Shown here one piece after another: positions 1 through 64,000 of a stretch of DNA of 64,000 nucleotides. The DNA comes from an uncultured Bacteriovoracaceae bacterium (GTDB lineage: Bacteria; Bdellovibrionota; UBA2428). The DNA lies in NCBI GenBank assembly GCA_964407615.1, contig CAYOWH010000001.1:85171-149170 (forward strand), given 5' to 3'. Under the pieces are notes generated by a model. It was not told the DNA's origin. It was given only the letters and a program-made list of their open reading frames with translations, and did not search any database. How positions within the stretch are numbered: position 1 is the first letter of the stretch; every line of letters starts with the position of its first letter. Made by a program: the position numbers and the translations under genes.

Positions 1-2964
1 ATGATAGATATGTATCGAAATAAAAAAGGTTTAATTTTAGGTGCTGATAAAAAGACAGAACATTTCAATTTGTTAAAAGAATTATTCTATGAAACCGAAT
101 CAGAAGTATTCGAAAAATACAATCCTATATTTGGTACATTCTTTCAAAACCAAGATAAAATAGAAGGATTAAGTGATTTACAATCTAATTTTAAAAATTT
201 AAATTCTCAAATAAAAAAATTAAATGAAGTGATCTCAAAAGTAGATCCTACTGATGCAACTAAAATTGAAACTTTAAATAAAGAATTAAAAACTTTAAAA
301 ACAAATAAACAAAATTTATTAAAAACTGCTCCAGCATTTAAAAAATATTTTGATATTTTAAACAGCAAAGTTGGTGAGTATTCATCTGTTGACATGAATA
401 CTACTGGAAAAAGTAATCTTTTAAATAATTTTTTTAAAATAATTACTGAAGAATTTTTTGAAAATGAAGATAGTATTACTGCTAGATCTAGAAGATTAGA
501 TTTTGATAACGAAATCCATAATTTAATAAAGACAAGAGTATATGATCGGCAAAATACAAAAAACTTTTTAAACTATTCTTTATTAAACAGAGTTGAAGCT
601 ATAAAGGCTTCATATAAAAACAGTCATAGTTTCTTTGCTCCTTTATTAGAGCGTGTTGAAATATTTGGTGCAGAATTCTATCATGCAATGCAAGGTGCAA
701 CTATGCAAGGTGATGAATTCAACACTCTTGCTAGATCTATAGATTATAATCCATTCTTTAGAAGATTAGGTACTGTATTTGCTGGTGGTTTTCTGTTACA
801 TTCGGTATTGACTGGTAGTCTTTTAGGAACAATGGAAAATCCAGGTGAATTAAAAGAAATATATAGTGGTAATAAATTTGTTGATGTTAGGAAAGGTAGA
901 TTTTGGGAAGGTGGTGGTTTACCTTATGAAGGCTCTGATGTTTTGTATTCAAGGCCTCATGCATATCATTTATTAATGACAAGAGCAGAAGAAAAATCTG
1001 TTTGGGGTGAAGAAGACGAATTATACAACCCAATATCTAAATGGTTCTTGAAGAACTTTACCTATCATTTAGAAGAGAAACATTTTTATGATAGACCTTA
1101 TCCTATTTCTGGTGTTGCTTTTGAAAACGTTCCAATATTAGGACCTATCTTAGCTCACACTATTGGTCGCTTAATTAAACCTGCAAAAATAATGCATGCT
1201 AATGAATACATGCGTGTAAATGATAATAATGAATTAGAATATTATTATCCTCCTGAAGTTGGTACTACTAAAGAAATAGGTGGTACAACGCCAAATGGGC
1301 CACCAATATCTCCATATGAAGGGAAATTATTGCCAGGAAAAATTCAGTATCAATTTAGAGAATTAGAAGGTTTAACTGGTTGGGTGAAAAATATGATACA
1401 GAAAACAGTAACAGGTAGAGAAATCTATGGTACTGATTATCCTGTACTAGCTAGTGCAAATCAAATGGACTCTTCTATTGCAGCTTTTTGGGACAAAGAT
1501 TTAGGTGGTATGATGTTTATGTCTGAAGCACTTAGACGTTTATATCCAAGACCAAAAAAAGAAATAGAACAATATAATCCAATTACTAATACGATGCCTT
1601 CTTGGATGCCTGATAAATTTAGAAGAGGCGACCCATATACAAAAATACAAAATGCTTATGCTAGACTACCAGGTGAAGGTTTTGAAGCAGTATTCCCCAT
1701 GCTTCAAGGATTCGAACCTGAAGATTATCCAGATATTTTTAAATATAAAATATTAGCTGATGTGGATCCAACTTCTAGAGAAGTTGTTAAGTTGCGAAAT
1801 CAATTGTATGAAAGAAGAGCTGCTGGAATCACTAGTGAATATGAAAATAAATTAATGGATGTAGTTGCTGAATCTCATGCAAAAGTATTAGGTATGCAAG
1901 AGTTTAAAGGTTATGAAAATCAAATAAAAATACCTGTTTTATCAGATATAACTCAAGCAGGTTATTATCAATTAAAAGAAGGTATTCGAACAGTTGCTCA
2001 ACCTATTGAATCTATTGTTCCTTTTGGGTTTAGACCTGCACAAAAATTACTTGGTGGAGAAAGAGATGCAATTGATCAATATGAATATGAGAGATTGTAT
2101 GGTACACAATTAGCTTTCTGGGATAAACCAATTAGAGACTGGGTTAGACCGGCTTTCTATTCTGGATTAAATGCTTTAGGTTGGGAAGGCAAGCCAAGCT
2201 ATGTACAAGATAGAGAAGCTCTATCTAAACAATATGATCAATTGAACTTCTACAAGTTCATGAATCTTTCTCAGCAAGCGGGTAGCATGTATGAGAAAAA
2301 ACAAATGATGGCACAAGCTGCAAAAACTCGTGCAGGTGTGAATCCTTATGGTGATCCCTTAAGTATCTATATGTCTTTACCTACTGAAGAGAAGAAATTT
2401 TTTGATGCATTTGCAAATGCACAAGGTTCTGAACGAGATAGAATTTTAGAAATGATTCCTGAAGACCAACAACATTTATATGAAGGTCTATGGAGTAATT
2501 TAGATGCAGGTATAGATCCAACTTCTTTAATTGAAGAAAAACCAAAATATGATGAACAATATTTGCAAGAACAATATTCTAATTTAGACATGGGAGAATA
2601 TCCTATGCCAGAACCAGATTGGGTTGGTTGGAATAAAGAAGTTGACATCAATGATATTAAAGTGAATTATGTTGCTTCTTTAGGTGATGAAATGAGAGAT
2701 TATGATCTCTGGGATTCTCAAGTTAGACGTGTAAAAAGACATCATGCTTTAAATAAAGCACATGAATTCATGTATGAAGAATCTTTTTCAAATAGAGGTC
2801 TTGTAGATTCTTTATTGAAATATTCAAATCCTTATGAAAGATTAAATAGTAATTTTACTGTTAATACTACAAGTGATTTTCAAAACCGAACACAATTAAT
2901 GTATAATGATGATAGACAAAACGAAATAAATGCATTGATTAACTCTTATAGAAGTGGATACTAA
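1..2964 (+). CDS. Large hypothetical virion-block protein (987 aa; may extend upstream of the window)
   Basis: Uninterrupted ORF starting at window base 1. One hydrophobic helix (TVFAGGFLLHSVLTGSLLGTM). Its stop context TAATAATGA abuts the start of the next megagene, so both are in one operon. I recognised no family. Confidence 0.6.
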   Translation: MIDMYRNKKGLILGADKKTEHFNLLKELFYETESEVFEKYNPIFGTFFQNQDKIEGLSDLQSNFKNLNSQIKKLNEVISKVDPTDATKIETLNKELKTLKTNKQNLLKTAPAFKKYFDILNSKVGEYSSVDMNTTGKSNLLNNFFKIITEEFFENEDSITARSRRLDFDNEIHNLIKTRVYDRQNTKNFLNYSLLNRVEAIKASYKNSHSFFAPLLERVEIFGAEFYHAMQGATMQGDEFNTLARSIDYNPFFRRLGTVFAGGFLLHSVLTGSLLGTMENPGELKEIYSGNKFVDVRKGRFWEGGGLPYEGSDVLYSRPHAYHLLMTRAEEKSVWGEEDELYNPISKWFLKNFTYHLEEKHFYDRPYPISGVAFENVPILGPILAHTIGRLIKPAKIMHANEYMRVNDNNELEYYYPPEVGTTKEIGGTTPNGPPISPYEGKLLPGKIQYQFRELEGLTGWVKNMIQKTVTGREIYGTDYPVLASANQMDSSIAAFWDKDLGGMMFMSEALRRLYPRPKKEIEQYNPITNTMPSWMPDKFRRGDPYTKIQNAYARLPGEGFEAVFPMLQGFEPEDYPDIFKYKILADVDPTSREVVKLRNQLYERRAAGITSEYENKLMDVVAESHAKVLGMQEFKGYENQIKIPVLSDITQAGYYQLKEGIRTVAQPIESIVPFGFRPAQKLLGGERDAIDQYEYERLYGTQLAFWDKPIRDWVRPAFYSGLNALGWEGKPSYVQDREALSKQYDQLNFYKFMNLSQQAGSMYEKKQMMAQAAKTRAGVNPYGDPLSIYMSLPTEEKKFFDAFANAQGSERDRILEMIPEDQQHLYEGLWSNLDAGIDPTSLIEEKPKYDEQYLQEQYSNLDMGEYPMPEPDWVGWNKEVDINDIKVNYVASLGDEMRDYDLWDSQVRRVKRHHALNKAHEFMYEESFSNRGLVDSLLKYSNPYERLNSNFTVNTTSDFQNRTQLMYNDDRQNEINALINSYRSGY

Positions 2965-2966
2965 TA

Positions 2967-5900
2967 ATGACAAATCCAAGTTTAATTTATAATGTTTATA
3001 AAAAAGATACTGAAGAGCGTCGTGCTTTTGCAAGGAATAGTTTTGATGTTTTAAAAACTATTGGTGGTGCTTCTTTTGTTTTAGGTGCAGGTTATTTAGG
3101 TTTTGCAAATGATAATCCTGATATGAAAAATCCTATCCCTGGTGTTAAGAATTTAACTAATTTTATGAATTCTAGTGGTAGAAAAGAAGACAAACCTTTA
3201 CCTACCAGAAAAATTGGTAAGGCAATTAGAGATCGTTCAATTAGTGATTATCAAGCTAGAACTGCATTAGCTAAAGAGAAAGCTAAAGAAGTAACTTTAA
3301 ATCTTTTTGATGAAATGAGTAATGTAAATGCTAAAGATAAATTAGATGAAATTTTAGCTGCTAAAGAAAATCAAAGAATAACTCATTTATCAGTAATTTT
3401 AGATATGATAAACGATCCAGAATTAAACTTAGACGATGAAGCTAAAGGTAAATTAATTACTAAAGTAAGAGGTGCAATTGAAGATTCTTCTCGAATGAGT
3501 GATGCAGATAAAGCTGATATTGCTGGGTTTTTAGATTCAATTCGAAGTAATAAAACACTTGAAGAAAAATATGTCAGTCTGCATCAAAAGAATTCTAATG
3601 TTGCACATTTAATAGCAACTAGTTCTAAGAGAGCAAATAATGGTGCAAATTCTCTTTTAACAAATCCTTTTGAAACTTTTAGTACTCAAAAAAATGTTAA
3701 TACTATCTATTATAGACAAAATTTAACTGAATCTAGTTTGCAAGATGATGCAATGTGGAGTATTTTTAAAGACAAAAGCAATCAAGTACAAAACACAGTT
3801 TTAAACAGATATAGAACTATAAGTGATCATTTAAGATTAGGTAACAACAATTCAAATTTTAAGATTTCTTTTGATATTATTAAAGAAGCAAACGAAGATG
3901 CATATGGGGTTTATGCAAGAATTAGTTCTACACATAATAGAGCTTCCAATCAGCCATTAATTATACCTTTAATGGCTGCAGAAGGTCAACATGGTAAATA
4001 TGTTAGATTATCTAGTGATTATGGTAATGCTAAAGTTGCACATAATCATTACTTTGATGCAGCAGATTTTGCTGAAGTAAGTAAAGGTCAGAATCTTGCA
4101 GAAAAACAAAAAATAGCCAGAGATATTTTTAATAAAAAAATGCCTACATCTTCTTTTGAAGACTTTGCGATTAATTTATTAAAAACATATTCTAGTAATG
4201 ATCTTCACTATATGAATCAAGCAGAAAGAAATTCTTTTATGGAAGTTCTTTCAGGGTTAACTCAATACTACCCTACACATGGTCAAATGGATTTTGGATA
4301 CACTGGTTTGCAACAAAAACATGGTATTCAGATCATGTCTAATACTGCTTACTTTTTTAATAAAGGAGCTACTGGTGGAAAATTTCCAGTTGATTTAAAT
4401 GAATTAGTAGCTTTAAATATTGGTATATTTGGTCCTGCGCAAGGTCAAGCAGGTACAATTCGAAAAGAATTAAAGAGTACTTCCTTTGAACAACAAGCAG
4501 TGATACTTGACCCAAATGTAGTACTTGGAAAACCTGGTGCGAGTCCTGCTATCATACCTTATAATATAGCAAGAACACATGGTATCAAAGATCAATCGTT
4601 ATTGCCTGGTTCTGCACGTATCGCACAGTTGTTTGCAAAACCTGAAGCTATGCTTGGTTATTTTCCTGCAAATACCAAATTTGAAACATTTGAAGAGATG
4701 CAACAGCAAATTAAAAGTTCAAGTTTTGGTAGAACTGGAGCAATTAAAACTTCTGCAACTAAAGGTAGGGACCTTTTAGTAGTTGGTAAAGAGTTTCAAA
4801 ATTTAGATTTAGTAGGTGCAAATACTGGGATTATTATTGATTTTAATAGTAATGCAAAAAAAGGTCAAAGACTAGGGTTGGCAGATGCTATGCAATATAG
4901 AGGCGGTATGCATTTAATTTCTGAGCCTTTACAGAAATCATTTCAATATACTCAAGGAATGACAAATCTAAGTCTTTATGAATCTGATGTTTTTCAAAAA
5001 ATATTAGCTGGAAAAGAAGTTAATTTATTTGGCGAAGAATTAGAAACTTTCTTTAAAAATTATGGAGATAAAGATGGAAATCTAGTTTTAGGTTTTAAAG
5101 ATAACATGCCTACTTTGATAAAAAAACAAAAAGGTATGATGGGTTTAAAGTTAAAAATGAATACCAATGTCAATACTGAAAGAACTGGTATGTTTAGTAT
5201 TGCTGGCGAAATGTATGGTGCACATGAAGGTAAAATATTTTCTGAAGCTGTTAAAGGTGTTTTCTTTGGTGAAGAACAAATACTTGATGAAGGCGGTATG
5301 AAAAATGTTTTAGCGCAGGCTTTATATAAAAAAGATCCAGTTACTGGAAAATTTATAAATAGAGAAGCTGCAATGTTAGAAGCTAGTCATTTTTTTGAAC
5401 ATACTTATATGAAAACATTTGGTGGTAAAATTGAAAGCACTATAATTGCAGGTATGGATATTGTTACAAAAGGGCCTCAATATGCATCTTCTCTTCTGTA
5501 CGGCTCATTGAAAATGTTAGGTTATGAAGATACTTTTATTGAAAACAATATTTTTAATATGAAAGGTAAAATTCAAGCTGCTGAGATGGATACTAAAGTA
5601 AAACCACATGCAGTTAAATATCAAACAATTATTGCTGAGAATATTATTGAAACATTCTCGAATTTAATAGCAAGTAGTACCAGCTTGCCTACTGTTGCTG
5701 GTGGCAACGCTCAACCAGTAACTCCTGAAGTTTTAGGTAACTTGTTAATTCCTGCATACCACAATTTAAAAGAACCAGCAACTGAACCTGGTCAAAAAGC
5801 TGTTGCGTTTAAAGATCAATTGAAAGGACTTTTAGCAAACACTAAACTTACTAAAGCACAACAAGAAGTAGTTCTTGAAACCGCCGATCGAGGTTTTTTT

Positions 5901-8900
5901 ATTGGTGCATTATCTACTTTTGCAGGTACGCAATCTACTATTAATAAAGACAGAATGGCTAGAGTTGAACCTCGTTTTGCTAACTTTGTTATGGGGAATT
6001 TAATGGGTATGTTTCAGATGTCTGAAGATGAAGCTGCAGAATATATGGCAGAATTATTTTCTAAACAATCTGGCGTTGCTGAAAAAGCACAAGCAATGAC
6101 GCCATTATTATTAATGGGTCAATCATTGCATCCTAGCATGGATCAAGGTGCGTTGAAACATTCAATTGATGATTTTGTTGGTCAAGGTTATTTATTCAGA
6201 GCAGATGAAGAATTCACTAAAAAGTTTTTAAGAGCAAATGTAGACGTTGATTCAGCGACTGCTTTGAGTAATTTTTTAAAAGAACAACAAGAATTAAATC
6301 CTCAAGCTATGGGGTTTGTGTTAGATATTCAACAAATGTTTGCTAGAGGTGTTGAAGGTAATGAAAATATAAATACTGCAGCTTATCAAAGTTTTTTAAA
6401 ACAAATTGGCGAATCTAAAACCGAACTAGTAGTTCCTTTAAGTAATGTATTGGATGTTGTTTCTGGTGTAGAAATTAAAAGTAATCAAAAAGATTTGAAG
6501 ATTGAATCTGAGTTATATAGAAAGGTAAATGATATTTTTGCTTTTTTAAGAGAGTCTGCTGTTTCAACTGAAGAAGTCGATCAAACTAATAAAGTTAATC
6601 AAGCTATGTACCATGTTAAACAATTGCAACATATGTTAGGTGGTATGCAACGACAGATTTTAGCTGGTAGAATGTCTGGTTCTGCAACGCTAGAAGGTAA
6701 GGGCGTTCGTTTAGGTGATCCTGAAAAAGATCAAATTACTAGATTTGTAAGCGATGATTTAGATAATGCTAAAATTCTTCAAAAAATGAATGCAGCTTTT
6801 ATTGAATCTAATGGTTATAATATGTTTTTGGATACGCAAGCATTTATGTATGCTAGTAAAACGTTTAATGCACAAGATCCAACAGAAAAACGAGAATTAT
6901 ATAAAAAGTTTTTATTTGGTATGGAAGAGGATGTCTTGCAAATTTCAGATGGAACTATGAGAATAGTAAATAGTTTAGAAAATGGAAGTTTTAAACCTCA
7001 AGGTATTTCAGGTATAAATTTTCGTAATCCACAACTTGGTATGTCTCACATTGCTTTAAATATTGATATGTATAAATATATCGGAGAGAATCTGCCTGAA
7101 TCTCATTACTCTGATGTATTAAATTATAATACTAGAGGGCAAATATTTTTATCTTCTCTTTCTGAATTCATGGGTAACAATCAAGATTTCAGAAATAAAT
7201 TAGCTAATAGTGGCGGACAAAATGTAATTGATTATATTGATCAATCTAAGAAGGCAGCTGCAGATATTAATGATGCTTTTTCATTTTTAAACTTTAAAAG
7301 TTTAAATATTTTAAATCAGTTAAACAAAACCGGCATATTCAAAGACATGAAGTTTGATTTTCAACAAACTACAATGGAATATTTAACTAGTAAAAAAAAT
7401 AAACTAGAAAGTAACGTTTTTAATTTAAATGAAAGAATTTTCAATTTACAAACTGCATATCAAAGAAATGTAAAAGGTATTGAAAATACTTTAAATTCTA
7501 ATGTAATTTCAAGTTATGAAAATCTTCAAGAAAGAATAGCAAAAGCAAGATTCTTTTCAAATCAAAAGCAACAAAAGCAAGAACGTTTAGCTGGGAATAT
7601 ACAACAAAAACAAGATTTTATTCAAACTTTACGACAACAAAGAAGTGAAATGCTTAAAGGTAATTTTTCTTATACTAGAATAAATAAAGATACTAATGTT
7701 GAAGAATCAGTAGATAGAGTAGGAAAAGGGTTTTTAAATTATTATAAACAAAAATCTTCTAATATAAAAGATATCAAAAATGATAGGAATCGAAGACTTC
7801 AAGCAGGCAGGTTATTAGGTAAGGATTCTAGATATGCTTATAACAGTTTAAACCCTAACATGACGTTAGATAGTACAGGGACTTCTTTTGAAAATGTTGG
7901 AGATCAAATAAAAAGAACTGATGCTTTAGATAGATATTATAGAGGATATGGATATGACAATACTTATGAAGAAGCTATAATTAAAAATTATAAAGAAATT
8001 GATCTTCAATCTCATAGATTAAAATTACTTTTGACGCAAAGTAAACGTAGTAAAAGTAATTTAGAAAAACTAACTAAACAACGTGATTTTCAAAAACTAA
8101 TTATTAATTCTTTTGGTGGACATGAAGAAGAAATTTTAAGTCAAATTGAAGTATTACATCAAAGTGGAAAAAATAAAGGAAAGCCTATGCTTGATAAGTT
8201 TGGTAAACCTATTTATAAAACCCAAACTGAGAAATTTTTAAATTTAACAATCATACATCCTGATTTTCCTATTACAAACAAAGAGATTGTTGAAACTTTT
8301 GGAAGTCATGAATTTTACAATAGAACAAAAATAAAAGAGTTTAATAAAGTATTTGAAAGCATGAAAGATACCATGCAATCAGATGAAGCTAATGCTTTTT
8401 TTAAGAATAAAAAAGCAAGATTAAATTTATTTGATTTCTTATATGAGATGAATAATTCTGATTTAAGTTCTGAAGAAAGAACACAACTTGAAAACAAAGG
8501 ACTTGGTCGTGCTAGAGTTGCTAAAAGATTTATACCATTTATAGATTCTTTAGATGATGATGCTCAAAAAGTTTTTTATGAGCATGATGGATCTGATTTT
8601 TTAAAAGACTCTGAAGGTAACAAAATTAGAAAAATCATAACTTTTGATAGGGAATCAAAAACTGTAACTAGAAACGGCAAAGAAAGAACTTATTCTGGGT
8701 TTAATTATATAAAATATAATATTGAAAATATTGATGAGAATGGAAATTTAATTGATTACGCAGACCCTAATGATCCTAATAAAACTATTGTAAAACATAT
8801 TTCTGACAAAAATAAACAAGTAAGTGTAAATAGCAAAACAGTATATACTTATTTAGAAAATTATATTCAACAATTAAGTAGTGATCCTACCGAACATTCA

Positions 8901-11900
8901 GATTTGAATGATAATCCTATTTACAAAGCATTTTTCAAAATTTTTAATTATAAAAAAATGAATGAAAAAGCTAGTAGTATTAATAAAGAAATCAAAACAT
9001 TACAAGAAGCATATGTTCATTTTGGGTATTCTCCTGCACTAGCTGAAGATGTCATACAAAAAGGATTAAATAGATTTTTAAATGATTCTAAACTGTATCG
9101 AGAATCATTAAAAGAAAATTTAAATTTAAAGCGTCCAATAAGTCCTACTGAAATAAATAGCCAAGCTATTAGTGATATTTTTGCATTGCAAGATTTTGGT
9201 TTACAACAAAATAGAACTTTAGGAGTTGATACTGATCAATTAGATTTATTAGAATTGCCTAGATTTTTACATGAAATCAAAGATGATTTTGCTGAATTAT
9301 TATTTACTTCGGATCATTTTAAGCGTGATGCATCAGATAATTTTACAGCAATGACTTATGATGAGAATGGAAAATTGATACCATTCTCAAAATTACATAA
9401 ACAAGAAAAGAAGAAAGCGATTGAAAGTTTGTTTTCTTTTGTAAAAACATTAATGGAAGATCCAATTGTTCCAACCACAAATCATTTTCATGCAACTTCA
9501 ATGCTTTTTGATCTATTAGAGAATCTAAAAGAAGGTAAATACCAAGATCAAATAACTAATACAAGTAATTCTGAAGCAAAAATTCAAGAATTTACTTTAA
9601 AAAAACAATTTGTAGAATCAATGATTCAAGGGAAAACAAAAGGTGCAAATAACTTTGTAAATTCAATGTTATATTATGCACAATCTATAATTCCCAAAAT
9701 GCTCATACGGGAAGAACAAGAAATTTATCAAGCTCGTAAAGATTTTCTTCAATCGTTTTTTAGCGATGAATATGATTATCATGTTGTTGATGATGAAGGT
9801 AAATTTGTTAGAAATATTACAGATTCAGACGAAGACAAAGCTTTAATTAAAGCTTTTCAAGATAATTTAAAACAGAATCCAGATCAAACAACTTTTGGTA
9901 AAATATCTGCTACTCGATTAATGAAACCTTTTGAAGAGTTAGATGATGATCAAAAAGAGTTTTATAAAAATCATTTAGAGAATAAAGTAGAAGAGGCTTT
10001 AGGTGAAAAACAAAAGAAAGCACTTTCTAAAGTAAAAATAAACAAAGGTTATGAATTAGGACCTGATGGAAAACCTGATAAAACGAAACCTATTTATTAT
10101 GATGAAAGCAAACAATACAGTACTTTAGAAGAATTAGATAAAGATATATCTAAATACGAAGCAGAAGAAAGAACAAAATATAAAGTAGGGCGCATTAATA
10201 AAAATACTCAGTTAATTAAAGAAGAAGAAGATAAGTTAGCTACTTTACAAGAAAAAGCAAAAGAAGCTAGACAAGAAAGAATTAATATTGATTTATCTAT
10301 TGATGAATTAGAAAATAATGGTCTAAGTCGAAAAACTAGTGCAAATTTCTATTATGAAGAATTAGCTTCTGATTTTGATGAGTATGATACTGATGGTAAT
10401 ATAATAAAAAAGGGAGAACTTAAAGATTTAGCAAGAGATACTGAAGGAAAGGTGATACTTGATTCAGAAGGTAAACCTACATACGTTAATGCACTTGATG
10501 AAGTGGGGATGCCAATTACTTCTAGACAACCAGAAACTTTTCTAGGTAAATCGAATATAATTTTAGGATTAGAAGCTTTTACTGAAGAAGAAGAAATTAA
10601 TTTAACTAAATATAATCAAGAAACTGATGAATCAGAAATTGTTTATAAAACTAATTACGATCCTGAAACAGGTACACATATACCAACTGATGAACCAGAG
10701 AGAATAACTGTAAAAAAAGTAAATAAAGATTTATTAAAGAACTTTATTCGTGCGCATAATTATTTTACAGAAATGGATGAACTTATTTATCATGATTTTT
10801 ATCATGAAGAAGATGAAGCATATTATGTAGAGCATGATGATGTACGTACAAAACAAGAACAATTATTGGAAAAAGTAAGAAATAATGAAGACAATCTTTT
10901 GCAAAAATTAGACGATTTTGAAGATGGAAATACTGAAAGATTACTTTATAAACCAATTCTTCGTTCACCGGGAGATATGGATTTAACAACTTTAGAGCAA
11001 AATGAAAAAATTGAAAAATTACAAGGTTTTATAGAAGAAGAAAATGCTAAAATATCAGAGATAGATAATAAAATAGCAAATGTAGATTTAAATGAAGAAA
11101 AACAATATCATAGTTTAGATGATATTATTAATGAAGCTGTAGATCTATATGATCAGAATTATACAAGAGCTACTGGTTTAGGTGCTGGTAGAGCAGTGTA
11201 TCCTGAATTTGAAACTACTTTTAAATTTGAAAATACAAAAGATCCATCTAATACTTTTGATATAAAAGTACGTACAGATATATCTAGAGCTGCAGTTGGT
11301 GACTTTGACGGTGATATTTATCAAATCATTTTAAATAATGAAAAGACTAGTAATGCATTTAAGGGACAGATACAACGCAATGTAAGAGAAATGCAAAAGA
11401 CTGGTGCAATGATGGTCGTCAACATGGAGATTGCAAAGAAAGCAATGTCTAAAGTTGCAGAAAGAATGGATGTCGCCAATATTACTTACCAAGATTTATT
11501 AAAATCAGAATCTTCAAAAGAAAGAATTCTTAAAGCTGGTACTGGTTCTGTTGACGTTGCCGTTAAAAAAGTAGCAGTTGGTGCAGCTTATAATTTAGCT
11601 AAAGGAAATATGAATTTAAATGATTTTAGAAAAACAGATTTAGCAGCACAATTATTGATTTCTGCTTCTCAAGAATCTGTTGTTATTAAATCTAAATCAC
11701 TTGATTTAGCTACAAACATTGGTGAATTATTTACTCAAACATTAAATGAAGCATTTAAAACAGGTGATACAACTAAATTTGAAACATTTATGAGAGATAC
11801 AGTTTTTAAAGATACTGATTTCTTAAATGATTTGATGGTAACAAAAGTCAGTGTAGAGAATATGCCAGAGCCATTAGCTAGTGCATATACAGAAGGTTTA

Positions 11901-12632
11901 AATAAAGAAAGAATTACATTTAATTTTGATGATATTTTTGAAGGTTTAAGAAACATTATCAAAACTGTAAATCAACAAAATTTAAGTCCTTATGCATCTG
12001 ATAATATGTTAGGCGCTTTAATGAGCGCCGGTAACAATAGACGTTTTACAAATGAAGATTATTTAAAACTTGTTAGAAATTTTGATGTTTTAGAAGCTGC
12101 AGTAGGTTCACAAGGATTAAGTACTCCTGAACAACAAGCTCTATTTGAGAATCTATTAGGTGTTAAAAAATCTAGTGTTTTGAGTATGGTCGGCGATAAT
12201 ATTGCTAATTTATCCAATATGAAAATGACTGCTGCAACTGCTGCAATTGTTGGGACATCATATTTATTATCATCTTCATATGATACAGAAGAACTTAGAC
12301 CAGAAGAAATATTTACTGATACTAGAGTTAATGAGAAAATTAGAAATAGAGAATTAGCTCAAGTACAAAATTATAATTCAGATGTATCGGTTTCTCCAGA
12401 TTCTATGCAGAGACCTTTTTATAAAGATATGGTAGGTAGAGTTCAAAGTCCAGGCAGTACAATGCTTGCTAGAAACCAATCATATTTAATTAAAGGAAAC
12501 GTTAGAAATATTGAAGAAGCAAATTATATGAACAAGATTGCTTTGCAAAATGGAGGTAGTTCAAGTATTATGATCAATGATAACCGCAAACCATTAACTG
12601 GTGGTTATCTTGATCAACTTATGGGAGAATAA
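2967..12632 (+). CDS. Giant virion/ejection-type megaprotein (3221 aa); candidate double-psi-beta-barrel RNA polymerase and/or tape-measure-like ruler
   Basis: Single 9.67-kb ORF. N-terminal hydrophobic helix TIGGASFVLGAGYLGFA (about nt 3058-3111). Globular region to about aa 1450. K/E/N/D/L-rich helical low-complexity region at about nt 7300-11130. C-terminal region carries GRAVYPEF...ISRAAVGDFDGDIYQIIL and another hydrophobic helix (about nt 12219-12285). The function is inference. Confidence 0.55.
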   Translation: MTNPSLIYNVYKKDTEERRAFARNSFDVLKTIGGASFVLGAGYLGFANDNPDMKNPIPGVKNLTNFMNSSGRKEDKPLPTRKIGKAIRDRSISDYQARTALAKEKAKEVTLNLFDEMSNVNAKDKLDEILAAKENQRITHLSVILDMINDPELNLDDEAKGKLITKVRGAIEDSSRMSDADKADIAGFLDSIRSNKTLEEKYVSLHQKNSNVAHLIATSSKRANNGANSLLTNPFETFSTQKNVNTIYYRQNLTESSLQDDAMWSIFKDKSNQVQNTVLNRYRTISDHLRLGNNNSNFKISFDIIKEANEDAYGVYARISSTHNRASNQPLIIPLMAAEGQHGKYVRLSSDYGNAKVAHNHYFDAADFAEVSKGQNLAEKQKIARDIFNKKMPTSSFEDFAINLLKTYSSNDLHYMNQAERNSFMEVLSGLTQYYPTHGQMDFGYTGLQQKHGIQIMSNTAYFFNKGATGGKFPVDLNELVALNIGIFGPAQGQAGTIRKELKSTSFEQQAVILDPNVVLGKPGASPAIIPYNIARTHGIKDQSLLPGSARIAQLFAKPEAMLGYFPANTKFETFEEMQQQIKSSSFGRTGAIKTSATKGRDLLVVGKEFQNLDLVGANTGIIIDFNSNAKKGQRLGLADAMQYRGGMHLISEPLQKSFQYTQGMTNLSLYESDVFQKILAGKEVNLFGEELETFFKNYGDKDGNLVLGFKDNMPTLIKKQKGMMGLKLKMNTNVNTERTGMFSIAGEMYGAHEGKIFSEAVKGVFFGEEQILDEGGMKNVLAQALYKKDPVTGKFINREAAMLEASHFFEHTYMKTFGGKIESTIIAGMDIVTKGPQYASSLLYGSLKMLGYEDTFIENNIFNMKGKIQAAEMDTKVKPHAVKYQTIIAENIIETFSNLIASSTSLPTVAGGNAQPVTPEVLGNLLIPAYHNLKEPATEPGQKAVAFKDQLKGLLANTKLTKAQQEVVLETADRGFFIGALSTFAGTQSTINKDRMARVEPRFANFVMGNLMGMFQMSEDEAAEYMAELFSKQSGVAEKAQAMTPLLLMGQSLHPSMDQGALKHSIDDFVGQGYLFRADEEFTKKFLRANVDVDSATALSNFLKEQQELNPQAMGFVLDIQQMFARGVEGNENINTAAYQSFLKQIGESKTELVVPLSNVLDVVSGVEIKSNQKDLKIESELYRKVNDIFAFLRESAVSTEEVDQTNKVNQAMYHVKQLQHMLGGMQRQILAGRMSGSATLEGKGVRLGDPEKDQITRFVSDDLDNAKILQKMNAAFIESNGYNMFLDTQAFMYASKTFNAQDPTEKRELYKKFLFGMEEDVLQISDGTMRIVNSLENGSFKPQGISGINFRNPQLGMSHIALNIDMYKYIGENLPESHYSDVLNYNTRGQIFLSSLSEFMGNNQDFRNKLANSGGQNVIDYIDQSKKAAADINDAFSFLNFKSLNILNQLNKTGIFKDMKFDFQQTTMEYLTSKKNKLESNVFNLNERIFNLQTAYQRNVKGIENTLNSNVISSYENLQERIAKARFFSNQKQQKQERLAGNIQQKQDFIQTLRQQRSEMLKGNFSYTRINKDTNVEESVDRVGKGFLNYYKQKSSNIKDIKNDRNRRLQAGRLLGKDSRYAYNSLNPNMTLDSTGTSFENVGDQIKRTDALDRYYRGYGYDNTYEEAIIKNYKEIDLQSHRLKLLLTQSKRSKSNLEKLTKQRDFQKLIINSFGGHEEEILSQIEVLHQSGKNKGKPMLDKFGKPIYKTQTEKFLNLTIIHPDFPITNKEIVETFGSHEFYNRTKIKEFNKVFESMKDTMQSDEANAFFKNKKARLNLFDFLYEMNNSDLSSEERTQLENKGLGRARVAKRFIPFIDSLDDDAQKVFYEHDGSDFLKDSEGNKIRKIITFDRESKTVTRNGKERTYSGFNYIKYNIENIDENGNLIDYADPNDPNKTIVKHISDKNKQVSVNSKTVYTYLENYIQQLSSDPTEHSDLNDNPIYKAFFKIFNYKKMNEKASSINKEIKTLQEAYVHFGYSPALAEDVIQKGLNRFLNDSKLYRESLKENLNLKRPISPTEINSQAISDIFALQDFGLQQNRTLGVDTDQLDLLELPRFLHEIKDDFAELLFTSDHFKRDASDNFTAMTYDENGKLIPFSKLHKQEKKKAIESLFSFVKTLMEDPIVPTTNHFHATSMLFDLLENLKEGKYQDQITNTSNSEAKIQEFTLKKQFVESMIQGKTKGANNFVNSMLYYAQSIIPKMLIREEQEIYQARKDFLQSFFSDEYDYHVVDDEGKFVRNITDSDEDKALIKAFQDNLKQNPDQTTFGKISATRLMKPFEELDDDQKEFYKNHLENKVEEALGEKQKKALSKVKINKGYELGPDGKPDKTKPIYYDESKQYSTLEELDKDISKYEAEERTKYKVGRINKNTQLIKEEEDKLATLQEKAKEARQERINIDLSIDELENNGLSRKTSANFYYEELASDFDEYDTDGNIIKKGELKDLARDTEGKVILDSEGKPTYVNALDEVGMPITSRQPETFLGKSNIILGLEAFTEEEEINLTKYNQETDESEIVYKTNYDPETGTHIPTDEPERITVKKVNKDLLKNFIRAHNYFTEMDELIYHDFYHEEDEAYYVEHDDVRTKQEQLLEKVRNNEDNLLQKLDDFEDGNTERLLYKPILRSPGDMDLTTLEQNEKIEKLQGFIEEENAKISEIDNKIANVDLNEEKQYHSLDDIINEAVDLYDQNYTRATGLGAGRAVYPEFETTFKFENTKDPSNTFDIKVRTDISRAAVGDFDGDIYQIILNNEKTSNAFKGQIQRNVREMQKTGAMMVVNMEIAKKAMSKVAERMDVANITYQDLLKSESSKERILKAGTGSVDVAVKKVAVGAAYNLAKGNMNLNDFRKTDLAAQLLISASQESVVIKSKSLDLATNIGELFTQTLNEAFKTGDTTKFETFMRDTVFKDTDFLNDLMVTKVSVENMPEPLASAYTEGLNKERITFNFDDIFEGLRNIIKTVNQQNLSPYASDNMLGALMSAGNNRRFTNEDYLKLVRNFDVLEAAVGSQGLSTPEQQALFENLLGVKKSSVLSMVGDNIANLSNMKMTAATAAIVGTSYLLSSSYDTEELRPEEIFTDTRVNEKIRNRELAQVQNYNSDVSVSPDSMQRPFYKDMVGRVQSPGSTMLARNQSYLIKGNVRNIEEANYMNKIALQNGGSSSIMINDNRKPLTGGYLDQLMGE
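11301..11315 (+). other. DFDGD motif (aa 2779-2783 of the 3221-aa protein), RNAP beta-prime/YonO/RdRP-like metal-binding signature
   Basis: Codons gac ttt gac ggt gat are in frame. The flanking pattern R-A-x-x-P...hydrophobic strand...AAVGDFDGD resembles NADFDGD of the beta-prime double-psi beta barrel. Confidence 0.45.
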
Positions 12633-12634
12633 CC

Positions 12635-13849
12635 TTGGCTGGTTTAAACTTAAATAAAGAAATTATCAATAGAGATTATTTTGAATATACTGGTAAAATG
12701 ACTTTTTCAGAAGTAAGTAATCATTTACGAGAATTAGGAGATAATACAGGGTTTATTTTAAACGACATATTATTTCCTATACCACCTATTTCTATTCAAA
12801 TTCAAAAAGATAATTTTAATTGGGGTTACAAAACACTAAGATCTAAGACTACAACGAAAATTGTATCTGGTAGAAGTAGTGTTGGTATTCAAATCAAATT
12901 ACTATTTAATAGAGAAATGATTTTAATGTTGCATCGTTTAATTATTCAAATAAGGAACAATCCTTTTGTATGGGTGAAAAATGATTACATTAAGAATTCT
13001 ATTTTAGAAATAGATCCTAATTTAGGTTTAGATCCATCCAATCCAACTAATCTTTTTTGTACTGTAGTTGGATTTAGAATAAGTTCTTATCAAGCCGGTG
13101 TATCTTCTTTTGAAGCAGAATTAGATTTAAAATATTTCAATTATTATCCTTATTCTCCAAATTTAATGTTTAGAAAAGAATTGGAATCTTTATTGATTCC
13201 AATTTCGGATATCAAATTCTCAAGTTTTGTGTTTCCTGTTTTTGATACTAGAAGACTTGCGCAAATAAACTACACTTTAACTAATCAAACTAACACTCAA
13301 GCTGCAACTACTGAAACAAATTCAACTTCTGATTCTACTAAAAAAGAATCAGAAACATACTTTACTTCGATGTATAGAAACTTAAAGAAATATAACTTTT
13401 CATTGAGTGTCAGAGAACCTTACTTTAGCAATGTATATGTTAGATACTATAATTACTTACAAATAAAATCTTTAACTGAGAACTTTGGAATAAATTGTGT
13501 TGATCGATCTATTTTTACAAAAGAAGAAATGTTACTTTTAGAATCAGGTTTAATAGGAGATAATTTTCAAAATTTAGTAATTGGAGTTCATTCAGCATAT
13601 TTACCAGAATACATTAAAATTAAATTAATTTTAAAGATGCTAGAAAAAGATTTAAATATGAAAATTTACTGGAATCAATATTTCTATTTAAACTTACCAG
13701 GAGAAGTATTAAAAAGATATCGACAAGAAATTTTGGATGGTACTGAAAAGATTAATGATGTTGAGCAAAGACAAAAGAAAATTCTTGAAAATCAAAAGAA
13801 AATAGCAGATGCTTTGATTAAAATTTCGAAAGAAGAAGGTGTAAAATGA
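12635..13849 (+). CDS. Hypothetical tail/baseplate-associated protein (404 aa), TTG start
   Basis: The ORF begins with TTG, 6 nt after a GGGAGA Shine-Dalgarno-like sequence. Its end overlaps the next start as ATGA. N-domain, T/S/N-rich linker (TNQTNTQAATTETNSTSDSTKK), then C-domain. It sits between the two megagenes. Confidence 0.6.
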   Translation: MAGLNLNKEIINRDYFEYTGKMTFSEVSNHLRELGDNTGFILNDILFPIPPISIQIQKDNFNWGYKTLRSKTTTKIVSGRSSVGIQIKLLFNREMILMLHRLIIQIRNNPFVWVKNDYIKNSILEIDPNLGLDPSNPTNLFCTVVGFRISSYQAGVSSFEAELDLKYFNYYPYSPNLMFRKELESLLIPISDIKFSSFVFPVFDTRRLAQINYTLTNQTNTQAATTETNSTSDSTKKESETYFTSMYRNLKKYNFSLSVREPYFSNVYVRYYNYLQIKSLTENFGINCVDRSIFTKEEMLLLESGLIGDNFQNLVIGVHSAYLPEYIKIKLILKMLEKDLNMKIYWNQYFYLNLPGEVLKRYRQEILDGTEKINDVEQRQKKILENQKKIADALIKISKEEGVK

Positions 13850-16800
13850 ATGAATTAGGCGTTAAAGGATTAATGACTGCAAAAGAATGGCAAAAAAATC
13901 AACATCTTACAGATGCTGATTTTGGCGTTCCCACTGGTATTCAAGAGATTTTATATTTTTTTAAATCTAGTGTTGGCGAAGGAGAAGATAAAGATAAGAT
14001 AGTAGCAAAAGAGAACACTAGTTTTTTCCTTAATCAATTATCTATTTTAGAAAAAAAAATAAGAAAGACTATCATTATTGCTGAATATTCTTTCGGTTGT
14101 TATCCTTGCAATAATGGGTTCTATACTTTATTTGGCAACAAATTTGTAAATAATGATGCAAGAGACTTAAATGGAAGTAACCAATACATTGAACGTCCTT
14201 TTTATATTGATTCAGAAAAGAAAATTTTAATAGACTTTTTAAATCCTGTTTTTTCTTCTTCTTCTCCAGATTCTGCAGAATACTCTTTGTCTTCTTTTAG
14301 CAAAAAATATTCTATTAACTCCAATGAGGATTATCGAAAGTATTTAAAAAATAATTTTATTTTTATTATTTTTTATTCTTATGAATTCAGCTCTATAGAA
14401 TCTTTAACTAATTCTCAGTTAGATTTTTTTGCTATTGATAGAATGTCAAATAAATTTTTAAAAACTGGTTTATCTCAATACTACTATTTTAAAGACTCAC
14501 AATTAAAACATCTTTTTAACAAAAAAGATCCAAACGATGATAGTCAAAAATTGTATTTTGTTTACGGTACAGATAATAAAAGTCCAATGACACAAGGATT
14601 TTCGATTTATATTTCTAAAATAAAAGGCAATCCAAATTTTACGGAAAGACTTGCTACTCCACCTACAAGAGATATATTTGATCCTGCTTCCTTTTTTAAT
14701 AAATATAATGATTTGCAAAAACCAAATGTAACAAAAGAAGAAGCAGAAGAAAGAATAAAGAAATTTTTATTTACTTATTTAGGTATTACTGCTCCTAGTA
14801 TAAGTGCGAAACTTGACGGAGAATATTATGATATTGAAAACGAAATTATTATTCCTCCTAATCAATTTGCTAATATAATGGACAAATCCTTAAAAGCAGA
14901 TCGATATGGCACTAAAGGAGATCCAGATGCTGTAGATTCTCTTACTAAAGGGATTCCTGGATTTTTTAAGAATAAATCCATCCCCAGTCCTTTTGTAGGA
15001 ATTACTAATATAATAATACAAGAAATTCTTACAAAAGAAAAAGTAACTGGATATCAAATTTCTAAATTTACTATTAACGAATTTGATTTTTCAAAAACAT
15101 CCGATGAAGTAAACCAACTAATAGCTTCTAATTATCAAGCTTTTTTAAAAGAAAATTATAATGTAATTGCAAAAAGTTTTTATGAGACTTTCTTAAAAAA
15201 AATGTTAGAGATATCTCCTCCAGAAAAAAAAGAAATAATAGAACCAGTTGCAATTGTACCTGAATTAGCTACTCCTGAACCACCTGCACCTGCTCCTCAA
15301 CCTGAACCAGAACCAATAGTTGCTGCACCTCCTCCACCACCTCCGCCACCTGAACCTGAAATAAAGCCTGTAGTAGAAGAACCCAAACCTGTAGAGCCTT
15401 GGCCATTAAAATATCTAACTAAAGAAGATCTATCTAATTTTAAAGAAATAAATTCAGTATTAAATGGAAATGAAACAGAATCTCCATATCAACCTTGGCT
15501 AAATAAAGATTATATTTCAAACATATTTACAAAAACAAAAGTTTTACCATTAACTATCGAAGATGGTCTTGATTTTAAAACAAAAGATAATGTTTTAGTT
15601 TCTGTTTCTGGCGGTATCAATTCTTTAACTGCAAACATCCCAATTCTAGGACAAGCATATCCTACTACACAATTTCTAAGTAGTATGGAACCTAACTATC
15701 AATTAAATCTAATAGCTTCAAATAATATGCATGCAAATGGTTTGGAAGATTCGGCAAGTGATCTTCCAAATGCAATTAAGCGTTTGGAAGAAATAAATAC
15801 TACAACACTTCGAACAGCCAGAGAATATAAGTTTGTACCAGATGGTTCTAGTATTTTAGTAGATTCTTTTATTACTAGATTATTTGGTTCATTTAAAGAA
15901 GAGTATGTAATTTTAGAAAACCTAGATGATGCAAACAGCTACTATGTTACTTTAAAAAAACCTATTAATATTGAAAGTACAGAATATAGAACTTTAGAAT
16001 CTAACCCTGGTGCTTCTGCATACAGTATGCGTTTAAGTGAAACCAATGTATATGATCCTGAAGTTTTAAAAGAAGTAACGACTAATAAGAAATTAAAAAA
16101 TGATCAATTATATAATGAAGTTGTAAATTATGCTTTGATGAATTGCGATAGTTCATCTTATATGAATAGATTTGTAGACACAAAAGAAAACATTCTTGTA
16201 AATAATATTGAAACTGGAGATGTTTTTGAATGGCAAACTAAATACTTTAAATCTTGGGACTTTTTTGGTCAGTATCTTAACAAAAAAGATGAGCTTAAAA
16301 AATTATTAGAAGAAAAACAAATTGCAAGGATTGTAAATCTTAACCTTTATGATTTAGCAAGCACATACTTAGATCCTTTATTTGAAGAATTAGCAAAAGA
16401 CGCAAATTTAGCTAAATTTTTTAAAGGAATTAAAATAACTAGTGGTTTTTCTACAGATGAAGATGATACAAGAACTACTTTTTCTCAACATTATTTTGGA
16501 TCTGCTGTTGATATTGTAGTACCCAATTTTAATGCTTTGCATATTGTGAGAATATTACAAAAAATATCTAATACAGTAAATCGTAAAATTGGTATTGGAG
16601 TTTACGGGAACGATATTTTGAAAAAAAATTATTACAAAGGAATTGAAACTGATGTAGCTGACTTAACATGGTGTACCGTAATGGATGGTCAAAAAGCTAC
16701 AACAGGTTTTGTGCATGTTGATTTAAGATTAAATATGTTAGATCAATTAGAATATGATTCAAAATTAGAAACCTATGCAAATTCAAATAATACTACTGTT

Positions 16801-19800
16801 CAAAATTTAAAAACCTTTGATAAAAGGAAGTTTTCTAGTTTAACGCAAGAAGAAAAAGATACTTATTTTGCTTTAAGAAAATTGAAGATGGAGTCTTTTA
16901 AAAAAGATATCAATAATCCTAATTACGAACCAGAATATCAAAGTTCAGTTTTTTGGTCTGCTGATACTGAAGGTAGTTATGCAGTAGGATATAACGATGA
17001 AAAAATAGATGTTTTCAAAACAAACATAGCGCCAGCTGAAGCCAGTCATCAATTCACTATATATGATGTTTATTTAGGAAAAGCTTCATTATCATATCTA
17101 CATCTTTATAATTATTTTGATCAAAATTATTATAATAATAATGAAATATTTATTAACAAAAGCAATGATATGAATCATATGAATCAGTACTATAAATCTT
17201 TATTTACTTCTTTTAGAAGTTCAATCATTAATACTGAAACAAATACTCCTTTAGATAGTGATGATGTAAATAATATAGATGACGTAGATGCAGATATCGA
17301 TACTGATATAGTTAAAACAACAAACAGTTTAGAATTTTCTAAAGAGACATCTCTTTATGATGAGAGTCTTAGACAAGAAAAATTCTTTAATCAGTTAGAT
17401 GAGCTATTCAATAGAGATACAATCGATTATGTTTTAGGTATTAATTATGAACAAAAGAAATTCTCAGAACTAGAAGATCCAGTAAAACAAAAATTAATGA
17501 GTTCAAATGTTACAAATGAATCTCCAGTATATATATATGATATAGATAATGGGAGCGAGCTAATTTCTTCTGAAAAATACAATGATTTTTATCATAAATA
17601 CAGAGCCGCTAATCCACAGTTAAGTTCAACTGCTACTGAGGTTCTTACAGCTTATTTTAAAGAAAATAAAATAGATGCATATGTAGAAGAAGATGACAAA
17701 TCAATATTTACAGATTATAAAATATATATATTGGATCCTTTAACTACATCTACTTTTACTAAAAGACAAACTTCAAATGCAGCTGAAGAAATAAAAGTTA
17801 AAAAACTTTTAACTATGATTTGCGATTTTCATTTACTAGCTGGAATTCTATTAATTGAACCTTACGTTTATCTAGATGATGAAAAAGAAATTAAAAAAGA
17901 AATAGCTAGATTTAATTCTACTTTTTATGGAATAAGTGTTGTTCCTTTGTACTTTAATAATTTGTATTATGCTATTACTGGATTAAGCTTAGAGTCATAT
18001 CAAAACGAAGGTATACAACCATACAATCAACAAGAATTGTTAGGGAAAAAAAATCAATTAACAAATTTCTTAAGTAATGATGGTATAAATTCTAAAAGTT
18101 ATGTTTCTAAATTCACAAAAACAAAAGATGATTGGACGATTAGTCGTAAACTTGAATCTACGACTGCATTTATTGCAGTCGCTACTCTCATAGGGGCAGT
18201 TGCACTTTCGGTAATAAGTGCTCCAGCACTTATTTTAGGTATGATTTTTGCAGGATATACAATGTATCAAGGTCTTGAATCTGCTGAAAAAGATAGGACT
18301 GGATTGATATTTGGAAGAGGATCAAGTCATGAATTATATAGTTCAAATTGGTTTAATTTAGCGTTATTAAAAGGTGTTATTTTAGATTCTTCTGGAGTTA
18401 ATGGATCTTTGACTAATAGTGAGCGATTAGGAATTTCAATTTTAAATCAAATTTATACTCAAATTGAGTATGATAAAGATTTGAATTTTAATTTGCAAAC
18501 TCTTTATAGCAAAATGAACAATGGAGAAGAGATCTGGGACTTTACTACTGATATAGTAAAACAATACTTAATAGAAAATCCTATAATTTTAAAATATAGT
18601 AAATTAAGTAAATATTTTAAAGAGAGCAATCAAGGTTTAACTTTTTCTTTAAGTAATATTATTGATCAGAATTTTTTTGAAAATGAAGAAAAAAAAGAAA
18701 AAAGTGGTTTAATTAATAATGGTTTTACAGAATCAAGTTTTGCACAAGATTGGTTAAAGTATATTTTAGGTTTTCCTTACCAAGAAGGGTTGCCATATTT
18801 TAAAGAAAATCATACTATTCAAATTGATAATGTTAAAAAAAATCAATCTAAAGATTCTAACAATATTCAATTTGAATATTTTTCAGGAATACTTGATGAA
18901 GTTAACGAAATATTTGAAGAAACTGATGCTTTGATTCCAAAAATTAGCATGGAAGAGAAAAAAGAAGAATTAAATAAAAATAAATCAGAATTTGAAGAAA
19001 AAATAAAATCTTTAGAAGAAAGCAAAACTGAAATTAATTTAAGGATAAAAAAAGCAAAAGATGATTTTTCCAAAGATAAAACGGTTACAGCTCTTGATGG
19101 ATTGAAACGTTCTACTTTTGAGGATAATTTAAAATTATTAAATGAAGAATTAAATAAAAATCTTGAAGATAGTAAACCTATTATTGAGAAATTAAAAGAA
19201 ATTAACAATAATATAAAGAAGTTAGACACTTCTTTATATTTAAAAGATATTTTTGAACAAGGAAAAGAACTTTATAAAAATACAAACATTAATATATTAT
19301 ATCCTTCGGGAGAGACTACTGTTTCAAATTTAGCTAATGTTGATTGGACATCTCTTTATTCTTTTTTTAGTACTATTCCTTTACCAGATAAACCAGATGC
19401 AAGAAATGATGTATTAAAAAATTTCAAACAAAAACTTACTTTAACTGACAATTTTATTTCAATTTTCTTAGGAGAAAGAAAATATGTGCAAAGGCCTAAC
19501 CATGTGAAAGAGCCTGGCAAATATTTCTTTTTTTCACAATCGCAAAATGTAATAGTAGAAGATTTTTTGCAAAGTTTTGCACTTTATTCAAATGAAACTA
19601 AAGAAAAATATGTTTTAGATGAAAGTAAATTACAAAACAATTTCTATTTCGAAGATGAAATAAATAAATTGTATAATAAGAATGAGTTTTTTACTGCTAA
19701 TTATCAATATAACAGATCTAACAAAGATTTGAAATATGAAAATTTAAAAGATTTATTTTTTAATATTCCTTCTGGATTAAAACAAGGAATTTGCACAGCT

Positions 19801-22800
19801 TATAAAGAACACAATGATAAAACCTTAGGTTTCTTAAAGAATTTATTAGAAGAAATAATTAAAGAACTTTTGAGTAGCGAGTTCTTTAAGAAAAATTTAA
19901 ATATTTCTGAAAACGAAAATGTCTCGGATTCTTTTGATTTTGGTAAGGATAAAAATAATTATCCAGATATTGACCTTCCTATCGACCCTTCTGAAGTTAA
20001 TTCAAATGTAAATTTAAATCCTGGATTCTTTTACTATGAATCAGATTTTAATGATAAAATTCTTACAGATGTAGATAACCGTGCAAACAATATTTTAAGA
20101 AAATCCTTAAAATTTATGAATGATTTGGAATCAGGTTTTGTAACTGGAGATGGTAAGAATCTTCAAAAAGGAGATCCTGCTGATAATTATGTTAAAGATA
20201 TAATTATTGATACTCAAGATTCTTCTTCTAGTTCATATTTAGTAAAAGGTGGTTCGGGAGACAGTTTTAAAGAATTAATGTTGAATCCAAATGCATCTGT
20301 AAAAATAAATTTTCAGCAAGATTCAATGACTACCTTAACTGCAAACGATATTGCCTTTATAGATATTAAAAATCTTGTTGAAAGTTCTCAAAGTGAAGTT
20401 AGACTTCAAACTTTAACAGATAAAATAAAAGAAATTCAAGATAAAACTAGTTCTATAGATATTGCTTTTGGTTCTAGAACTGGATTCTTAAATGAACCGC
20501 TAAGTTTATTGAATTTTTATAAAACATATAATCAAAAAGGCGATTCTTTATTCTTTGGAAATTCAGATACAGAAAAAGCTATAGCTGGCAAATTAGGTAT
20601 TTTTGACGATGCAGATTTAAGTAATAACAAAGAAGACATTTCTATGGTTATGAAACAATCTGGTAGAAAATTGTTCCAAAAACAATTTAAGATGCAAAAA
20701 GCATATCCTACATTTAGATTGTTTTTAATTGAAGAAGATGCAATTGAATCTGATACTTATTTTGTATTTGATGATTTTTATTCATTTAGCGCTGTGAAAG
20801 ATTTTACTGTTTACAAATCTAAAAAATTAGCTGCAGATACTGCAATTATAAGATTACAAAATGTATCTGGTGTACTAGATGGTACTAAGTTAGGTGTAAT
20901 TAGAGATGTAGATTATGAAATGGCTACTAATAGAATAAAAGAAGTTGAAGCAGAAAAGAAAGCAGAAGAGAAAAATACTCAAGTAATTGAATCTCTAGTT
21001 CTAAGGCCTGGTGTAGCTTGTCAATTGAGAGCTGGTTATTCATCTAATCCAAAAGAATTAACTATTCTTTTGTCAGGTAAAATAGCTGATGTTTCTTGGT
21101 CTTCTAGTGGAGATATGTGTGAAGTAGTAGTTCAATCTTTTGGTGTAGAATTAGAAGTTAGAAAGTATGGATCTAGTGATGTTGATTCAGGTGTTAGTGA
21201 ATTGGAATTCCATACTACTCATAAATTACTTGGTTGGTGTATGTTTAGAAATGAATTGAAACATTTTGGACGATTTAAAAAAGAAAGATTATTCCAAACT
21301 GGGATTAGTAATTCTGAATCTAAAGAAGTTGTAATATCTAAAGAAAGTTATATAGGTACTCCACCTGGCTATAGTGATAGTATGTTTCAATTCTTCCAAT
21401 CTAATTGGGGGTGGTTTGTAGTTGCTGACGTACTTTTGTCTGTAGCTACTGTCTTTATTGGTGGTGCTAGAGGACTTGCTAAAGAAGCTGTTTCTGAAGC
21501 TACCGAAGCTGTTGCTAAGACTGCTGCTAAAGAGGCAGGAGAAGAAGTAGTAGAAGCTGTAGCTAAAGAAGCTGCTGAAGCAACAGTTACAGAAGCAACT
21601 AAAGCTGCTGCTAAAACTACAGCTAAAGCTACTTTTATTAGTAAGACTGCACAATATTTAGCTTCTGCAATGAATATCTCTGATAATCTCTTAACAGGCA
21701 CAAAATGGTACTCTAAAGGATTGTTAGCTCCTTTTAGATGGGCTTTTGGATCTGGTTGGAATCCAGGTGCAAATACAGTAATAGTTAACAATGTATTAAG
21801 AAGAATTGCAAAGGATACAGCGGGTTTGTCAGATGACGCTTTAGAAGCTGTTGTCAAAGCAACATTACTTGAAAATGTAAAAGGAGGACGAGGTCCTTTA
21901 TTAACTACCCTAGGCAAAATATTTGGTTTAAATGTAGCAGTTGCTGGTTCTAATTTAAAAAGATTACTAACAGTCAGCCCTAAAGCTGTATTGTCTGGAA
22001 TTCAAAAAGCAACTAAAGAGGGAGTTCTAGATCAAAAGGTTGCTAATGCATTAGTTAAAGAAATGTCTACTAGTTTTAATGTTTTGTATGCTGGACGTAG
22101 TGCTCTTGAATCTTTTAGTTTAGGTTTTGTTAAAGCCAGCAAATTCTCAATATTAGCATTAGGCATAGGCGCTAGTATCGATATTGTTTCTAATATAGTA
22201 TCTGCTAGTACTGGTTATTTATCAGATTTAATTAGTAATACTTTAAATCCTTATTCTGAAAAAATTGCTTTATCTCCTCAAGATGATGCAATCTATGCAC
22301 CTCACCCAGACAGATACATAAAGCCTAAGAATGAAACAATAGGTGTTAGATTTGCTGATATTATGAAGAAAACTGGAATTGCATTTTTAAATGCAATGTC
22401 TATGTATCAAGCTGAAGCTAATGCTGAAAAATTACAGAAAGATATAATACTTGGAAGAACATTAGCAATGGACAAAAGAATGTATTCTAGTTCTGGAGAG
22501 AATATATTTAAATTAAAGAATCATACTATCTGGGAAGTCTTTCATGAGATGTCTTTGAGACATCCTGGTTGGGTATATGGTGCTAGACATTATGGTACTG
22601 GTTTAGAATATAGAATGTTTTTTGGTTTACCAAATCAAAGATATTTTGGTGCGCCATTAAATAATAGAACTATTTATCGGATGAATGATATTATTCGTGC
22701 AATTTCAAATAATGATTTAGCTAGTATGCGTAAATTAGTAGGCGAAACAGCTAATACTATTGACAATTATTTAAAAGATACAGAAGGATTAAAAGCAAAC

Positions 22801-24279
22801 TTTGATACAGCCAAATCAGCAATGTATAAAAGCATACTTTTAAATGAATGGAATAGAGTCACTGAAAAAAGATTTACACCTTTTAGAAATTATCATTTAG
22901 TATCAAGTAAATTTAATTTAGTTGCTAATAATATCAAAGGTGTAAATAATGATGTAATTAATGAAATCGCTGTTTTGTTTGTTAATAATTCTAGTACTGA
23001 AAATCCTGAATATACACAAAGAATTATTAGATCACACGAGAATATACCTGAAGATCAAATTCATGCTAAAGCTGTAAAATATGACAATTGCAAAGGTTTT
23101 AACAGTGCTTTAAGATATGGTACATCTGAATTATTAAACGCAGCTAAAGAAATGTATGCTGGCGAAATTTTAATACTTGGGAATCCTGAAATAAATCCTT
23201 ATGATGTGATTCTTTTAGATGATCAATATTCTGAGATGTACGGTCCTATTGAAGTAGAAGCTGTTACTCATATTTTTAGTATGGATACTGGTTTTATTAC
23301 TGAAATCAAACCAAATGCTTTAGTAACTGCAAATGAAGGTTTAACTTATCCTATTATTAATAGTGTAATTATGTATGATGTTGGTAGAGAATTAGCAGAG
23401 AAATCTCCTTTTGATTTTGTGAATACTGTAAAAACATACAGAAAAAATCCTAATGATGAAAAAAGTAAAAACACAATTAAAACTAGATTAAATGAATTAG
23501 TTAATAAATGGTTTGATAAAGAAGTTGGTACTTTTGAATTATTTGGTCTTTTTCCAAATACTGTACAAATTGGTTTTTCAGATTATCTAAAGATGGATGA
23601 TAATCAACAAGCAAAAATTAAAGAATCAATTGTTGAAGATTTGTTAAAACAAGTTCAAACAAACAACATTGTTTTACAAGCAGAAATATTAAATCCAAAT
23701 GCATCTATCGATTCTTTAATCGATACAAGTGCTATCACTGGTCTCTTGAGTAGTGCTGCAGCTATTGCATTAGCTACTACTGTAAAATTTGGTACAACTA
23801 AACTTCCTATTGCTTTCTTTACTGCTTTAGCAGCAGCTAGTGGAAATTTTAATTCAGTTATTAATAACCAATTGAGAACACCTGACAGTCTTCTTGCAAA
23901 TAAATTAATCCCTGGAGACATGTTAGTATCTCAAGTAGCTGATGGAAATCTTATGCAAATATTTCCTTTGTACAAGAATAATAAACCTTTAATTTATGCA
24001 GGCTATGATAAGATAAATGCTAAACGCAGAATTAAAAATAAGTTTGGAAATATATTTACTGATTTCTCTGATGCAATGGAAACTTTCAACATAATGTTGA
24101 AAGAATATGCAAATAAAGAAAATATTATTTATTCTGAACCTAATTTTGTTGCTGAAACTGCAGGTATACTAAGTGATGCTGCACAAAGTCTTTTGCCTTT
24201 TAAATTACCTGAAGGTACTATTAGAGGGTATATAAATTCTTATACTCCAGATCAACTGATAAACAAATCATTAAAGTAG
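13846..24279 (+). CDS. Giant tail megaprotein (3477 aa): M15/LAS peptidase domain + TM segments + split baseplate-hub (gpD/XkdQ-like) domain
   Basis: Single 10.4-kb ORF, ATGA-coupled to the upstream gene. The domains listed as separate features below were recognised by motif. It is followed directly by XkdS-like and Baseplate-J-like genes, the position normally held by tape measure and hub. Confidence 0.6.
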   Translation: MNELGVKGLMTAKEWQKNQHLTDADFGVPTGIQEILYFFKSSVGEGEDKDKIVAKENTSFFLNQLSILEKKIRKTIIIAEYSFGCYPCNNGFYTLFGNKFVNNDARDLNGSNQYIERPFYIDSEKKILIDFLNPVFSSSSPDSAEYSLSSFSKKYSINSNEDYRKYLKNNFIFIIFYSYEFSSIESLTNSQLDFFAIDRMSNKFLKTGLSQYYYFKDSQLKHLFNKKDPNDDSQKLYFVYGTDNKSPMTQGFSIYISKIKGNPNFTERLATPPTRDIFDPASFFNKYNDLQKPNVTKEEAEERIKKFLFTYLGITAPSISAKLDGEYYDIENEIIIPPNQFANIMDKSLKADRYGTKGDPDAVDSLTKGIPGFFKNKSIPSPFVGITNIIIQEILTKEKVTGYQISKFTINEFDFSKTSDEVNQLIASNYQAFLKENYNVIAKSFYETFLKKMLEISPPEKKEIIEPVAIVPELATPEPPAPAPQPEPEPIVAAPPPPPPPPEPEIKPVVEEPKPVEPWPLKYLTKEDLSNFKEINSVLNGNETESPYQPWLNKDYISNIFTKTKVLPLTIEDGLDFKTKDNVLVSVSGGINSLTANIPILGQAYPTTQFLSSMEPNYQLNLIASNNMHANGLEDSASDLPNAIKRLEEINTTTLRTAREYKFVPDGSSILVDSFITRLFGSFKEEYVILENLDDANSYYVTLKKPINIESTEYRTLESNPGASAYSMRLSETNVYDPEVLKEVTTNKKLKNDQLYNEVVNYALMNCDSSSYMNRFVDTKENILVNNIETGDVFEWQTKYFKSWDFFGQYLNKKDELKKLLEEKQIARIVNLNLYDLASTYLDPLFEELAKDANLAKFFKGIKITSGFSTDEDDTRTTFSQHYFGSAVDIVVPNFNALHIVRILQKISNTVNRKIGIGVYGNDILKKNYYKGIETDVADLTWCTVMDGQKATTGFVHVDLRLNMLDQLEYDSKLETYANSNNTTVQNLKTFDKRKFSSLTQEEKDTYFALRKLKMESFKKDINNPNYEPEYQSSVFWSADTEGSYAVGYNDEKIDVFKTNIAPAEASHQFTIYDVYLGKASLSYLHLYNYFDQNYYNNNEIFINKSNDMNHMNQYYKSLFTSFRSSIINTETNTPLDSDDVNNIDDVDADIDTDIVKTTNSLEFSKETSLYDESLRQEKFFNQLDELFNRDTIDYVLGINYEQKKFSELEDPVKQKLMSSNVTNESPVYIYDIDNGSELISSEKYNDFYHKYRAANPQLSSTATEVLTAYFKENKIDAYVEEDDKSIFTDYKIYILDPLTTSTFTKRQTSNAAEEIKVKKLLTMICDFHLLAGILLIEPYVYLDDEKEIKKEIARFNSTFYGISVVPLYFNNLYYAITGLSLESYQNEGIQPYNQQELLGKKNQLTNFLSNDGINSKSYVSKFTKTKDDWTISRKLESTTAFIAVATLIGAVALSVISAPALILGMIFAGYTMYQGLESAEKDRTGLIFGRGSSHELYSSNWFNLALLKGVILDSSGVNGSLTNSERLGISILNQIYTQIEYDKDLNFNLQTLYSKMNNGEEIWDFTTDIVKQYLIENPIILKYSKLSKYFKESNQGLTFSLSNIIDQNFFENEEKKEKSGLINNGFTESSFAQDWLKYILGFPYQEGLPYFKENHTIQIDNVKKNQSKDSNNIQFEYFSGILDEVNEIFEETDALIPKISMEEKKEELNKNKSEFEEKIKSLEESKTEINLRIKKAKDDFSKDKTVTALDGLKRSTFEDNLKLLNEELNKNLEDSKPIIEKLKEINNNIKKLDTSLYLKDIFEQGKELYKNTNINILYPSGETTVSNLANVDWTSLYSFFSTIPLPDKPDARNDVLKNFKQKLTLTDNFISIFLGERKYVQRPNHVKEPGKYFFFSQSQNVIVEDFLQSFALYSNETKEKYVLDESKLQNNFYFEDEINKLYNKNEFFTANYQYNRSNKDLKYENLKDLFFNIPSGLKQGICTAYKEHNDKTLGFLKNLLEEIIKELLSSEFFKKNLNISENENVSDSFDFGKDKNNYPDIDLPIDPSEVNSNVNLNPGFFYYESDFNDKILTDVDNRANNILRKSLKFMNDLESGFVTGDGKNLQKGDPADNYVKDIIIDTQDSSSSSYLVKGGSGDSFKELMLNPNASVKINFQQDSMTTLTANDIAFIDIKNLVESSQSEVRLQTLTDKIKEIQDKTSSIDIAFGSRTGFLNEPLSLLNFYKTYNQKGDSLFFGNSDTEKAIAGKLGIFDDADLSNNKEDISMVMKQSGRKLFQKQFKMQKAYPTFRLFLIEEDAIESDTYFVFDDFYSFSAVKDFTVYKSKKLAADTAIIRLQNVSGVLDGTKLGVIRDVDYEMATNRIKEVEAEKKAEEKNTQVIESLVLRPGVACQLRAGYSSNPKELTILLSGKIADVSWSSSGDMCEVVVQSFGVELEVRKYGSSDVDSGVSELEFHTTHKLLGWCMFRNELKHFGRFKKERLFQTGISNSESKEVVISKESYIGTPPGYSDSMFQFFQSNWGWFVVADVLLSVATVFIGGARGLAKEAVSEATEAVAKTAAKEAGEEVVEAVAKEAAEATVTEATKAAAKTTAKATFISKTAQYLASAMNISDNLLTGTKWYSKGLLAPFRWAFGSGWNPGANTVIVNNVLRRIAKDTAGLSDDALEAVVKATLLENVKGGRGPLLTTLGKIFGLNVAVAGSNLKRLLTVSPKAVLSGIQKATKEGVLDQKVANALVKEMSTSFNVLYAGRSALESFSLGFVKASKFSILALGIGASIDIVSNIVSASTGYLSDLISNTLNPYSEKIALSPQDDAIYAPHPDRYIKPKNETIGVRFADIMKKTGIAFLNAMSMYQAEANAEKLQKDIILGRTLAMDKRMYSSSGENIFKLKNHTIWEVFHEMSLRHPGWVYGARHYGTGLEYRMFFGLPNQRYFGAPLNNRTIYRMNDIIRAISNNDLASMRKLVGETANTIDNYLKDTEGLKANFDTAKSAMYKSILLNEWNRVTEKRFTPFRNYHLVSSKFNLVANNIKGVNNDVINEIAVLFVNNSSTENPEYTQRIIRSHENIPEDQIHAKAVKYDNCKGFNSALRYGTSELLNAAKEMYAGEILILGNPEINPYDVILLDDQYSEMYGPIEVEAVTHIFSMDTGFITEIKPNALVTANEGLTYPIINSVIMYDVGRELAEKSPFDFVNTVKTYRKNPNDEKSKNTIKTRLNELVNKWFDKEVGTFELFGLFPNTVQIGFSDYLKMDDNQQAKIKESIVEDLLKQVQTNNIVLQAEILNPNASIDSLIDTSAITGLLSSAAAIALATTVKFGTTKLPIAFFTALAAASGNFNSVINNQLRTPDSLLANKLIPGDMLVSQVADGNLMQIFPLYKNNKPLIYAGYDKINAKRRIKNKFGNIFTDFSDAMETFNIMLKEYANKENIIYSEPNFVAETAGILSDAAQSLLPFKLPEGTIRGYINSYTPDQLINKSLK
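15259..15399 (+). other. Proline-rich linker (PELATPEPPAPAPQPEPEPIVAAPPPPPPPPEPEIKPVVEEPKPVEP)
   Basis: A locally GC-rich run of CCN/GAA codons inside the 3477-aa ORF, separating an N-terminal ~470-aa region from the rest. Confidence 0.8.
16210..16745 (+). other. Peptidase M15 / LAS-family zinc D,D- or L,D-peptidase domain (virion-associated cell-wall hydrolase)
   Basis: KITSGFSTD...TFSQHYFGSAVDIVV...IGIGVYGN...GFVHVDLR gives the S-x-H-x-x-G-x-A-x-D and H-x-D zinc-ligand motifs. By my count these are H882, D889, H957 and D959. Confidence 0.65.
20698..21175 (+). other. Baseplate hub / late-control-D (gpD, XkdQ)-like domain, N-terminal part
   Basis: KAYPTFRLFLIEEDA...AADTAIIRLQNVSG...VLRPGVACQLRAGYSSNPKELTILLSGKIADVSWSSSGDMCEVVVQSFGVELE matches the usual pattern l.pG..v.l.aGY.....l..lf.G.I..v. 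Confidence 0.5.
21406..21630 (+). other. Transmembrane helix followed by an Ala/Glu/Lys/Thr periodic low-complexity helix, inserted within the hub domain
   Basis: WGWFVVADVLLSVATVFIGGARGL, then AKEAVSEATEAVAKTAAKEAGEEVVEAVAKEAAEATVTEATKAAAKTTAKA. Repetitive GCT/GAA/AAA codons. Confidence 0.7.
23158..23325 (+). other. Baseplate hub (gpD/XkdQ-like) domain, C-terminal part
   Basis: AGEILILGNPEINPYDVILLDDQYSEMYGPIEVEAVTHIFSMDTGFITEIKP matches the typical hub C-terminus G.i.l.G.p.i.p.d.v.l....sg.~G.y.v..v.H.....Gy.T.i. Confidence 0.5.
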
Positions 24280-24285
24280 GTTTTT

Positions 24286-24807
24286 ATGAGTCAAAAAGTT
24301 AAAGGTATCAGATCTAATTTTAATAAAGCTGTTAATAATTCAGAAATTTTTAAAGCATCTTTTAACAAAGACATGAAAGTCTTTGTTCACGCTTTAGTTA
24401 TCGATATTGTTAGTGGAAACAAAACTTCTAGTAGATTTTTACCTGATGAAAAATTTGATCAAGGTGGATTCTTTGTTATTTGTGGAGTTGAAAAACTAGA
24501 AAGAATTATTTCTATACAAGTTAAAAGTTTAACTTATGATCAAATTAGACAGCAATATGGATCCGACTTCAATATCATTGGTAGAAGAATTTTAATAGAG
24601 TGCAATGCATATGATGAGTTTTCTATTAAAGCTGGGATAATTAATTTTGACCCGCCATATCAAACAAACTACTATGAAAATGAAGATAGAAATGTTCCTA
24701 TTAGTTATGGGAATATGTTTGGACATTCATCTAGAAAAGAAGATAGAATGTTTTACAATCAAGAAGCTAGTGAAAATATTGGCTTTAATTGGAGACCTTT
24801 AATATGA
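24286..24807 (+). CDS. Hypothetical baseplate-core protein (173 aa)
   Basis: ORF between the hub megagene and the XkdS-like gene. ATGA overlap with the next gene. No motif recognised. Confidence 0.55.
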   Translation: MSQKVKGIRSNFNKAVNNSEIFKASFNKDMKVFVHALVIDIVSGNKTSSRFLPDEKFDQGGFFVICGVEKLERIISIQVKSLTYDQIRQQYGSDFNIIGRRILIECNAYDEFSIKAGIINFDPPYQTNYYENEDRNVPISYGNMFGHSSRKEDRMFYNQEASENIGFNWRPLI

Positions 24808-25160
24808 GTAATGTATTTGTCGGGCCGCAAAATAAAACAATAAAAGCTCAATTTAATTCATTCTGCACTGCAGCTTTAGTATGCGAAATGAATAACATTG
24901 TACTTACTGCTGGCAGTCGAAATAAAACAAATTTAATTGAAGTATCTGATAATGGTATTTATATGCAACCTGCATCAGGACAATCTATCACTCTAGGAAC
25001 TTATTCTATTAAAGGACCTTTACATTATGAAAATCCAATCATATTTAATAGAATGCTACCTGGTGTAACTCAAGCACCTAGTGCATTTTTTAGTTTAGAT
25101 ATGTTAAAAAAAGGAGTACAAATTGGTACTGCTTTAGGTTCACTAGGAGTTATATTATGA
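24804..25160 (+). CDS. Hypothetical baseplate-core protein (118 aa from ATG at 24804)
   Basis: The ORF track starts at 24789. ATG 24804 forms an ATGA overlap with the upstream stop, and the product begins MSNVFVGPQNK. Hydrophobic C-terminus. Confidence 0.55.
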   Translation: MSNVFVGPQNKTIKAQFNSFCTAALVCEMNNIVLTAGSRNKTNLIEVSDNGIYMQPASGQSITLGTYSIKGPLHYENPIIFNRMLPGVTQAPSAFFSLDMLKKGVQIGTALGSLGVIL

Positions 25161-25591
25161 TTAGAGATTTAATCTATACTGAAGATTGTGATTTTTATTT
25201 AGATCAAAACAGAAATATTTCAAAAACAAATGATGACATAAATCTAAGTAGACTTAAGCAAACTATTATAAAAAGATTACAGACTACATATTCTGATTAT
25301 GTAGTACCTAGTAGAGATAATATACTTACTGCAGATCTTTTAAATTATTTAGGAAAGAACATTGATGAAGATCTTTTGAGAACATTGAAATACAATATAT
25401 ATAATGTTTTAACATACGACGGTTTAGTGGATTCTGCTAAATTAAAATTTGTAAACGAACAAATATTTCAAACAGAAGTTTATTTGTTAATATCTATTGA
25501 ACAAACGAAAAGCTTACCTATTTATTTAAATATAGTTTATGATACAAAAAACAATCATGTTGTTCCTAGAATTTTAAGAAGATTAGGTTAA
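25157..25591 (+). CDS. Baseplate wedge protein, XkdS/DUF2634 or gp25/GPW-like
   Basis: 144 aa, lying immediately upstream of the J-like gene. The pattern LSRLKQTIIKRLQTTYSDYVV...LLNYLGKNIDEDLL..LKYNIYNVLTYDGLV resembles the XkdS/gp25 family core. Confidence 0.4.
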   Translation: MIRDLIYTEDCDFYLDQNRNISKTNDDINLSRLKQTIIKRLQTTYSDYVVPSRDNILTADLLNYLGKNIDEDLLRTLKYNIYNVLTYDGLVDSAKLKFVNEQIFQTEVYLLISIEQTKSLPIYLNIVYDTKNNHVVPRILRRLG

Positions 25592-25595
25592 TATA

Positions 25596-26837
25596 ATGCG
25601 AATACAAAATGTTGATGTTGCTAGATACTCTTCTAGTTTGAGAACAAGAATAATGGAGTCTCTAGGTGCGGAAAGTAGTTATACTAGTGATTCTCTAATA
25701 AATATTATATCAGAAGTTTTTAGTCAAGAATCTGCAAATTATGTAAATCAATTAAATACAGTTTTAGATTCAATGTCTGTTTTAAATGCTAAAGGTAGCT
25801 CACTTGATACACTTGCTTATTCCATGTATGGTTTAAGTAGATATCCTGCTAGAAAAGCAAATGTAAAGGCTAGCGATTATAATATTTATTTTACAGTGGC
25901 TAGAGGAAAAACTAGTTTTGGTGATATAAATGATGGAGCTTCTATCACTATTCCTGCGGGTACTATTTTATCTACAAACGGAAGTATAAATTCAACTGGA
26001 AGCATTAGATACGTTGTTTCTAGTAATGTAGTTTTAAGTTCGAATTCTAATGTAGGTTATGTATCTGCTATAGCAGTTGGTGCTGGTAAAAGCTTTAATT
26101 TAAACAAAGGTTTAAATTATCATGATTTTACAAATTATTATGATTTTGAAAATAACACGCTTTTAGTTTCAAATACTTACCCTATTTTAAATGGTTCTGA
26201 TGCAGAAACAGATGAGAATTTTAGATTTAGAATAATGAATCATTTAAATTCATTAAAATTTACAAATTATAATAATGTTTTATTTAGTAGTTTAAATATA
26301 CCAGGGATTATTAATGTCAAAATAATAAACTCTTATTTTGGAGTAGGTACTGCAGCTGTAGTTTGTTTTGGACAAGCAAAGCAATCGAATACTGAATTAG
26401 TTAAAAAAGTTCAAAATATATTAGATGCGAAAGATTCAAATAATTTTCGTTTTATAGCAATTGAACCTAGAAGACTAAATCTCGATATAAAAATTACATT
26501 AAATCTTTCTAGAATAGATTCTACTGATGAAATTAAAAATAGAATTGAAAATGCAGCTCAAGAAAATGTTCTTAACTTTTTTAATCAGAGAATTGGAGAA
26601 AACAATTATTTGCTTTCTGAATTTCACAATTCTTTGATTGATACTATTAATCGATTTTTAGTTAAACCAATATTACCTTCTAAAGATTATATACCCGTTA
26701 TCAACGCCTCAAAAGTATCTAACAACGATATTATAGAGCAATACTCTTTAATAAGAATAAGTGATGATATCTTTTTACAAGATGATGAAATGGTAGATGT
26801 CGCTAAAATAACTTTTGATTTTAAGTTAAAGGATTAA
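25596..26837 (+). CDS. Baseplate J-like protein (XkdT / gp6 / P2 gpJ family)
   Basis: 413 aa. N-terminal LINIISEVFSQESANYVNQLNTVLDSMSVLNAKGSSLDTLAYSMYGLSRYPARKANV fits the Baseplate_J signature (A.G..LD.LA...G..R..A..A). Synteny after the gp25-like gene supports the call. Confidence 0.6.
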   Translation: MRIQNVDVARYSSSLRTRIMESLGAESSYTSDSLINIISEVFSQESANYVNQLNTVLDSMSVLNAKGSSLDTLAYSMYGLSRYPARKANVKASDYNIYFTVARGKTSFGDINDGASITIPAGTILSTNGSINSTGSIRYVVSSNVVLSSNSNVGYVSAIAVGAGKSFNLNKGLNYHDFTNYYDFENNTLLVSNTYPILNGSDAETDENFRFRIMNHLNSLKFTNYNNVLFSSLNIPGIINVKIINSYFGVGTAAVVCFGQAKQSNTELVKKVQNILDAKDSNNFRFIAIEPRRLNLDIKITLNLSRIDSTDEIKNRIENAAQENVLNFFNQRIGENNYLLSEFHNSLIDTINRFLVKPILPSKDYIPVINASKVSNNDIIEQYSLIRISDDIFLQDDEMVDVAKITFDFKLKD

Positions 26838-26840
26838 CCT

Positions 26841-28829
26841 ATGAAAAGCTATTTTGGACAATTTTACAGAAACAGATTTCCTGAATATTCTAGAATTAGA
26901 AATGATGATAATTCTGTTGGTGCAAAAATATTTGATTTAATTGGTTCTAAAATGCACGAACCATTAAATTACTCTATAAAATCTAAAAGAGAAAAAGAAG
27001 TATTATTAAATACTCCTGTTACTTTGCCAGATTTATTTTATTTAATTAGATTAAACACAGATTCAATTTTAAATTCAGTCAAAGGTAATCATTTTAGAAA
27101 TTTTTTAGATAGTTTAAACACAAGTAGATCTCGTCAAAAGATTAAAATAACATCACTTTCAGCAATGATTGGTAACAATTCTATTGATTGCTACAACGCA
27201 GATACTTTTGATTTACTATTTAGTTTAGCTCCTACTAGAGCTGTTTTATCAGATTCATTTATTACAGATGAAAACAATTCATTAATTCTAAGTACAACAG
27301 ATAAACAGAAGAGTTTAAATTATTTTTTTAATTACAATGGAGAGTACGTATATATAACTGTACATAAAGAATACGATACTGATAAGAGGATATTTTATTA
27401 TTCCGAAAACAATCCAATTCCAAACTATGATGGCGAAATATCTGTAACACTTAGAGGTTACGATCAATTCATGAATAGGATTGAAGAAAAAATTTATATT
27501 GGATTAAAAAGCCACTATCGAAGCAAAAACAAATTTTTATATTTAAAAGATTTAAAGCAAGATAATGAATCGAATTCTTTTGGTGGTTTTGCTTTTGAAG
27601 TTAATGGTTTTGAAAGTTTAGTAGAATTACATAAATATCCTTGCTATGAAATAATAGAAGAAGTTTATGAAAACGAACTTTTAGTTAACAAAGAGTATTA
27701 TTTAAAAACTGCAAATGATCGTTTTTTCTCTGATGCGTTTTTTAATATTAAAGATAATATTTTTAGTTATTACTTTTACACTTATGGAAACGTATTCATT
27801 TCTAAATATAATGAATACCCTATTGATTATGTTAAAAGATTATTTTATCAACAAAATCTAATACTTCCAGAAACACATAATATTGTAAGCTACGATATAG
27901 ATTATACTAGAGATTTACTAGTAACTTTAAGTAACAAAGGTTTATTATCTTTTTTTAATATGCAACGTTCTAATTTTAAACATCCAGAAATTAATAGAAC
28001 AAAATATACTTCTTTAGAATTTGAGAATACTATCCAAAGAACTAGAAAATTAAATGAAACAGTTTACTTACAATTATTTGATCGGCATTTTACAAAAAGA
28101 AATGATTGCATTTTAATCTTTAGAAGAACTCCAAGTCTAAAAAATTTAGGACAAGCAAATTATAAATTTGAATTTTTAAATTCAGATGCAGAATGGATTG
28201 ATGCTCCTTATATATTCAAAAGAAAACAGATCTTAAATTATAATATTCCTTTAGATCATTTAATAGAGAATAGGTTATCTAATGATATTCAGATCCCAGT
28301 ATTGTTTAATGAACTTGGACAATATGATTTTTATGTTATGAATTATGACATAAGTAATTCTGCAGCATATGAATTAGAATCTAAATATTTGTCTGAAAGT
28401 AATTATAATAGTAAAAAATTAAAAAGCTTTTTTGAATCAGAACTTGCTAAGCAAGAGAAAGGCGAATTAGAAAATGAACTATTCTTTGAACTGAACTATC
28501 ATTCAGTTCTAGTTGAATCTAATTCACCCTTCAAAAGTTTTCAGTTACTAGATACAGAAGCAAATTTTTTAAATGCTTTTGAGAATAAAAAATTCTCTAT
28601 TAAGTTTAACAATGTCAATAACTCATTGTTTTTCTATGTAAATAATGACACAGAAAACAGTGTAAATATTTACACTGTTTTTCTTAGTTTTGATTACATT
28701 GTTTTTGATCAAGCAGACTATAATAGTACTTTAATTATGTTTGAAGAGTACGATTCAGTAGATGTATCTTTTGAAACTCAGAATGGTGATTCTCAAAGTT
28801 CAACATTTAGATATCTGAAAGAAGATTAA
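26841..28829 (+). CDS. Hypothetical baseplate/tail protein (662 aa)
   Basis: Tightly packed ORF in the baseplate operon. N/Y/F/D-rich. No family recognised. Confidence 0.6.
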   Translation: MKSYFGQFYRNRFPEYSRIRNDDNSVGAKIFDLIGSKMHEPLNYSIKSKREKEVLLNTPVTLPDLFYLIRLNTDSILNSVKGNHFRNFLDSLNTSRSRQKIKITSLSAMIGNNSIDCYNADTFDLLFSLAPTRAVLSDSFITDENNSLILSTTDKQKSLNYFFNYNGEYVYITVHKEYDTDKRIFYYSENNPIPNYDGEISVTLRGYDQFMNRIEEKIYIGLKSHYRSKNKFLYLKDLKQDNESNSFGGFAFEVNGFESLVELHKYPCYEIIEEVYENELLVNKEYYLKTANDRFFSDAFFNIKDNIFSYYFYTYGNVFISKYNEYPIDYVKRLFYQQNLILPETHNIVSYDIDYTRDLLVTLSNKGLLSFFNMQRSNFKHPEINRTKYTSLEFENTIQRTRKLNETVYLQLFDRHFTKRNDCILIFRRTPSLKNLGQANYKFEFLNSDAEWIDAPYIFKRKQILNYNIPLDHLIENRLSNDIQIPVLFNELGQYDFYVMNYDISNSAAYELESKYLSESNYNSKKLKSFFESELAKQEKGELENELFFELNYHSVLVESNSPFKSFQLLDTEANFLNAFENKKFSIKFNNVNNSLFFYVNNDTENSVNIYTVFLSFDYIVFDQADYNSTLIMFEEYDSVDVSFETQNGDSQSSTFRYLKED

Positions 28830-28830
28830 T

Positions 28831-29700
28831 ATGATATACAAAATGAAAATAGATAACTTGATTGCTGAAAAGGGTTACACTTTAGGTATTAAAAAAGAAA
28901 TAGCAGAAACTAATGAAAATTTTTTTAGAAGAATTCAACTTGCTATGAATTTTATAAACAAAAAAAGAGATACTGTATCAGCTTTAGGTTTTTGCACTAA
29001 AAATATTGAACAAAATCTTTGCGAAATAACTCAATTCGTAGAAACATACGATCCTCCTAGAATTCGTTTTAATCTATTGAACGTTCAAGTATGGATAAAA
29101 AGTAGTTTATCATTAGATAATAATCCTGATTATACTATAGAATACAAGAGTGTTAAATTTTTAATTGATTTTATTGAATGGCTAGAATCTTTAGAAACAG
29201 ATGATGGGTTTCCTTTATTCAACATAAAGATGATGCAATTTGATGATTCTTGGAAATTTCTTCATACTTCAAAAATAATCAAAATAGATACTTTAATTTT
29301 CAAAGAAGCATATCCTTTAATGAATTATCATAGTCAACAGCTGCCACATGATTATATATTCGATTTATTTTTTAATAACTCGTCAAAAGAATATATCAAT
29401 GTACCTGTTGCATCATTAAACAATGATAGCAAATACTATTTTGATAGTATAACAAGTACACTAGTTAGATATTACAATGATCCTATCGAAGACGTGAATT
29501 ACTTCTATTGTGATTATCCTGTAATTTTAAAATTAAATGCTTTTGAAATTATAAATTATGAAAACAAACAATTTGATGAAATAGTTTTAGATAAAGTAAA
29601 ATATGATTCTTCTACTTTAGAGCATAAAAGACTTAATCAAACTGGTGCAAAGTATTATAATGAACTATTAAAACTATCAAATAGTTACTGGGGCAAATAA
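28831..29700 (+). CDS. Hypothetical baseplate/tail protein (289 aa)
   Basis: ORF directly abutting its neighbours (TAATATG and TAATG junctions). Confidence 0.6.
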   Translation: MIYKMKIDNLIAEKGYTLGIKKEIAETNENFFRRIQLAMNFINKKRDTVSALGFCTKNIEQNLCEITQFVETYDPPRIRFNLLNVQVWIKSSLSLDNNPDYTIEYKSVKFLIDFIEWLESLETDDGFPLFNIKMMQFDDSWKFLHTSKIIKIDTLIFKEAYPLMNYHSQQLPHDYIFDLFFNNSSKEYINVPVASLNNDSKYYFDSITSTLVRYYNDPIEDVNYFYCDYPVILKLNAFEIINYENKQFDEIVLDKVKYDSSTLEHKRLNQTGAKYYNELLKLSNSYWGK

Positions 29701-31796
29701 TGAATTTAGTAGAACGAACGATTCCTTTAAAAATTTTTGTTTATGAAGAAAAAGAATACTTTCCTTTAACTGGGATATATTCTATTGAAGAAAAAGTAAA
29801 ATCAGCGATTACAAATAGATCCTTACTTACTAGTAATGAAAATATTAGAGAGCAAATTACTACTTCTATTGGCGGATTTAATTATAATTTAATAGAAGGT
29901 ACCTCAGATAAACATTGGGATGGTGGTGTTATTTCTGAATGTAATTTTGAAGATGTACATATTGTAAAAGATTCAATATATCCAATTGTAAAAACAGGAA
30001 CATATACTTTATTTGATAAATCTAGAAAATTATATAGCGATGAGTCTTATGTTAAAGTTTTAAAACCAGGAATAGCCTACACCTTACCTGATGATATAAA
30101 AGCGGAAACTATAGAAATTTCTATTTTTAAAAGAGATTCTAATTTTAATAATATAAAATTTATAGATTTTGAATCAGATGAAACCTCTGATTTTTCATAT
30201 ACCTATGATTTTGAAGAGAACACAATTACTTTAAATAATAGTTATAGTCCTGGAATATATGTGAATTTAGAAACTCCAACAGCAGATCTTATTCATAAAA
30301 TTGGTGAATTTAAATTTAAAGGAAACGGCACTAAAAGACTTATTTATACAAACTATTTTCCTATAGATACAGATTATGTAAAATTGTATTCCTTAGATAT
30401 GTATACTAATGAAATTAAAGTTTGGAATAAGGTAGAAAATTTTTTAGATCCGGAACCTCTGTCTTTAAATTGTTTTTGTGTAATTCCAGAAAAAGGTTTA
30501 ATTATTACATCTGGCACTTCAGTAAATCTTAATAAAGAATATTCAGTAAAAGAATCTTTTTTTGATAAATACAATAATTTAACATCATTAATACTCTTTG
30601 AAAATATTTCAGATTGGGATTCTCAGGGTCTAGTGATTTTAAATAATCTAAGTGTCTATTCATATAATGAAAGAACTTCAAATAGTTTGAATCAATTAAT
30701 TTTTATTTCTGGAGAAGAAGTTCAAGATATATCTAGTGTAAAATATTATCACCCTTACAATAATACAAGCACTACTGAAAATTTTTATTTATTGTATGAA
30801 GTTGGTTATGCAAGATTAGATGTAGAAATTAATAATGCTAAAAGAATAGAATATGAATTAGATTTGAATCCTTTAAAACTTTCAAAACAATATGGAATTT
30901 TACAAATATCTCCTTATGAAAAGCATGTTAACAAAATTAATTTAACATGTTTGAATAAACCGATAAATATATCTGGAATTTATGAATCTTTATGTTTAGG
31001 TACTGATTATCTAGATTTACAGGCAATATGTTTGAATGCTGCTGGCAATAAAGTAAAAGATGTTTTAGTTACCTTTGAAGTACTTGATCAAGATATTAAT
31101 CTTTTGTTTGAAGGAGATGCTAAATCTATAAGTATTAATTCTAATTATTTTGGAGAATCTAGAACAAAAGTAAACGCTCCATATGATGATTCTTTTATGT
31201 TTATAACTGTAGATTTAGATCAGATCCAAGATAAAGAAATTTATATAAACGATCCTAAGTTTAATTTTAGCGGAAGCTTTTTTACTTTATTTGCTATTCT
31301 TAAATACAACGGTTTAGAATTTATTGAAAGACCAGATGTTTATTTAGCTAATTTAAATTTTGATTCTATAACTGATGAAAATAAATATCCATTAGTTGAA
31401 AGATTGTTATATACAGAGTCTAATGATAAATATTTACTTTTGCAACCAACGTCATATTTTAACAACAGATTACAATTTAATGAGAATTTATTAACAGATG
31501 ATATGATTTGGAAATATAAAATATACTTCAATAGAATATGTAGAATTAGAGCTAAGTGTATAGATCCAGGAAGTGGAAGTATGATTTATTCTAATGTAAT
31601 AAAAGTTAATTTAGATTTACCGCAACATATGAAGGGATTCAAAACACTAAGCGATTCTTTTATTAATGGATTGCGTTTTAAGAAAAAGAATAGTAATAAT
31701 GATGAATATAATTTTGCAACTGGATTAGGTGGTGCAAATTATATTACTATTGAACCAACAGGTTTGACTTCAGCAATTAGTTTAAGGATACAATAA
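29700..31796 (+). CDS. Hypothetical baseplate/tail protein (698 aa), possible Ig-like segment
   Basis: ORF in the operon. The segment LQAICLNAAGNKVKDVLVTFEVLDQD weakly resembles bacterial Ig-like (Big) domains. Confidence 0.55.
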   Translation: MNLVERTIPLKIFVYEEKEYFPLTGIYSIEEKVKSAITNRSLLTSNENIREQITTSIGGFNYNLIEGTSDKHWDGGVISECNFEDVHIVKDSIYPIVKTGTYTLFDKSRKLYSDESYVKVLKPGIAYTLPDDIKAETIEISIFKRDSNFNNIKFIDFESDETSDFSYTYDFEENTITLNNSYSPGIYVNLETPTADLIHKIGEFKFKGNGTKRLIYTNYFPIDTDYVKLYSLDMYTNEIKVWNKVENFLDPEPLSLNCFCVIPEKGLIITSGTSVNLNKEYSVKESFFDKYNNLTSLILFENISDWDSQGLVILNNLSVYSYNERTSNSLNQLIFISGEEVQDISSVKYYHPYNNTSTTENFYLLYEVGYARLDVEINNAKRIEYELDLNPLKLSKQYGILQISPYEKHVNKINLTCLNKPINISGIYESLCLGTDYLDLQAICLNAAGNKVKDVLVTFEVLDQDINLLFEGDAKSISINSNYFGESRTKVNAPYDDSFMFITVDLDQIQDKEIYINDPKFNFSGSFFTLFAILKYNGLEFIERPDVYLANLNFDSITDENKYPLVERLLYTESNDKYLLLQPTSYFNNRLQFNENLLTDDMIWKYKIYFNRICRIRAKCIDPGSGSMIYSNVIKVNLDLPQHMKGFKTLSDSFINGLRFKKKNSNNDEYNFATGLGGANYITIEPTGLTSAISLRIQ

Positions 31797-31799
31797 TAT

Positions 31800-34700
31800 A
31801 TGAGCACTTTGACTTATTTAAAATTAGCAAGATTCATTGATGGTGAAAGACCATCAGCTGACAAATTTAATGCTCTTTTTGGTTATTTAGAAAGAAAGAT
31901 AAACGAACTTCAAACTGCTTCTGGGGTTGCTTCTTCTAATGGTATTATATCTACAACGCCTTTAGATTCACAAGAAGCAGACTCAGTAGATTTTAATTCC
32001 AACAAATATTGGGGATATCAGAAAACTACAAGTGATAGATTAAATAATACAGAAATTAAAAGAGGCACTGATGTTGTTAATCTCTCTTTGCTTGTAGGAT
32101 CTGCAGCAAATTTAAACCCTTTATCTTTAGGATCTGAAAGTCAAATTATTAAAGAAGAATTTCCGGCAGGACTATATGAGATAAATTTAAAATATCCTGT
32201 AATTTGTGAAGTATTAGAAGGCATTGCTGATCGAGGTCTTACTAATCAATCAAATAGTTTAATTTTTAATTTAAATGGTGATGACCCAAATACTAAGTAT
32301 CAAACTTTAAAAATTAGTACGGAGACTTTAGAAGATGACGGAGATTATAAATTTATAGACTTACATGGTATTGAAATCAATGGTTATCAATATTATTATT
32401 CTAATAAAATTATTTCTAAAACATCTGCTAGTGTGGGATTTAGTTTAGAGTACGAAGTAAACCCTATTAGATTTGGAAATATATCTGCACCACAAAATGC
32501 AACTTACAATGTTATTCCAGATCCAAATACGCCAAAAATAGAACCAGGAACTGAAGATAGATTTTATAATTTGAAATTTAATTCTCCAGATGCTTCTGGT
32601 TTTTATCTTGTTGAATTGCCATGGGCAAAATATAATCAAAACGGTCAGAATGTTTATGGTTTCCATGAGTCTACTGAAAACGATCAATCATCATTATTGT
32701 ATGATGTTAGATTAGAACTTCCAAAATATTTTCAAGATGCTGCTGGAGAAAATGATACTGCTTATGTTATTCCTGAAGGTTTTATGTATCTAAAATCCTT
32801 TGGTTCCAATGGAGATGAATTCAGAAATTTAACATACGTATATCAAAGCAAATATCAATTTTTAGTTAATTTACCTGCAACTGTAGGAAGTAAATGTTTA
32901 AACGGAACAATTCAAATGTTTGTTTGTGTAGTTGGAAACGACATCACTACGTCTTTAAATGATTTACAAATTAAATTTATCGAACATGATCATAATGCTA
33001 GTTATGGAGAACGAGCAATTGATGCAAATTCTTTGTATGGTTTTTATAAGTATCAATCTCAATTTAACAAATATTATGTTTCAGAAAACAAAGACAATCT
33101 AATTTCTAAATATTTACATAGAGATGGTTATAGATATCAATCTGATCCTCAAAATCAAGATAATAAATTGCTAGGAGATTTACTTTTAGCAAATTCAAAT
33201 TCAGTTGTAACTGGATCTAGCTATAAACTTATTTTTGGTAAAGCAAATTTAAATACTACTGATTTGTTCCCATTTGTCGGGAATACAAATATTTCTAGTT
33301 GGATTTCACAACAGATGGATAATCTACAAGTTGTTAGCGCTTCTGAAGATAACAGTGGGCTTAGATTTATTAGTAATGATAAAACAAGCCTTGCAAGTAA
33401 AAATAGAAACTTATTTTACATTAAAAATGTAAATGATGCATTTGTTGCACTTGCTCATAATATTAGCAGTTATCCATTAACTCATTCATTCTTGTCTACA
33501 ACTTCGTATCTTGATCAAACAGCAACAACTTCTACTATACATTCTCCTGTCTTGAGTGTTTTAGAAACTAATAATAATTTTATAAAGGCAGAATATTCAA
33601 ATGAAAATGCTAAAATTGAAATTGTAAATGAACCATTTGAAAGTGATACTGACTATTCGTATTCTCAAAGTATTGTTTTAAATAATAATCAAAAAAGAAT
33701 TTCTATATTATCTAATCGTGACGGTGATATTAATTTACAATCTAAAGAATTAAGAGTAAAAGATTTTAATAGTGAAGAGAGCGTTTCATTAAATAAATTT
33801 AAAAAACAATTAGACGCTTCATTTAGTATCAGTCATGAAACTTTAATTGTTGATCCAAACAAATCTTCCAGATTTGTAGAGCCTTTAGCTATTACAAAGG
33901 TAGATAACACTAACGTAAGAAAAGAAGGTAAATTTATTTATTTTGTGCAACATCTAGTTGAAGATAATCCAGATTATGAAACTTTAGGAAACGATTGGAG
34001 CTTAGAAAATTTTAGATATAGGTATATAGCTCAAGATGCATCTTTTTTTGATTTTTCAAATCCTAACGTAATTGAAAACAAAAATGCTTTTGAATTAGGT
34101 ATCCATCAACGTCAAATCTTTAACAAAACATACGATTCTGTTAGAGATAATTGTTTAGCAGAAAATCAAAATTATTTTTCAGGTTGTTATAAAGAATATT
34201 ATCCTCCACTTGGTCAAACACATACTGTATTTCAGATAGCTAAGGCAACAGGTGTTTCTGAAATTGGAACTATGCTATATTGGGATAGTAATCGATCAGG
34301 AAGATACAATAAGTTTGATTGGATTGATCAGACATCTGTTGAATATAGATTCATGAGATGGTATAAAGACAATGCCTATCCAACTTCATTAGAATATATA
34401 TTTAGACATTTTTACATACATACTTTATATGATGAAGAAGGAAACGCTGGTAGAAATTTACTTTACTATAGAACTACTATGCATAGATTTTTACAAAATT
34501 ATAATAATTATACTACTGAAATTACAATGGAAGATAGACAAGATTTTTGTTATGATAAAACAAGAATTCTAACAAAAATGATTTGGAGAAAATACTGGTT
34601 AAAAGATTCTAGTGATGATTTTTCTTTAGATTTTGATTCTATTTTTAATCAGAACTCTGATCTTTCTAATACTAAAGCAATATTAATTGATCAAGGTATT

Positions 34701-35903
34701 GTTGTGGACATGATTGATGGTTTTTCTAATGCTGAATTGCAAGAAGAGTTAGACGGTCAAATTACTTTTGAAAGAGCTATAAAAAGAGTTTGCAAATTTT
34801 ATAAAGCTAAACAAGCTCACTTAAAAACTTTAACTACTGGTGAGAATCCAGTATATCATCCACAAGAAGATGAATTAATTAAGTATGGCAGTATATATGT
34901 ACCTGCAAAACCTGCTGAAAATAGATTTGAAAAGATAACAGAGTTTTTTAGTAAATACGAAGAACATACTTTTGAAGAAGACGATAACATTATCGTGTTT
35001 GGGAAAGGGTTTGTTAATTTCTTACCTAGTAGAAATCCTGAAACTAGTGGTGCTACTACTTATGAACCTTTATTTGATAGTGCTTATGATGAACAACAAG
35101 ACAATCAAAATGGAATTCTTGGAATTAAAAGACAATTGTCAATCAAATTAAAATCTGATGAAACTGTAGATAGAAATATTCAAAAGAAAAAGAATTTAAA
35201 AATTCTTTTCTCAGATTTTGTTTCTGAGATCCCTTATAATAATAACATAAACCCAGTGAATCAGGTTGATTATTATTGTTTAACTCAAGGTGTAATTACA
35301 ACTGTACCTCAATTTATGAGAGCAGTTGCGAATGGATTAGGATACCATGTATTCTTTGATGATTATTGGAAATATCTTTTAAGAATATATATATTTGATG
35401 ATTTAAATCTAGAAACAAAAAATCATTATAATTCTTTTTATTGGAATAGTTCTGAACATTTAGAAGATTTGCCAACTAGAGATATTATTGCAATTGGAAG
35501 TAAAGACAATAATGAGAATTACCCAAGAACATTCTTTACTCAATTCAAAATTGATTTTGTTAATAGTAGTAATAACTTTCATTTTGCTAGTTTAAAAACT
35601 GTAGATGGATATCAAGAAAGAATTAAAAAGAATAATATTTTGATAAACTTATGTATTTATAATAAGATGCAGACTCTTATGTATGATGATATTCGAAGAA
35701 ATTTAGGTCCAGTTCAAGGATTCTATGATATTGAAATTGATTATTTAGCTTCAAAAGAAATGGTATCTTTTTATACACCTGTAACTGGTCAATTTAAACT
35801 ACCAGAAACTCATGATAGATCTATTGCAAGTATGTATTCTATTAAAACTAATACATATAATCATTTTACTTTATTAAGCGGTTCTACTAAAGAAGGCGTA
35901 TAA
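31800..35903 (+). CDS. Large tail fibre/spike-like structural protein (1367 aa)
   Basis: N-terminus LARFIDGERPSADKFNALFGYLERKINELQ is typical of fibre N-termini. It also has an H-x-H element (IEHDHNASYGE). Position within the fibre/baseplate block supports the call. Confidence 0.4.
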   Translation: MSTLTYLKLARFIDGERPSADKFNALFGYLERKINELQTASGVASSNGIISTTPLDSQEADSVDFNSNKYWGYQKTTSDRLNNTEIKRGTDVVNLSLLVGSAANLNPLSLGSESQIIKEEFPAGLYEINLKYPVICEVLEGIADRGLTNQSNSLIFNLNGDDPNTKYQTLKISTETLEDDGDYKFIDLHGIEINGYQYYYSNKIISKTSASVGFSLEYEVNPIRFGNISAPQNATYNVIPDPNTPKIEPGTEDRFYNLKFNSPDASGFYLVELPWAKYNQNGQNVYGFHESTENDQSSLLYDVRLELPKYFQDAAGENDTAYVIPEGFMYLKSFGSNGDEFRNLTYVYQSKYQFLVNLPATVGSKCLNGTIQMFVCVVGNDITTSLNDLQIKFIEHDHNASYGERAIDANSLYGFYKYQSQFNKYYVSENKDNLISKYLHRDGYRYQSDPQNQDNKLLGDLLLANSNSVVTGSSYKLIFGKANLNTTDLFPFVGNTNISSWISQQMDNLQVVSASEDNSGLRFISNDKTSLASKNRNLFYIKNVNDAFVALAHNISSYPLTHSFLSTTSYLDQTATTSTIHSPVLSVLETNNNFIKAEYSNENAKIEIVNEPFESDTDYSYSQSIVLNNNQKRISILSNRDGDINLQSKELRVKDFNSEESVSLNKFKKQLDASFSISHETLIVDPNKSSRFVEPLAITKVDNTNVRKEGKFIYFVQHLVEDNPDYETLGNDWSLENFRYRYIAQDASFFDFSNPNVIENKNAFELGIHQRQIFNKTYDSVRDNCLAENQNYFSGCYKEYYPPLGQTHTVFQIAKATGVSEIGTMLYWDSNRSGRYNKFDWIDQTSVEYRFMRWYKDNAYPTSLEYIFRHFYIHTLYDEEGNAGRNLLYYRTTMHRFLQNYNNYTTEITMEDRQDFCYDKTRILTKMIWRKYWLKDSSDDFSLDFDSIFNQNSDLSNTKAILIDQGIVVDMIDGFSNAELQEELDGQITFERAIKRVCKFYKAKQAHLKTLTTGENPVYHPQEDELIKYGSIYVPAKPAENRFEKITEFFSKYEEHTFEEDDNIIVFGKGFVNFLPSRNPETSGATTYEPLFDSAYDEQQDNQNGILGIKRQLSIKLKSDETVDRNIQKKKNLKILFSDFVSEIPYNNNINPVNQVDYYCLTQGVITTVPQFMRAVANGLGYHVFFDDYWKYLLRIYIFDDLNLETKNHYNSFYWNSSEHLEDLPTRDIIAIGSKDNNENYPRTFFTQFKIDFVNSSNNFHFASLKTVDGYQERIKKNNILINLCIYNKMQTLMYDDIRRNLGPVQGFYDIEIDYLASKEMVSFYTPVTGQFKLPETHDRSIASMYSIKTNTYNHFTLLSGSTKEGV

Positions 35904-35907
35904 TTAA

Positions 35908-37935
35908 ATGGCTAACCTTATAATTCCAGTAGATAATATTGAAGTTGAAAAAACTTTAAATTTAAAATCTATAGTCAATAATCATTCTGATTCTATTATT
36001 TTATCTGACACTTTAGACAATAGATCTATTGCATTAGAATACATTGAATTCCCAGAAGTTTCTACTGTTAGAAACTTAAAAATATTAGATAGAAGCTGGG
36101 AGTCTTCAATGCTTAACAATAGGCGCGTTTTTGAGAATCCAGATTATGCTTTCTTTGTAGATTCTAGGTCTTTTGAAATTCCTTATAAAGATGTTTTGAT
36201 TACTAATATTTCAAAAAACGGAATACCTATTTATTATAAACATAAAGTTAAAAATAATAAAAAAATTGTAAATTGTACAATTCATTCAATATCTAATACT
36301 TCAGAAAGAATTACTGAATCTGGTTATTTATTTGATGAAGTAACTAATCAAATATATACCAACTATCAGAATACATTTGATGTTATAAACAATTTCTACA
36401 AAATATATTTTGTAACATACATTACTGAAGATGCGTTTTCTTATAATGAAATATTAAATCCAGAACCTATTATAAAAGAATTAAGCTATGAAGATATTGA
36501 TTTAGATAGTGTAGAAAATTATGGAAATATAAAAAAGAATTTGATTCGGTTTAAAAAAGAAAAGAATTCTGCGCAATTAAATTTTAAGTATGAAGTTCTT
36601 TGGGAACTTTCTAATCTAGAAATTCTATGTAACACATCTGACGTGTATGACAATACTGGATTCTGGATCAAACCATATGAAACTTCTACCTTTAGAATCT
36701 TAAACCCTATAGGTTTAAAAAGTAATTCTCCTTGGTTTGTTAGATTAACTAATACAGAAATGTTTACTGATAAATTTTACATGGTTCCAGAATACTACAA
36801 ACAAGCATTTAATCCAGAATTTGGTGTAACCTATTACCTTGATAAAGACACTTATTTTGTTAATCAAAATATATTAGGTATTTTAAATAACATAAAGTTC
36901 AATCCAGATAATGAATTGCACTTTAATTTATATGAATACAATCAAGATGGCAGTCTTTTAAATAAATATACGACTAACTCAAATTTAGATAGTTCTTGGA
37001 TTAAAGATAAAGTATTTTCTTGTGATGAAAGGTCAGGTTACATTTATACTGATTTTACTTTGAACACATTGAATACTTATAAGATTGATTACTATTCGGA
37101 ATTAAACAATTATACTTATAATAAAGTAGATTTTAATCCTGTAAATAATCCTGAAGTTTTAGAACATAGTTATGTTTTGTTTTTAAAATCTAGAAACAAT
37201 TTGATTTATGATATGTCTCAATTTGATAATTCAAAAGCGCTGTATCATTTAAAACTTGATGCAGATAATAGAATTGTAGGTAGTGATTTTCCTTCAATAG
37301 ATTATAAAACAGAACCACTGTATTTTAAAGATCAGTTTCTTATTGATTTTAGAACGCAACATTTAATTTTAGCTGAAGTTTCTTTAAATAATAGTGTTGA
37401 TAAAGATCAAGTTTTTAATTTTGATCTTAGAAAATATGATTATCTAAATGAGAAAGAACTAGATTCTGTATTCCAAAGAAACTTTAATATATTGCAATCT
37501 TATTTAGGTTATGGATCATCTGGTCAAATATTGCAAAAATATAATGTTGATATAATTAAATATCCTTTTAGGTTATTAAAAGAATATGGAGGAGATTATA
37601 CTTTAGAAACTTTAAAAAGAAATATACAAAACAATATAGAACTATATAGAGATTTTGTTTTATTACCTGATTATCTCAAACCAGAACTTTTTGTAAGTTA
37701 TAATGAACCAGAACATTTAATTTCTTGCACTTGGGAAGCACCTGGAATTTATAAACTTAAGAAATGGGACAATCTTGGTCAATTTGAAATTGTTCAAGAA
37801 ATAGAGCAGTTAGTTAGACCTGAAAACGACATAGTAATATTTACAAACTTAAACATTGCAAATAGAACTAGAGAAGAATATACTGTAGCTATTAATGATG
37901 AATTGGATTCTAATAGACTAATAGTAGGTAAATGA
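35908..37935 (+). CDS. Hypothetical baseplate/tail protein (675 aa)
   Basis: ORF in the operon with an ATGA overlap to the next gene. Confidence 0.6.
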   Translation: MANLIIPVDNIEVEKTLNLKSIVNNHSDSIILSDTLDNRSIALEYIEFPEVSTVRNLKILDRSWESSMLNNRRVFENPDYAFFVDSRSFEIPYKDVLITNISKNGIPIYYKHKVKNNKKIVNCTIHSISNTSERITESGYLFDEVTNQIYTNYQNTFDVINNFYKIYFVTYITEDAFSYNEILNPEPIIKELSYEDIDLDSVENYGNIKKNLIRFKKEKNSAQLNFKYEVLWELSNLEILCNTSDVYDNTGFWIKPYETSTFRILNPIGLKSNSPWFVRLTNTEMFTDKFYMVPEYYKQAFNPEFGVTYYLDKDTYFVNQNILGILNNIKFNPDNELHFNLYEYNQDGSLLNKYTTNSNLDSSWIKDKVFSCDERSGYIYTDFTLNTLNTYKIDYYSELNNYTYNKVDFNPVNNPEVLEHSYVLFLKSRNNLIYDMSQFDNSKALYHLKLDADNRIVGSDFPSIDYKTEPLYFKDQFLIDFRTQHLILAEVSLNNSVDKDQVFNFDLRKYDYLNEKELDSVFQRNFNILQSYLGYGSSGQILQKYNVDIIKYPFRLLKEYGGDYTLETLKRNIQNNIELYRDFVLLPDYLKPELFVSYNEPEHLISCTWEAPGIYKLKKWDNLGQFEIVQEIEQLVRPENDIVIFTNLNIANRTREEYTVAINDELDSNRLIVGK

Positions 37936-38357
37936 TGTTAAGAATACTTGATAAAGATGGTAATGATTTGCAAAGAAACTCTATGACTTTCACACAATCT
38001 GCAAATCCTCAATATATTTCTATTGAATTAAGAGTTAAAAACGAATCAGACAAAACAATTTTAAATCCAGGAGTTTTTTTAATTCCAAGTTCATTAGATG
38101 GAAGTATATTTTCTTTTAGTAATAAAACACCAGAATCTATGCTGCAAAAAATACTATTAGATCGAAGCATTGAAATAACAGGAGATACTGTTCAAAATAA
38201 TTCATTTTTTGATTTAAATAATGGCTCTAGGGAAGATAATAAGATTGTTATAACTGATTCTCTACAAGCTTCTGGATATGTCAATATCCATTTAATATGT
38301 GATAAAAGCCAATTTGATGCTGCTGAATTCTATTACATTGGGTTGGAAGTAAAATGA
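37932..38357 (+). CDS. Small hypothetical tail protein (141 aa), beta-sandwich-like by composition
   Basis: ORF with ATGA overlaps on both sides. Confidence 0.55.
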   Translation: MMLRILDKDGNDLQRNSMTFTQSANPQYISIELRVKNESDKTILNPGVFLIPSSLDGSIFSFSNKTPESMLQKILLDRSIEITGDTVQNNSFFDLNNGSREDNKIVITDSLQASGYVNIHLICDKSQFDAAEFYYIGLEVK

Positions 38358-40159
38358 TAACTAGATTAAATATTTCTAAATCAATTATTTGGCAAGAATC
38401 TTTATTAGAGTATTCTCAGAGATTAAAAACATATTCTCAAAATACAATATCTAATAAAGTAATTTCTGTTTACAGAACTTATTCTCCAGATCGAGATATT
38501 ATATCTTTTTCTTTATATGGAAATCGTTCTAATTTTAACATTGAAAAGATTAATTTTACATTATTAATGTTTCAGGCAGCGATAAATTTTCATAACTTTT
38601 TAAAAATCCAAATACAATCAGAAATAAATCGTTTTATTAATTCTGTATTAAATCAAGATTTAAAGATAAGTAAAGATGTATATTTTTTGAACAAGATACT
38701 TTTACAAACAAAAAGTAAAAGATTAAATCTTGCTACTAAAAGCTTAGTAATTAATGATTTTAGTGATTCAGCTAATCCTGTTAAATTAGTAGATCCTAAA
38801 AATAATAATAGACTTAGAATATATGAATTACTAGATTCAGGAAATCAAACTTTAAATTTAAACAAAACAAACGTATATGAGGTATTAGTAAAAGATATTG
38901 AAATCGAAAAGTTAAATTCTACATTTGGAAATGTTTTAGTAAAATCTAATTTAAGAAATCTTTTAGTTCCAGGAGAACCTTTTAGATATCTAATCCATGT
39001 AAATATGAAAGATGATTATAATCGTTTTAAAAATATTGAATATGCGCTTTTAACTTTAAATTTTAAGTTTAAAAAACCAGAGTTTTTAAACTCTATAAAG
39101 ATTAAGTTAGCTTCTAGTCTTAATGTTTATTTAGCAAAAGATTGTATTAAATATTTTGATGGAGAGAATTGGAATCCAATAAATACTTACAATGAAACAA
39201 TCAATGAGGACATTGAATTATTTTTTGAAACGATTCAAACTAAAGAAATCAAAATTGAATTTAAATTAAATCGATGGTTAGAAGAAAAGACTATTAATGG
39301 AATTTATGGACGAATATATGATTTCTCAATTGATTTGATTAGTTTTCAATATTCTCTGTATAGAGACAAAGGTATTTTTATTTCAAATGATTATCTTAAA
39401 ATAAATGAACTTCAAACTTTAAAAAGTGAAATCAGTTACATTTTTGAAGATCAAGACGTCTTTACTGAATTATATTTAGATACAAAACTTTGGAATAAAT
39501 ATGAAACAAACTCTAATTTAAAACTTTCAAAGAAATTGCCATTCCCAATTAAAAGAATAATCAAAGAAAAGATTTCATTTTCTAATGCTAGAAATGCAAT
39601 CAATGGTGAAGCTAATAATTATAATTATATAAAATTAAAGTTTAATTTATTGTTTCCACCTAAAGAAACAAGTATTCGTATTTTTAAAAATGGAGAGCTC
39701 ATTAATCAAGAATTGAGTAATGCAATATATTTAAGCAATGATGCTAGTAGTAGTTTTTCTCTTTTAAATTCTTTTGAAACAGATCGTCAAAGATCTATTA
39801 ATGGAGAATTGTATAATTACAATGATTTTTACATAGGAATTCCTAAAACTACAAATATTAAATTACATGATCTTTATGTCATTGAATATGAAGTAAAAGA
39901 TTATTTTTCATATGATGAAGTTTTAGAATTCTTTATGAATACAATTAGTATCAAAGACCAAACAGCTCAATACATTGGGTATACAGTTCCCATCTTAGTA
40001 ATGAGAAACATAAGTAAATATAATGATTCTACTTCAGTAATTGATAAAATGTTTTTACATTGTACTGAAAAATCATCTAGAGATGACATGGAAAATTTGA
40101 TAGAAATAGAAGAACAGATAACTAATACTTATAAAGGCGATGGATATGTCATTGTATAA
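38354..40159 (+). CDS. Baseplate/fibre-network protein with jelly-roll (galactose-binding/discoidin-like) module, paralogue 1 (601 aa)
   Basis: Module at about nt 39026-39361: LNSIKIKLASSLNVYLAKDCIKYFDGENWNPI...TKEIKIEFKLNRW...GRIYDFSIDLISFQYSLY. The same pattern recurs in the 998-aa and 696-aa ORFs. Confidence 0.45.
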   Translation: MITRLNISKSIIWQESLLEYSQRLKTYSQNTISNKVISVYRTYSPDRDIISFSLYGNRSNFNIEKINFTLLMFQAAINFHNFLKIQIQSEINRFINSVLNQDLKISKDVYFLNKILLQTKSKRLNLATKSLVINDFSDSANPVKLVDPKNNNRLRIYELLDSGNQTLNLNKTNVYEVLVKDIEIEKLNSTFGNVLVKSNLRNLLVPGEPFRYLIHVNMKDDYNRFKNIEYALLTLNFKFKKPEFLNSIKIKLASSLNVYLAKDCIKYFDGENWNPINTYNETINEDIELFFETIQTKEIKIEFKLNRWLEEKTINGIYGRIYDFSIDLISFQYSLYRDKGIFISNDYLKINELQTLKSEISYIFEDQDVFTELYLDTKLWNKYETNSNLKLSKKLPFPIKRIIKEKISFSNARNAINGEANNYNYIKLKFNLLFPPKETSIRIFKNGELINQELSNAIYLSNDASSSFSLLNSFETDRQRSINGELYNYNDFYIGIPKTTNIKLHDLYVIEYEVKDYFSYDEVLEFFMNTISIKDQTAQYIGYTVPILVMRNISKYNDSTSVIDKMFLHCTEKSSRDDMENLIEIEEQITNTYKGDGYVIV

Positions 40160-43136
40160 TAGTACACTTTCACCTCGTAACTTAAACTTAACAAATTTTT
40201 ACAAAAGATATGTTAATATCGAAGATCCAGTAAATGAAAGTGATTTTGATTTTGTTGAAAGTTTTTACAATGATTACTTGGCAACTTTAAAAGAATCTCA
40301 TGCTGAATATTCATCATTAAATATGATGAATTATGAATCTTTGAATCCTATTTTAATTAGATCCAATCGAATGTTAGAAGAAATTAATTTACTTTCTTCT
40401 TGGATTTATTCAGAGAATCAGAATAACAATTCAATTCTATTGATGTATTTTAATAAACAAGAATTAATGCATAAACAGATTGTAAATTTAATAAAAAGAA
40501 TTCAACAAAAGCTTTATACTTTAGAACAAAGCGGAAATAATTATAGATTTACTTTTGTGGAAACTTTTTTAACATTAGACAATGTTTTCAATCTAACTAA
40601 TAAACAATCGTTGAATGTTGATACTTATTCTGAATTAGCTACTTTACCTATTGCCTCTTCAACTTCTTTAAAGATAAAAGATATTGCTATTGGTTCTTCT
40701 AGCAATGGTTTAAGCGGAGAAATTAATTCATTAAAAAATGCGCTTTTAGATAATTTAATTGATGGAAGTGTGTCTACTGGTTTCTCTTACTTTAAAACAG
40801 AAACTGGACCACTTATTTTAAATTTAATATTTAGTTTATCTGAAGAATCTATAGTTAATGAAATCAGAATTATGCCATTTGAAATATTAGGCAGTGCTGA
40901 TTTCTATATAAAAGATATTTTGTTTTTATCAGATTTAATTCAAATCTCCAATCCTGGAACTTCCATTAAAAAATTATTAAATGAAAAACAGCAATCTTTT
41001 AAAATTAAAACTAACACTAGTGAATCTCAAAATATTATAAAGTTTCTACCAGTTAAATGTTCAAAGATAAGTATATTTTTTGAACAAAAAAATTATTTCA
41101 AATCATCTACATCTAGTTTAAAAGTTTATAATATAGGTATTAAAGATATTGGATTTTACAAAACAAAGTACATAGAGAAAGGTACTGTAGAATCCACTGT
41201 TATTTCTAATGTAGAAAACTTCAATTCTGTTGAAAGTTGGATTGATATTTATCCTAGATCTAAAAGCCTTTACAATTATACTTTAAAATATACTGAAGAT
41301 AATGGTGGCCAATACAAGCAGTTTGATTTTGAAAAGAATTTACATAAATCAACTTTGAGTTTCTTAGATTTTAATGCAAAAGATTTTAAATATGAATTTG
41401 AATTAAGTAGAAATGAAGAAGGTTTCTTAACAGCTGATAATTATGAAGAAAATATTAGTTTGTTTAATATTTTCTGTTTCTCAAGAAGAATCAATTCAGG
41501 TTCAAGCCCAGCTTATATAGACTTTAAAAATGTTTATATAGAAGATACTTTAAAGGTTGCTGAAACAAAAATTGCAAATATAACTAGCGATAATGGTAAA
41601 AGTTTAAAACTTGGTTTAATACTACCTGGTAGTAATGTAATAGATTTAATTTTTGATTTAAGATTCTCTTTGAGAGATTTTAAAATTTTAATTTCTGATC
41701 TATTGATTTATTGCGATAATATACTCTGGGAAAGAGTTAATACTTTAGAAGAATTAGAATACAGCAAATATTATCTTTATCCAGATCAGCAAAGAATACA
41801 TATTAAGTACACTAATGATCCTGGTTTTAAAAAGTTTAATTTTAGAATTAGACCTAAAAATTTAATTCTAAAAAAGATTAATAATGGTTTCTTTTGTGAA
41901 TTAAATAGTGCTTTTGATTATGATAAAAACAATATAAGAATATATCAATATACAAATAGTACTCAAGAAATTGACATATTTCCACCTGGTGATTTAGATG
42001 GCTATTATAGTTTATCAAAACAAAATATTACAGATGTAACTTTTCAATTGTTGACTTCTCAAGATGGTTCAACTTTTGATTTAGTTCCAAATAGAGATAA
42101 TTTTCTACTAGATGCTGAAACTGGATCAATGCAAATTTTCTCTGAAGAGTTAAGGAATTCTTTTTTACAATGTAAGTATTATTTTAAAGATAAAATTGAA
42201 ATTGAAAAAGATGCTTTTGAAATTTATTTTAAAGAGAAAGATGCACTAGGTTTTTTCTTTTCAGATTCTCAAATAAATTTATTTAGAGAAGTTGATGTAG
42301 AAACTTTTTATGATTCTAGATTTGTTAGATTATGTAGATTCCAAAAGAATAACTACATTAGAGGAAGTGTTAGCATAGATAGTTTATTTGGGAACCATTA
42401 CTCAGATACTGATCCAGATATTGTTTACTTTGCAAAGAATCCAAAAGAAGTAGATTACATTAATGGTTATTTAGAATTTCAATCTTTAGATCATTTGAAT
42501 GAAAAATTAAATGATGAATATTTTGATGAGAATGATTTATTTGAAGAAGATTATTATAAATTTATATTTAGAATTTCTAGAATTCCTTTTGATGATCAAG
42601 TTTATAATGTAGATGCTTTAGATTCTAGAGGTAACTTAATTACCAATTTAAAACGCACTGAAAATTTAACATTACAAAATATAAACCAAACAATCGATCC
42701 TTCAATAAGTAAAGGATATTACAATCCTGAATCGTTACTATGTGTAATTTTAGTAGATAAAAGAATATATTCTAATCACAGTAATAATTTTACATGTAGG
42801 TATTCTTCTCAAAAGAATACTGAGCAGCAATTTTTTAAATATTCAATTGATTATGAAAAATGTATTCTGTATACAAACAAACCTTTAAATAGTAATTTAA
42901 AAATAAAAGCATTAGTGTCTGATCTATATGCTGAATATTCTTTGATTAAGTATTTGAAGAAATGGGAGTATGATGTCGCTGACAATAATATTATTATTCA
43001 AGATTTAGATGAGATTAGTAATGAAGAGAAGTCTGTTAAAATCTTTTATAATCAAAATAAAGATGGTATAAACATAGAAGCGCTAAAAGAATATTTTAGT
43101 CCACTTCTATATTCTATTAATCTAGGGTTTAATTAA
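40140..43136 (+). CDS. Baseplate/fibre-network protein with jelly-roll-like module, paralogue 2 (998 aa)
   Basis: Module at about nt 40752-41171: NLIDGSVSTGFSYF...VNEIRIMPFEILGSADFYIKDILFLSD...KCSKISIFFEQKNYF...YNIGIKDIGFYKTKY. The start may instead be ATG 40146. Confidence 0.45.
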   Translation: MDMSLYNSTLSPRNLNLTNFYKRYVNIEDPVNESDFDFVESFYNDYLATLKESHAEYSSLNMMNYESLNPILIRSNRMLEEINLLSSWIYSENQNNNSILLMYFNKQELMHKQIVNLIKRIQQKLYTLEQSGNNYRFTFVETFLTLDNVFNLTNKQSLNVDTYSELATLPIASSTSLKIKDIAIGSSSNGLSGEINSLKNALLDNLIDGSVSTGFSYFKTETGPLILNLIFSLSEESIVNEIRIMPFEILGSADFYIKDILFLSDLIQISNPGTSIKKLLNEKQQSFKIKTNTSESQNIIKFLPVKCSKISIFFEQKNYFKSSTSSLKVYNIGIKDIGFYKTKYIEKGTVESTVISNVENFNSVESWIDIYPRSKSLYNYTLKYTEDNGGQYKQFDFEKNLHKSTLSFLDFNAKDFKYEFELSRNEEGFLTADNYEENISLFNIFCFSRRINSGSSPAYIDFKNVYIEDTLKVAETKIANITSDNGKSLKLGLILPGSNVIDLIFDLRFSLRDFKILISDLLIYCDNILWERVNTLEELEYSKYYLYPDQQRIHIKYTNDPGFKKFNFRIRPKNLILKKINNGFFCELNSAFDYDKNNIRIYQYTNSTQEIDIFPPGDLDGYYSLSKQNITDVTFQLLTSQDGSTFDLVPNRDNFLLDAETGSMQIFSEELRNSFLQCKYYFKDKIEIEKDAFEIYFKEKDALGFFFSDSQINLFREVDVETFYDSRFVRLCRFQKNNYIRGSVSIDSLFGNHYSDTDPDIVYFAKNPKEVDYINGYLEFQSLDHLNEKLNDEYFDENDLFEEDYYKFIFRISRIPFDDQVYNVDALDSRGNLITNLKRTENLTLQNINQTIDPSISKGYYNPESLLCVILVDKRIYSNHSNNFTCRYSSQKNTEQQFFKYSIDYEKCILYTNKPLNSNLKIKALVSDLYAEYSLIKYLKKWEYDVADNNIIIQDLDEISNEEKSVKIFYNQNKDGINIEALKEYFSPLLYSINLGFN

Positions 43137-45227
43137 ATGCAAAATCAAAGTTTCTTTCAAACTGCAAAAGAATATGAAATTAAAAAGTTTCTATCTGAAA
43201 ATAAACGATTGCCAACTCAAGAATATTTAAATGAAAAGATTTTTAACTTTAAAAATCAAACTAACAAGAAGCTATTTGTAGATGGATTAAACGTTTATTT
43301 TGATTCTGAATTTGCTAGATTCCAGAATACAAATGAAGAAGTTTCTTCTTCTAATTTTAACACTATGTTGCATTTTGTAACTAAAGATTTAGAAGTTTTA
43401 AGAAACGAATATTTAAGTTTAATAAGTAGCGTAGAAAATTATTTTAAAACAATTACAATGTCTCAAGACCGACATTATAAAAATTTAAAACTTTTAGAAT
43501 TAGAAATCAATAAAGAACTTTTACTAAGTAATAAAAGTGATGCATTTACTTATGGCGTTGTTGAAAACTTCGACAATCACAATAACAATGTAGATTTTAG
43601 TAAATCTAGCATTTCTATTTTAGAAGACGGCAGAGTTACTTTAGGTTTATTAGAAGTTGAAAGTACAAGCTTTCAAAATGTAAATATAGACTATTTCTCT
43701 AGTAGTAGAACTGATGACATAGTAGATAGAAGAGATTTGTTTAACGTACGCAATATATTAAGTGAAGACGGAGCTTTTTTTGAACACATTGCTTACACCA
43801 GTAAGCAAGATAGCATTGTTGATTTTGCAATACATATCGCTTTAGATGGAAGTAGTAATACTAGAATTGATAAATTAAAAGTTGTTTGTAGATCAAATAG
43901 CGGATCTTCAAAAACAAACATAAATGTTTATTATTCTTTAGATAATTCTACTTTTATAAAATTAGATTATGATTCAGATTTAGAACCTAAAAACGGTTCT
44001 AATTTCTTTGATATATATCAAGATTCTGTACGTGCAATTAAAATTGTTTTTACAAAAAGAGGCTATGATTATAAACGAGATAGAATTTATGGTTATGCAT
44101 TTGGAATTGATTTCATAGGTATTACTAGCGCAAAGTATACTGTTGATAATGAATCTATACTTTACACTAAAGCATATGAAGTTTTTGATGAAAATAATCA
44201 ACCATATAACTTTACATTTGCTACTTTAAAACATGGAACTTGTTGTATTATACCTACTCAAACTTCTGTAAATTTTTATTTATCAAAAGATAATGTAAAT
44301 TGGAAATATTGCAATATTGACAATGCTGGTATGGAATATGTGCAATTTGAAAAGTCAAATGACATAGTGCACGAATTAGTTATAGATGATTCTACAACTC
44401 CATATTTAATTACAAATAAGTATGTTTCTGTTTCTAACCCAAATGTAAATTATTTAAACAATATCAAAACAAATCTAGGAATAGAACTTCAAGATGATGA
44501 AGCACTTTTGAATTATTATTTTTCTAGCACAAACAATAATGATAAAAAAATAATTGAGTCTTCTATTCAATTGTTTAGAGACGTATCTGATATTAATGAT
44601 GCTGAATCTGGTTGGCGTATAGTAAACAATAGAGCAGTTACTAACTTTGTTGTAGATGATTTAGATGGTATCTACATTGATGTTGGTGCGCATCCTTTAA
44701 GCGTAAATGGAAGAGAACTTTCTGGTGAAATTTATTTACCTAAAGGTGTGCATAAAATAATTAGCAATCAATCTCTTAATCTTATTATAGCTAAATTTAT
44801 TTATTTAAATAAAAGTACTTTAAATAATAGTTCTAACTTTAAAAATTTAGATAAAGAATTTTATCCATACAATCATAGGTATTTAATAAAAGGTTATCCT
44901 TACAAGAATGGTTTCTCTGGAGAAAAGCCATATATAAAGAAAGGTAATTCTTTTAAATATAAATGTAATTACACTATAACTGAAAATTTTAGATTTGAAG
45001 AAAGTTCTAATTATGAAATCTTCACTTTAATAAAGAATGCTTATGGAACTTTTATTAAAGTAAAAAAGAATGCAAATGATTTAACAAAAGAACTTTTTAA
45101 TTTAGAATATAAAAGCAAAAGCTACAATGAAACTCCTGAAAATAAATTGTATTTAAAGGCTGTTTTAAAAAGCTCAAATAAATTCATAACACCTAAAATA
45201 GATACAGTACAAATGAGGGTTATCTAA
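43137..45227 (+). CDS. Baseplate/fibre-network protein with jelly-roll-like module, paralogue 3 (696 aa)
   Basis: Module at about nt 43749-44138: ILSEDGAFFEHIAY...IDKLKVVCRSNSGSSKTNINVYYSLDNSTFIKL...VRAIKIVFTKRGYDY...YAFGIDFIGITSAKY. Confidence 0.45.
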   Translation: MQNQSFFQTAKEYEIKKFLSENKRLPTQEYLNEKIFNFKNQTNKKLFVDGLNVYFDSEFARFQNTNEEVSSSNFNTMLHFVTKDLEVLRNEYLSLISSVENYFKTITMSQDRHYKNLKLLELEINKELLLSNKSDAFTYGVVENFDNHNNNVDFSKSSISILEDGRVTLGLLEVESTSFQNVNIDYFSSSRTDDIVDRRDLFNVRNILSEDGAFFEHIAYTSKQDSIVDFAIHIALDGSSNTRIDKLKVVCRSNSGSSKTNINVYYSLDNSTFIKLDYDSDLEPKNGSNFFDIYQDSVRAIKIVFTKRGYDYKRDRIYGYAFGIDFIGITSAKYTVDNESILYTKAYEVFDENNQPYNFTFATLKHGTCCIIPTQTSVNFYLSKDNVNWKYCNIDNAGMEYVQFEKSNDIVHELVIDDSTTPYLITNKYVSVSNPNVNYLNNIKTNLGIELQDDEALLNYYFSSTNNNDKKIIESSIQLFRDVSDINDAESGWRIVNNRAVTNFVVDDLDGIYIDVGAHPLSVNGRELSGEIYLPKGVHKIISNQSLNLIIAKFIYLNKSTLNNSSNFKNLDKEFYPYNHRYLIKGYPYKNGFSGEKPYIKKGNSFKYKCNYTITENFRFEESSNYEIFTLIKNAYGTFIKVKKNANDLTKELFNLEYKSKSYNETPENKLYLKAVLKSSNKFITPKIDTVQMRVI

Positions 45228-47759
45228 ATGGCTTATATCTCACAATTAAATAATAAAATCTTCTCATACGCTTCTGGTAATATTAATATTGATAGTAAGA
45301 ACGCTTTGTCAGTAAATATTGCTAAAACAAAAAGCGATATTAGCTCTATTACTAATTATGTTAATGAAGTGCTTTATCCTTTGTTTTTAGGATTACCAAG
45401 CGGACCAATTTATATGGATCCTATACAATATGGTTTATCAGGAGCTTCTTTATTGAGTTATTCTATTGCTGCTGGGAATAATAGTAATCAAACAGGATTA
45501 TATTGGTCAACAGCTAACAATGGTAGACCTACTACAATAAAAGAATCTTTTGATTTTATTTTAAATAAAGTAACTGCATTGGAAACCGCTGCTGCAATAG
45601 ATCAAATAGAAGATACTAGTATTCAAGATCAGATTGATTTACTTTCAAAAAGAATCTATCAAATATTTTATGAAACTTATGGTAGTGAAAAATTAAATCA
45701 TCATTTAGCAACTACTGATGAAGATGCTTTAGTACCAACGTTTACTGCATCTTCATTATTGTATCAAGTATATAGTCAACTCATTACTGGTCAAAATTCT
45801 GGAAATTTATCAATATTAGATAACTCGTCTCATGTTGGATTTAATTTAAAAATTAACAAAGCTGCAATTGAATTAGAATTAAACGATTTATTAGATGTAA
45901 CAATTGATACGCCTTTAAATCATGAATCTTTAGTATTTAATGGTTCAGAATTTGTTAATAAAGTAATTTCTTTGGCTGATGATACTACTGGAAATTATAT
46001 TGAATCTATTACTGTAGCAAGTGAATTAGTTAAACAAATTACAAACGATGCAATTCATAATAAAACCATAAGCATTGGTTTAGCTGAATCTGGAGTTACT
46101 GCTGGTAGTTATACAAAAGTAGCTGTTGATAAATTTGGTAGAGTAACTGATTCGGTAGAAGCAACCACTTTACTTGATTATGGTATTACTGATGCAATTA
46201 ATAGTTCAGAAAAAGGTCAACCAGATGGGATTGTCCCTTTAAATTCTTCAGGATTAATAGACACCAGCTATCTTCCTTCTTATGTAGATGATGTTTTAGA
46301 ATATACTGATCTTGCAAGTTTTCCTGCAAGTGGATCTGTTGGTAAAATCTATGTAGATTTAGCTACTAACAAAATATATCGTTGGTCAGGCACTACATAT
46401 ATTGAAATATCTCCAGGTTCTCCTAATGCAGTAGTTGGAATAACTGCGATTACTCCTGTTGTTATCGGTGGTACTTCTACAAATCCTCAAATATCAGTAC
46501 AAGCTGCATATGCAAATAGTCCAAATTATTTAGTTTTAAGAAATGCAAGTGGTGATATTGTTTGCTCTAATATGACTTGTAATGAAGTAAATGGAAATGC
46601 AGCTACTGCTACTAAACTTAAATTTGCTAGAAATATTGCTTTAACTGGTGCTGTATCTGGTACTGTTGCTTTTGATGGTAGTCAGAATGTATCAATTACA
46701 ACTTCTGCTTCTGGGTTAGTAAGTACTGATGCTGTAGATCAAACTGTTTTAGGTTTAAAAACTTTTAGTAATGGTATAGAAACAGACTATCTTAAATTAG
46801 GTATCAGCCCAAATGAAACTGGTATTGAATCTAAAAATAGTAACTTGATTTTAAAATCAAGTGCAGGTTTAATCATTTTAATGAATGACACTCAAATTTC
46901 TGGTAATTCTACAGTTTATGGTGGTAGTTTTAATGTTGCAAACTCAGGTACTGGAATTACTAGAGGTTTATATTTAAATTCAGGAATGGCTTTAACTAAT
47001 CCTTCTTTAGATATCACTGCAATAGAAGTTAATAGAGGTACTTCTACTGCAAGTAAAATGATTTGGAATGAACAATTAGATCAATGGCAATTTACACACC
47101 CACTATATGCAAATTTAAGTGGAAATGCTGCTACTGCAACTAAGATTGCATCGCCAGTAAATATTCAATTAACTGGAGAAGCAAGTGGTACTGCATCTTT
47201 CGATGGTAGTCAAAATATTGAAATTAGTACTACAATTAAGAATAAATTAGTGTTTTCTCAAAGAGCTGAACATACTATTTATGTAGGTAGTAAAGATGCG
47301 GGAACGGATCACTTAACTGGAAATGATTCACCTTATAAAGAAGGTATTTTAGAAATTAATAATTTAGATCAAATTTCTTTGCAACCAACTTTACTTTGGA
47401 GAAATAATACTGGTTTTGATATTAAAATTACTTATATAGATTTAACTATGTGTGAAGGTGGTTCTAAAGGTGCTACAATAAATGATTATTCTTTCTTGTT
47501 AGTAAAGTGTAGCTCTAGTTTTACTCAAAATGACCAAGGATTAGGATCTGTTTGGGTTCCTTTATTAGGTGGTTCAACTATTCAATTTGACACTAGATTT
47601 GCTCCATTTCCAAAACATTTACCTTTAAATGTTGGAGTTTCAATTACTAATACTAGTGCTATTGTACCTTCTGGAGCATGGTTTGGTATAATTTGCGTTG
47701 ATCAACCAGAATATCCTGGTTCTGGTTTGATAGGGAATATAACTGCAGTTATAGTTTAA
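45228..47759 (+). CDS. Tail fibre protein (843 aa)
   Basis: Contains SGVTAGSYTKVAVDKFGRVTDS, KGQPDGIVPLNSSGLIDTSYLPSYV and LPASGSVGKIYVDLATNKIYRWSGTTYIEI. These are widely conserved tail-fibre motifs. It also has two NAATATK...FDGSQN repeats. Confidence 0.8.
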   Translation: MAYISQLNNKIFSYASGNINIDSKNALSVNIAKTKSDISSITNYVNEVLYPLFLGLPSGPIYMDPIQYGLSGASLLSYSIAAGNNSNQTGLYWSTANNGRPTTIKESFDFILNKVTALETAAAIDQIEDTSIQDQIDLLSKRIYQIFYETYGSEKLNHHLATTDEDALVPTFTASSLLYQVYSQLITGQNSGNLSILDNSSHVGFNLKINKAAIELELNDLLDVTIDTPLNHESLVFNGSEFVNKVISLADDTTGNYIESITVASELVKQITNDAIHNKTISIGLAESGVTAGSYTKVAVDKFGRVTDSVEATTLLDYGITDAINSSEKGQPDGIVPLNSSGLIDTSYLPSYVDDVLEYTDLASFPASGSVGKIYVDLATNKIYRWSGTTYIEISPGSPNAVVGITAITPVVIGGTSTNPQISVQAAYANSPNYLVLRNASGDIVCSNMTCNEVNGNAATATKLKFARNIALTGAVSGTVAFDGSQNVSITTSASGLVSTDAVDQTVLGLKTFSNGIETDYLKLGISPNETGIESKNSNLILKSSAGLIILMNDTQISGNSTVYGGSFNVANSGTGITRGLYLNSGMALTNPSLDITAIEVNRGTSTASKMIWNEQLDQWQFTHPLYANLSGNAATATKIASPVNIQLTGEASGTASFDGSQNIEISTTIKNKLVFSQRAEHTIYVGSKDAGTDHLTGNDSPYKEGILEINNLDQISLQPTLLWRNNTGFDIKITYIDLTMCEGGSKGATINDYSFLLVKCSSSFTQNDQGLGSVWVPLLGGSTIQFDTRFAPFPKHLPLNVGVSITNTSAIVPSGAWFGIICVDQPEYPGSGLIGNITAVIV
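46593..46706 (+). repeat. Tail-fibre repeat unit 1 (GNAATATKLKFARNIALTGAVSGTVAFDGSQNVSITTS)
   Basis: 38-aa unit, 24/38 identical by my count to the unit at 47121-47234. Matches the common phage fibre repeat (ATKL...G..SG...FDGS.N..I). Confidence 0.8.
47121..47234 (+). repeat. Tail-fibre repeat unit 2 (GNAATATKIASPVNIQLTGEASGTASFDGSQNIEISTT)
   Basis: Second copy of the 38-aa unit, 528 nt downstream of the first. Confidence 0.8.
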
Positions 47760-47775
47760 TTTTAGTAACTCTGCA

Positions 47776-47784
47776 TGGTATAAA
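47776..47784 (+). promoter_or_regulatory. Extended -10 promoter element (TGgTATAAA) for the small coiled-coil cassette
   Basis: Lies in the 57-nt gap after the fibre stop (47759). TG at 47776-77, TATAAA at 47779-84, then GGAGG at 47807-11 and ATG at 47817. Confidence 0.35.
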
Positions 47785-47816
47785 ATTTATATGCTTTACT
47801 TTTCTTGGAGGCTGCC

Positions 47817-48140
47817 ATGTCAGATAATCAAAAATATACAGATCCTACTCAAGTATTATTGGACTATAGAGTTGGACAATTAGAGAATAAAATAGATGCG
47901 CAAACAACAGATATTAAGACGTTGTTAACATCAATGCACAAAGATATACAAGCTATTAATAATAGAGGTGTAAATCTTGAAGCTAGAATTAAACATTTAG
48001 AAGATGATGTTTCTGAATTGCAGAAAACAGAATCTGAGCAAAATGAAAAAATAAATGATTTAAAAGTAAGTATTGCAGAGAAGTTTGCATTTACTTCTAT
48101 TGGCGGTATTATTGGTGGTATCGTAACAAAACTATTTTAA
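47817..48140 (+). CDS. Small coiled-coil protein with C-terminal transmembrane anchor (107 aa from ATG 47817)
   Basis: The track ORF starts at TTG 47805. ATG 47817 has GGAGG 5 nt upstream. Heptad-rich body, and a C-terminal FAFTSIGGIIGGIVTKLF helix at the very end. A holin/spanin-like or fibre-assembly role is a guess. Confidence 0.6.
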   Translation: MSDNQKYTDPTQVLLDYRVGQLENKIDAQTTDIKTLLTSMHKDIQAINNRGVNLEARIKHLEDDVSELQKTESEQNEKINDLKVSIAEKFAFTSIGGIIGGIVTKLF

Positions 48141-48150
48141 GGAAAATAAT

Positions 48151-48375
48151 ATGATAGATCCCCAGAATAAATATGATGCTGTTGTTTTAAATAGAATAAG
48201 CAATTTAGAAGAAAGAGTTAAAGATTTGATGATTGCTCATCAAAGGTTTGTATCTCTTACCCAAGTACAAGAAATCTATTCTGTATTAGTTACAGAAATT
48301 GAAAAGTTAAAAACAACTGTCTCGTCACTTGAGAAAAGAGTTTCAATACTAGAAGACCTTCCACCTATCGACTAG
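48151..48375 (+). CDS. Small coiled-coil protein (74 aa)
   Basis: AAGGA RBS before the ATG. Its N-terminus (DPQNKYDAVVLNRISNLEERV) echoes that of the preceding ORF (DNQKYTDPTQVLLDYRVGQLENKI). It is the last plus-strand gene. Confidence 0.6.
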   Translation: MIDPQNKYDAVVLNRISNLEERVKDLMIAHQRFVSLTQVQEIYSVLVTEIEKLKTTVSSLEKRVSILEDLPPID

Positions 48376-48964
48376 CTTTCATCATATTGTCTATGATATG
48401 TGCATCATTTTTAGTTATTAATTTATAAGTTTCTAACTTTGGAATCTCTACCATAACTGGTAGAATTCCTGTTTGATTAAAAATTAACTTAGAGAATTCA
48501 GTCTCGTCTCTATCTGTGTCTTTTAAAAGACATTCAAGTAACAAGTCTTTATGGAATAATTGCAATGGTTCAATGATACATTTTTGCGGATTTGAATTGT
48601 ATGCCTTTGATTGATTATCAAAAACAGTCTCGTCTAACCACGTAATTGCGGAAACAGAATCATAGTTTATTTTTTCAATTATTTTACCAATACTATTTAA
48701 AGAAAGTAATGGCATATTAATATCGACTACTAAAACTTTATCTGTTTTTACTTGCTTTAAAGCAAGTATTAGAGATTCTTTTCTAGTAGAAGCTGAATCA
48801 ATATCTAATCCAACTATAATGATATTCTTTGTAAATTCACTAAATCTATCATAAAGAATAGACCATAATGCTTTACCTCTAAATTGATAAAATACTTTTG
48901 GGATTCCAAGTCTTTTACCTTTACCACCACCCATAATAATTACTGTTAAGTTATTTTCTGTCAT
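48365..48964 (-). CDS. IspD/TarI-family sugar- or polyol-phosphate cytidylyltransferase-like protein (199 aa)
   Basis: N-terminal IIMGGGKGKRLGIPKVFYQFRGKALW fits the motif GxGxRxxxxxPKxF..l.Gk. STRKESLILALKQVKTDKVLVVDINMPLL fits R..S...AL....VLVhD.aRP. PLQLF and YKLITKNDAHI correspond to tPQ.F and NiKiT.peD in IspD. Confidence 0.65.
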   Translation of the reverse strand: MTENNLTVIIMGGGKGKRLGIPKVFYQFRGKALWSILYDRFSEFTKNIIIVGLDIDSASTRKESLILALKQVKTDKVLVVDINMPLLSLNSIGKIIEKINYDSVSAITWLDETVFDNQSKAYNSNPQKCIIEPLQLFHKDLLLECLLKDTDRDETEFSKLIFNQTGILPVMVEIPKLETYKLITKNDAHIIDNMMKASR

Positions 48965-49127
48965 AAAAACTCAAATTATTGTTATTGTCTTGTTTTTGTT
49001 TAGTTGCAAATTTCTGCTCAATCTCTAATAGTTTTCTGCTGATTCGTTCAACAGCAGTTTCCAAAGATTCTTTTCTTTTTTCACTCTCTGTTTTCTCATC
49101 TACTTTACCACTACAATTACAGCTCAT
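48951..49127 (-). CDS. Unlisted small ORF (58 aa: MSCNCSGKVDEKTESEKRKESLETAVERISRKLLEIEQKFATKQKQDNNNNLSFYDRK)
   Basis: Below the ORF-track size cutoff. Its ATG (49127-49125) forms an ATGA overlap with the stop of the 102-aa ORF. It fills the otherwise empty 48965-49123 gap and overlaps the IspD-like start by 14 nt. Confidence 0.4.
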   Translation of the reverse strand: MSCNCSGKVDEKTESEKRKESLETAVERISRKLLEIEQKFATKQKQDNNNNLSFYDRK

Positions 49128-49432
49128 TTTTGCTTATTTCCTTTTTTAGGTTTGATTTGTTTGTCTGCTTGTTCAGAAGTTAAAGCTTCTTCGGAAATTG
49201 TTTCTGAAACAATTTCTTCTTCTACAACTTGTGGAACTTCAACTAATTGACTCTTGAGTGATTCAATTTCTTCTTTCAAAGATTTATTTTCTTCTAAAAG
49301 TTTAGAAATTTGTTTTTGCAAATCTTGATCTGCGGGTGGAGCTGCTTTAGAGTTTAAAGCAGCTTGTAATGCTTCAACTTGATTTTGCAATTGAATAATT
49401 TTTGTCTTATCTGTTCTTCCTGAAAAATACAT
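49124..49432 (-). CDS. Coiled-coil protein with lysine-rich tail (102 aa)
   Basis: ORF 1 nt after the upstream stop. Heptad-rich LQNQVEALQAAL...LEENKSLKEEIESLKSQL. C-terminal KQIKPKKGNKQK. Confidence 0.6.
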   Translation of the reverse strand: MYFSGRTDKTKIIQLQNQVEALQAALNSKAAPPADQDLQKQISKLLEENKSLKEEIESLKSQLVEVPQVVEEEIVSETISEEALTSEQADKQIKPKKGNKQK

Positions 49433-49433
49433 A

Positions 49434-49931
49434 TTAAAATCCTGGTTTGAAAGGGGTGAATGTTAGATTTGGTTCCCACAGATCATGTGCTGGAGTGAAA
49501 TCTTCTCCAACTAATTGATAAGCAGTAAGCCCTGTCTTTGTAGCTGTTACAGCTACAATCTTATCTTCTTTTAACACATCTGCCATTCTTTCCGCAAGCC
49601 ATTTCTTTCCTTTAACATCCCATTCTAATTGTGGAGATTTAGAATCAAAATCAACAACTTGTGCAGAGTTTAAAGTAAGCTTTGTATTATCTTTACACAT
49701 TGAAAGAGTTACATCTTTAAAGAATCTAACTCTTCTTAACCAAGTAAAAATAGTATCAGCTAATGCTTCTTTACTTACTTGTTCTGTTAAATGCTTTCCA
49801 CCAGGAATCACATGTTTGATTTGTTTTTGCAATTGTGTGCCAGCAAGCTTTTTAACTAATGCTTGTTGATGCGCTACACTAGATCCTGCGGATTCAAGTT
49901 GTTTAATTGCTTCTGTCTTAGTAGTTGCCAT
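49434..49931 (-). CDS. Hypothetical protein (165 aa)
   Basis: Good RBS (AAGAGGA, 8 nt before the ATG at 49931). No family recognised. Confidence 0.65.
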   Translation of the reverse strand: MATTKTEAIKQLESAGSSVAHQQALVKKLAGTQLQKQIKHVIPGGKHLTEQVSKEALADTIFTWLRRVRFFKDVTLSMCKDNTKLTLNSAQVVDFDSKSPQLEWDVKGKKWLAERMADVLKEDKIVAVTATKTGLTAYQLVGEDFTPAHDLWEPNLTFTPFKPGF

Positions 49932-50608
49932 ATTACGTTTTCCTCTTGGGCTAATTGTTTTGGCGTTAAATTTAATAATTCACATCTTTGTTTTACAGTG
50001 TAACCTTCTTTTATTAGAAAGAATAAATATTTTACCCAATCACTTATTGATTCTATTTGATCAAAAATCAAAAGTAGATCTACACTTTCTTCATAAGAAG
50101 TTTGTCTATCAGTAAAATATAAAGACTTTTTATGAAAGCGCAAGTCTCTTTTGCACAATTGGTTTATTTTTCTAATATGTATAAAAATAGCATACTTCAT
50201 TTCCATAGCTATATGGTATATGAGTTTTCTTGGATTCATGTAATATGAATCCTTGTCGATACCAACTTTACTGTACACTTCTAGAAAACAAAAAACGATA
50301 TCATCGTAAACTTTAACATCTGATTTTTTGTTATATTTTAAATAAGTTTTTAATTTTTCCTCTACACTACCTATAGGTCTGTCATCTTTATCTAAGAATT
50401 TAAACACACTGTACATAGTAAAATCTTCATAAAGATTTTTATTCTTTATTAGTTTTGCCCAGTAATGAAATGTCTCTTCAAATATCTTTAATAAAAAAAG
50501 AATTGATTCTTCATGTTCTCTACCACGTTTATAGTGGTAAACAAATAGCTTATAATCGCACTCTACCTTTATAGGGATTATGTCTGTAGGGAAAATTTTA
50601 GTTTGCAT
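49874..50608 (-). CDS. Putative sigma-70-like / HTH transcription factor (244 aa)
   Basis: C-terminal DWVKYLFFLIKEGYTVKQRCELLNLTPKQLAQEENVIWQLLRQ resembles sigma region 4 / LuxR-type HTH. The remainder is divergent. The 3' end overlaps the next gene by 58 nt. Confidence 0.3.
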   Translation of the reverse strand: MQTKIFPTDIIPIKVECDYKLFVYHYKRGREHEESILFLLKIFEETFHYWAKLIKNKNLYEDFTMYSVFKFLDKDDRPIGSVEEKLKTYLKYNKKSDVKVYDDIVFCFLEVYSKVGIDKDSYYMNPRKLIYHIAMEMKYAIFIHIRKINQLCKRDLRFHKKSLYFTDRQTSYEESVDLLLIFDQIESISDWVKYLFFLIKEGYTVKQRCELLNLTPKQLAQEENVIWQLLRQKQLNNLNPQDLV

Positions 50609-50957
50609 TGTTTTTTTGTTGTTCTATATACGCTTTAAATAACTGAATCCAATCGTCAAGAAGCATAGTTACCAATGCTTCTTCTCTATCATCTTTTGTA
50701 ATTGCTGCAGGAAGTTTATTCTTTAATGCACAATCATCAATTGCTTGCCTCATTGCTGCTTTTATATTGCATTTAATTTGACGCTTAGCTTCTACATGAA
50801 TGTATTCTACTTCAACATCTGCAATTTCTTTACCACCAACTCTAGCTTGACCTAAACCTCTTTTAGCTTCAAGTCCTGTTTTCTCAGCAATATATTTTGC
50901 AAGTTCTCTTTCAAAACTTGCACCTTTAATTCTTGCGCCTCTTCCTCTGGTTGTCAT
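50598..50957 (-). CDS. Holliday-junction resolvase, Hjc/PD-(D/E)XK type (119 aa)
   Basis: RIKGASFERELAKYIAEKTGLEAKRGLGQ...IADVEVEYIHVEAKRQ matches the pattern kG..fEre....l...G..a.R...sg...D.......iEvK. Confidence 0.55.
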   Translation of the reverse strand: MTTRGRGARIKGASFERELAKYIAEKTGLEAKRGLGQARVGGKEIADVEVEYIHVEAKRQIKCNIKAAMRQAIDDCALKNKLPAAITKDDREEALVTMLLDDWIQLFKAYIEQQKNNAN

Positions 50958-51628
50958 TTTGCTTTATCCTTGATCTTGAACTTATATTTTTTAGGTTCAG
51001 GAATGTCTATTAAATCTATAAAGTTAAATTTCAAAGCTTGTTCAGCTGTAAAATAAAAACTAGTTTTACCTTGGAAATTTTGTTTCCAATCTTTTTCTTT
51101 TATCTTTGTTCGTTTCTTTAATATTCGATCCATTTGTAATTGATTTAAATTATATAAGTCTTGCATTGATTGAATTTGTTCTGTTGAAAGAACTTCAATG
51201 TAACTCATAACTACTTGATGATAAAAGAATAAACTGTTTTCACTAGCTATTCTATAATCTCCAGCAGCTAAAATAATCAAACCACCAGATGCACAAATAC
51301 CTGTTGCATAAATAATAACAGGAGATTGAATATTTCTTATACAATCATAGATTGCTAATGAAGCTGCAACTTCTCCACCATCAGTATTTAAAATTAAAGT
51401 AATTTGATCATGACTAATTTTATCTAATTCCATCAATTGACTAATTAAAGTTGTTGCTGAATCTTTATCAATTTCGTCTTTAAAACAAATAGTTCTACTT
51501 TCCACACCAAAGAATTTAATATCTGATGGATTCCAATAATGTTTAAATTTATCGTCACTTTCATTAGCTTCTAATGCAGCAATCAATTCTAGTAATTCTT
51601 TTTTATCCATTTGCATCTCCTGATTCAT
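50954..51628 (-). CDS. clpP: ClpP-family (S14) serine protease
   Basis: ITLILNTDGGEVAASLAIYDCIRNIQSPVIIYATGICASGGLIILAAGDYRIASENSLFFYHQV aligns with the ClpP core. Candidate triad residues are present: Ser in GICASGG, His in FYHQV, Asp in FNFIDLI. The likely true start is ATG 51610, with GGAG 6 nt upstream. Confidence 0.7.
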   Translation of the reverse strand: MNQEMQMDKKELLELIAALEANESDDKFKHYWNPSDIKFFGVESRTICFKDEIDKDSATTLISQLMELDKISHDQITLILNTDGGEVAASLAIYDCIRNIQSPVIIYATGICASGGLIILAAGDYRIASENSLFFYHQVVMSYIEVLSTEQIQSMQDLYNLNQLQMDRILKKRTKIKEKDWKQNFQGKTSFYFTAEQALKFNFIDLIDIPEPKKYKFKIKDKAK

Positions 51629-52040
51629 AGATTAGAGTTTTTAAAAACTCTGCATCTAATTTATACTTTAAATTATATGGTATCTCAATATAATTGTAAC
51701 CTGAATCAAGCAAAGCAGTTTTCTTTTTATTGTCTCTATACTTTATGTTATTGAAATTAATGCGTTTTTGAATAGCAGATTGATTTCCAAAACTTGTTGG
51801 TTTGTAATGCTGTTCTCCATGCAATTCAATTACTAAATTTAATGTTTCAATATACCAATCTACTGCATCTAGATTATTTGGATAAGTCTCAACTAAAGAA
51901 GAAACTAGAACTTCTTGATAGCATTGTATTTGTTTAAAATAAGCATCCGTACAAAATATTTCTCTAACTTTGTTATGAAAATCTGATGCACTTTCATAGT
52001 GGAAGAATTGATTCTTCCATGCAGTTTTTACCCTTGCCAT
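51603..52040 (-). CDS. DUF559/Vsr-like PD-(D/E)XK endonuclease-domain protein (145 aa)
   Basis: AVDWYIETLNLVIELHGEQHYKP...YRDNKKKTALLDSGYNYIEIPY matches the pattern Dfy....l.iE.dG.qH.....D..R...L...G..v.r. Confidence 0.45.
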   Translation of the reverse strand: MARVKTAWKNQFFHYESASDFHNKVREIFCTDAYFKQIQCYQEVLVSSLVETYPNNLDAVDWYIETLNLVIELHGEQHYKPTSFGNQSAIQKRINFNNIKYRDNKKKTALLDSGYNYIEIPYNLKYKLDAEFLKTLIYESGDANG

Positions 52041-52324
52041 TTACCTTGAACAATTTCTTTATCTTTAACAAAACCTACAACGCCTTTACTAAAGAAAAAT
52101 TGTAAAAGTTCTTGCCATTCAGTTTCATTTTCAATCTTTTGGAATTGTCCTAATCCTGTAATTTCTTCTAGATAAATTTCTTGAGAAGGTTCATGCAGCA
52201 GAGCTACATATTCTTTAAAGCCTCTAGTTGCAGTAGCAAGGTGAGTCCAAGGACCTCCTTGAAAAGTTACTAAAGGTAATTCAATTCTATTCTTACTTGC
52301 TAAAATAAATTCACCATGATTCAT
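52028..52324 (-). CDS. Hypothetical protein (98 aa)
   Basis: ORF overlapping both neighbours by about 13 nt. No motif recognised. Confidence 0.55.
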   Translation of the reverse strand: MNHGEFILASKNRIELPLVTFQGGPWTHLATATRGFKEYVALLHEPSQEIYLEEITGLGQFQKIENETEWQELLQFFFSKGVVGFVKDKEIVQGKWQG

Positions 52325-53078
52325 TTTGGCATTCCTTTCTTTTGGGGCAATTCATATTTATACAATATGGAATTCTTAAAAAATCTTTGTCTTGTTCGAA
52401 TCTTTTAATGTGTGAGATTAAGAAGTTTTTATTTTGTTGATCTAAATCTTTTAATTGTATTTCTTTGTAATACATTGCATTTGGACTTTTGTGAAATCTA
52501 TTTTCTGAGAAGATATCAAACGCATGAATGTATACGTTTATATTTGGGACTTTAAGATATTCATTTGCAAAACGCTTACCATAAATAAGTGTTGCGTTCA
52601 CTCCTAAATCCCATTGTAAATTTGTATCTTTTACTTTTGGTAGAAGATAAAGAAAATGTATAGATTTAGTTTTTAGATCTTTAATTACTCCGCAAAAATC
52701 CAATTCAATTAAAGTATTACTTATTTGGACTACAGGATTAAAGTGTCCAGTTACTGTAATAAACCTATGTCTTGGAAACTTTTCAAAGTAATTAGAAATA
52801 AATACATTTAAAGTGTTAGTGAATAATTCTACATTTGTTTCTTTTTGACGTTCATTTTCTATATTCTTAGTTACTCTATTAACAGCTTCTTTAACAATAT
52901 TTGTAATTTCCTCGTCAAAATCAAGATCATCTTCATAACGCAATTGCAATAATAAAAACTTCTCTACAACTTCTTTACATGCAATTTGTAATTCATTTTC
53001 ATAATCTATAAGTGCATTTAATTTATAAAGATGTGGACATACGGAATATGTCCTTAATTCACTAACTTCTAATTTCAT
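52311..53078 (-). CDS. Divergent Cas4/RecB-like PD-(D/E)XK nuclease (255 aa)
   Basis: N-terminal SELRTYSVCPHLYKL (Cas4-like s.l..y..CP..y). QhxxY-like LQWDLGVNATLIY. C-terminal Cys cluster YCINMNCPKRKEC has CX4CX5C spacing rather than the canonical CX2CX5C. Confidence 0.45.
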   Translation of the reverse strand: MKLEVSELRTYSVCPHLYKLNALIDYENELQIACKEVVEKFLLLQLRYEDDLDFDEEITNIVKEAVNRVTKNIENERQKETNVELFTNTLNVFISNYFEKFPRHRFITVTGHFNPVVQISNTLIELDFCGVIKDLKTKSIHFLYLLPKVKDTNLQWDLGVNATLIYGKRFANEYLKVPNINVYIHAFDIFSENRFHKSPNAMYYKEIQLKDLDQQNKNFLISHIKRFEQDKDFLRIPYCINMNCPKRKECQNESW

Positions 53079-53371
53079 TTAAACATACTGTCTTTGGGAG
53101 TTTGCGATTTATTAGCAAATGCTTCTTCTACATTCTTGCTAATATAAATAGGCACCATTACAAACTCTTTAGCTTTAGCTTGTAGGCAAGACATGATTTC
53201 ATAACCTTGAGGTGCGTATGAAGCTCCTGTAGGTGTTTTAATAATAGTTCTTGCAACTAATGCTTTTTTAATTCTATCTACTGTATTTGCTACATAGTTA
53301 TCTCCAGATTCAAGATAATAAAATTTCTTTTCTGAATTAACATAAATGCCTAAAGATTTGTCGTTCATCAA
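53075..53371 (-). CDS. Hypothetical protein (98 aa)
   Basis: ORF with ATGA-type overlaps on both sides. Confidence 0.55.
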   Translation of the reverse strand: MMNDKSLGIYVNSEKKFYYLESGDNYVANTVDRIKKALVARTIIKTPTGASYAPQGYEIMSCLQAKAKEFVMVPIYISKNVEEAFANKSQTPKDSMFK

Positions 53372-55866
53372 TCCTCACTGTCTTCTGCTTCATAATCATC
53401 TGCTTCTACAAATAGAACTTTTTTACCATCGGATTCTACAATCCCTTGTTCTTTTAATTCTCTGTATCTTTCAGTTTGATCAGTAGCCATTTTAGGGTTT
53501 ACTGGTTTTAATGTTACACTTGTTGGATCAAGATCCAAGAACATCTTTTCTTTAAATGAAGATATCTTGTTTTTAGTAAAATTCAAGAGTAATCTTGGAC
53601 GCATATTACCATCAACATCATTCCAGAATATTTCTGCATGTTCTTTACGATCATGAATGTCATTGTATACGTGGAAGATTATATTTGGTCTATACATTAA
53701 TGCACGTGCATCAGCAAGATCATCATCTACTGGTAATCTAAACTTACTATAATCCATTGGCATATTCTTTCTATATTCTGCAGTTGCAATCATACAGCAT
53801 TTATATTTTACTGTTAGATTCTTTTGCATATTACTAATTTGAGTAATTCTTGCAGTTTGATCTAGATTTAAAAAATCCATATAATTCATAGTATTGTCGC
53901 AAACTAAAAGAATCTTTTTATTAGGGTATCTTTGTCTATAATATCTTAGATTCTTTTCTAGTACTGAGAGTGTAGCACCATCTTCACTGTCAATAATAAC
54001 AAGTCTTTCTTGTTCTATCAATTCTCTGAAACGTTGGTTAGTAGCTTCCCAAGCTTCTTTGTATTCATGAGATTTATCTTTTAAATTAATATTAGGTTGC
54101 ACCATCATACCAATAGTTAATGGCAATGGATTTACAGTACTCATTCTGTATAGATTAGTTTTGATACGTGGTTCGATCTGTTCATAAGAGTCATCTGTAC
54201 TATGAATAATTACCAATGCATTTTCATCACTATTAGCAATATCAGTACCAATCATCAAGCAAGTTGCAGTTTTACCACTATTAGCTCTACCACCAACATA
54301 CATCAAACAACCAGAAGCCCAATTCATACCACCAGCTAAACTAGTTTCAAAGAAATTAAAGTAATCCATTTTAAAAGAAGTAGCTTGTTCATCAGAAGTA
54401 GATTCTTCTCTTTGTTGTTGAATTGCATCAAATCTAGTTAGTTGATAGTTAATACCGATCGTATTATTACGATATTCTTTCTCGATTGCTTCAATCGCTA
54501 ATTCATGGTTAGCCATATGAGAACGAATACCATCTGGATCTTCTTCTACTTCTTTAGTATACTTTTCTGCAGCACCTTTTAATCTATCTAATTTCTCATT
54601 AAACTTATTATTTCTAATTGAATTTACATCTGTGTTGATAGATGTTTCACTAATCCCAGTAAACTTTGACAATGCATTAATTAATAATTCTCTTTTAATT
54701 GCTGTGTCTTCTGCTGCGATTACAGGAATCATCTTCATACAAATAGAATCTGGAGATTCTGTATCACTAAATGTTTTCATAAGCCAATCAAATGATGATA
54801 CTTTTTCTAAACTTAAATAAAGTTCTGCATCTTCTGTTGCTTTAAGAAATTCATCTGGATCTTTTGCTTGAGATCCCTTAGGTGGCATTACTACGTAACA
54901 AGAGATACCACTAGTAGCTTTTAGAATATTTTCTAGAATTCTTTGAGTAGCTGCATAACCTGCTTTATCCCAATCAAAGTTTAAGAATACCTTTTTAATA
55001 CCTAATGTTTTTAAATAGATAAGATGTGATTCAGTTAAAGCAGTACCGCAAACAGCAACTGCGTTAGTAATACCTAATCTGTACAATTGCATTAAGTCGC
55101 CTTGACCTTCTAAAATGTACAAACCATTCTTCTTTGCAGATTGTAATGCAACATCAATACCCATTAATACTTGAGACTTCTTATAAATATGAGTCTCTGG
55201 ATTATTTACATACTTAGGTTGATGATCATTTACTACTAAGTTTCTACATGCAAAACCAATAGTTCTTTTAACATGATCTTTGATTGCAAAAGTAATCTTA
55301 TCTAAACCAAAGAATGAATGAAATTTAGTTTTGATAAAGTTGCTTTGATTAATAAAGGCTGCTTCCCAGCCTTTCTTTACTAATTGAGCAATCAAATCAC
55401 TTTCTGAGATTTGACCAATCACACAAGATTGTTGAATCCAATTACGCTCTACCAGATAAGGAATATCTACATTCCTTTGATTAGAAAGAATGTCAGAAAT
55501 ATCTGCTGCTAATTTGTATAGGTTGATCTTTTCTTTTTCTAGTAAAGATAATTCACCTGGTGAATATGGAATCTTTAGATATTCACATAATGTAGGAATA
55601 GTTACATGCAACCATTCAGGGCCATTAAGTGGTAAGTTATCTAGTATATTTGCAGCTGCAAATATATCACCTGTAAAACCACATGAAAAACACTTTACAG
55701 TTTCATTTGCAGTCTTTGGATTAAAATGCATAGATGGATCATTATCATTATGAGCAAAGCATTTTAATTTATTAGAACCTGCATCGATTCCCAACTTCTT
55801 TACTAAGTATTCTTTTAAATTTGCACGAAGCAGAGTGACTGCTTCGTTTATATCAGTTACATACAT
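53368..55866 (-). CDS. Bifunctional DNA primase-helicase (DnaG zinc finger + TOPRIM + DnaB-like helicase), 832 aa
   Basis: CHC2 zinc finger CFAHNDNDPSMHF...VKCFSCGFTGDIF. TOPRIM LYILEGQGDLMQL...FLNFDWDKAGYAATQR. Walker A GGRANSGKTATCL and Walker B KILLVCDN in the C-terminal half. Confidence 0.85.
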   Translation of the reverse strand: MYVTDINEAVTLLRANLKEYLVKKLGIDAGSNKLKCFAHNDNDPSMHFNPKTANETVKCFSCGFTGDIFAAANILDNLPLNGPEWLHVTIPTLCEYLKIPYSPGELSLLEKEKINLYKLAADISDILSNQRNVDIPYLVERNWIQQSCVIGQISESDLIAQLVKKGWEAAFINQSNFIKTKFHSFFGLDKITFAIKDHVKRTIGFACRNLVVNDHQPKYVNNPETHIYKKSQVLMGIDVALQSAKKNGLYILEGQGDLMQLYRLGITNAVAVCGTALTESHLIYLKTLGIKKVFLNFDWDKAGYAATQRILENILKATSGISCYVVMPPKGSQAKDPDEFLKATEDAELYLSLEKVSSFDWLMKTFSDTESPDSICMKMIPVIAAEDTAIKRELLINALSKFTGISETSINTDVNSIRNNKFNEKLDRLKGAAEKYTKEVEEDPDGIRSHMANHELAIEAIEKEYRNNTIGINYQLTRFDAIQQQREESTSDEQATSFKMDYFNFFETSLAGGMNWASGCLMYVGGRANSGKTATCLMIGTDIANSDENALVIIHSTDDSYEQIEPRIKTNLYRMSTVNPLPLTIGMMVQPNINLKDKSHEYKEAWEATNQRFRELIEQERLVIIDSEDGATLSVLEKNLRYYRQRYPNKKILLVCDNTMNYMDFLNLDQTARITQISNMQKNLTVKYKCCMIATAEYRKNMPMDYSKFRLPVDDDLADARALMYRPNIIFHVYNDIHDRKEHAEIFWNDVDGNMRPRLLLNFTKNKISSFKEKMFLDLDPTSVTLKPVNPKMATDQTERYRELKEQGIVESDGKKVLFVEADDYEAEDSED

Positions 55867-55886
55867 ATTCGAGTCCCTTACATGTT

Positions 55887-55905
55887 ATTATACACTGTGT
55901 GTATA
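55887..55905 (-). promoter_or_regulatory. Candidate promoter -10 (TATAAT, 55887-55892) overlapped by an inverted repeat TATACAC-tgt-GTGTATA (55889-55905), upstream of the primase-helicase gene
   Basis: The minus strand reads ...tatacacacagtgTATAATaacatgtAAGGGActcgaatATG. It has a perfect -10 hexamer, an SD-like AAGGGA, and a 7-bp-arm palindrome overlapping the -10, which is an operator-like arrangement. Confidence 0.35.
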
Positions 55906-56005
55906 GATTTGTGTTTTAAAATACAAATAAGTTTTTTATATTTCTTTTTTCTTTAAATATATCAAGTACTTACATTGTTGTCTTTTTAGTGTTGAGCTAA
56001 AGATA

Positions 56006-56066
56006 GTAAATGTCATTTTTACAAAGAAAAACAATGTAAATATTTACACGAAAAACTGTGTAAACA
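56006..56066. promoter_or_regulatory. Cluster of TGTAAA/TTTACA hexamers including a perfect 14-bp palindrome TGTAAATATTTACA (56035-56048)
   Basis: Hexamers at 56006-11 (GTAAAT), 56018-23, 56035-40, 56043-48 and 56059-64. ACAATGTAA (56031-39) recurs inverted at 55970-78. An AT-rich tract at 55918-55965 lies between the cluster and the primase-helicase start. Confidence 0.35.
56043..56064 (-). terminator. Possible intrinsic terminator/attenuator hairpin after the guaC-like gene
   Basis: The minus strand reads TTTACAC-agtttttc-GTGTAAA followed by tatttacattgtttttc. The stem is 7 bp and AT-rich, so it is weak. It shares the TTTACA arm with the 14-bp palindrome, so alternative pairings are possible. 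Confidence 0.25.
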
Positions 56067-56080
56067 ATTACGCTATTTTT

Positions 56081-57145
56081 CTAGCTTAAATTGACATTAG
56101 ATTCTTGCCAACCATTTGTTGTGATTTTTCTAAATTCTACATTCTTTGGATTAATATCAGATAGGTCTTGTAAACCAAGATAACTAATTGCTGATTGAAT
56201 TCCATCATTAAACTTTTCTAGTAATTCTTTATAAGTATATTTTGGATTAAAGTATTGAGAGCTTTCACCTTCAACATTTTTTGCGGTACCATATTGAGCT
56301 AATTGAAAATCTTTACTAGCTTGACCTCTATATCTTTTTACCTTATCTCTTGATTTTAATTTGATAGCAGTAAACAAATCAGGTAAATCCCAACCAGCAG
56401 ATTCTTCTGTATAAGATAGTAGTTTGCCTAGCATTATATGTGTTGCACCTGCAGCAAAGTATTTAACTGCATCACCACTAGAAGTAATACCACCATCAGC
56501 AATGATCATGATTTCATCTAATAGGCTAGCTTTATTCACTGCATTATAAATATCAAAAACAGCAGATAGTTGAGGTACACCAACTCCTGTTACTAATCTT
56601 GTAGTGCAAGCAGCGCCAGGACCAATACCTACTCTTAAGTAATTGCAACCAGCGTCAATACATCTAAGTGCAGCAGATGATGTTGCAATACTTCCAGACA
56701 TAATATCTTTTACATATGAAAGTTTTCTCCATTTAGAATAAATTTCATGCATGTATTCTGTATCTCCATGAGCTACATCTACACAGATATTAATTTTTTC
56801 ATTAGGATCAATATGTGCTCGCAATTCTTCTAGAAATTTCTTTTCATATTCAAAATCTGAACTTACAGCCCACCAAAAGTTATTTTTATAGCTAGAAAAT
56901 CCAAAGAAAGCTTTTACTCTTTCTGATTCATCTATAAACCTACTTAACACTGGTAGTTGATTATTATCGATTAGCTCTCTAGTCAAGTTATAACCTGTAA
57001 CAGTATCCATTGGTGCGGAGAACATATAAGGTAAAAGAGATGCTTCTGATCTTGATTTTAAAATTCCACAATCAGGAACAAGCAATACATCTTTTACTGA
57101 AAGATTTAATTCTTTAAAAGTTTGTAAGTTTCTTTCGAAAATCAT
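56081..57145 (-). CDS. guaC: GMP reductase-like enzyme (IMPDH/GuaC family, no CBS insert), 354 aa
   Basis: VKDVLLVPDCGILKSRSEASL...FSAPMDTVTG; ICVDVAHGDTEY; catalytic-loop RVGIGPGAACTTRLVTGVGVPQLSAV; IIADGGITSSGDAVKYFAAGATHIMLG. Collinear with E. coli GuaC (about 347 aa). Confidence 0.75.
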   Translation of the reverse strand: MIFERNLQTFKELNLSVKDVLLVPDCGILKSRSEASLLPYMFSAPMDTVTGYNLTRELIDNNQLPVLSRFIDESERVKAFFGFSSYKNNFWWAVSSDFEYEKKFLEELRAHIDPNEKINICVDVAHGDTEYMHEIYSKWRKLSYVKDIMSGSIATSSAALRCIDAGCNYLRVGIGPGAACTTRLVTGVGVPQLSAVFDIYNAVNKASLLDEIMIIADGGITSSGDAVKYFAAGATHIMLGKLLSYTEESAGWDLPDLFTAIKLKSRDKVKRYRGQASKDFQLAQYGTAKNVEGESSQYFNPKYTYKELLEKFNDGIQSAISYLGLQDLSDINPKNVEFRKITTNGWQESNVNLS

Positions 57146-57423
57146 TAATTTACTCCAAAGTAAGTTAGATTTTGTTTTAGTAAGGTTTTCTTTTTTTGAT
57201 TGTTTTTTGATTCATATAACCAAAGCGTCATTGCAGAGACTTTTTTAAACTCTAAAGATATTTGTAAAAAGATATCTAAAGCTTCATTTTTAGTATCATA
57301 TGGACCATAAGTTGTTACTACTGCATTTCTTTTCAAATCTACATAGTAACTAAATTTCTCTAGGTTTCTTTTCGTTGTCATAACAGATATTTTTGTATTG
57401 GCAAAGATCACATTGCCAATCAC
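57145..57423 (-). CDS. Hypothetical small protein (92 aa from GTG 57423, or 78 aa from ATG 57381)
   Basis: The ORF overlaps the 3' end of the upstream nuclease gene. The start is uncertain because no clear RBS precedes either candidate. Confidence 0.45.
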   Translation of the reverse strand: MIGNVIFANTKISVMTTKRNLEKFSYYVDLKRNAVVTTYGPYDTKNEALDIFLQISLEFKKVSAMTLWLYESKNNQKKKTLLKQNLTYFGVN

Positions 57424-58375
57424 CCTTTTCTACTTGTTTATTTAATTTTTCTTTACCTTCTGCAATTTGAGCAAGTCGCTTTTCATATTGTGCAGTTTCG
57501 GTTTTGTTAAGTTCATTTCTTTCATAAAGCAAATGAATCTTTTCATCAGAATAAGCTAATTCATAATCTCTACTTGGAATAGTACCTGAATCAACACAAT
57601 CCTTAATATATTTGTATTGAGCACAAATACTTTGCATTGTAATTCCAGAGTTAACTTTTTCTGTAGTTACTGGATTATTACCTTGATAAAAAATATAATC
57701 TAGGTCATCTTCTGCTTTCTCTACAGTAATTTTGTATTCTGCATATCTTCCAGTATCTCTAGATCCATAAATCAACAATGCTTCTGCAAAATCATCATGC
57801 ACATTACCATACCACCATTGATACAATCCAATTTGCATTAAGTGAGATTCTCTAGGTTTTCCAAGTTCACCTTTTTTGTGATCACTTGAAGTTCCCATTA
57901 CACTATTTGCATTAAAACCATATACTGATTTAACTTCAATAATATGATATTTATGTGTTTCTGGATTAATTACAACCAAGTCTATTTTACCTGAAACATT
58001 AAGTTTAGGAATATACACTGCAACTTGTGTTGCAATAAACACTCCTGCTTCCTTAGCTAAATCAACGCAGTATTGCTCATAAATTTCACCTTGTTTCCAA
58101 ATCCATTTTACATAAGTATCTGGAGGGATAGAAGTTTTATGTAGAGCTTTTACTAAATCTAAATCTTTTGAATAAGTTTCATCATCAAATGAATATAAAT
58201 CCATAAGATATCTAAAATAGTTTGCTCTTCTGCATTTTCCAACTACTTCTTGTTCTCCATGAGAATTAGTAATAATTGAAGTTGCTTCTGAAGGCCATTG
58301 TGTAGGGTGCTTTTGCTCGTCTAAAATTCGTCTATCTAAATAATTTGTAATATGGTTAATGAAGGACCAAGCCAT
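57350..58375 (-). CDS. Cas4/RecB-family PD-(D/E)XK exonuclease with Fe-S cysteine staple (341 aa)
   Basis: N-terminal Cys (VVGKCRRANYF). Catalytic GKIDLVVINPETHKYHIIEVKS (D...E.K). QxxxY in HLMQIGLYQWW. C-terminal WQCDLCQYKNIC is the canonical CX2CX5C. Confidence 0.65.
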   Translation of the reverse strand: MAWSFINHITNYLDRRILDEQKHPTQWPSEATSIITNSHGEQEVVGKCRRANYFRYLMDLYSFDDETYSKDLDLVKALHKTSIPPDTYVKWIWKQGEIYEQYCVDLAKEAGVFIATQVAVYIPKLNVSGKIDLVVINPETHKYHIIEVKSVYGFNANSVMGTSSDHKKGELGKPRESHLMQIGLYQWWYGNVHDDFAEALLIYGSRDTGRYAEYKITVEKAEDDLDYIFYQGNNPVTTEKVNSGITMQSICAQYKYIKDCVDSGTIPSRDYELAYSDEKIHLLYERNELNKTETAQYEKRLAQIAEGKEKLNKQVEKGDWQCDLCQYKNICYDNEKKPREI

Positions 58376-58686
58376 TATAGTTTAATTCTTTCTTGAATTT
58401 CTTTTTGCATTTCATTAATTGTTTCTGTAACTTTTGCTTTTAATTCAGGATTTTCATTCATCTCTTTATAAGATTCATCAATTTCTTCAAGTCGCTTCTT
58501 TTGAAAATCTTGGAATCCTTCCATGTTGATTTCAATCTTTTGTTCTGCAAGTTTTTCATAAAGATATTCTACAAGCATAGATAATTGAAGCATTGCATTG
58601 AAGTTATATTCAATTCTCATTTCGTGAGCTTGAAGGATATTAACAAGTTCTTGAACTTTTTCTTGTGTTGATTTTTGTGCGTCCAT
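58375..58686 (-). CDS. Acidic coiled-coil protein (103 aa)
   Basis: ORF with a 1-nt overlap to the next gene. Helical E/K/Q-rich sequence. Confidence 0.55.
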   Translation of the reverse strand: MDAQKSTQEKVQELVNILQAHEMRIEYNFNAMLQLSMLVEYLYEKLAEQKIEINMEGFQDFQKKRLEEIDESYKEMNENPELKAKVTETINEMQKEIQERIKL

Positions 58687-59790
58687 TTAGAGAGCACCTT
58701 TCTTAACTGGTAAATGTGTACCTAGGTACACTGGAGTGGAATAGTTAAAGTCTGTGTTGCCATTAGAGTCATGGTAAATAATAGCATAACCATTAACAGC
58801 GTTTTTAAATTTAAGATCTGCTTTGAATTGATAAGGTAATCTATGAGCCATAGCACCTTGTTCAATCAAAAGTTTGTTACCTACAATCCCTTTATATTGT
58901 TTATGTGTATGTCCAACAACAATAGAGTCAAATTCATCATTCTTTAGTCTTGCAGAAAAATGATCTAAGAGTTTGACTACTGTTGCTCCAGGATAAGAAT
59001 TGGAGAAACCATCTGGATGACAGAAAATAGTTTTCCCTATTCTTACATACCAAGAATCAAATCTTTCATAAACAACATTTGAGAAATCATGTTTCTTTAC
59101 AAGATTTCCAAATTTATCTAGCTCTTCTCCTGAAGCAATTCTTGCTAAAAGATCAGGTCTAAAAACTTGAGAAGCTTCTTGTTCAAAACCATTAGATGCT
59201 AAAGCTCTAGAGGTTCTAGCATCATGATTTCCAGAAACAATTACTACCTTAGTAAAATTGCATGATAAGAAATATACAAGATCAAAAGCAGCCATATATT
59301 CTTTAATAGCAGCTACTCTTTTAGATTTTGCATATGTACTAAAAATATATCCATCAAGGATATCACCATTAAGAACGACAATATCTGCGTCTGAATGAAC
59401 TTGACAGGCTCTTTTAATTTCTTCATGCATAAAGAATGGTATATGTAAATCACTAAATGTCAAGATCTTTCTTGTTTGATGATCTGTAATACCTATCTTT
59501 ATTTGCTCTGATTCTAAAGCATATTCTTCAATACATTCGGCTATATGATCCCAACGTTCTTGAAAGGGATCATCTTTAGGTTGTACAAGTACAGGATATT
59601 CAGAGATTCTTCCTCTATAAATTCTATTTCTTACTGCATCAGGACTTCTAATTGAAATAAACCCTGGAACTTTTTTAGAATAGTATTCATTAATAATTTG
59701 TGAAATTTCTAAAGGATTTTTTATATGTTGATATTTAAAAAGGATTTGATCCTCTTGTGGAGTCCATAGATAAGTCTTCTTGTCTGTCAT
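58687..59790 (-). CDS. Myb/SANT-like HTH fused to calcineurin-like metallophosphoesterase (367 aa from ATG 59790)
   Basis: N-terminal YLWTPQEDQILFKY...IRSPDAVRNRIYR fits the pattern W..eED..L...R....R. MPE motifs: FSDLHIP (DxH), LNGDILDG (GDxxD), VSGNHDAR (GNHD) and VVGHTHKQ (GHxH). The track ORF starts at TTG 59826. Confidence 0.65.
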   Translation of the reverse strand: MTDKKTYLWTPQEDQILFKYQHIKNPLEISQIINEYYSKKVPGFISIRSPDAVRNRIYRGRISEYPVLVQPKDDPFQERWDHIAECIEEYALESEQIKIGITDHQTRKILTFSDLHIPFFMHEEIKRACQVHSDADIVVLNGDILDGYIFSTYAKSKRVAAIKEYMAAFDLVYFLSCNFTKVVIVSGNHDARTSRALASNGFEQEASQVFRPDLLARIASGEELDKFGNLVKKHDFSNVVYERFDSWYVRIGKTIFCHPDGFSNSYPGATVVKLLDHFSARLKNDEFDSIVVGHTHKQYKGIVGNKLLIEQGAMAHRLPYQFKADLKFKNAVNGYAIIYHDSNGNTDFNYSTPVYLGTHLPVKKGAL

Positions 59791-61033
59791 CTTTATTCCA
59801 TTGGTGTTTGTAAAACTTATTTGCAATAAGTTTTATATCTGGTTCAGTTGATTCTACTTTAACTTCAGCGATTATAATATCACCTTCTTGAATTTGTAAA
59901 GCAGCATATTCTTCATATTTATGTGGAAAGACTACAAGTTCTGCAGCACGAGTTGAATCATCAATATCTAGAATTGCCATTTTCTTGCCAGCTTTAGTAT
60001 TGATGATTCTTTGTGAAAGAATTACTCCTGCTACTTTATATTTAAAATTCTCTTCTACAGATTCTAAATCTTCTCTATCTATGTTCGTCATATTGATTGG
60101 ATGTCCACCAATATAACAACCAATATAAGATGCTTGATCTAGGATTTCCTTTAGATTTATTGGTACGGTTTTAACTCTATTAAAAGTTGGTAAATCTGGT
60201 AATTCTTTTTCTTTTAAATCTACAGCTTTTTTTAATTCCATTTCTTCTAATGGAAGTAAATCTTCTTCTAATTGTGTAATTTTATTTTGAAGTTGAATAT
60301 CATCTGGAGATTTAGTCAACTTTTTCTTTGCTTTTATTAACTCATTTCTTAAGAAATTTCTTTTTTCAATTAAAGGTAGAATCTCTTCATTCCTTTTATT
60401 TCTCTCTATAATATCTAATTTTCTTTGATTAAATTCTTCTACATCTTTTAAGTAAGAATAAATAGAATCTACATTTTCTAATAATTCTGAGCGTACATAA
60501 CCTAATTTATCAAATGCACCTGCTTTAACTAAACCTTGAAAAACTTTAGTATTAACCTTTTGAGTATTTACTCTATTGATAAAATCCCAAACATCTTTGA
60601 ATGGTGTATTCCCGCGTGCAGTAATAATATATTTTGCTGCAGTACCACCAACATCTCTAATAGCGTTTAATCCAAAATAAATTTCATTATCATGGATAGT
60701 AAACTCAAAACTACTGCGATTAATATCAGGTGGGAATATATCAACCCCAAAATGTTTTGCTTCATTAATATACTCTGGAGCCTTAATAGCCCAAGTTTTT
60801 GGTTGTAAAGTTTTAGATCTAGTGCTCATTAATGCAGTAAAGAATTCTACTGGATAATTAGCTTTTAAATAAGCAGTTACATATGTAAGTACAGAATAAG
60901 AAACTGAATGTGCTTTGTTAAAACAATTTGAAACGACTACACCATTTTCTAATTGAAAATCATGATGTGGCGAATCAACACTAATATCATATACAGGTTG
61001 TTGACCTATAAAAGTTTTTGATTTTATTTGCAT
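59735..61033 (-). CDS. dnaE: DNA polymerase III alpha (DnaE) C-terminal half preceded by a split-intein C fragment (432 aa)
   Basis: After residue 36 the sequence [34 protein letters not shown] is the conserved Pol III alpha fingers segment. It is followed by PPDINRS, the HhH motif [17 protein letters not shown] and an OB fold ([37 protein letters not shown]). No PHP or palm region is present. Confidence 0.85.
   Translation of the reverse strand: [432 protein letters not shown]
60926..61033 (-). mobile_element. Split intein C-terminal fragment (IntC, 36 aa: [36 protein letters not shown]), followed by the +1 Cys
   Basis: Intein block F (VYDISV..HHDF) and block G (NGVVVSN), with the terminal Asn and a Cys+1 extein residue. 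It is nearly collinear with cyanobacterial DnaE IntC ([42 protein letters not shown]). Confidence 0.8.
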
Positions 61034-61036
61034 AAT

Positions 61037-61528
61037 TTATTTATATAAAATTGTAATTGTTGAATTTGGAATATAACTTGTTGCACTATTGTATGGTATA
61101 TTGATAGGAAGTGTTCCAGATACATTAACAAGTCCCAATTTGACTGATCTAATGGATGCTGATGAAAAAAGCATCAAGAAACAATCGACTGATGCAAACC
61201 AAACGCCTGAAGTACTTCCAGCCCGCATGATACAAAGTCCATAGGCTTGATGGTCTACTAAAGCATTTGAGGCATCCAGAAATGATGGTTGGGGTGCATT
61301 ATTTGTAGATCCTGTATTTACTGCTTGCACAATCAAATTTGATTTAACAAAAAATTCCATATTTGCTGGGAAATTGATGAAGTTGTTCGTGATACTAATT
61401 TGACCCCCAGTATCTACTAAAATGTTCCCAAGATTTATAGCGGTTGTATTAGATGCGATATTTAATGTCTCAAGGATTTCAATCTCACAAATGTGACAAT
61501 CAATGTATGGGATAGGCTGAAAACTCAT
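61037..61528 (-). CDS. Small beta-rich knob-like protein (163 aa from ATG 61528)
   Basis: The track start is TTG 61543. ATG 61528 forms an ATGA overlap with the upstream stop. S/T/N/A/G/V-rich with few charges. Its stop lies 3 nt before the dnaE-C ATG. Confidence 0.55.
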   Translation of the reverse strand: MSFQPIPYIDCHICEIEILETLNIASNTTAINLGNILVDTGGQISITNNFINFPANMEFFVKSNLIVQAVNTGSTNNAPQPSFLDASNALVDHQAYGLCIMRAGSTSGVWFASVDCFLMLFSSASIRSVKLGLVNVSGTLPINIPYNSATSYIPNSTITILYK

Positions 61529-61944
61529 GATATTGCTCCACAAGAAATGACAAAAACATTTAGATTATCAGCGGTCACAACATCCCCCGTATCAAGGATT
61601 GATGAAGTTATTTGTGTCGGCTTATCTTGATATGTAAGAGCAACAATAGGTTGCATAGTGGAGGATGATTTATGAGCAAGAGATGCACCAATTCGAGTGT
61701 TTGAACTATGACCTGAAGGGGATAAACCAATACGAGCAAGCACATAGTTTGTATCACTATCGTTTGTTGCTCTAGCCATGATTTGAATCACAGATTGACT
61801 AGCAATATGTGTTTGACTAGCATTATGAAAGCATGGCATATTAATACTTCGTTGAAATGGATTACTAACAATTGCACCTAGAGTACAAGAACTTGTACTA
61901 TTATCTAGAAAATAGACGGTTTGAGGTGTTGGCAAATATGACAT
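61525..61944 (-). CDS. Small beta-rich protein (139 aa)
   Basis: The start shares 1 nt with the upstream stop (TAATG). Same composition class as its neighbours. N-terminus MSYLPTP resembles MSYMIKH and MSFQPIP of the adjacent ORFs. Confidence 0.55.
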   Translation of the reverse strand: MSYLPTPQTVYFLDNSTSSCTLGAIVSNPFQRSINMPCFHNASQTHIASQSVIQIMARATNDSDTNYVLARIGLSPSGHSSNTRIGASLAHKSSSTMQPIVALTYQDKPTQITSSILDTGDVVTADNLNVFVISCGAIS

Positions 61945-62429
61945 TATGCAATCTCCAAAATAAAGGCACGAGAGGCACCACTATTGACGGTATCAACATA
62001 GAGAGCGCCCGTATCTCTTGAGTAGAGAAAAGAAATATAATCCCCCGCTGATGCTGATACGACTGCTGTTGCTACATTGATCGGTGTAATCCAAGCACCA
62101 CTACCAACCGCCCCGCTTGTTGTAACGGCTTGAACGGTTGGTTGTGCTGAGACGGTCACACCATTCTTTTGGATAAAAACTTGTGCACCTCTATTTTCGG
62201 TACCATTTGAAATACCTACCTTATAATAGATGATGTATGTTTTCCCAGCAACTAAGGTGATTTGATTATTAGCAAGTGTTAATCCCATATCATTGCTTTG
62301 AACAAGAGTATCTAGTGAAAGTGTTAGATTTCGGGGTACACCTGTTGAAATCGTGTAATTGGTAGTGAAAAAAGCGGTTGCCATCTTAAAAGGTTTTGCA
62401 TTTATAGAATGTTTAATCATGTAACTCAT
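61944..62429 (-). CDS. C1q/TNF-like (BclA C-terminal-domain-like) jelly-roll protein (161 aa)
   Basis: TAFFTTNYTISTGVPRNLTLSLDTLVQSNDMGLTLANNQITLVAGKTYIIYYKVGIS...QVFIQKNGVTVSAQ...ISFLYS...SRAFILEIA follows the BclA-CTD/C1q pattern (..aG.Y.I.y.v.....v.l..NG..v....a.l.I..ia). Confidence 0.45.
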   Translation of the reverse strand: MSYMIKHSINAKPFKMATAFFTTNYTISTGVPRNLTLSLDTLVQSNDMGLTLANNQITLVAGKTYIIYYKVGISNGTENRGAQVFIQKNGVTVSAQPTVQAVTTSGAVGSGAWITPINVATAVVSASAGDYISFLYSRDTGALYVDTVNSGASRAFILEIA

Positions 62430-62440
62430 AATAAAAAATC

Positions 62441-62923
62441 CTAACAGATAATCCAGTTAGCATCATTAGAACGAACTGTTAAATTTCCCCATTGTGTAGG
62501 AATAGAGATGCTTGATAACCCGCTAATCGTTTGAGCGGATACCGTCGCAACAGTTACGGCCCCCGTATTAACCCTAGTAATATGATATGTTAAGCCATTG
62601 TTTCCTACGGCGGTTGGTAGTGTAAAGGTTAAAGCGCTTGTACTGTCCATTGTATAATGTTCTTCATATACAGAAGATGCGACGGGATCAGGGATCGCAA
62701 AGTTACTAGTCTTATTTGTGATTGTAATTCTGGCACCACCACCACTTGAAATAGTACTTGGTTTCCATAACGAAGTTGAACTTTCCCAAACAAGAGCTTG
62801 TCCATTTGTAGGTGCAATACTTGAAGTATTTACATCTAAAAGTGCATCAATTGATGTTGCATTGATTCTAGTAGTAATTGTAGAATTCAAATCACCAATT
62901 TGTTTAGATTTTATTTGTGCCAT
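62441..62923 (-). CDS. Small fibre-tip-like protein (160 aa)
   Basis: N-terminal IDALLDVNTSSIAPTNGQALVWESSTSLWKPS is a fibre-shaft-type motif (L.DV....p..GQ.L.W....W.p). C-terminal ALTFTLPTAVGNNGLTYHITRVNTGAVTVAT...WGNLTVRSNDANWII is typical of receptor-binding tips. AGGA RBS. Confidence 0.45.
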   Translation of the reverse strand: MAQIKSKQIGDLNSTITTRINATSIDALLDVNTSSIAPTNGQALVWESSTSLWKPSTISSGGGARITITNKTSNFAIPDPVASSVYEEHYTMDSTSALTFTLPTAVGNNGLTYHITRVNTGAVTVATVSAQTISGLSSISIPTQWGNLTVRSNDANWIIC

Positions 62924-63304
62924 TTAAACAATCCTATAATAAATGATAGCTCTAGAAGTTAAACTTGTTAAATTAGTATAACTTCTTGTTAAGGAACTAG
63001 TTGTAGTAATTAAACCAATATCTAATATACCTCTAATGAACTTACCATCTGCTTTTACATAAGTATTATATGTATCATAAAAAGTTCTAGATGAATTATT
63101 ATTATAAGTTGTAGTTATAATATTTGAAGCCGCAGTATTATCTAAATAAGTATTAATATTTTGTTGCAAATATTTATAGATGCTACTGGATGCTGTTTCG
63201 TAATTATTTGATATTGTAATATCTGAAGGATTATTTGTAGTTTGAGTATAATCAGAATTAATACTTACTGGAGAAAGATAAGAAGATACATTAATCCAAG
63301 TCAT
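62924..63304 (-). CDS. Small N/T/S/Y-rich protein (126 aa)
   Basis: TAAATG junctions on both sides. The MTWINVSS N-terminus resembles MTFINLQS of the next ORF. Confidence 0.5.
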   Translation of the reverse strand: MTWINVSSYLSPVSINSDYTQTTNNPSDITISNNYETASSSIYKYLQQNINTYLDNTAASNIITTTYNNNSSRTFYDTYNTYVKADGKFIRGILDIGLITTTSSLTRSYTNLTSLTSRAIIYYRIV

Positions 63305-63712
63305 TTAAATACCTCCTAATTGCCAAACAATTACAAAACAAGAATTGCCTACATTTGCTGTTACAGTATTTCCTGTAATGATCGCAAGAGAAGAATTTGA
63401 TGCTCCTTGCAAATCAAAAGTTGCACAAGCATAACCTTCATCAACATTAATACTTTTAGTAATAGAAGCAGTTCCACAAGTAATATTAGTTATATTCATA
63501 AATGGATCATAATAATATATTTCTACAAAATAACTAAAACCCGGAGGTAAACTTATTATATTGCTTAGAGGAATTGATCCATTTGTAACTGTTGTAGCAT
63601 TAGTAATATTTAAATGCTTTCTTTGAAAAAGTATTGTACTAGTTTGCATAATAAAAGTAGCATATTTGGGAACTATAGTTAGAGAACCACTTTGTAAGTT
63701 AATAAATGTCAT
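63305..63712 (-). CDS. Small beta-rich knob-like protein (135 aa)
   Basis: GSIPLSNIISLPPGFSYFVEIYYYD...EGYACATFDLQGASNSSLAIITG...CFVIVWQLGGI shows a C1q/TNF-like strand pattern. Chained junctions to its neighbours. Confidence 0.45.
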   Translation of the reverse strand: MTFINLQSGSLTIVPKYATFIMQTSTILFQRKHLNITNATTVTNGSIPLSNIISLPPGFSYFVEIYYYDPFMNITNITCGTASITKSINVDEGYACATFDLQGASNSSLAIITGNTVTANVGNSCFVIVWQLGGI

Positions 63713-63713
63713 T

Positions 63714-64000
63714 TTACACCTTTTTGATTCTTTTTACAGTCATAGACACACTATTAATAGTGTGCACAGGATATGTTGCAGTATTAGAAGTCAAAGCTAT
63801 TCTTGATACAAAAGAAAAATTAGCTCCAATTGGAGTTACCAATGCTCCTCCTGTAGAGCTTCCCCCAAGAAAAAATATGCACTTTGTTTTTTCTGGATTA
63901 CTTAAATCTAAAGTATAATCTTTTATTCCTTGCTGAGAATAATAATCAAAACCAATAACAGGATCACTTGAATTAACTGTTGATTGATATTGATATGCAG
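63714..64000 (-). CDS. 3' part of a further small beta-rich ORF running off the window end (not in the ORF track)
   Basis: My translation of the minus strand from 63998: AYQYQSTVNSSDPVIGFDYYSQQGIKDYTLDLSNPEKTKCIFFLGGSSTGGALVTPIGANFSFVSRIALTSNTATYPVHTINSVSMTVKRIKKV, then TAA (63716-63714), 1 nt before the next ATG. Same strand and spacing style as the rest of the array. Confidence 0.5.
   Translation of the reverse strand, partial: AYQYQSTVNSSDPVIGFDYYSQQGIKDYTLDLSNPEKTKCIFFLGGSSTGGALVTPIGANFSFVSRIALTSNTATYPVHTINSVSMTVKRIKKV

Follow-up and report, generated by a model that had tools for sequence, protein, structure and literature searches.

A giant protein in a phage tape-measure slot with a putative two-barrel polymerase core split by a long insertion

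Organization of the tail module

The window, that is, the whole 64,000-nucleotide stretch of contig CAYOWH010000001.1 that was analysed, carries a tail module on the forward strand (+), where all features described below are located. At 2967..12632, an open reading frame (ORF) with an ATG start encodes a protein of 3221 aa containing a single tryptophan and no cysteine. It is preceded by a gene of at least 987 aa (slot A, 1..2964), cut by the window start and devoid of cysteine, which is homologous to ME3_35 of Acinetobacter phage vB_AbaM_ME3 and to the virion protein gp145 of Bacillus phage 0305phi8-36. Downstream, two ORFs of 404 and 3477 aa (slot C, 12635..24279) form a split baseplate hub of the gp147/gp27 type, with lytic domains and transmembrane (TM) segments. 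Both match phrog_20474 and, by BLAST, the hubs gp147 of 0305phi8-36 and ME3_37, bearing out a first-pass annotation that had placed the giant ORF just upstream of the hub. A Baseplate J/gp6-like wedge protein (25596..26837) shows the module to be that of a contractile-tail baseplate. A primase-helicase and a DNA polymerase are also encoded in the window.

The gene order gp145-X-gp147 is kept in seven contigs, in ME3 and in 0305phi8-36, and in L001 tube-like genes lie upstream. In 0305phi8-36, position X is held by gp146, a cysteine-free virion protein (by mass spectrometry) of 2537 aa assigned as the tape measure. The gp145- and gp147-homologous flanks therefore place the giant ORF in the slot assigned to the tape measure in that phage. 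gp146 lacks DxDxD, RxP and any detectable sequence similarity, so the slot argument is positional only. Among relatives, the length of the gene in this slot (slot B) varies from 1688 to 3221 aa, with 1360-1675 aa for neighbour A. Co-variation with the lengths of the neighbouring genes was uninformative as a ruler test, as A and C are nearly constant.

The protein could be a tape measure or tail-lumen scaffold only, its two-barrel-like core either a relic of an earlier structure or a module that binds metal but has no polymerase activity. The slot itself, its filling in 0305phi8-36 by a protein without DxDxD, and a strong, ruler-like length variation of just this gene all favour such a role, as does a sub-threshold Pfam TMP_3 match in the relative P0017 (E 0.022). 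The conservation of the polymerase-type motifs, described next, bears against it.

Motifs and domains of the protein

Conservation counts refer to 83 full-length relatives of 1644-3265 aa. Near the N-terminus, a weakly hydrophobic, Gly/Ala-rich segment (aa 31-47, 3057..3107) below the TM threshold aligns with the relative P0003, and a second hydrophobic segment with the consensus GxxGSxALGA is found toward the C-terminus (aa 3087-3103, 12225..12275). The terminal hydrophobic helices proposed in the first pass are present as conserved segments, but they are weak and Gly/Ala-rich, with a Kyte-Doolittle 19-residue mean below 1.5.

The first strongly conserved element is a P-x-x-A-R551-x-x-Q554 motif (aa 545-560, 4599..4646), with R551 in 82/83 (98%) and Q554 in 83/83 (100%). 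Solely by its position relative to the alignment of β subunits with gp96, the validated tape-measure-fused virion RNA polymerase (RNAP) of Thermus phage P23-45 (Chaban et al. 2024, PMC10770324, suppl. Fig. 8), this motif is a candidate 'duplex-binding helix' ahead of the β-type barrel. The β-rich domain that follows (aa ~616-770, 4812..5276) is a candidate β-type double-psi β-barrel (DPBB-B), containing the conserved residues N619, G641, G646 and G709. Its strands in the AF2 model span 618-625, 642-645, 650-662, 685-688, 706-718, 724-752, 756-758 and 763-766, mostly at pLDDT >80. The domain ends in K756-I-F-S-E-A-V-K763-G764 (5232..5258), with two near-invariant lysines (K756 98%, F758 98%, K763 95%); the K..K pair is found in 79/83, three relatives having K..R and one being misaligned. 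This element resembles the 'KG[TV]' β4 motif of DPBB-B in gp96, gp64, QDE-1 and β (PMC10770324, suppl. alignment). The first-pass annotation had located the partner-barrel site at GEMYGAHEGK (aa 747-756, nt 5205-5234). Its final lysine, K756, is indeed near-invariant, but its other residues are not conserved, and the conserved element is instead K756-x-F-x4-K763-G764. GEMYGAHEGK was accordingly rejected as a counterpart of GDKxxGRHGNKG in that register.

A mostly helical connector (aa 771-1344, 5277..6998) bears the invariant residues E1001-P-R1003, G1238, F1293 and F1315. The spacing from K763 to R1353 is 465-603 aa in most family members and 771-775 aa in one subclade. The first half of a putative β′-type barrel (DPBB-A) then follows (aa 1345-1372, 6999..7082), comprising a strand (1347-1352), the segment F-R1353-N-P1355-Q-L-G-M-S-H and a second strand (1362-1370), with AF2 pLDDT >90. 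The arginine is conserved in 98% and the proline in 100%, the motif reading R-x-P in 82/83 and K-x-P in one. In hhalign, this half aligns to gp96 'FTFRNPVMGHGG'.

The second half of DPBB-A (aa 2741-2790, 11187..11336) consists of two extra strands, a strand, the short helix ISRA, the loop G-D2779-F-D-G-D2783 and the strand IYQIIL, all at AF2 pLDDT >90. Judged by eye, the order of elements is like that of the corresponding E. coli β′ segment. Within the loop, DFDGD (aa 2779-2783, nt 11301-11315) is a putative Mg2+-binding triad, its three aspartates being present in 83/83 relatives, 411-457 aa before the C-terminus. The motif reported in the first pass occurs once in the protein; it is also the sole D.DGD across the six frames of the window, and a second polymerase-like [RK]xP...DxDxD ORF was found nowhere else in the window.

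With the composition of this protein, DFDGD has a probability of ~8.8e-7 per position, or ~0.02 over ~21,000 coded residues, in agreement with the earlier estimate of about 1-2%. Conservation supersedes this figure. The expectation of ~2% for one DFDGD in the window might speak for mere chance in a giant ORF of low complexity. That reading is refuted by 83 distant homologues, which keep the motif invariant and in the same place, along with four further hallmark positions, and it has a negligible probability.

Beyond the triad, a helical module (aa 2791-3080, 11337..12206) carries the invariant residues K2851/E2852, G2860, E2903, K2908 and K2910. The AF2 model contains confident long helices here, and the one at aa 2884-2911, which includes E2903, K2908 and K2910, may be considered a bridge-helix candidate. 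The protein closes with a conserved tail (aa 3104-3221, 12276..12632) of the form ...RPxNxGxT...IND-x-R-x-P-[IL]-T-x-x-Y-[IL]-D-x-L-x-G-E, in which D3205, R3207 and P3209 are >90% conserved and which is always C-terminal. By eye, this tail had seemed homologous to gp146 or ME3_36, but no support was obtained.

A lineage-variable insertion inside the putative β′-type barrel

Between the two halves of DPBB-A lies a charged, K/E/D/N-rich, lineage-variable insertion (aa ~1373-2740, 7083..11186), delimited by alignment occupancy and containing nine D..G[KN] motifs. Occupancy is mostly ~0.1, rising to 0.2-0.5 at the edges and near aa 2500-2600. The distance from RxP to DxDxD ranges from 110 to 1493 aa across the family; it is 1426 aa in this protein, and compact relatives have 110-151 aa. 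The family's length range of 1644-3265 aa arises almost wholly from this single insertion, the other spacings being constant. The long segment, which had been thought simply to separate the two barrels, is located inside the putative β′-type barrel, R1353-N-P1355 standing 1426 aa before DFDGD.

The same region had been described as a ~1250-aa coiled-coil. A family-variable charged insertion is indeed present (aa ~1400-2740), but its coiled-coil nature was not confirmed: AF2 confidence there is low, at a pLDDT of 36 for a model of aa 2262-3221 built from two sequences, a crude test for 3.5-residue (heptad) periodicity was negative, and neither internal protein repeats nor tandem DNA repeats were found in it.

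An exhaustive search yielded 121 representative relatives, in all of which the C-terminal module is at the C-terminus. Word-indexed homologue searches found P0001 alone with the C-terminal and alignment queries, and three proteins with the N-terminal query. The 83 full-length members are only ~17-25% identical, and all 83 lack cysteine. A relic would not be expected to keep DxDxD, RxP, K..K and R..Q invariant over such distances. Between this protein and P0001, moreover, the insertion is ~55% identical, whereas the post-DFDGD module is ~95% identical. Both observations argue against a tape measure or scaffold with an inactive core, as does P23-45 gp96, in which a tape measure and an active RNAP occur together. 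We regard that explanation as unlikely.

Structural model and profile comparisons

The occurrence of [RK]xP...DxDxD served Chaban et al. (PMC10770324) as the criterion for calling two-barrel RNAPs, with a filter spacing of 20-100 aa. The 1426 aa of this protein, and also the 110-151 aa of its compact relatives, fall outside this filter. To model the core, the insertion was removed in an artificial deletion construct joining aa 600-1455 to aa 2705-3048. AF2 predicted it with a pLDDT of 78.2 and a pTM of 0.84, reaching >90 at R1353-P1355 and DFDGD and 85-88 around K756/K763. The order of secondary-structure elements in the model is that of the β′ barrel.

In Foldseek against the PDB, the top matches of the deletion model are AR9 nvRNAP, Pol II Rpb1, Pol I and bacterial β′, none of them significant (E >= 0.28). 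Of the best 50 of 141 PDB matches (E <= 10), 11 are RNAP largest subunits, and against BFVD, NCLDV RNAPs rank right behind the family's own relatives. The first-pass proposal that DFDGD marks an RNAP-type double-psi β-barrel with a partner barrel far upstream is upheld at the level of the motifs, the family conservation, the confident model and the profile match to gp96 described below. Similarity to solved RNAPs, by contrast, remains below significance, a point in favour of the tape-measure-only explanation. The specific link drawn to YonO, QDE-1 and crAss gp66 gained no support, none of them being among the best 50 of 141 PDB matches and no sequence signal being detected. The structures of gp96, gp66 (6VR4) and QDE-1 (2J7N) are likewise absent from these best 50, and there was no PDB sequence match.

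MltA, RlpA and 3D-type enzymes likewise rely on a DPBB fold with conserved aspartates, and tape measures often carry lytic domains, so that a cell-wall-degrading enzyme of this kind has to be weighed. The protein has no Pfam match to the 3D, DPBB_1 or transglycosylase families, and Foldseek retrieves RNAP subunits, not lytic transglycosylases. A contiguous G-D-x-D-x-D loop after RxP is an RNAP signature, and the lytic domains of the module reside in the hub gene. Such an activity is very improbable.

The closest link to a known polymerase comes from profile comparison. With the insertion excised, the barrel profile matched aa 733-789 of gp96 in the full gp96-family alignment, with RNP and DFDGD in register (hhalign E 1.6e-4; next match E 0.74). 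Restricted to the barrel region, the match to gp96 reached a probability of 85% and E 6e-6; the regions for these comparisons were picked after the motifs had been seen. No profile match to gp96 was obtained for the β-type barrel, the Arg/Gln helix, the bridge helix or the C-terminal module, and the β-type barrel matched no barrel B profile. Whole-length hhalign and hmmsearch comparisons with RpoB, RpoC, gp96, ME3_36 and gp145-147 gave nothing significant. Against PDB sequences (phmmer/hmmsearch), the C-terminal query had no match, and the family profile hit only designed helical proteins and two small helical proteins, RicA/YmcA, none significantly. Pfam, PHROGs and NCBIfam assigned no polymerase or tape-measure family to the ORF, the compact relatives or ME3_36, and megablast and tblastn of the ORF, P0099, P0028 and P0008 against 50,697 GenBank phages found no match.

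The core might instead be that of a two-barrel enzyme of another activity, whether an RNA-dependent RNA polymerase, a synthase of primers akin to primases, or a DNA polymerase of the PolD type that is delivered with the genome. The superfamily includes RdRPs (QDE-1) and PolD with the same barrels, and the data do not discriminate template or product. Nevertheless, the one protein matched by profile is a DNA-dependent virion RNAP bearing the FRNP...DFDGD signature, the PolD catalytic loop differs (it reads '...CDGDED' in an OCR-garbled alignment row of the PMC10770324 supplement), and the window has its own primase-helicase and DNA polymerase. These alternatives appear distinctly improbable.

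Comparison with known systems

Like gp96, the protein is giant and cysteine-free, occupies the tape-measure position and has a predicted single-chain two-barrel layout with barrel B ahead of barrel A, bearing the F-R-N-P-x-[LM]-G ... G-x-D-F-D-G-D signature. In gp96, from a siphovirus, a contiguous N-terminal polymerase of 1,100 aa precedes a tape measure of ~3,900 aa that includes a metallopeptidase. Here, by contrast, the polymerase-like core extends over the entire chain, the long variable stretch is inside barrel A (1426 aa from RxP to DxDxD, versus ~35 in gp96), and the peptidase and TM segments belong to the separate hub gene. Similarity to gp96 is detectable in barrel A only.

In Acinetobacter phage ME3, the same slot between gp145-like and hub genes is filled by gp36 (ME3_36, AND75197, 'hypothetical protein'), which has been neither annotated nor studied as a polymerase. 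It has no significant sequence or profile similarity to the family, but matches the deletion model structurally (Foldseek E 5.4e-5, TM 0.44 on target). It also lacks cysteine and shares the order K-x-F-x4-K, R-x-P, D-x-D-x-D (K632-FFSVGS-K639, R1174-x-P, D1217-x-D-x-D). ME3_36 differs in its length of 1603 aa, in a canonically short RxP-to-DxDxD distance of 40 aa and in having DHDQD for DFDGD. Phage 0305phi8-36 carries a separate YonO/RdRP-like polymerase, gp99.

With the multisubunit β′/β enzymes (E. coli RpoC/RpoB and the AR9 and phiKZ RNAPs), the protein shares an NADFDGD-type loop after a short helix, an RxP opening the barrel and two lysines in the candidate partner barrel. Those enzymes have a known hot spot for inserts immediately before the catalytic loop; the present insert is about ten to a hundred times longer, the protein is a single chain, and no clamp, zinc or flap elements are recognised. 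The proposed order of barrel B then barrel A in one chain is also that of phi14:2 gp66, QDE-1 and YonO, gp66 being likewise large and virion-associated. Structure-based comparisons set the P23-45 enzymes apart from the gp66/QDE-1/YonO group (PMC10770324).

Discussion

We consider it fairly likely that this giant tail-module protein in the tape-measure slot has, in its conserved parts, a single-chain two-barrel (β/β′-like) nucleotide polymerase. It probably represents an as yet unannotated relative of the sole known "tape-measure-fused" virion RNA polymerase. The tape measure had been put forward as the competing reading; synteny places the ORF in the tape-measure slot and P23-45 gp96 is both in one protein, so that the polymerase and tape-measure readings are probably both right. 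We infer the fold of barrel B, catalysis, location in the virion and a ruler role.

In the proposed layout, an Arg/Gln helix (aa ~545-560) would precede the β-type barrel (aa ~616-770), which would provide K756 and K763. After a ~570-aa connector, the β′-type barrel would be built from first strands carrying R1353-N-P1355 and last strands carrying G-D2779-F-D-G-D2783, its halves kept apart by a charged, presumably mostly helical, lineage-variable insertion of ~1,370 aa at the known hot spot. A helical module of ~300 aa, the hydrophobic segment and the conserved tail would complete the chain. The cysteine-free protein may be stored in stretched-out form within the lumen of a contractile tail of great length, the insertion supplying the tail-spanning, ruler-like length. 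At 0.15-0.19 nm per residue, the tail of this phage would measure about 0.45-0.6 µm. Upon infection it would exit the tail, the two barrel halves would meet, and the enzyme would transcribe the first phage genes while DNA enters. Interrupted by 1,400 aa, however, a split barrel might fail to fold as an active enzyme.

A bolder extension, which we hold to be doubtful, sets the 'ruler inside the active site': the tail-spanning segment within the catalytic β′-type barrel would block folding in the lumen, and the enzyme would become active only after ejection. Were it true, a built-in switch would couple polymerase activation to injection throughout a large clade of long-tailed myoviruses that has gone unannotated. 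L001 (Ga0194133_10000132), where an in-frame TGA divides the gene into two ORFs, would be a natural two-piece version, provided that the TGA reflects a true split and not a sequencing error or readthrough.

Up to now, a single narrow group of siphoviruses infecting Thermus has been the sole known source of tape-measure-fused virion RNA polymerase. If the polymerase reading is correct, large uncultured myoviruses of a broad clade (121 representative clusters, contigs up to 194 kb) would have this solution too, or an ancient one common to both groups, with a distant relative in the cultured phage ME3. The family escapes filters that demand RxP no more than 100 aa from DxDxD, and it is absent from Pfam, PHROGs and NCBIfam. 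The known plasticity of the two-barrel fold would be extended to a catalytic barrel tolerating inserts of 110-1,500 aa and possibly a split into two genes. With ME3 gp36 as a starting point amenable to experiment, the family offers a testable route to a host-independent start of transcription in long-tailed phages.

Phage setting and the open reading frame

The window is phage DNA. It carries a Baseplate_J/gp6-like gene (25596-26837, plus strand) and tail-fibre-like genes, with a prohead protease, a primase-helicase, a DNA polymerase and nucleases on the minus strand, at a G+C content of ~24-33% in 2-kb windows; among 50,697 GenBank phage records nothing is similar at the DNA or protein level. 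At the strand switch (~47800-48400), GC and AT skew both reverse, separating a plus-strand structural block (1-47759) from a minus-strand replication block (48365-63712). The 843-aa ORF closing the tail-fibre block (45228-47759) matches 17 PHROG families (tail fibre, head decoration, peptidase) via short repeated stretches, and its sequence suggests a repeated, shuffled domain.

The ORF under study (2967-12632, plus strand) reads uninterrupted through 3221 aa, contains a single tryptophan (W264) and is unrecognised by the family libraries Pfam, PHROG and NCBIfam. DFDGD, the motif that led the first-pass annotation to an RNA polymerase (RNAP), lies at aa 2779-2783 (nt 11301-11315) and is the sole D.DGD across the six frames of the window. 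Its expectation from the protein's composition, ~0.02 per ~21,000 coded residues, agrees with that annotation's own chance estimate, and GEMYGAHEGK, put forward there as a weak candidate for a partner barrel, is found at aa 747-756 by motif scan.

Family and conservation

Word-indexed searches reach close relatives only (P0001, P0002, P0003, P0004). P0001 (959 aa) is 73% identical to the ORF, with ~95% over its last ~490 aa and ~55% in the region before, and P0003 (2184 aa) is 39-41% identical across the first ~1500 aa. Searching exhaustively by HMMER, with aa 2690-3221 as the query, yields 121 representative proteins, all from metagenomes (contigs up to 194 kb) and none with a functional name, the few labels reading 'hypothetical protein'. 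This module is always C-terminal in relatives of 1650-3265 aa and otherwise occurs on its own, in fragments or independent proteins of 480-610 aa.

In the alignment of 83 full-length members, D2779, D2781 and D2783 are 100% conserved; a motif arisen by chance is hardly credible. Also invariant or nearly so are R551, Q554, G709, K756, F758 and K763 in and before the candidate barrel B, K835, E1001, R1003, G1238, F1293 and F1315 in the connector, R1353 and P1355 in the first half of barrel A (the beta'-type barrel), and K2851/E2852, G2860, E2903, K2908, K2910, D3205, R3207 and P3209 after the triad. From K763 to R1353 there are 465-603 aa, or 771-775 in a single subclade; D2779 lies 411-457 aa from the C-terminus in all members but one, apparently truncated. 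Almost all of the length range in these 83 comes from the R1353-D2779 interval, which spans 110-1493 aa, with a median of 128 and a value of 1426 for the ORF.

Polymerase signature and profile comparisons

The catalytic beta'-type double-psi beta-barrel (DPBB-A) is marked by R-x-P with D-x-D-x-D after it, and '[RK]xPx{20,100}DxDxD' is the two-barrel RNAP filter of Chaban et al. (PMC10770324). In gp96, the validated tape-measure-fused virion RNAP of Thermus phage P23-45, the signature reads 'FTFRNPVMGHGG...35 aa...GVDFDGDTLVVLP'; its counterpart in the window is 'INFRNPQLGMSH...' and '...AAVGDFDGDIYQIIL'. The other two-barrel hallmark is a pair of conserved basic residues on the second barrel, and K756-x-F-x4-K763-G-[TV] resembles the 'KG[TV]' beta4 motif of gp96, gp64, QDE-1, beta and PolD in the published structure-based alignment (PMC10770324). 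The order barrel B (beta-type), connector, barrel A, helices is that of single-chain enzymes. Judged from sequence, a known insertion site upstream of the catalytic loop is enormously enlarged in the ORF, and the catalytic barrel would be broken by this lineage-variable segment.

The whole-length family profile finds no match in E. coli RpoB or RpoC, in ME3_36 (a protein of Acinetobacter phage ME3), in any PDB sequence or in gp96, whether as a single sequence or in a three-member alignment including TSP4, consistent with the published view that RNAP families have little in common outside the DxDxD region. An excised barrel-A profile, joining the columns for aa 1338-1376 and 2758-2800 from the 83 sequences, finds gp96 aa 733-789 as its top match in the full 1299-column gp96-family alignment, with RNP and DFDGD in register (E 1.6e-4, probability 50%; next match E 0.74). 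When the target is cut down to the corresponding part of gp96, the probability is 85% and E 6e-6. The regions were picked after the motifs had been seen, so the comparison was not blind and its values count as support. The same kind of comparison is negative for barrel B, for the Arg/Gln helix and for the putative bridge helix.

The insertion, within window ~7700-10500 (aa 1583-2503), contains nine D-x-x-G-[KN] motifs against 0.8 expected (for example DKFGKPIY, DSEGNKIR, DENGNLID, DENGKLIP, DDEGKFVR, DSEGKPTY), a pattern that suggests small beta-hairpin modules dispersed among its helices. It has no internal repeats by BLAST and no tandem DNA repeats. On one relative's contig (L001 10001-18364; JGI Ga0194133_10000132), gene calling splits the homologue into ORFs of 2184 and 545 aa, parted within the insertion by a single in-frame TGA and then 56 sense codons. 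TGA terminates another gene on this contig too; the split could reflect an error in sequencing, stop-codon readthrough or an enzyme truly made in two pieces.

Predicted structure

Modelled from two sequences, aa 2262-3221 reach a pLDDT of only 36. The model of a construct joining aa 600-1455 to 2705-3048, with an alignment of 57 compact relatives, is confident (mean pLDDT 78.2, pTM 0.84), with pLDDT 85-95 around K756/K763, R1353-P1355 and DFDGD and low values only at the insertion stub. In the model, strand 1347-1352, the R-N-P loop and strand 1362-1370 precede the insertion, which is followed by a helix, two strands, strand 2763-2769, a short helix (2772-2775), the GDFDGD loop, strand 2784-2789 and long helices. 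This is the beta' order, save for the insert and two extra strands, and the pTM suggests that the two barrels would pack together.

The proposed resemblance to RNAP holds in the ranking of Foldseek matches, but not in their significance. The best PDB matches are RNAP largest subunits, with none significant: AR9 non-virion RNAP (E 0.28 and 0.55) leads, Pol II Rpb1, Pol I A190 and Taq, Tth and M. smegmatis beta' are also near the top, and such subunits make up 11 of the best 50 of 141 matches with E <= 10. Significant matches in BFVD are to uncharacterised phage giants, namely A0A7R7G2L5 (E 2e-7), an 'uncultured Caudovirales' protein (E 7e-7), ME3 A0A172Q021 (E 5e-5) and Microcystis phage Ma-LMM01 A0A7J4 (E 3e-4); giant-virus (NCLDV) and related large-DNA-virus RNAP subunits come next (E 0.5-1.7). 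A two-barrel enzyme with another activity is unlikely. Among the giant phage proteins with a significant fold match (A0A7R7G2L5, A0A7J4, A0A8S5SD80), the annotations include 'PLD phosphodiesterase domain-containing' for one from a cultured cyanophage and 'minor tail protein' for another.

The tape-measure slot

On L001 the homologue is preceded by tube-like genes, then two small genes and one of 1675 aa, and is followed by a gene of 394 aa and one of >3000 aa. The block of slot A (gp145-like, 1360-1675 aa), slot B (the ORF and homologues, 1688-3221 aa) and slot C (hub, 2880-3001 aa where complete) recurs on five further contigs of distant members (L004, L009-L012). The window's slot A matches ME3_35 (E 6e-47) and 0305phi8-36 gp145 (E 1e-18), and its slot C matches ME3_37 (E 2e-19), gp147 (E 2e-13) and phrog_20474 (E 6e-41). 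Because gp145 and gp147, a gp27/gpD-type hub, bracket gp146, which was assigned as tape measure by its length and was detected in virions by mass spectrometry, the ORF occupies the tape-measure slot. gp146 lacks DxDxD and has no detectable similarity to the ORF family; that the ORF product, with its invariant triad, is a catalytically dead scaffold is a minor possibility.

The window's hub pieces total 3881 aa: a 404-aa N-terminal piece (12635-13849, TTG start), fused in other members, and a 3477-aa ORF (13846-24279) overlapping it by 4 nt; in L004 and L012 they form one gene. Several TM-like segments lie in the 3477-aa ORF, whose matches to Peptidase_M15/endolysin families are weak. Peptidase_M23 occurs in some slot-C proteins; a lytic DPBB enzyme in slot B is very improbable. 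PHROG 9206 carries the label 'major head protein', and its members at L001 933-3272 and L006 10691-13033 correspond to the 0305phi8-36 tube proteins gp140/gp141, whose record gives 'major head protein' as product and 'tail tube' as note; the head-protein annotation is misleading.

Cysteine is absent from all 83 full-length members (1644-3265 aa), from slot-A proteins (including window 1-2964), ME3_36, gp145/gp146 and the 5002-aa gp96, whereas other window proteins have 2-20 per 1000 residues and hubs and other phage proteins a normal content. We infer selection on proteins passing unfolded through tail and envelope.

If the whole chain were the ruler, at 0.15-0.19 nm per residue, the tail of the window's phage would measure ~0.45-0.6 µm. 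The scale is that of gp96 (5002 aa for ~800 nm) and of gp146 (2537 aa, tail ~486 nm). Slot-B length does not co-vary with neighbouring gene lengths.

Literature searches pairing tape measures with two-barrel or virion RNAPs lead to the P23-45 work only, where gp96 is the sole experimentally characterised polymerase within a tape measure (PMC10770324). Its polymerase is a contiguous N-terminal domain, whereas the putative catalytic barrel of the ORF would be interrupted. A jumbo-phage survey reports no own RNAP outside its groups 1 and 3, and the ME3 genome note lists neither polymerase nor tape measure. ME3_36 (AND75197; L005 33172-37983, KU935715), the ME3 protein returned by Foldseek, is annotated 'hypothetical' and occupies the same slot with K632-FFSVGS-K639, R1174-E-P and, 40 aa on, D1217-H-D-Q-D. 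It offers, in a cultured phage, a candidate for a virion polymerase so far unrecognised.

The first-pass annotation had set a tape measure against the polymerase; the slot is indeed that of a tape measure, and the best reading combines the two. In conclusion, sequence and model point to a candidate single-chain two-barrel polymerase in the tape-measure slot, with moderate-to-good confidence in the two-barrel assignment and lower confidence in the putative polymerase function, and the protein is probably ejected at infection.

Follow-up and report, generated by a model that had tools for sequence, protein, structure and literature searches.

A 3477-residue protein that probably serves as a phage baseplate hub carries a predicted M15-type peptidase domain and a hydrophobic hairpin

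The window (the whole 64-kb stretch of DNA that was analyzed, from a genome of ~158 kb) contains a gene for a protein of 3477 amino acids (aa). Taken as a whole, this protein is best explained as a central baseplate hub of the gp27/gpD type that bears an exchangeable wall-hydrolase cargo and a hydrophobic hairpin, a reading to which we assign a probability of about 80%. The same estimate covers the identity of the phage, which would be contractile tailed, with a low-GC genome of ~158 kb, is known only from metagenomes (several of them marine), and would belong to the lineage typified by Bacillus phage 0305phi8-36. An initial annotation had placed a gp27/gpD-type hub, a wall-hydrolase domain, and a transmembrane-type hairpin on one polypeptide, and motifs, Pfam, AlphaFold and Foldseek comparisons, and shuffled-sequence controls all support this combination. 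The features are listed in Table 1.

Table 1. Predicted features of the hub gene and its neighbors, with window coordinates
Feature	Residues	Nucleotides	Strand	Basis
Putative tape measure protein (3221-aa ORF)		2967..12632	+	position as 0305phi8-36 gp146
404-aa gene o3, N-terminal module of hub protein in most relatives		12635..13849	+	BLASTP, PHROG 20474
Whole gene, probable hyperplastic baseplate hub protein (3477 aa)		13846..24279	+	translation, orthologues, dN/dS, PHROG 20474
Lineage-specific N-terminal head	1-465	13846..15240	+	BLASTP, dN/dS
Proline-rich linker	466-518	15241..15399	+	read from sequence
Conserved module	531-800	15436..16245	+	BLASTP, dN/dS
Predicted M15A/LAS-type zinc peptidase domain	~826-980	16321..16785	+	motifs, Pfam PF08291, PHROG 894, AlphaFold/Foldseek
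Hydrophobic hairpin, candidate double transmembrane segment	1438-1474	18157..18267	+	hydropathy, shuffles
K/E/L-rich helical stretch, possible coiled coil	1696-1795	18931..19230	+	composition only
Conserved pre-hub region	1913-2284	19582..20697	+	BLASTP, dN/dS
Predicted hub domain 1, tube-like β-barrel	2285-2476	20698..21273	+	AlphaFold, family profile, dN/dS
Family-variable insertion	2477-2809	21274..22272	+	HFGR-to-PQDD distance, AlphaFold
Hydrophobic helix in insertion	2520-2544	21403-21477	+	hydropathy
Second hydrophobic helix in insertion	2767-2787	22144-22206	+	hydropathy
LSPQDD linker, predicted hub domain 2 (from IWEVFHEM, aa 2896), and predicted hub domain 3	2810-3165	22273..23340	+	AlphaFold, Foldseek, tblastn, profiles
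Conserved C-terminal region with terminal β module	3166-3477	23341..24276	+	dN/dS, AlphaFold
Ala/Gly/Ser-rich hydrophobic segment	3291-3313	23716-23784	+	Kyte-Doolittle mean 1.6
Downstream baseplate genes: 173 aa (gpV/spike position), 123 aa, 144 aa (phrog_25235), 413-aa gpJ/gp6-like wedge		24286..26837	+	PHROG, gene order

RESULTS

The C-terminal third has the predicted fold of a baseplate hub

An AlphaFold model of residues 2260 to 3440, with an overall pLDDT of 59, contains two confident β-barrel blocks, residues 2289 to 2479 and residues 2879 to 3219. The two hub pieces that had been recognized at 20698-21175 and 23158-23325 lie within these blocks. The modeled strands of domain 1 have pLDDT values of 70 to 92, residues 2810 to 3165 have values of 80 to 90, and the strands of the terminal β module (model residues 1101 to 1146) have values of about 70. 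A Foldseek search of the PDB with this model gave 25 matches at E≤1e-3, all of which are hub or central-spike proteins, including CIS hubs, Mu gp44, the pyocin R2 hub, T4 gp27, VgrG, and the phage 812 hub. In hubs of the gp27/gpD/VgrG kind, two channel domains, I and III, are tube-like β-barrels; domain II and domain IV lie between and beneath these. Taken together with the sequence comparisons described below, the model shows that residues 2285 to 3165 have the predicted architecture of gp27/gpD-type channel domains. It had been asked whether the two hub halves reassemble into a single gp27/gpD fold. The 25 matches uphold the hub fold itself, but only one alignment, that with 7b5h_AJ (890 columns, rmsd of 19.9 Å), is long enough to span both halves, so that their packing into one gp27-like unit is no more than a possibility.

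At the sequence level, tblastn matches gp147 of phage 0305phi8-36 (E=4e-9) and four other jumbo-phage hubs, including those of Moorella phage MTATph1, Bacillus phage KLEB27-3, and Acinetobacter phage ME3. In a two-sequence search, a profile of the family matches gp147 with a full-sequence E value of 1.3e-52, with domain 1 aligned to gp147 residues 834 to 1032 (domain E=1.7e-22) and domains 2 and 3 aligned to residues 1185 to 1254 and 1338 to 1411. Pfam hub models such as Phage_GPD find no match anywhere in the protein even at E≤1, phmmer with the whole protein finds none among PDB sequences, and hhalign finds none between Mu gp44 and the alignments of domain 1 or of domains 2 and 3. Profile searches of PDB sequences gave no match for domain 1 and, for domains 2 and 3, nothing better than the phage 812 hub (E=0.12). 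Megablast with the gene matched none of the phage records. When the profile of domains 2 and 3 was run against a genome collection, only two contigs of metagenome-assembled genomes were found, labeled "uncultured archaeon" and "Magnetovibrio sp."; these may be binned phage contigs that carry no reliable host assignment.

Domain 1 is 98% identical to its counterpart in the L005 orthologue with a dN/dS of 0.09, the C-terminal region is 96% identical with a dN/dS of 0.13, and the pre-hub region has a dN/dS of 0.25. The BLASTP alignments of many relatives start at about residues 1913 to 2040 and end with domain 1 at about residue 2486. An insertion of ~650 aa had been proposed between the hub halves, but the true insertion is ~334 aa, and residues 2810 to 3104 are conserved hub sequence that runs from the LSPQDD linker through domain 2 into the first part of domain 3. 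The insertion, counted from the HFGR motif to the PQDD motif, measures 334 aa in the window protein and anything from 27 to 355 aa among its relatives (200 to 355 aa in most, 117 aa in P0038, and 27 aa in P0007). Besides its two hydrophobic helices, it holds an Ala/Glu/Lys-rich helix and a helical region, and its long helices are modeled at pLDDT values of 30 to 45.

A predicted M15-type peptidase domain is one of several interchangeable wall hydrolases

The M15/LAS motifs claimed in the initial annotation are present, SQHYFGSAVD at residues 880 to 889 and FVHVD at residues 955 to 959. The predicted zinc ligands are H882 (nucleotides [nt] 16489-16491), D889 (nt 16510-16512), and H957 (nt 16714-16716), so that the H-x6-D pair and the downstream H lie in the SxHxxGxAxD ... 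hHhD context expected of M15/LAS zinc peptidases. In 12 divergent relatives, 21 to 61% identical within this domain, R876, T878, S880, H882, G885, A887, D889, F955, H957, and D959 are all invariant. Pfam PF08291 (Peptidase_M15_3) matches the window protein with 20.8 to 21.6 bits, which is below the gathering cutoff of 23.2 bits; it matches 8 of 12 family members at E≤0.05 (best E=4.5e-5), and one other Pfam family is matched by a single member only (E=0.033). The region also matches PHROG 894, "endolysin," at 1e-4.

Structural comparison points the same way at low significance. The AlphaFold model of the domain has a pLDDT of 72. Its top Foldseek neighbors in the PDB are hedgehog N-domains and VldE, with a nonsignificant best E value of 0.16, and its named neighbors in BFVD are mostly M15/M15A peptidases or peptidoglycan-binding proteins (E values from 4e-3 to 0.8). 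Profile searches of PDB sequences with 3- and 12-sequence alignments of the region found no match. A hedgehog/DD-peptidase fold of the M15 kind is thus a candidate only: the structural neighbors all belong to the LAS/hedgehog/M15A group, but none of these matches is significant and the Pfam score is below the cutoff. Based on the triad, the PF08291 matches of relatives, and the structural neighbors, which are individually weak and mutually concordant, we regard the assignment as a predicted M15-type zinc peptidase as confirmed.

Two relatives, P0007 and P0008, have M23 domains that score above the Pfam cutoff (69 to 82 bits), and M23 or Amidase_2 is recorded in the database for six more; the Amidase_2 relative, P0018, retains the M15 motif as well. 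As judged by these domain matches, the family hub core bears exchangeable cargo, which is predicted to be M15A/LAS here and M23 or Amidase_2 in relatives. The claim that the window encodes no separate endolysin holds for the ORFs scanned: Pfam and PHROG found none among all downstream plus-strand ORFs or on the minus strand at 48.4 to 53.1 kb and 56.1 to 57.1 kb. PHROG labels the family of the 3477-aa protein "endolysin," but a conventional endolysin is ruled out by its size, hub fold, and position, and the label should be corrected to virion hub.

One of four hydrophobic features exceeds what composition predicts

Residues 1438 to 1474 form a run of 37 residues without D, E, K, R, H, N, or Q. 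No run of this length was reached in 2000 shuffles of the sequence, in which the longest run was 30 residues. The Kyte-Doolittle 19-residue mean is 2.35, and the Hessa-scale sum is -0.55. About half of the relatives have uncharged runs of 28 to 58 residues at a similar relative position, and the region conserved in BLAST around the run covers residues 1291 to 1480. This confirms the predicted transmembrane-type hairpin, as first noted at about nt 18158-18268, as a feature beyond what the composition of the protein would predict.

The same cannot be said of the further transmembrane helices that had been proposed, since the other three of the four hydrophobic features do not exceed what shuffling gives. 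The helices at residues 2520 to 2544, 2767 to 2787, and 3291 to 3313 have Kyte-Doolittle means of 1.6 to 2.0, and shuffles of the same protein average 3.4 such segments with a mean maximum of 1.94. The reading of all hydrophobic stretches as transmembrane helices is ruled out by this control. The sole argument for the reality of the weaker segments is that they keep their aligned positions in relatives; several relatives, for example, have a hydrophobic segment at the position of residues 3291 to 3313. As for the coiled coil that had been placed at about nt 18930-19230, a K/E/L-rich stretch is indeed found there (residues 1696 to 1795), for which a coiled coil is possible; it falls where the protein is most divergent, with 41% identity to the L005 orthologue.

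The probable hub gene lies downstream of a separate putative tape measure gene

The hub gene lies between the tape-measure position and genes in the positions of the gpV spike and the gpW/gpJ wedge. The ORF at 25596-26837 matches PHROG 6, "baseplate wedge subunit" (1.4e-30). The order of giant ORFs, hub, ORFs of ~175, ~120, and ~145 aa, and Baseplate_J is kept in L001 and L005, and the same order is found with small variations in L002, 0305phi8-36, and Mu. The 3477-aa protein does not itself occupy the tape-measure position, which is held by a separate 3221-aa ORF, as it is by gp146 in 0305phi8-36. The proposal that a tape measure is fused in is thus not supported. The 3221-aa ORF, which has a homologue upstream of the hub genes in L001, is probably the tape measure. 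It matches no Pfam or PHROG family and contains no hydrophobic segment (maximum Kyte-Doolittle mean of 1.31).

Between these two genes lies o3, whose last 4 nt are also the first 4 nt of the hub gene. By BLASTP, o3 corresponds to residues ~1 to 400 of the hub protein itself in 25 of 38 relatives. It is contained in gp147 and in the Moorella phage protein, lies inside a 1517-aa protein in L001, and matches positions 138 to 233 of the PHROG 20474 profile. No PDB or Pfam match to o3 was found, including in a profile search of PDB sequences, and hhalign of its alignment against Mu gp43 was negative; the idea that o3 corresponds to Mu gp43 comes from gene position alone. Probably o3 and the 3477-aa hub make up one functional unit, of which o3 is the N-terminal module in detached form. 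Since the two are joined in 25 of 38 relatives, the present lineage is less fused than its relatives. Nor is the protein an exceptional fusion, as had been supposed, because the family comprises about 2000 clusters in metagenomes (at 50% identity), the best-scoring matches to which are mostly 1800 to 4076 aa. None of the close relatives has been cultured.

The N terminus of the 3477-aa protein agrees with the earlier description of a ~470-aa head followed by a poly-proline linker, with the head at residues 1 to 465 and the linker at residues ~466 to 518. Among the 38 relatives, BLASTP finds the head only in P0013, P0014, and P0015; it has no Pfam or PHROG family match, is 67% identical to the L005 orthologue, and has a dN/dS of 0.82. 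GC skew is negative at 14.1 to 15.7 kb. The module at residues 531 to 800 is aligned wholly or partly in every relative with the fused architecture and in the upstream protein of L001, and it is 89% identical to L005 with a dN/dS of 0.19.

These observations bear on an alternative in which the N-terminal ~2280 aa, with the head, enzyme, hairpin, and K/E-rich helices, would be extended in the tube lumen and ejected before the DNA, like T5 Pb2, so that one polypeptide would serve both as a second tape measure or ejectosome and as the hub. The protein has several features that are typical of tape measures, namely a lysin domain, a hydrophobic hairpin, and long low-complexity helical regions, and the membrane-active element that is usually expected in the tape measure is found only in the 3477-aa protein and not in ORF 2967-12632. 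Furthermore, L001 is split at about residue 1290, just before the hairpin, which implies that the N-terminal part can stand alone. However, the tape-measure position is already filled, the N terminus of the protein in 25 relatives is the conserved o3 module, which resembles an assembly domain and not a length ruler, and no tape-measure family in Pfam or PHROG matches the protein. Three copies of ~2280 aa would also be a very heavy load for a lumen that already holds a 3221-aa tape measure. We therefore consider this alternative unlikely.

Somewhat less probable still is a purely structural hub, in which the hydrophobic stretches would lie buried as helices of a large helical decoration, like the clamp of phage 812, and the M15-like domain would serve in binding or assembly without being active, so that the protein would neither cut the wall nor enter the membrane. 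This would fit the chance-level hydropathy of three of the four segments, the low-confidence helices of the insertion, and the subthreshold Pfam score of the M15 region, and there is a precedent in phage 812, in which the weld protein's CHAP-fold clip domain is proposed to be inactive (PMC13433997). On the other hand, invariance of the zinc ligands and neighboring residues at 21 to 61% identity would not be expected for a degenerate domain, the cargo of relatives includes M23 domains that pass the Pfam cutoff as well as the database-recorded M23 and Amidase_2 domains, and the uncharged run of 37 residues, which has counterparts in relatives, far exceeds what chance would give.

The reading frame is a single gene

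The initial annotation described 13846-24279 as one ORF, and this is correct. Both the ORF listing and the translation give 3477 aa with zero internal stops, an identical protein is present in a public collection (P0011), and orthologues of 3473, 3467, 3558, and 3494 aa with matching boundaries come from independent assemblies, one of them (L005) on a 158.6-kb contig with the same neighboring genes. In a pairwise comparison with the L005 orthologue, the codon alignment is free of stops and dN/dS is below 1 in 15 of 15 segments tested. The protein matches PHROG 20474 at E=5.9e-41. Because the orthologues come from independent assemblies and dN/dS is below 1 throughout, we conclude that this is a single gene and not a sequencing artefact. 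That misassembly or frameshift errors joined several real genes is highly improbable, for although the ORF is extremely long and L001 divides the same material otherwise (into 1517 aa and 2229 aa), proteins of 3467 to 3558 aa with the same start come from five independent assemblies, coding constraint is continuous, and the best family matches are of comparable length.

DISCUSSION

How contractile-tailed phages cross the cytoplasmic membrane is poorly understood; the usual view credits the tape measure with the pore and gives the hub an assisting role. We propose that, after sheath contraction, the hub of the present phage would travel with the tube tip through the envelope, where the predicted peptidase would cut peptide links of the peptidoglycan locally and the hairpin at residues 1438 to 1474 would engage the cytoplasmic membrane, anchoring the hub or helping to open a conduit for DNA. 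This engagement might also involve the weaker hydrophobic helices flanking the 334-aa insertion and close to the C terminus. A role as an envelope channel is suggested by the hydrophobic segments, one of the four being above chance. Membrane engagement would not be general to the family, because gp147 has no hydrophobic segment at all.

A stronger version, in which the hub polypeptide and not the tape measure supplies the inner-membrane conduit in this clade, is suggested by the presence of the hairpin on the hub and by the lack of any hydrophobic segment in the putative tape measure, but we consider it doubtful. If it were true, the M15 domain would first cut the wall, and a hub trimer would then insert six helices or more (a larger number if the insertion-flanking helices also insert); nucleation of the baseplate, cleavage of peptidoglycan, and formation of the DNA channel would all fall to one protein of 3477 aa. 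Because the hairpin and a swappable hydrolase are on the hub, next to a putative tape measure without a hydrophobic segment, the family is a natural test case for how the labor of membrane penetration is split between hub and tape measure. Domain boundaries are now at hand for expressing the M15 module.

Comparison with known systems

On sequence evidence, gp147 of 0305phi8-36 is the closest characterized relative. Hardies et al. (2007, PMC2147016) called it a "hyperplastic" homologue of T4 gp27 and described its wall-degrading domains as transglycosylase, NlpC/P60, and M23, of which Pfam finds NlpC/P60 and M23. Both proteins have homologous hub domains 1, 2, and 3 and exchangeable wall-degrading domains on a conserved hub core, gp147 includes the o3 module, and both genes stand after genes for a giant virion protein and a putative tape measure, likewise giant, and before gpV-like and gpJ-like genes. 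They differ in size (1903 aa for gp147 versus 3477 aa plus the 404-aa o3), in enzymes (the three of gp147 versus the predicted M15), in the hairpin that gp147 lacks, and in the spacing of domains 1 and 2 (about 150 aa versus about 420 aa). The host of 0305phi8-36 is Gram positive, whereas the window phage is known only from metagenomes, several of them marine.

The hub of Staphylococcus phage 812 (PDB 9euf/9eug chain E) likewise combines a hub with a hydrolase and a proposed membrane-contact domain. It has channel domains I to IV, a CHAP "cleaver" that is active in zymograms, and a saposin-like, α-helical "clamp" that is proposed to bind membranes (EMBO J 2026, PMC13433997). The Foldseek E value is about 2e-4, and sequence similarity is marginal. 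The phage 812 hub is only 808 aa, its CHAP domain is at the C terminus, and its clamp is amphipathic and saposin-like, not a hydrophobic hairpin. With gp147 (PMC2147016) and the phage 812 hub (PMC13433997) as documented fusions, the premise of the initial annotation, by which the protein is unusual since hub and lysin are normally separate and hubs are soluble, is not supported.

The T4 gp27-gp5 complex (PDB 1k28) shares the hub fold (Foldseek E=2e-4 to 7e-4) and also brings a wall hydrolase to the tube tip, but its lysozyme is on the separate spike protein gp5, and gp27 is a soluble protein of about 390 aa without an insertion. According to the phage 812 study, T4 gp27 remains at the tip of the tube and probably has a part in the inner-membrane pore (PMC13433997). 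P2 gpD and Mu gp44 (Pfam Phage_GPD; PDB 1wru and 9ki1) resemble the window protein in fold (Foldseek E=7e-5 to 1e-3) and are encoded, as it is, between the tape measure and the V, W, and J genes, but they are about 380 aa, carry no enzyme, and have no match at the sequence level by Pfam or hhalign. The T5 tape measure Pb2, which reportedly has fusogenic and muralytic activities, is similar in having hydrophobic membrane-active segments and a peptidoglycan hydrolase on one tail polypeptide, although it is a siphophage tape measure and not a hub, and no homology was detected. Because a hub core with exchangeable wall-degrading domains was published in 2007 and the phage 812 example has been solved, the 3477-aa protein is not a new kind of machine but an oversized variant of a hub type first described in 2007.

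A single ORF encodes the hub protein

The ORF at window 13846-24279 (+) is uninterrupted in both the ORF listing and the translation and codes for a single 3477-aa protein (here, the hub protein, to which all residue numbers refer), as the initial annotation had described. An identical protein (P0011) is present on a 158,217-bp contig in a public protein collection, and orthologues from other assemblies are 3473, 3467, 3558, and 3494 aa long, with the same start residue in all orthologues tested. The 3473-aa orthologue lies on a 158.6-kb contig (L005) among the same neighbors (3228+, 404, 3473, 173, 118, 144, and 413 aa), and the codon alignment of the two genes contains no stops and has a dN/dS of <1 in 15 of 15 segments tested. 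Based on the identical and orthologous proteins, the stop-free alignment, and dN/dS values of <1 throughout, we conclude that this is a real single gene and not several genes joined by sequencing errors. ORFs are packed tightly and often overlap from position 1 to ~48.1 kb of the window, all on the + strand, with a G+C content of ~28%.

Features of the hub protein and of the surrounding genes (motif positions are from motif mapping)
Feature	Position	Strand	Remark
ORF, at least 987 aa	upstream of hub gene		cut by window edge
3221-aa ORF	2967-12632	+	tape-measure position
o3, 404 aa	12635-13849	+	stop overlaps hub start codon by 4 nt (ATGA)
Hydrophobic segment	aa 2520-2544		Kyte-Doolittle 1.97
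Hydrophobic segment	aa 2767-2787		Kyte-Doolittle 1.83
Hydrophobic segment	aa 3291-3313		Kyte-Doolittle 1.61
HFGR	aa 2473		end of domain 1
LSPQDD	aa 2810		conserved
IWEVFHEM	aa 2896		start of domain 2
173-aa ORF	downstream of hub gene		
123-aa ORF	downstream of hub gene		
144-aa ORF	downstream of hub gene		matches phrog_25235
413-aa ORF	downstream of hub gene		PHROG 6 'baseplate wedge subunit', 1.4e-30
MobA-like NTP transferase	48365-48964	-	
PDDEXK nuclease	50598-50957	-	
ClpP-family protease	50954-51628	-	
IMPDH/GMP-reductase-family protein	56081-57145	-	

The C-terminal part has a baseplate hub fold

Residues 2200-3477 have 8 relatives by protein search and 37 by profile search, and an exhaustive search with a profile of domains 2-3 returned 2003 clusters at E<=1e-3, of which 733 reach E<=1e-30; lengths of 1800-4076 aa predominate among the best 150. 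By tblastn against phage records, the matches are exclusively hub, 'endolysin', or baseplate proteins, all from jumbo myophages (0305phi8-36; Moorella MTATph1; Bacillus phages KLEB27-3, Edson, and WH1; and Acinetobacter ME3). The AlphaFold2 model of aa 2260-3440, built on a 38-sequence alignment, has a mean pLDDT of 59 and a pTM of 0.57. Two blocks, aa 2289-2479 and aa 2879-3219, are modeled with confidence (pLDDT mostly 70-90), and the stretch that separates them is not. A Foldseek search of the PDB with this model gave 25 matches at E<=1e-3, to T4 gp27, Mu gp44, and a Neisseria Mu-like protein; to phages Milano, 7-7-1, PhiTE, and 812; to VgrG; and to the CIS of Streptomyces and Algoriphagus, PVC, AFP, diffocin, and the pyocin R2 hub. 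Because all 25 are baseplate hub or central-spike chains, we consider the hub fold confirmed at the level of the predicted structure. The only alignment long enough for both hub halves is that to 7b5h_AJ (890 columns), and its rmsd is high.

In contrast, curated sequence models do not confirm the hub fold. No Pfam hub family was found in the hub protein at E<=1; in PDB profile searches, domain 1 had no match and domains 2-3 matched the phage 812 hub at E=0.12; and hhalign of the hub domains against Mu gp44 gave no match. The hub of Bacillus phage 0305phi8-36, gp147, was reported to be similarly hard to match; its match to gp27 was weak and confined to folding domains 1 and 3 (Hardies et al., PMC2147016).

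The distance from HFGR to PQDD is 334 aa in the hub protein and 200-355 aa in most relatives, and it falls to 117 aa in the related protein P0038 and to 27 aa in P0007. Judged from these distances, the true insertion in the hub is aa 2477-2809, or ~334 aa, rather than the ~650 aa initially proposed. The remainder, aa 2810-3104, belongs to the conserved hub: its identity to the orthologue is 98% and 96%, with a dN/dS of 0.10-0.12. To our knowledge, domain 2 always stands between domains 1 and 3 in gp27-type hubs. There may be a second variable spot near aa 2940-3010, judging from two relatives: P0008 (contig L002, 13127-15700) has an M23 domain (its aa 1519-1613) within its hub, between the regions homologous to domain 1 and domain 3, and P0035 is ~190 aa longer over domains 2-3. 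Two genes upstream of P0008, a giant ORF (L002 1-3260) has faint-to-weak matches to intein and LAGLIDADG families.

The hub protein carries a predicted M15/LAS-type peptidase domain

The whole hub protein matches Peptidase_M15_3 alone in Pfam (E=0.016); the isolated domain scores 20.8-21.6 bits, below the cut-off of 23.2, and PHROG 894 'endolysin' matches aa 778-963 (1e-4). Ten residues (R876, T878, S880, H882, G885, A887, D889, F955, H957, and D959) are invariant in 12 relatives with a domain identity of 21-61%, and we take them to be the SxHxxGxAxD ... hHhD pattern of LAS/M15 enzymes. This active-site signature is under purifying selection. Eight of the 12 relatives match PF08291 on their own (best E of 4.5e-5), and other Pfam families are matched by 1 member (E=0.033). 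The AlphaFold model of the domain (pLDDT 72) has no significant neighbor in the PDB (E>=0.16), where the best 50 include ~30 hedgehog N-terminal domains, hedgehog being the 'S' of LAS, as well as the VldE endopeptidase domain. In BFVD, the named neighbors are mostly 'Peptidase M15A', 'Peptidase M15', and peptidoglycan-binding proteins (E of 4e-3 to 0.8). No single test is decisive, but on this convergent evidence we accept the domain as M15A/LAS type, in agreement with the zinc peptidase originally annotated. The enzyme carried on the hub protein is exchangeable: relatives have either M23 (seven proteins) or Amidase_2, and in P0018 Amidase_2 occurs together with the M15 motif.

One hydrophobic hairpin exceeds chance expectation

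A shuffle control matters here because I, L, F, and V are abundant in the hub protein. Shuffled sequences average 3.4 segments whose Kyte-Doolittle mean over 19 residues is >=1.6, and their mean maximum is 1.94. By these values, the three hydrophobic segments in the table, two of which contain Asp, are not above chance by hydropathy alone. Their support comes from position: in many relatives, hydrophobic peaks align with them on either side of the insertion. In contrast, aa 1438-1474 is a run of 37 residues in which D, E, K, R, H, N, and Q are all absent, and none of 2000 shuffles had a run as long (longest, 30). About half of the relatives have an uncharged run of 28-58 residues at a comparable relative position, and gp147 has no such segment. 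Thus, among the transmembrane helices initially annotated, this hairpin is beyond chance, while the others are within the shuffle range.

o3 partition and mosaic divergence of the hub protein

The o3 gene, directly upstream of the hub gene, aligns to residues ~1-400 in 25 of 38 relatives of the hub protein and also to internal parts of gp147 and the Moorella phage protein. On contig L001, the partition is different, with a 1517-aa protein (o3 plus the equivalent of aa ~1-1290) followed by a 2229-aa protein (the rest). Given the fused form in most relatives and this other partition, we conclude that o3 has been split off in the window's lineage. It has strongly conserved motifs (F-x-I-N-D-I ... 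K-T-L-R-x-K ... H-R-L-I ... N-x-P-F), holds the position of Mu gp43, and has no Pfam, PDB, or hhalign match.

At the o3 break point is a lineage-specific head (aa 1-~520) found in P0013, P0014, and P0015 only. The head evolves almost neutrally (dN/dS of 0.82 for aa 1-470 versus L005), which suggests relaxed or diversifying selection. GC skew is negative (-0.04 to -0.24) at 14100-15700 (head and proline linker) against a + strand block background of mostly ~+0.08 to +0.22; this fits a separately acquired segment, with CCN proline codons partly responsible. When window 13846-19581 is compared with L005 10001-15700, the middle (aa 801-1912, with the peptidase, the hairpin, and K/E-rich helices) is 38-59% identical with a dS of ~0.8-1.5, while the hub part matches the L005 orthologue at 96-98% identity and a dS of ~0.1. 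This mosaic divergence points to module exchange, as proposed by Hardies et al. (PMC2147016) for the 0305phi8-36 lineage, with the middle modules probably replaced by recombination.

Gene neighborhood

Pfam and PHROG gave no match to the 3221-aa ORF, which has no hydrophobic segment (Kyte-Doolittle mean of at most 1.31); if it is the tape measure, a very long tail is implied. The order of giant ORFs, hub gene, ORFs of ~175, ~120, and ~145 aa, and Baseplate_J is kept on the metagenomic contig L001 and, with small variations, on L002. Farther downstream, an 843-aa protein (45228-47759, +) has repeated PHROG matches (tail fiber, head decoration, structural protein, and peptidase; E down to 1.5e-26) and is probably a fiber or decoration protein of repeated domains. 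A 111-aa coiled-coil protein (47805-48140, +) closes the structural block; it has weak PHROG 'hemolysin' matches (phrog_1193 and phrog_937) and may be lysis associated, and no endolysin gene adjoins it. The genes of the opposite-strand block (48365-57145, -) appear to be a large phage's auxiliary or metabolic genes. The phage collection searched contains no cultured members of the hub protein's clade. Reference-genome matches are two MAG contigs only, labeled 'uncultured archaeon' (L006, 6 kb) and 'Magnetovibrio sp.' (L007, 112 kb); these may be phage contigs binned with cellular genomes, with labels that do not identify the host.

Proposed function and comparison with known systems

Fold, gene position, and homology together show that the protein is a hub. 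If it works like T4 gp27/gp5 and the hub of phage 812, a hub trimer would sit at the tube tip and be driven through the envelope upon contraction. The peptidase would then cut peptidoglycan locally, and the hairpin would engage the cytoplasmic membrane, perhaps with the helices flanking the insertion. We consider it unlikely that the hub rather than the tape measure supplies the membrane conduit.

Phage Mu presents the plain version of this arrangement, with tape measure gp42, gp43, hub gp44, V-like gp45, and wedge proteins gp46 and gp47. Bacillus phage 0305phi8-36 has the same order as the window: gp145 (virion protein), gp146 ('hypothetical tape measure'), gp147 (labeled 'baseplate hub protein; contains proteoglycan degrading domains'), gp148 (gpV-like), and gp151 (gpJ-like). 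That a conserved hub core can be decorated with exchangeable wall-degrading domains was already described in 2007 (PMC2147016), and a solved example of a lysin-decorated hub core now exists in phage 812. In that hub, channel domains I-IV are accompanied by a CHAP 'cleaver' that is active in zymograms and by a saposin-like 'clamp', for which membrane binding has been speculated (PMC13433997). New here are the size of the protein (3477 aa; 3881 aa when o3 is included), an M15 domain as cargo, the helical insertion of 334 aa that follows hub domain 1 and precedes domain 2, and the conserved hydrophobic hairpin.

Follow-up and report, generated by a model that had tools for sequence, protein, structure and literature searches.

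Introduction

The Npu/Ssp-type split intein of cyanobacterial DnaE occupies 'PolIII-alpha insertion point a', a site widely distributed among cyanobacteria (Novikova et al., 2016, PMC4760082), in which the two dnaE halves lie in separate loci, the split being assumed not to be reversible (Dassa et al., 2009, PMC2677866). The latter study also described, among the 'fractured genes' of the GOS metagenome, three phage-like split DnaE inteins (DnaE-1, DnaE-2 and DnaE-3) at other insertion points, with one free-standing homing endonuclease gene between the halves (PMC2677866). Split inteins in other replicative polymerases are more distant analogues. Nanoarchaeum equitans PolB is made from two genes with a split-intein half each (as given in PMC2677866), but this polymerase is archaeal, belongs to family B and has its intein at an unrelated site. 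The polymerase of Pseudomonas phage MIJ3 is likewise a phage replicative polymerase in two split-intein genes, differing from the locus considered here in being a family-B PolB with a Ser1 intein and an HNH endonuclease gene between the halves (PMC6892783), and Aes123 PolB1 also consists of two split-intein genes, of a family-B polymerase with a cysteine-less intein (PMC11923092). Lastly, NrdA of Aeromonas phage Aeh1 is split by the mobE homing endonuclease, with no intein involved (PMC3045599); it can therefore serve as an analogue for the intein-free breaks described below, those between the PHP and middle pieces of the polymerase and within recA, but not for the IntN/IntC junction.

Here we analyse a 64-kb stretch of DNA, referred to as the window; its source is a tailed marine phage, uncultured and low in GC (~29%). 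It carries a system of a known kind in a new variant, an Npu/Ssp-type split DnaE intein outside cyanobacteria, in a large and diverse phage clade. A preliminary description of this DNA had pointed out that a phage-borne split DnaE intein would matter biologically; such inteins have precedents in the three cases of Dassa et al. (2009, PMC2677866), at other sites. Like those three, the present system is an environmental phage-like dnaE with its split-intein halves close together on one strand, in the same kind of setting as theirs, among genes for replication and nucleotide metabolism (gp41-like helicase, IMPDH, RNR); unlike them, it uses the cyanobacterial site, and its gap is filled by 3–15 structural or lysis-type genes, none of them recognisable as an endonuclease gene.

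Results

The dnaE C-half and its neighbourhood

The window contains the 3' part of dnaE as an ORF starting at an ATG at 61033–61031. The preliminary description had given the ORF without its strand; the gene lies on the minus strand, as do the features around it:

53368–58375, minus strand: remaining replication block (Pfam; gene order as in relatives L001, L007 and L011), made up of the next three entries
53368–55866, minus strand: DnaG–DnaB primase-helicase (Pfam)
56081–57145, minus strand: IMPDH/GMP-reductase-like gene (Pfam)
57350–58375, minus strand: PD-(D/E)XK nuclease (Pfam)
58687–59826, minus strand: calcineurin-like metallophosphatase, immediately downstream of dnaE-C and overlapping its 3' end (Pfam)
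59735–61033, minus strand: dnaE C-half ORF, IntC plus Pol III alpha C-extein, 432 aa (ORF list, Pfam, PDB matches)
59735–60925, minus strand: C-extein, 396 aa plus stop, with the end of the fingers, the HhH beta-binding region and the OB fold (Pfam, PDB, NCBIfam)
59813–60037, minus strand: OB-fold domain, aa 333–407 (Pfam PF01336, E 8e-9)
60482–60748, minus strand: HhH_6 domain (HHH_6), aa 96–184 (Pfam PF14579, E 5.8e-28)
60923–60925, minus strand: Cys+1 codon (TGT), first residue of the C-extein (sequence, Pol III alpha alignment)
60926–61033, minus strand: C-intein (IntC), aa 1–36 (sequence, phmmer to 4lx3_B/4qfq_B/5ol7, homologue clusters)
61034–61039, minus strand: TAA stop of the preceding ORF (61039–61037) and 3-nt spacer ATT before the dnaE-C ATG (sequence; no SD motif)
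61037–63712, minus strand: six small ORFs (168, 139, 161, 160, 126 and 135 aa), 3' end of the variable island between the IntN and IntC genes (collinear with L001 7333–9997)
63714–64000, minus strand: 3' part of one more island ORF, truncated at the window end and homologous to the 225-aa ORF at L001 6654–7331 (window 64000 = L001 7045; L001 gene table)

The 36-residue C-intein with blocks F and G, a terminal Asn and Cys+1, recognised in the preliminary description, is borne out by the sequence, by PDB matches and by the best homologue clusters (see below). Block F reads PVYDISV..HHDF and block G VVVSN, ending in Asn36 (AAT, 60928–60926); the position before it is taken by Ser, not His, and cyanobacterial DnaE inteins likewise have a non-His residue there (ASN/VSN). 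In a phmmer search of the PDB, IntC residues 2–36 match the Nostoc punctiforme DnaE C-intein (4lx3_B and 4qfq_B, E 1.4e-4; 5ol7, E 1.8e-6), with 15 of 35 residues identical to Npu as counted from the search alignment, and global alignment puts the identity with Npu at 44% and that with the best-matching IntC from cyanobacteria at 56%. The intein_Cterm model TIGR01443 does not detect the window's IntC at E ≤ 0.01, a level that the IntC of one relative (P0061) does reach. ORF residues 37–432 match Pol III alpha from E. coli residue 755 onward (E 8e-37, PDB search), and Cys+1 lies opposite that residue, the Gly of GFNKSH, or Taq 812.

The tight spacing between the preceding stop and the dnaE-C start, without an SD motif, is present in the window as had been claimed, and the stop/3-nt spacer/ATG arrangement recurs in L001 and L003; as a conserved trait it fails, L006 and L008 having instead an AAGGA motif before dnaE-C and L008 also a terminator-like hairpin upstream. 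Scans for sigma-70-like promoters and terminators gave counts at or under shuffle expectation. A T4-type late promoter, TATAAATA, directly upstream of the ATG (61045–61038) was considered and rejected, the motif not being enriched (13 observed versus 20.5 expected). A conserved C-terminal NPF tail, considered as a clamp- or SSB-like motif, occurs in the nearest subclade only.

Upstream of dnaE-C on the same strand, the six small ORFs extend over ~2.7 kb without polymerase similarity, in agreement with the preliminary description. The four nearest to dnaE-C (61037–62923) have no Pfam match, and the sole PHROG match among the small ORFs is a weak one of ORF 62441–62923 to a tail connector. Downstream, the nuclease, IMPDH/GMP-reductase-like and primase-helicase genes are each contiguous and none bears an intein, and in an intein-free relative (L007) the metallophosphatase gene directly follows a contiguous dnaE.

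Source of the window

Megablast against a 50,697-genome phage collection found no near-identical record, and tblastn with the C-half, the primase-helicase and a contiguous homologue gave less than 40% identity to any listed phage record; the exact dnaE C-half protein has no copy on record. There are no tRNAs in the window and no host-marker domains among its remaining ORFs. Relatives are found on contigs of 113–181 kb, some with speD-like AdoMet decarboxylase genes, a weak hint of the host. The closest, L001, aligns with the window in one HSP of 14.3 kb at 87% nucleotide identity (window 64000..49738 = L001 7045..21300).

The IntN-bearing partner and the PHP piece

That the N half is absent from the window and at least 3 kb away, as had been stated, was confirmed by tblastn with an N-half, two PHP pieces and a full-length phage DnaE, which found nothing else in the 64-kb window (other matches E > 0.9). 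In L001 the partner lies 8.0 kb upstream of the C-half on the same strand (370–1977, 535 aa, Pfam palm + fingers). It ends in ELVGFADY/CLSGDTKIKT...TCTDDHKILT..., the N-intein being 96 aa long and starting with CLSGDT, and this IntN passes NCBIfam TIGR01445 intein_Nterm with 39.9 bits against a cut-off of 24.5. Given the collinearity with L001 at 87% identity, the partner would be placed at ~69.07–70.68 kb in window numbering, ~5 kb past the window end. All longer relatives that were examined carry an IntN/IntC pair, and the window's own genome presumably has the partner too.

The preliminary description had expected a 'PHP/palm half plus IntN'. The palm is indeed in the IntN-bearing partner, together with thumb and fingers, but in the relatives PHP has a gene of its own, the third, which lies further upstream and bears no intein. 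The order PHP piece, middle piece + IntN, island, IntC + C piece, metallophosphatase is seen in L006, L008, L011 and L133, and in L001 with the exception of the PHP piece, the stretch covered being without it. The Pol III alpha domain set is complete over the three genes, the window supplying the end of the fingers, HhH and OB and the relatives the rest, and the pieces tile the DnaE profile NF004226: PHP and the start of the palm cover 4–402, the palm-fingers gene 400–748, and the C-half 748 onward. A second IntC at the N-terminus of the middle piece (...ENPHN/SILLY) was considered and rejected: the PHP piece has no IntN, and it continues through a SLVAY...RFLN segment of its own, so that the two pieces overlap instead of abutting. 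L006 has a break in recA as well, where a free-standing endonuclease-like ORF divides the gene.

The island that separates IntN from IntC is 3–9 kb long and holds 3–15 intact, co-directional genes that vary among relatives, with tail-fibre-like, endolysin and small genes among them. No HNH, GIY-YIG or Vsr-type Pfam or PHROG match indicative of a homing endonuclease was found among the island genes.

Conservation of the split

Homologue clusters were drawn from JGI, ENA, NCBI, Logan and Tara assemblies. The C-half starts with IntC, Asn and Cys+1 in all 120 best C-half clusters, well beyond what chance would give, and 117 of them keep the block-F Asp motif. FA[DEN]Y/C is matched by 119 N-half clusters, two unsplit genes included, and Cys1 with the block-B Thr and His (T..H) is present in 116 N-half clusters, all that could be parsed. 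The rest of IntN diverges rapidly: median identity to the L001 reference is ~31%, and in the window's subclade IntN is only 59% identical between genomes with 99% identical N-exteins. The IntN of L133 shows 59% identity to that of L001, although the IntC of L133 and that of the window differ at a single residue. IntN is under purifying but relaxed selection, with dN/dS of 0.43–0.69 against 0.02–0.11 for the extein. In Npu, association of the intein halves relies on their opposite charges; in the window's subclade, each of the two halves carries a net charge of about -2, so that their association could be weaker.

In two homologues that are contiguous and lack the intein (P0235 and P0239), the junction sequence is GFADYCFNKAHS; GFADY-CFNKAHS in these genes is the predicted spliced junction. 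The two genes nest within the split clade (neighbour-joining, 40 bootstraps).

Relation to the cyanobacterial split DnaE intein

Alignment of both halves to known split inteins, which the preliminary description had suggested as a check, ranks cyanobacterial DnaE inteins first in the PDB (7qil, 4lx3 and 1zde, E 1e-6 to 1e-3), with gp41-1, NrdJ-1, DnaB and RecA inteins only at E > 0.1. Within the clade, identity to Npu IntN goes up to 47% for IntN (BLASTP, E 1e-27), and identity to cyanobacterial IntC up to 71% for IntC. The cyanobacterial system (Ssp PCC6803, Npu) shares the insertion point (FA[DE]Y/CFNK, E. coli residue 755), the split position, the lengths of IntN (~100 aa) and IntC (35–38 aa) and the catalytic set. 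The junction named in the preliminary description is the right one, Cys+1 at E. coli residue 755 and the FA[DE]Y/CFNK flanks being in agreement; the partner's GFADY pairs in alignment with KFAEY, the native flank of Ssp in 1zde, and cyanobacterial dnaE-c genes read ..ASN/CFNKSH.

The exteins, on the other hand, are not cyanobacterial. The C-extein is ~30% identical to 106 cyanobacterial C-exteins, and the phage exteins score no better against cyanobacterial DnaE than against ordinary bacterial DnaE. The best NCBIfam match of the C-half, entered at residue 2, is NF005616, a 449-position DnaE model that we take to represent the cyanobacterial split C-half, and it stays below the equivalog cut-off (221.6 versus 646 bits), as does the N-half with NF007079 (294.7 versus 1525 bits). 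On this extein similarity we reject capture of the phage dnaE from a cyanobacterium. The systems also differ in host, a tailed phage instead of a cyanobacterium; in arrangement, the phage halves being syntenic on the same strand, 3–9 kb apart around a variable island, unlike the separate cyanobacterial loci; and in having PHP as a separate third gene. Judged from these comparisons, the phage intein and the split DnaE intein of cyanobacteria are alleles, the former in an extein that is not cyanobacterial.

Discussion

We propose, with a probability of roughly 85%, that Pol III alpha of this phage is encoded by three genes, all on one strand, the second and third products of which would be joined by protein trans-splicing. 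With the matching half just outside the window, the enzyme is most likely joined post-translationally. Piece 1 would contribute the PHP domain and the start of the palm; piece 2 the palm, thumb and fingers to ...GFADY, fused to the ~96-aa N-intein; and piece 3, the window ORF, the 36-aa C-intein followed by CFNK..., the last part of the fingers, HhH and OB. If the class-1 intein chemistry of Npu/Ssp DnaE applies, the intein halves would come together as a HINT fold, an N-S acyl shift would take place at Cys1, Cys+1 would receive the N-extein, cyclisation of Asn36 would free the intein, and an S-N shift would leave a peptide bond at ...GFADY-CFNKAHS..., giving the junction peptide LWEELVGFADYCFNK. 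The predicted product is a PHP-less alpha core of ~835 aa (roughly 95 kDa), an architecture that related phages encode as a single gene of 807–811 aa, and the intein-free PHP piece would presumably join it non-covalently. In the window's phage itself, the partner is expected from its relatives and the splicing from the sequence motifs; indirect support for such splicing comes from the invariant catalytic residues and from the predicted junction in the intein-free homologues.

Other explanations deserve consideration. The intein halves might have lost the ability to ligate and act only as a non-covalent docking module in a three-chain polymerase. The relaxed constraint and rapid divergence of IntN would suit such a role, the same phages tolerate breaks that involve no intein (between the PHP and middle pieces, and in recA of L006), and non-covalent assembly of a split enzyme is documented for Aeh1 NrdA, split by a homing endonuclease (PMC3045599). 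Yet the residues needed for chemistry only, namely Cys1, the block-B Thr and His, the terminal Asn and Cys+1, are kept in all clusters in spite of the ~31% median IntN identity, and intein-free relatives encode exactly the ligated sequence; we therefore regard docking alone as unlikely. Still less probable, in our estimation, is a C-half that works on its own as an HhH/OB DNA- or clamp-binding factor, with IntC as a relic or capable of C-terminal cleavage only. Some relatives do equip it with start and expression signals of its own, such as the terminator-like hairpin and AAGGA of L008, but the protein begins within the fingers at the conserved active-site motif CFNKAHS, an IntN-bearing piece always co-occurs in the loci examined, the pieces tile the DnaE profile with no overlap at the IntN/IntC junction, and the closest intein-free homologues are fused.

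One could also suspect an assembly artefact, a frameshift or a pseudogene in a dnaE that is really contiguous, the window being metagenome-like and its C-half having no exact copy on record. This we consider extremely improbable, the preliminary description having been right to treat the split as genuine: 120 C-half and 116 N-half clusters from several assembly sources have the same ends, 3–9 kb of intact co-directional genes separate the halves, and the ATG coincides precisely with the first residue of IntC, just as it does in the dnaE-c genes of cyanobacteria. More than 100 independent clusters alike, together with the 3–9 kb of coding genes between the halves, exclude an artefact of this kind. 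Returning to the proposed trans-spliced, three-gene enzyme, a Pol III alpha with a separate PHP subunit would be an unusual replicase architecture.

The intein being closer to its cyanobacterial counterparts than the exteins are points to transfer of intein alleles between phage and cyanobacterial dnaE, which bears on the origin of the cyanobacterial dnaE split. The syntenic halves and the nested intein-free genes offer a picture of in-place splitting, perhaps also re-fusion, of an essential gene, and the more than 100 natural Npu-like IntN/IntC pairs are a possible source of fast or mutually orthogonal splicing tools.

Reading these observations jointly, we tentatively entertain a broader scenario, which we think has rather less than an even chance of being correct as a whole. 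The split-intein state would be ancestral in a large clade of uncultured marine phages, and the space between the genes would be a recombination-prone cargo island of tail-fibre, lysis and small hypervariable genes; the split would have been reversed at least two times by precise loss of intein and island, and the intein allele would have been swapped with cyanobacteria independently of the polymerase gene. If this were true, the classic split DnaE intein of cyanobacteria would have phages as its vector and possibly as its source, and these phages would show, in situ, an intermediate in the splitting of an essential gene.

The split dnaE gene and its predicted partner

The open reading frame at 59735–61033, described preliminarily as a split DnaE C-half opening with a C-intein (IntC), is real, although it lies on the minus strand, encoding 432 aa. 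Its assignment holds: residues 2–36 match the DnaE C-intein of Nostoc punctiforme (chains 4lx3_B, 4qfq_B and 5ol7; E 1e-4 to 2e-6), and residues 37–432 correspond to the Pol III alpha sequence that begins at E. coli residue 755 or Taq residue 812 (E 8e-37). The top NCBIfam model is NF005616, a 449-position DnaE model whose match begins at residue 2 and which we read as the cyanobacterial split C-half model; TIGR01443 misses this IntC.

Splicing residues and domains of dnaE-C
60928–60926, minus strand: Asn36 codon, AAT (from the sequence)
60925–60923, minus strand: Cys+1 codon, TGT (from the sequence)
residues 96–184, minus strand: HHH_6 domain (Pfam)
residues 333–407, minus strand: OB fold (Pfam)

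What had been said of the surroundings also stands: the preceding TAA lies three bases 5' of the dnaE-C ATG, a Shine-Dalgarno motif is absent, and the ~2.7 kb upstream hold six small same-strand ORFs without polymerase similarity. The N half is indeed missing from the window, where tblastn with an N-half, two PHP pieces and a full-length phage DnaE returned nothing else. The 3' end overlaps the start of a metallophosphatase ORF (window 59735–59826), by 92 nt from the listed TTG start or ~56 nt from the first ATG; the overlap is 59 nt in L001, the nearest relative.

In L001, a 113-kb JGI and IMG/VR contig whose C-half is 94% identical to that of the window, the predicted palm/fingers ORF with a Cys-initial N-intein (IntN) was found, but the PHP domain expected with it is not in that gene. 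This partner, a gene of 535 aa in which Pfam recognises palm and finger domains, is co-directional with the C-half and lies 8.0 kb upstream of it; its C-terminus reads ...EKLWEELVGFADY/CLSGDTKIKTNLG...SITCTDDHKILT...FGKE (slashes mark junctions). Its last 96 aa pass TIGR01445 intein_Nterm (NCBIfam), scoring 39.9 bits where 24.5 are required, and the top PDB matches of the IntN are the cyanobacterial DnaE inteins 7qil, 4lx3_A (Npu) and 1zde (Ssp), the native N-extein KFAEY of 1zde aligning with GFADY of the partner; gp41-1 and NrdJ-1 match only at E > 0.1. Because the window and L001 are collinear (window 64000 down to 49738 against L001 7045–21300, a single 14.3-kb HSP at 87% identity), the partner of the window gene should lie at about 69.07–70.68 kb, ~5 kb past the window end.

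Conservation of the halves and the case for trans-splicing

We put the probability that dnaE-C carries one half of a DnaE intein able to splice in trans at roughly 0.85. To be weighed beside this reading, and considered less likely, are that the two halves only dock, that the C-half stands alone, or that the split is an artefact. All of the best 120 C-half clusters (379–449 aa, 51–94% identical to the window protein) open with a 35–46-aa IntC ending in Asn and followed by Cys+1, and 117 of the 120 retain the block-F Asp motif. The N-half clusters carry FA[DEN]Y/C, an IntN of 92–117 aa and block-B T..H in 116 parsable clusters, three misses of the block-B pattern reading TPDHKF, TSDHKF and TKDHKF. 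Median identity to L001 is 31% for IntN versus 62% for the N-extein, and dN/dS in the window's subclade is 0.43–0.69 for IntN versus 0.02–0.11 for the extein; selection on IntN is relaxed, though not neutral. The trans-splicing reading is tempered by the rapid evolution of IntN, by the TIGR01443 miss and by net charges of the halves that show no obvious complementarity in that subclade.

If trans-splicing does take place, it would proceed by the five steps of class-1 inteins: the halves would associate, an N-S shift at Cys1 would be followed by trans-thioesterification to Cys+1, and Asn36 cyclisation and an S-N shift would complete the reaction. By analogy with that class we infer the same course for the window's DnaE.

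A polymerase in three genes

The PHP domain is absent from the 535-aa piece and from contiguous 807–811-aa homologues. In relatives a separate 419–474-aa gene, one to three small genes upstream, encodes PHP and the palm start, and the PHP gene of the window genome is expected ~8 kb past the window end.

PHP genes of relatives
L006:7597–8856
L007:8028–9452
L008:7645–8973
L011:7884–9173
L133:3100–4407

The PHP piece contains no intein motifs and ends ...GPGRGSAAGSLVAWSLKITEVDP..FSRFLNEGRG.... A second, divergent version of this SLVAY...RFLN-like segment (NSILLY..TD..F...R.N...PDIDID) is present in the middle, IntN-bearing piece, so that the two pieces overlap by ~35 homologous residues, as if from partial duplication. 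Together the three pieces cover the canonical DnaE profile NF004226 at positions 4–402, 400–748 and 748 onward. The polymerase is encoded in three genes, of which the PHP piece presumably associates non-covalently.

Between the PHP and middle pieces, the window's subclade has a speD-like S-adenosylmethionine decarboxylase gene (PF02675; L006:8869–9231, L133:4423–4785), perhaps a gene of host metabolism and a faint hint of the host's identity. At L006:5199–7227, a free-standing, endonuclease-like ORF of 208 aa interrupts recA, leaving two ORFs (...GVMYGN* and MGQKPETTSGGNA...); no intein motifs were found in this split recA, and recA is uninterrupted in L007, L008, L011 and L133.

The variable island between the intein halves

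Genes between the IntN and IntC genes of relatives
L001 and L006 (and the window, by collinearity): ~8 kb, 14–15 genes
L133: 8.9 kb, including an extra 687-aa gene
L008 (Tara): 7.7 kb, four genes, 1022- and 1213-aa proteins among them
L011: 3.1 kb, three genes

An M15 endolysin and a 523-aa protein resembling tail-fibre or decoration proteins are encoded in the L001 island; searches of the island turned up no homing endonuclease. L001 and L133 have N-exteins 99% identical. At the nucleotide level, the 5' ~990 nt of the N-half gene are 92–100% identical, versus 64% for IntN, 64–71% for most of the island and 81% for the endolysin region; the sequence upstream of the C-half does not align, and identity is back at 84% inside the C-half. 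The three window ORFs nearest dnaE-C (61037–62429, minus strand) share only 63–67% identity with the corresponding ORFs of L001, compared with 91–98% for the ORFs on either side. None of the three was assigned to a Pfam or PHROG family; they may encode receptor-binding or accessory proteins that evolve fast.

The architecture predicted for the spliced product is encoded by one uninterrupted, intein-free gene in two homologues, P0235 (811 aa) and P0239 (807 aa), whose junction reads ...GFADYCFNKAHS..., with Cys retained at +1. In L007, the genome of P0235, dnaE is followed by metallophosphatase, PD-(D/E)XK, IMPDH-like and primase-helicase genes in the window's order; the intein and gene block therefore sit exactly inside dnaE in the split genomes. 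N-extein sequences (117 split, 2 unsplit, 9 outgroup) were placed on a neighbour-joining tree, where 40/40 bootstrap replicates nest the two intein-free genes within the split clade; the two are not mutual nearest neighbours. The simplest reading of these sequences would be secondary loss of intein and island, that is, re-fusion of dnaE, on a simple distance method that recombination could mislead.

The phage setting and earlier reports

The window is a low-GC (~29%) tailed-phage segment. Its minus-strand block encodes a ClpP-like head-maturation protease, a PD-(D/E)XK nuclease, the metallophosphatase, dnaE-C and the last two genes below.

Landmarks of the window
1–47.8 kb, plus strand: block with two giant ORFs, baseplate-wedge protein and tail-fibre-like protein
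2967–12632, plus strand: giant ORF, 3221 aa, structural block
13846–24279, plus strand: giant ORF, 3477 aa, structural block
25596–26837, plus strand: baseplate-wedge gene, downstream of both giant ORFs
45228–47759, plus strand: tail-fibre-like gene, downstream of both giant ORFs
53368–55866, minus strand: DnaG-DnaB primase-helicase, contiguous, without intein
56081–57145, minus strand: IMPDH/GMP-reductase-like gene, contiguous, without intein

The latter two families carry split inteins among the GOS 'fractured genes' (Dassa 2009), unlike here. No close cultured phage was found, protein identity being <40% in all matches listed; the relatives are marine metagenome contigs (Tara, JGI, ENA, Logan) of 113–181 kb, several of them IMG/VR viral contigs.

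Split inteins in phage polymerases are already known from PolB of MIJ3 (PMC6892783) and PolB of Aes123 (PMC11923092). Three phage-like fractured DnaE loci were reported earlier, but these use other integration points, their halves flank a homing endonuclease, and their inteins share only ~40% similarity with those of cyanobacteria (Dassa 2009, PMC2677866). A full-text literature search, of incomplete coverage so that prior description is possible, returned nothing that describes a phage DnaE broken at the cyanobacterial site, a gene island separating intein halves, or a three-gene DnaE of this kind.

Relation to the cyanobacterial intein

Point a, the cyanobacterial DnaE intein site and also the one occupied in the window, is the commonest and widespread among cyanobacteria, and known inteins there are all split (Novikova 2016, PMC4760082). 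A scan for [ND]F...NG....NCFN..H in one genome per GTDB species gave at least 120 loci; among the matches listed, nearly all bear cyanobacterial names (Nostoc punctiforme, Crocosphaera and UCYN-A among them), and the few whose bins are named otherwise or uninformatively also have sequences of cyanobacterial type. In one locus (L109, Laspinema palackyanum D2a, NZ_JAMXFF010000011.1) the frame stays open for 514 aa upstream of the ..ASN/CFN junction and takes in IntN-like sequence (...MLAINEIFEQGLEF...), apparently a cyanobacterial intein at point a that is contiguous rather than split, in contrast to the report that every such intein is split. Separately, other phage-like dnaE C-halves (P0249, P0255, P0263, P0291, P0245) begin with a different IntC ending ..KN/SHS or ..GN/SHS, with Ser+1, at a second split site four residues downstream of point a (FNK/SHS); P0245 has a site-a IntC, then CFNK, then a complete mini-intein at the second site.

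IntN of the phage clade reaches 47% identity to Npu IntN; the window IntC shares 44% identity with that of Npu and 56% with its best cyanobacterial match, with other phage-clade IntC sequences at up to 71%, whereas identity between the window C-extein and its cyanobacterial counterparts is only ~30%. When 1.84 billion representatives were searched exhaustively with HMMER, the proteins ranking next after the split clade were intein-free and PHP-less (790–850 aa, 240–305 bits), their junction, where parsable, reading FADY/FANY/FASY (here alternatives), then A or G, then FNKSH. Cyanobacterial dnaE-c representatives score 155–174 bits, already boosted by the IntC match, versus 160–175 for ordinary full-length bacterial DnaE. 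By these comparisons the intein is allelic with the cyanobacterial intein and the polymerase is not, which implies that the intein allele has moved laterally.
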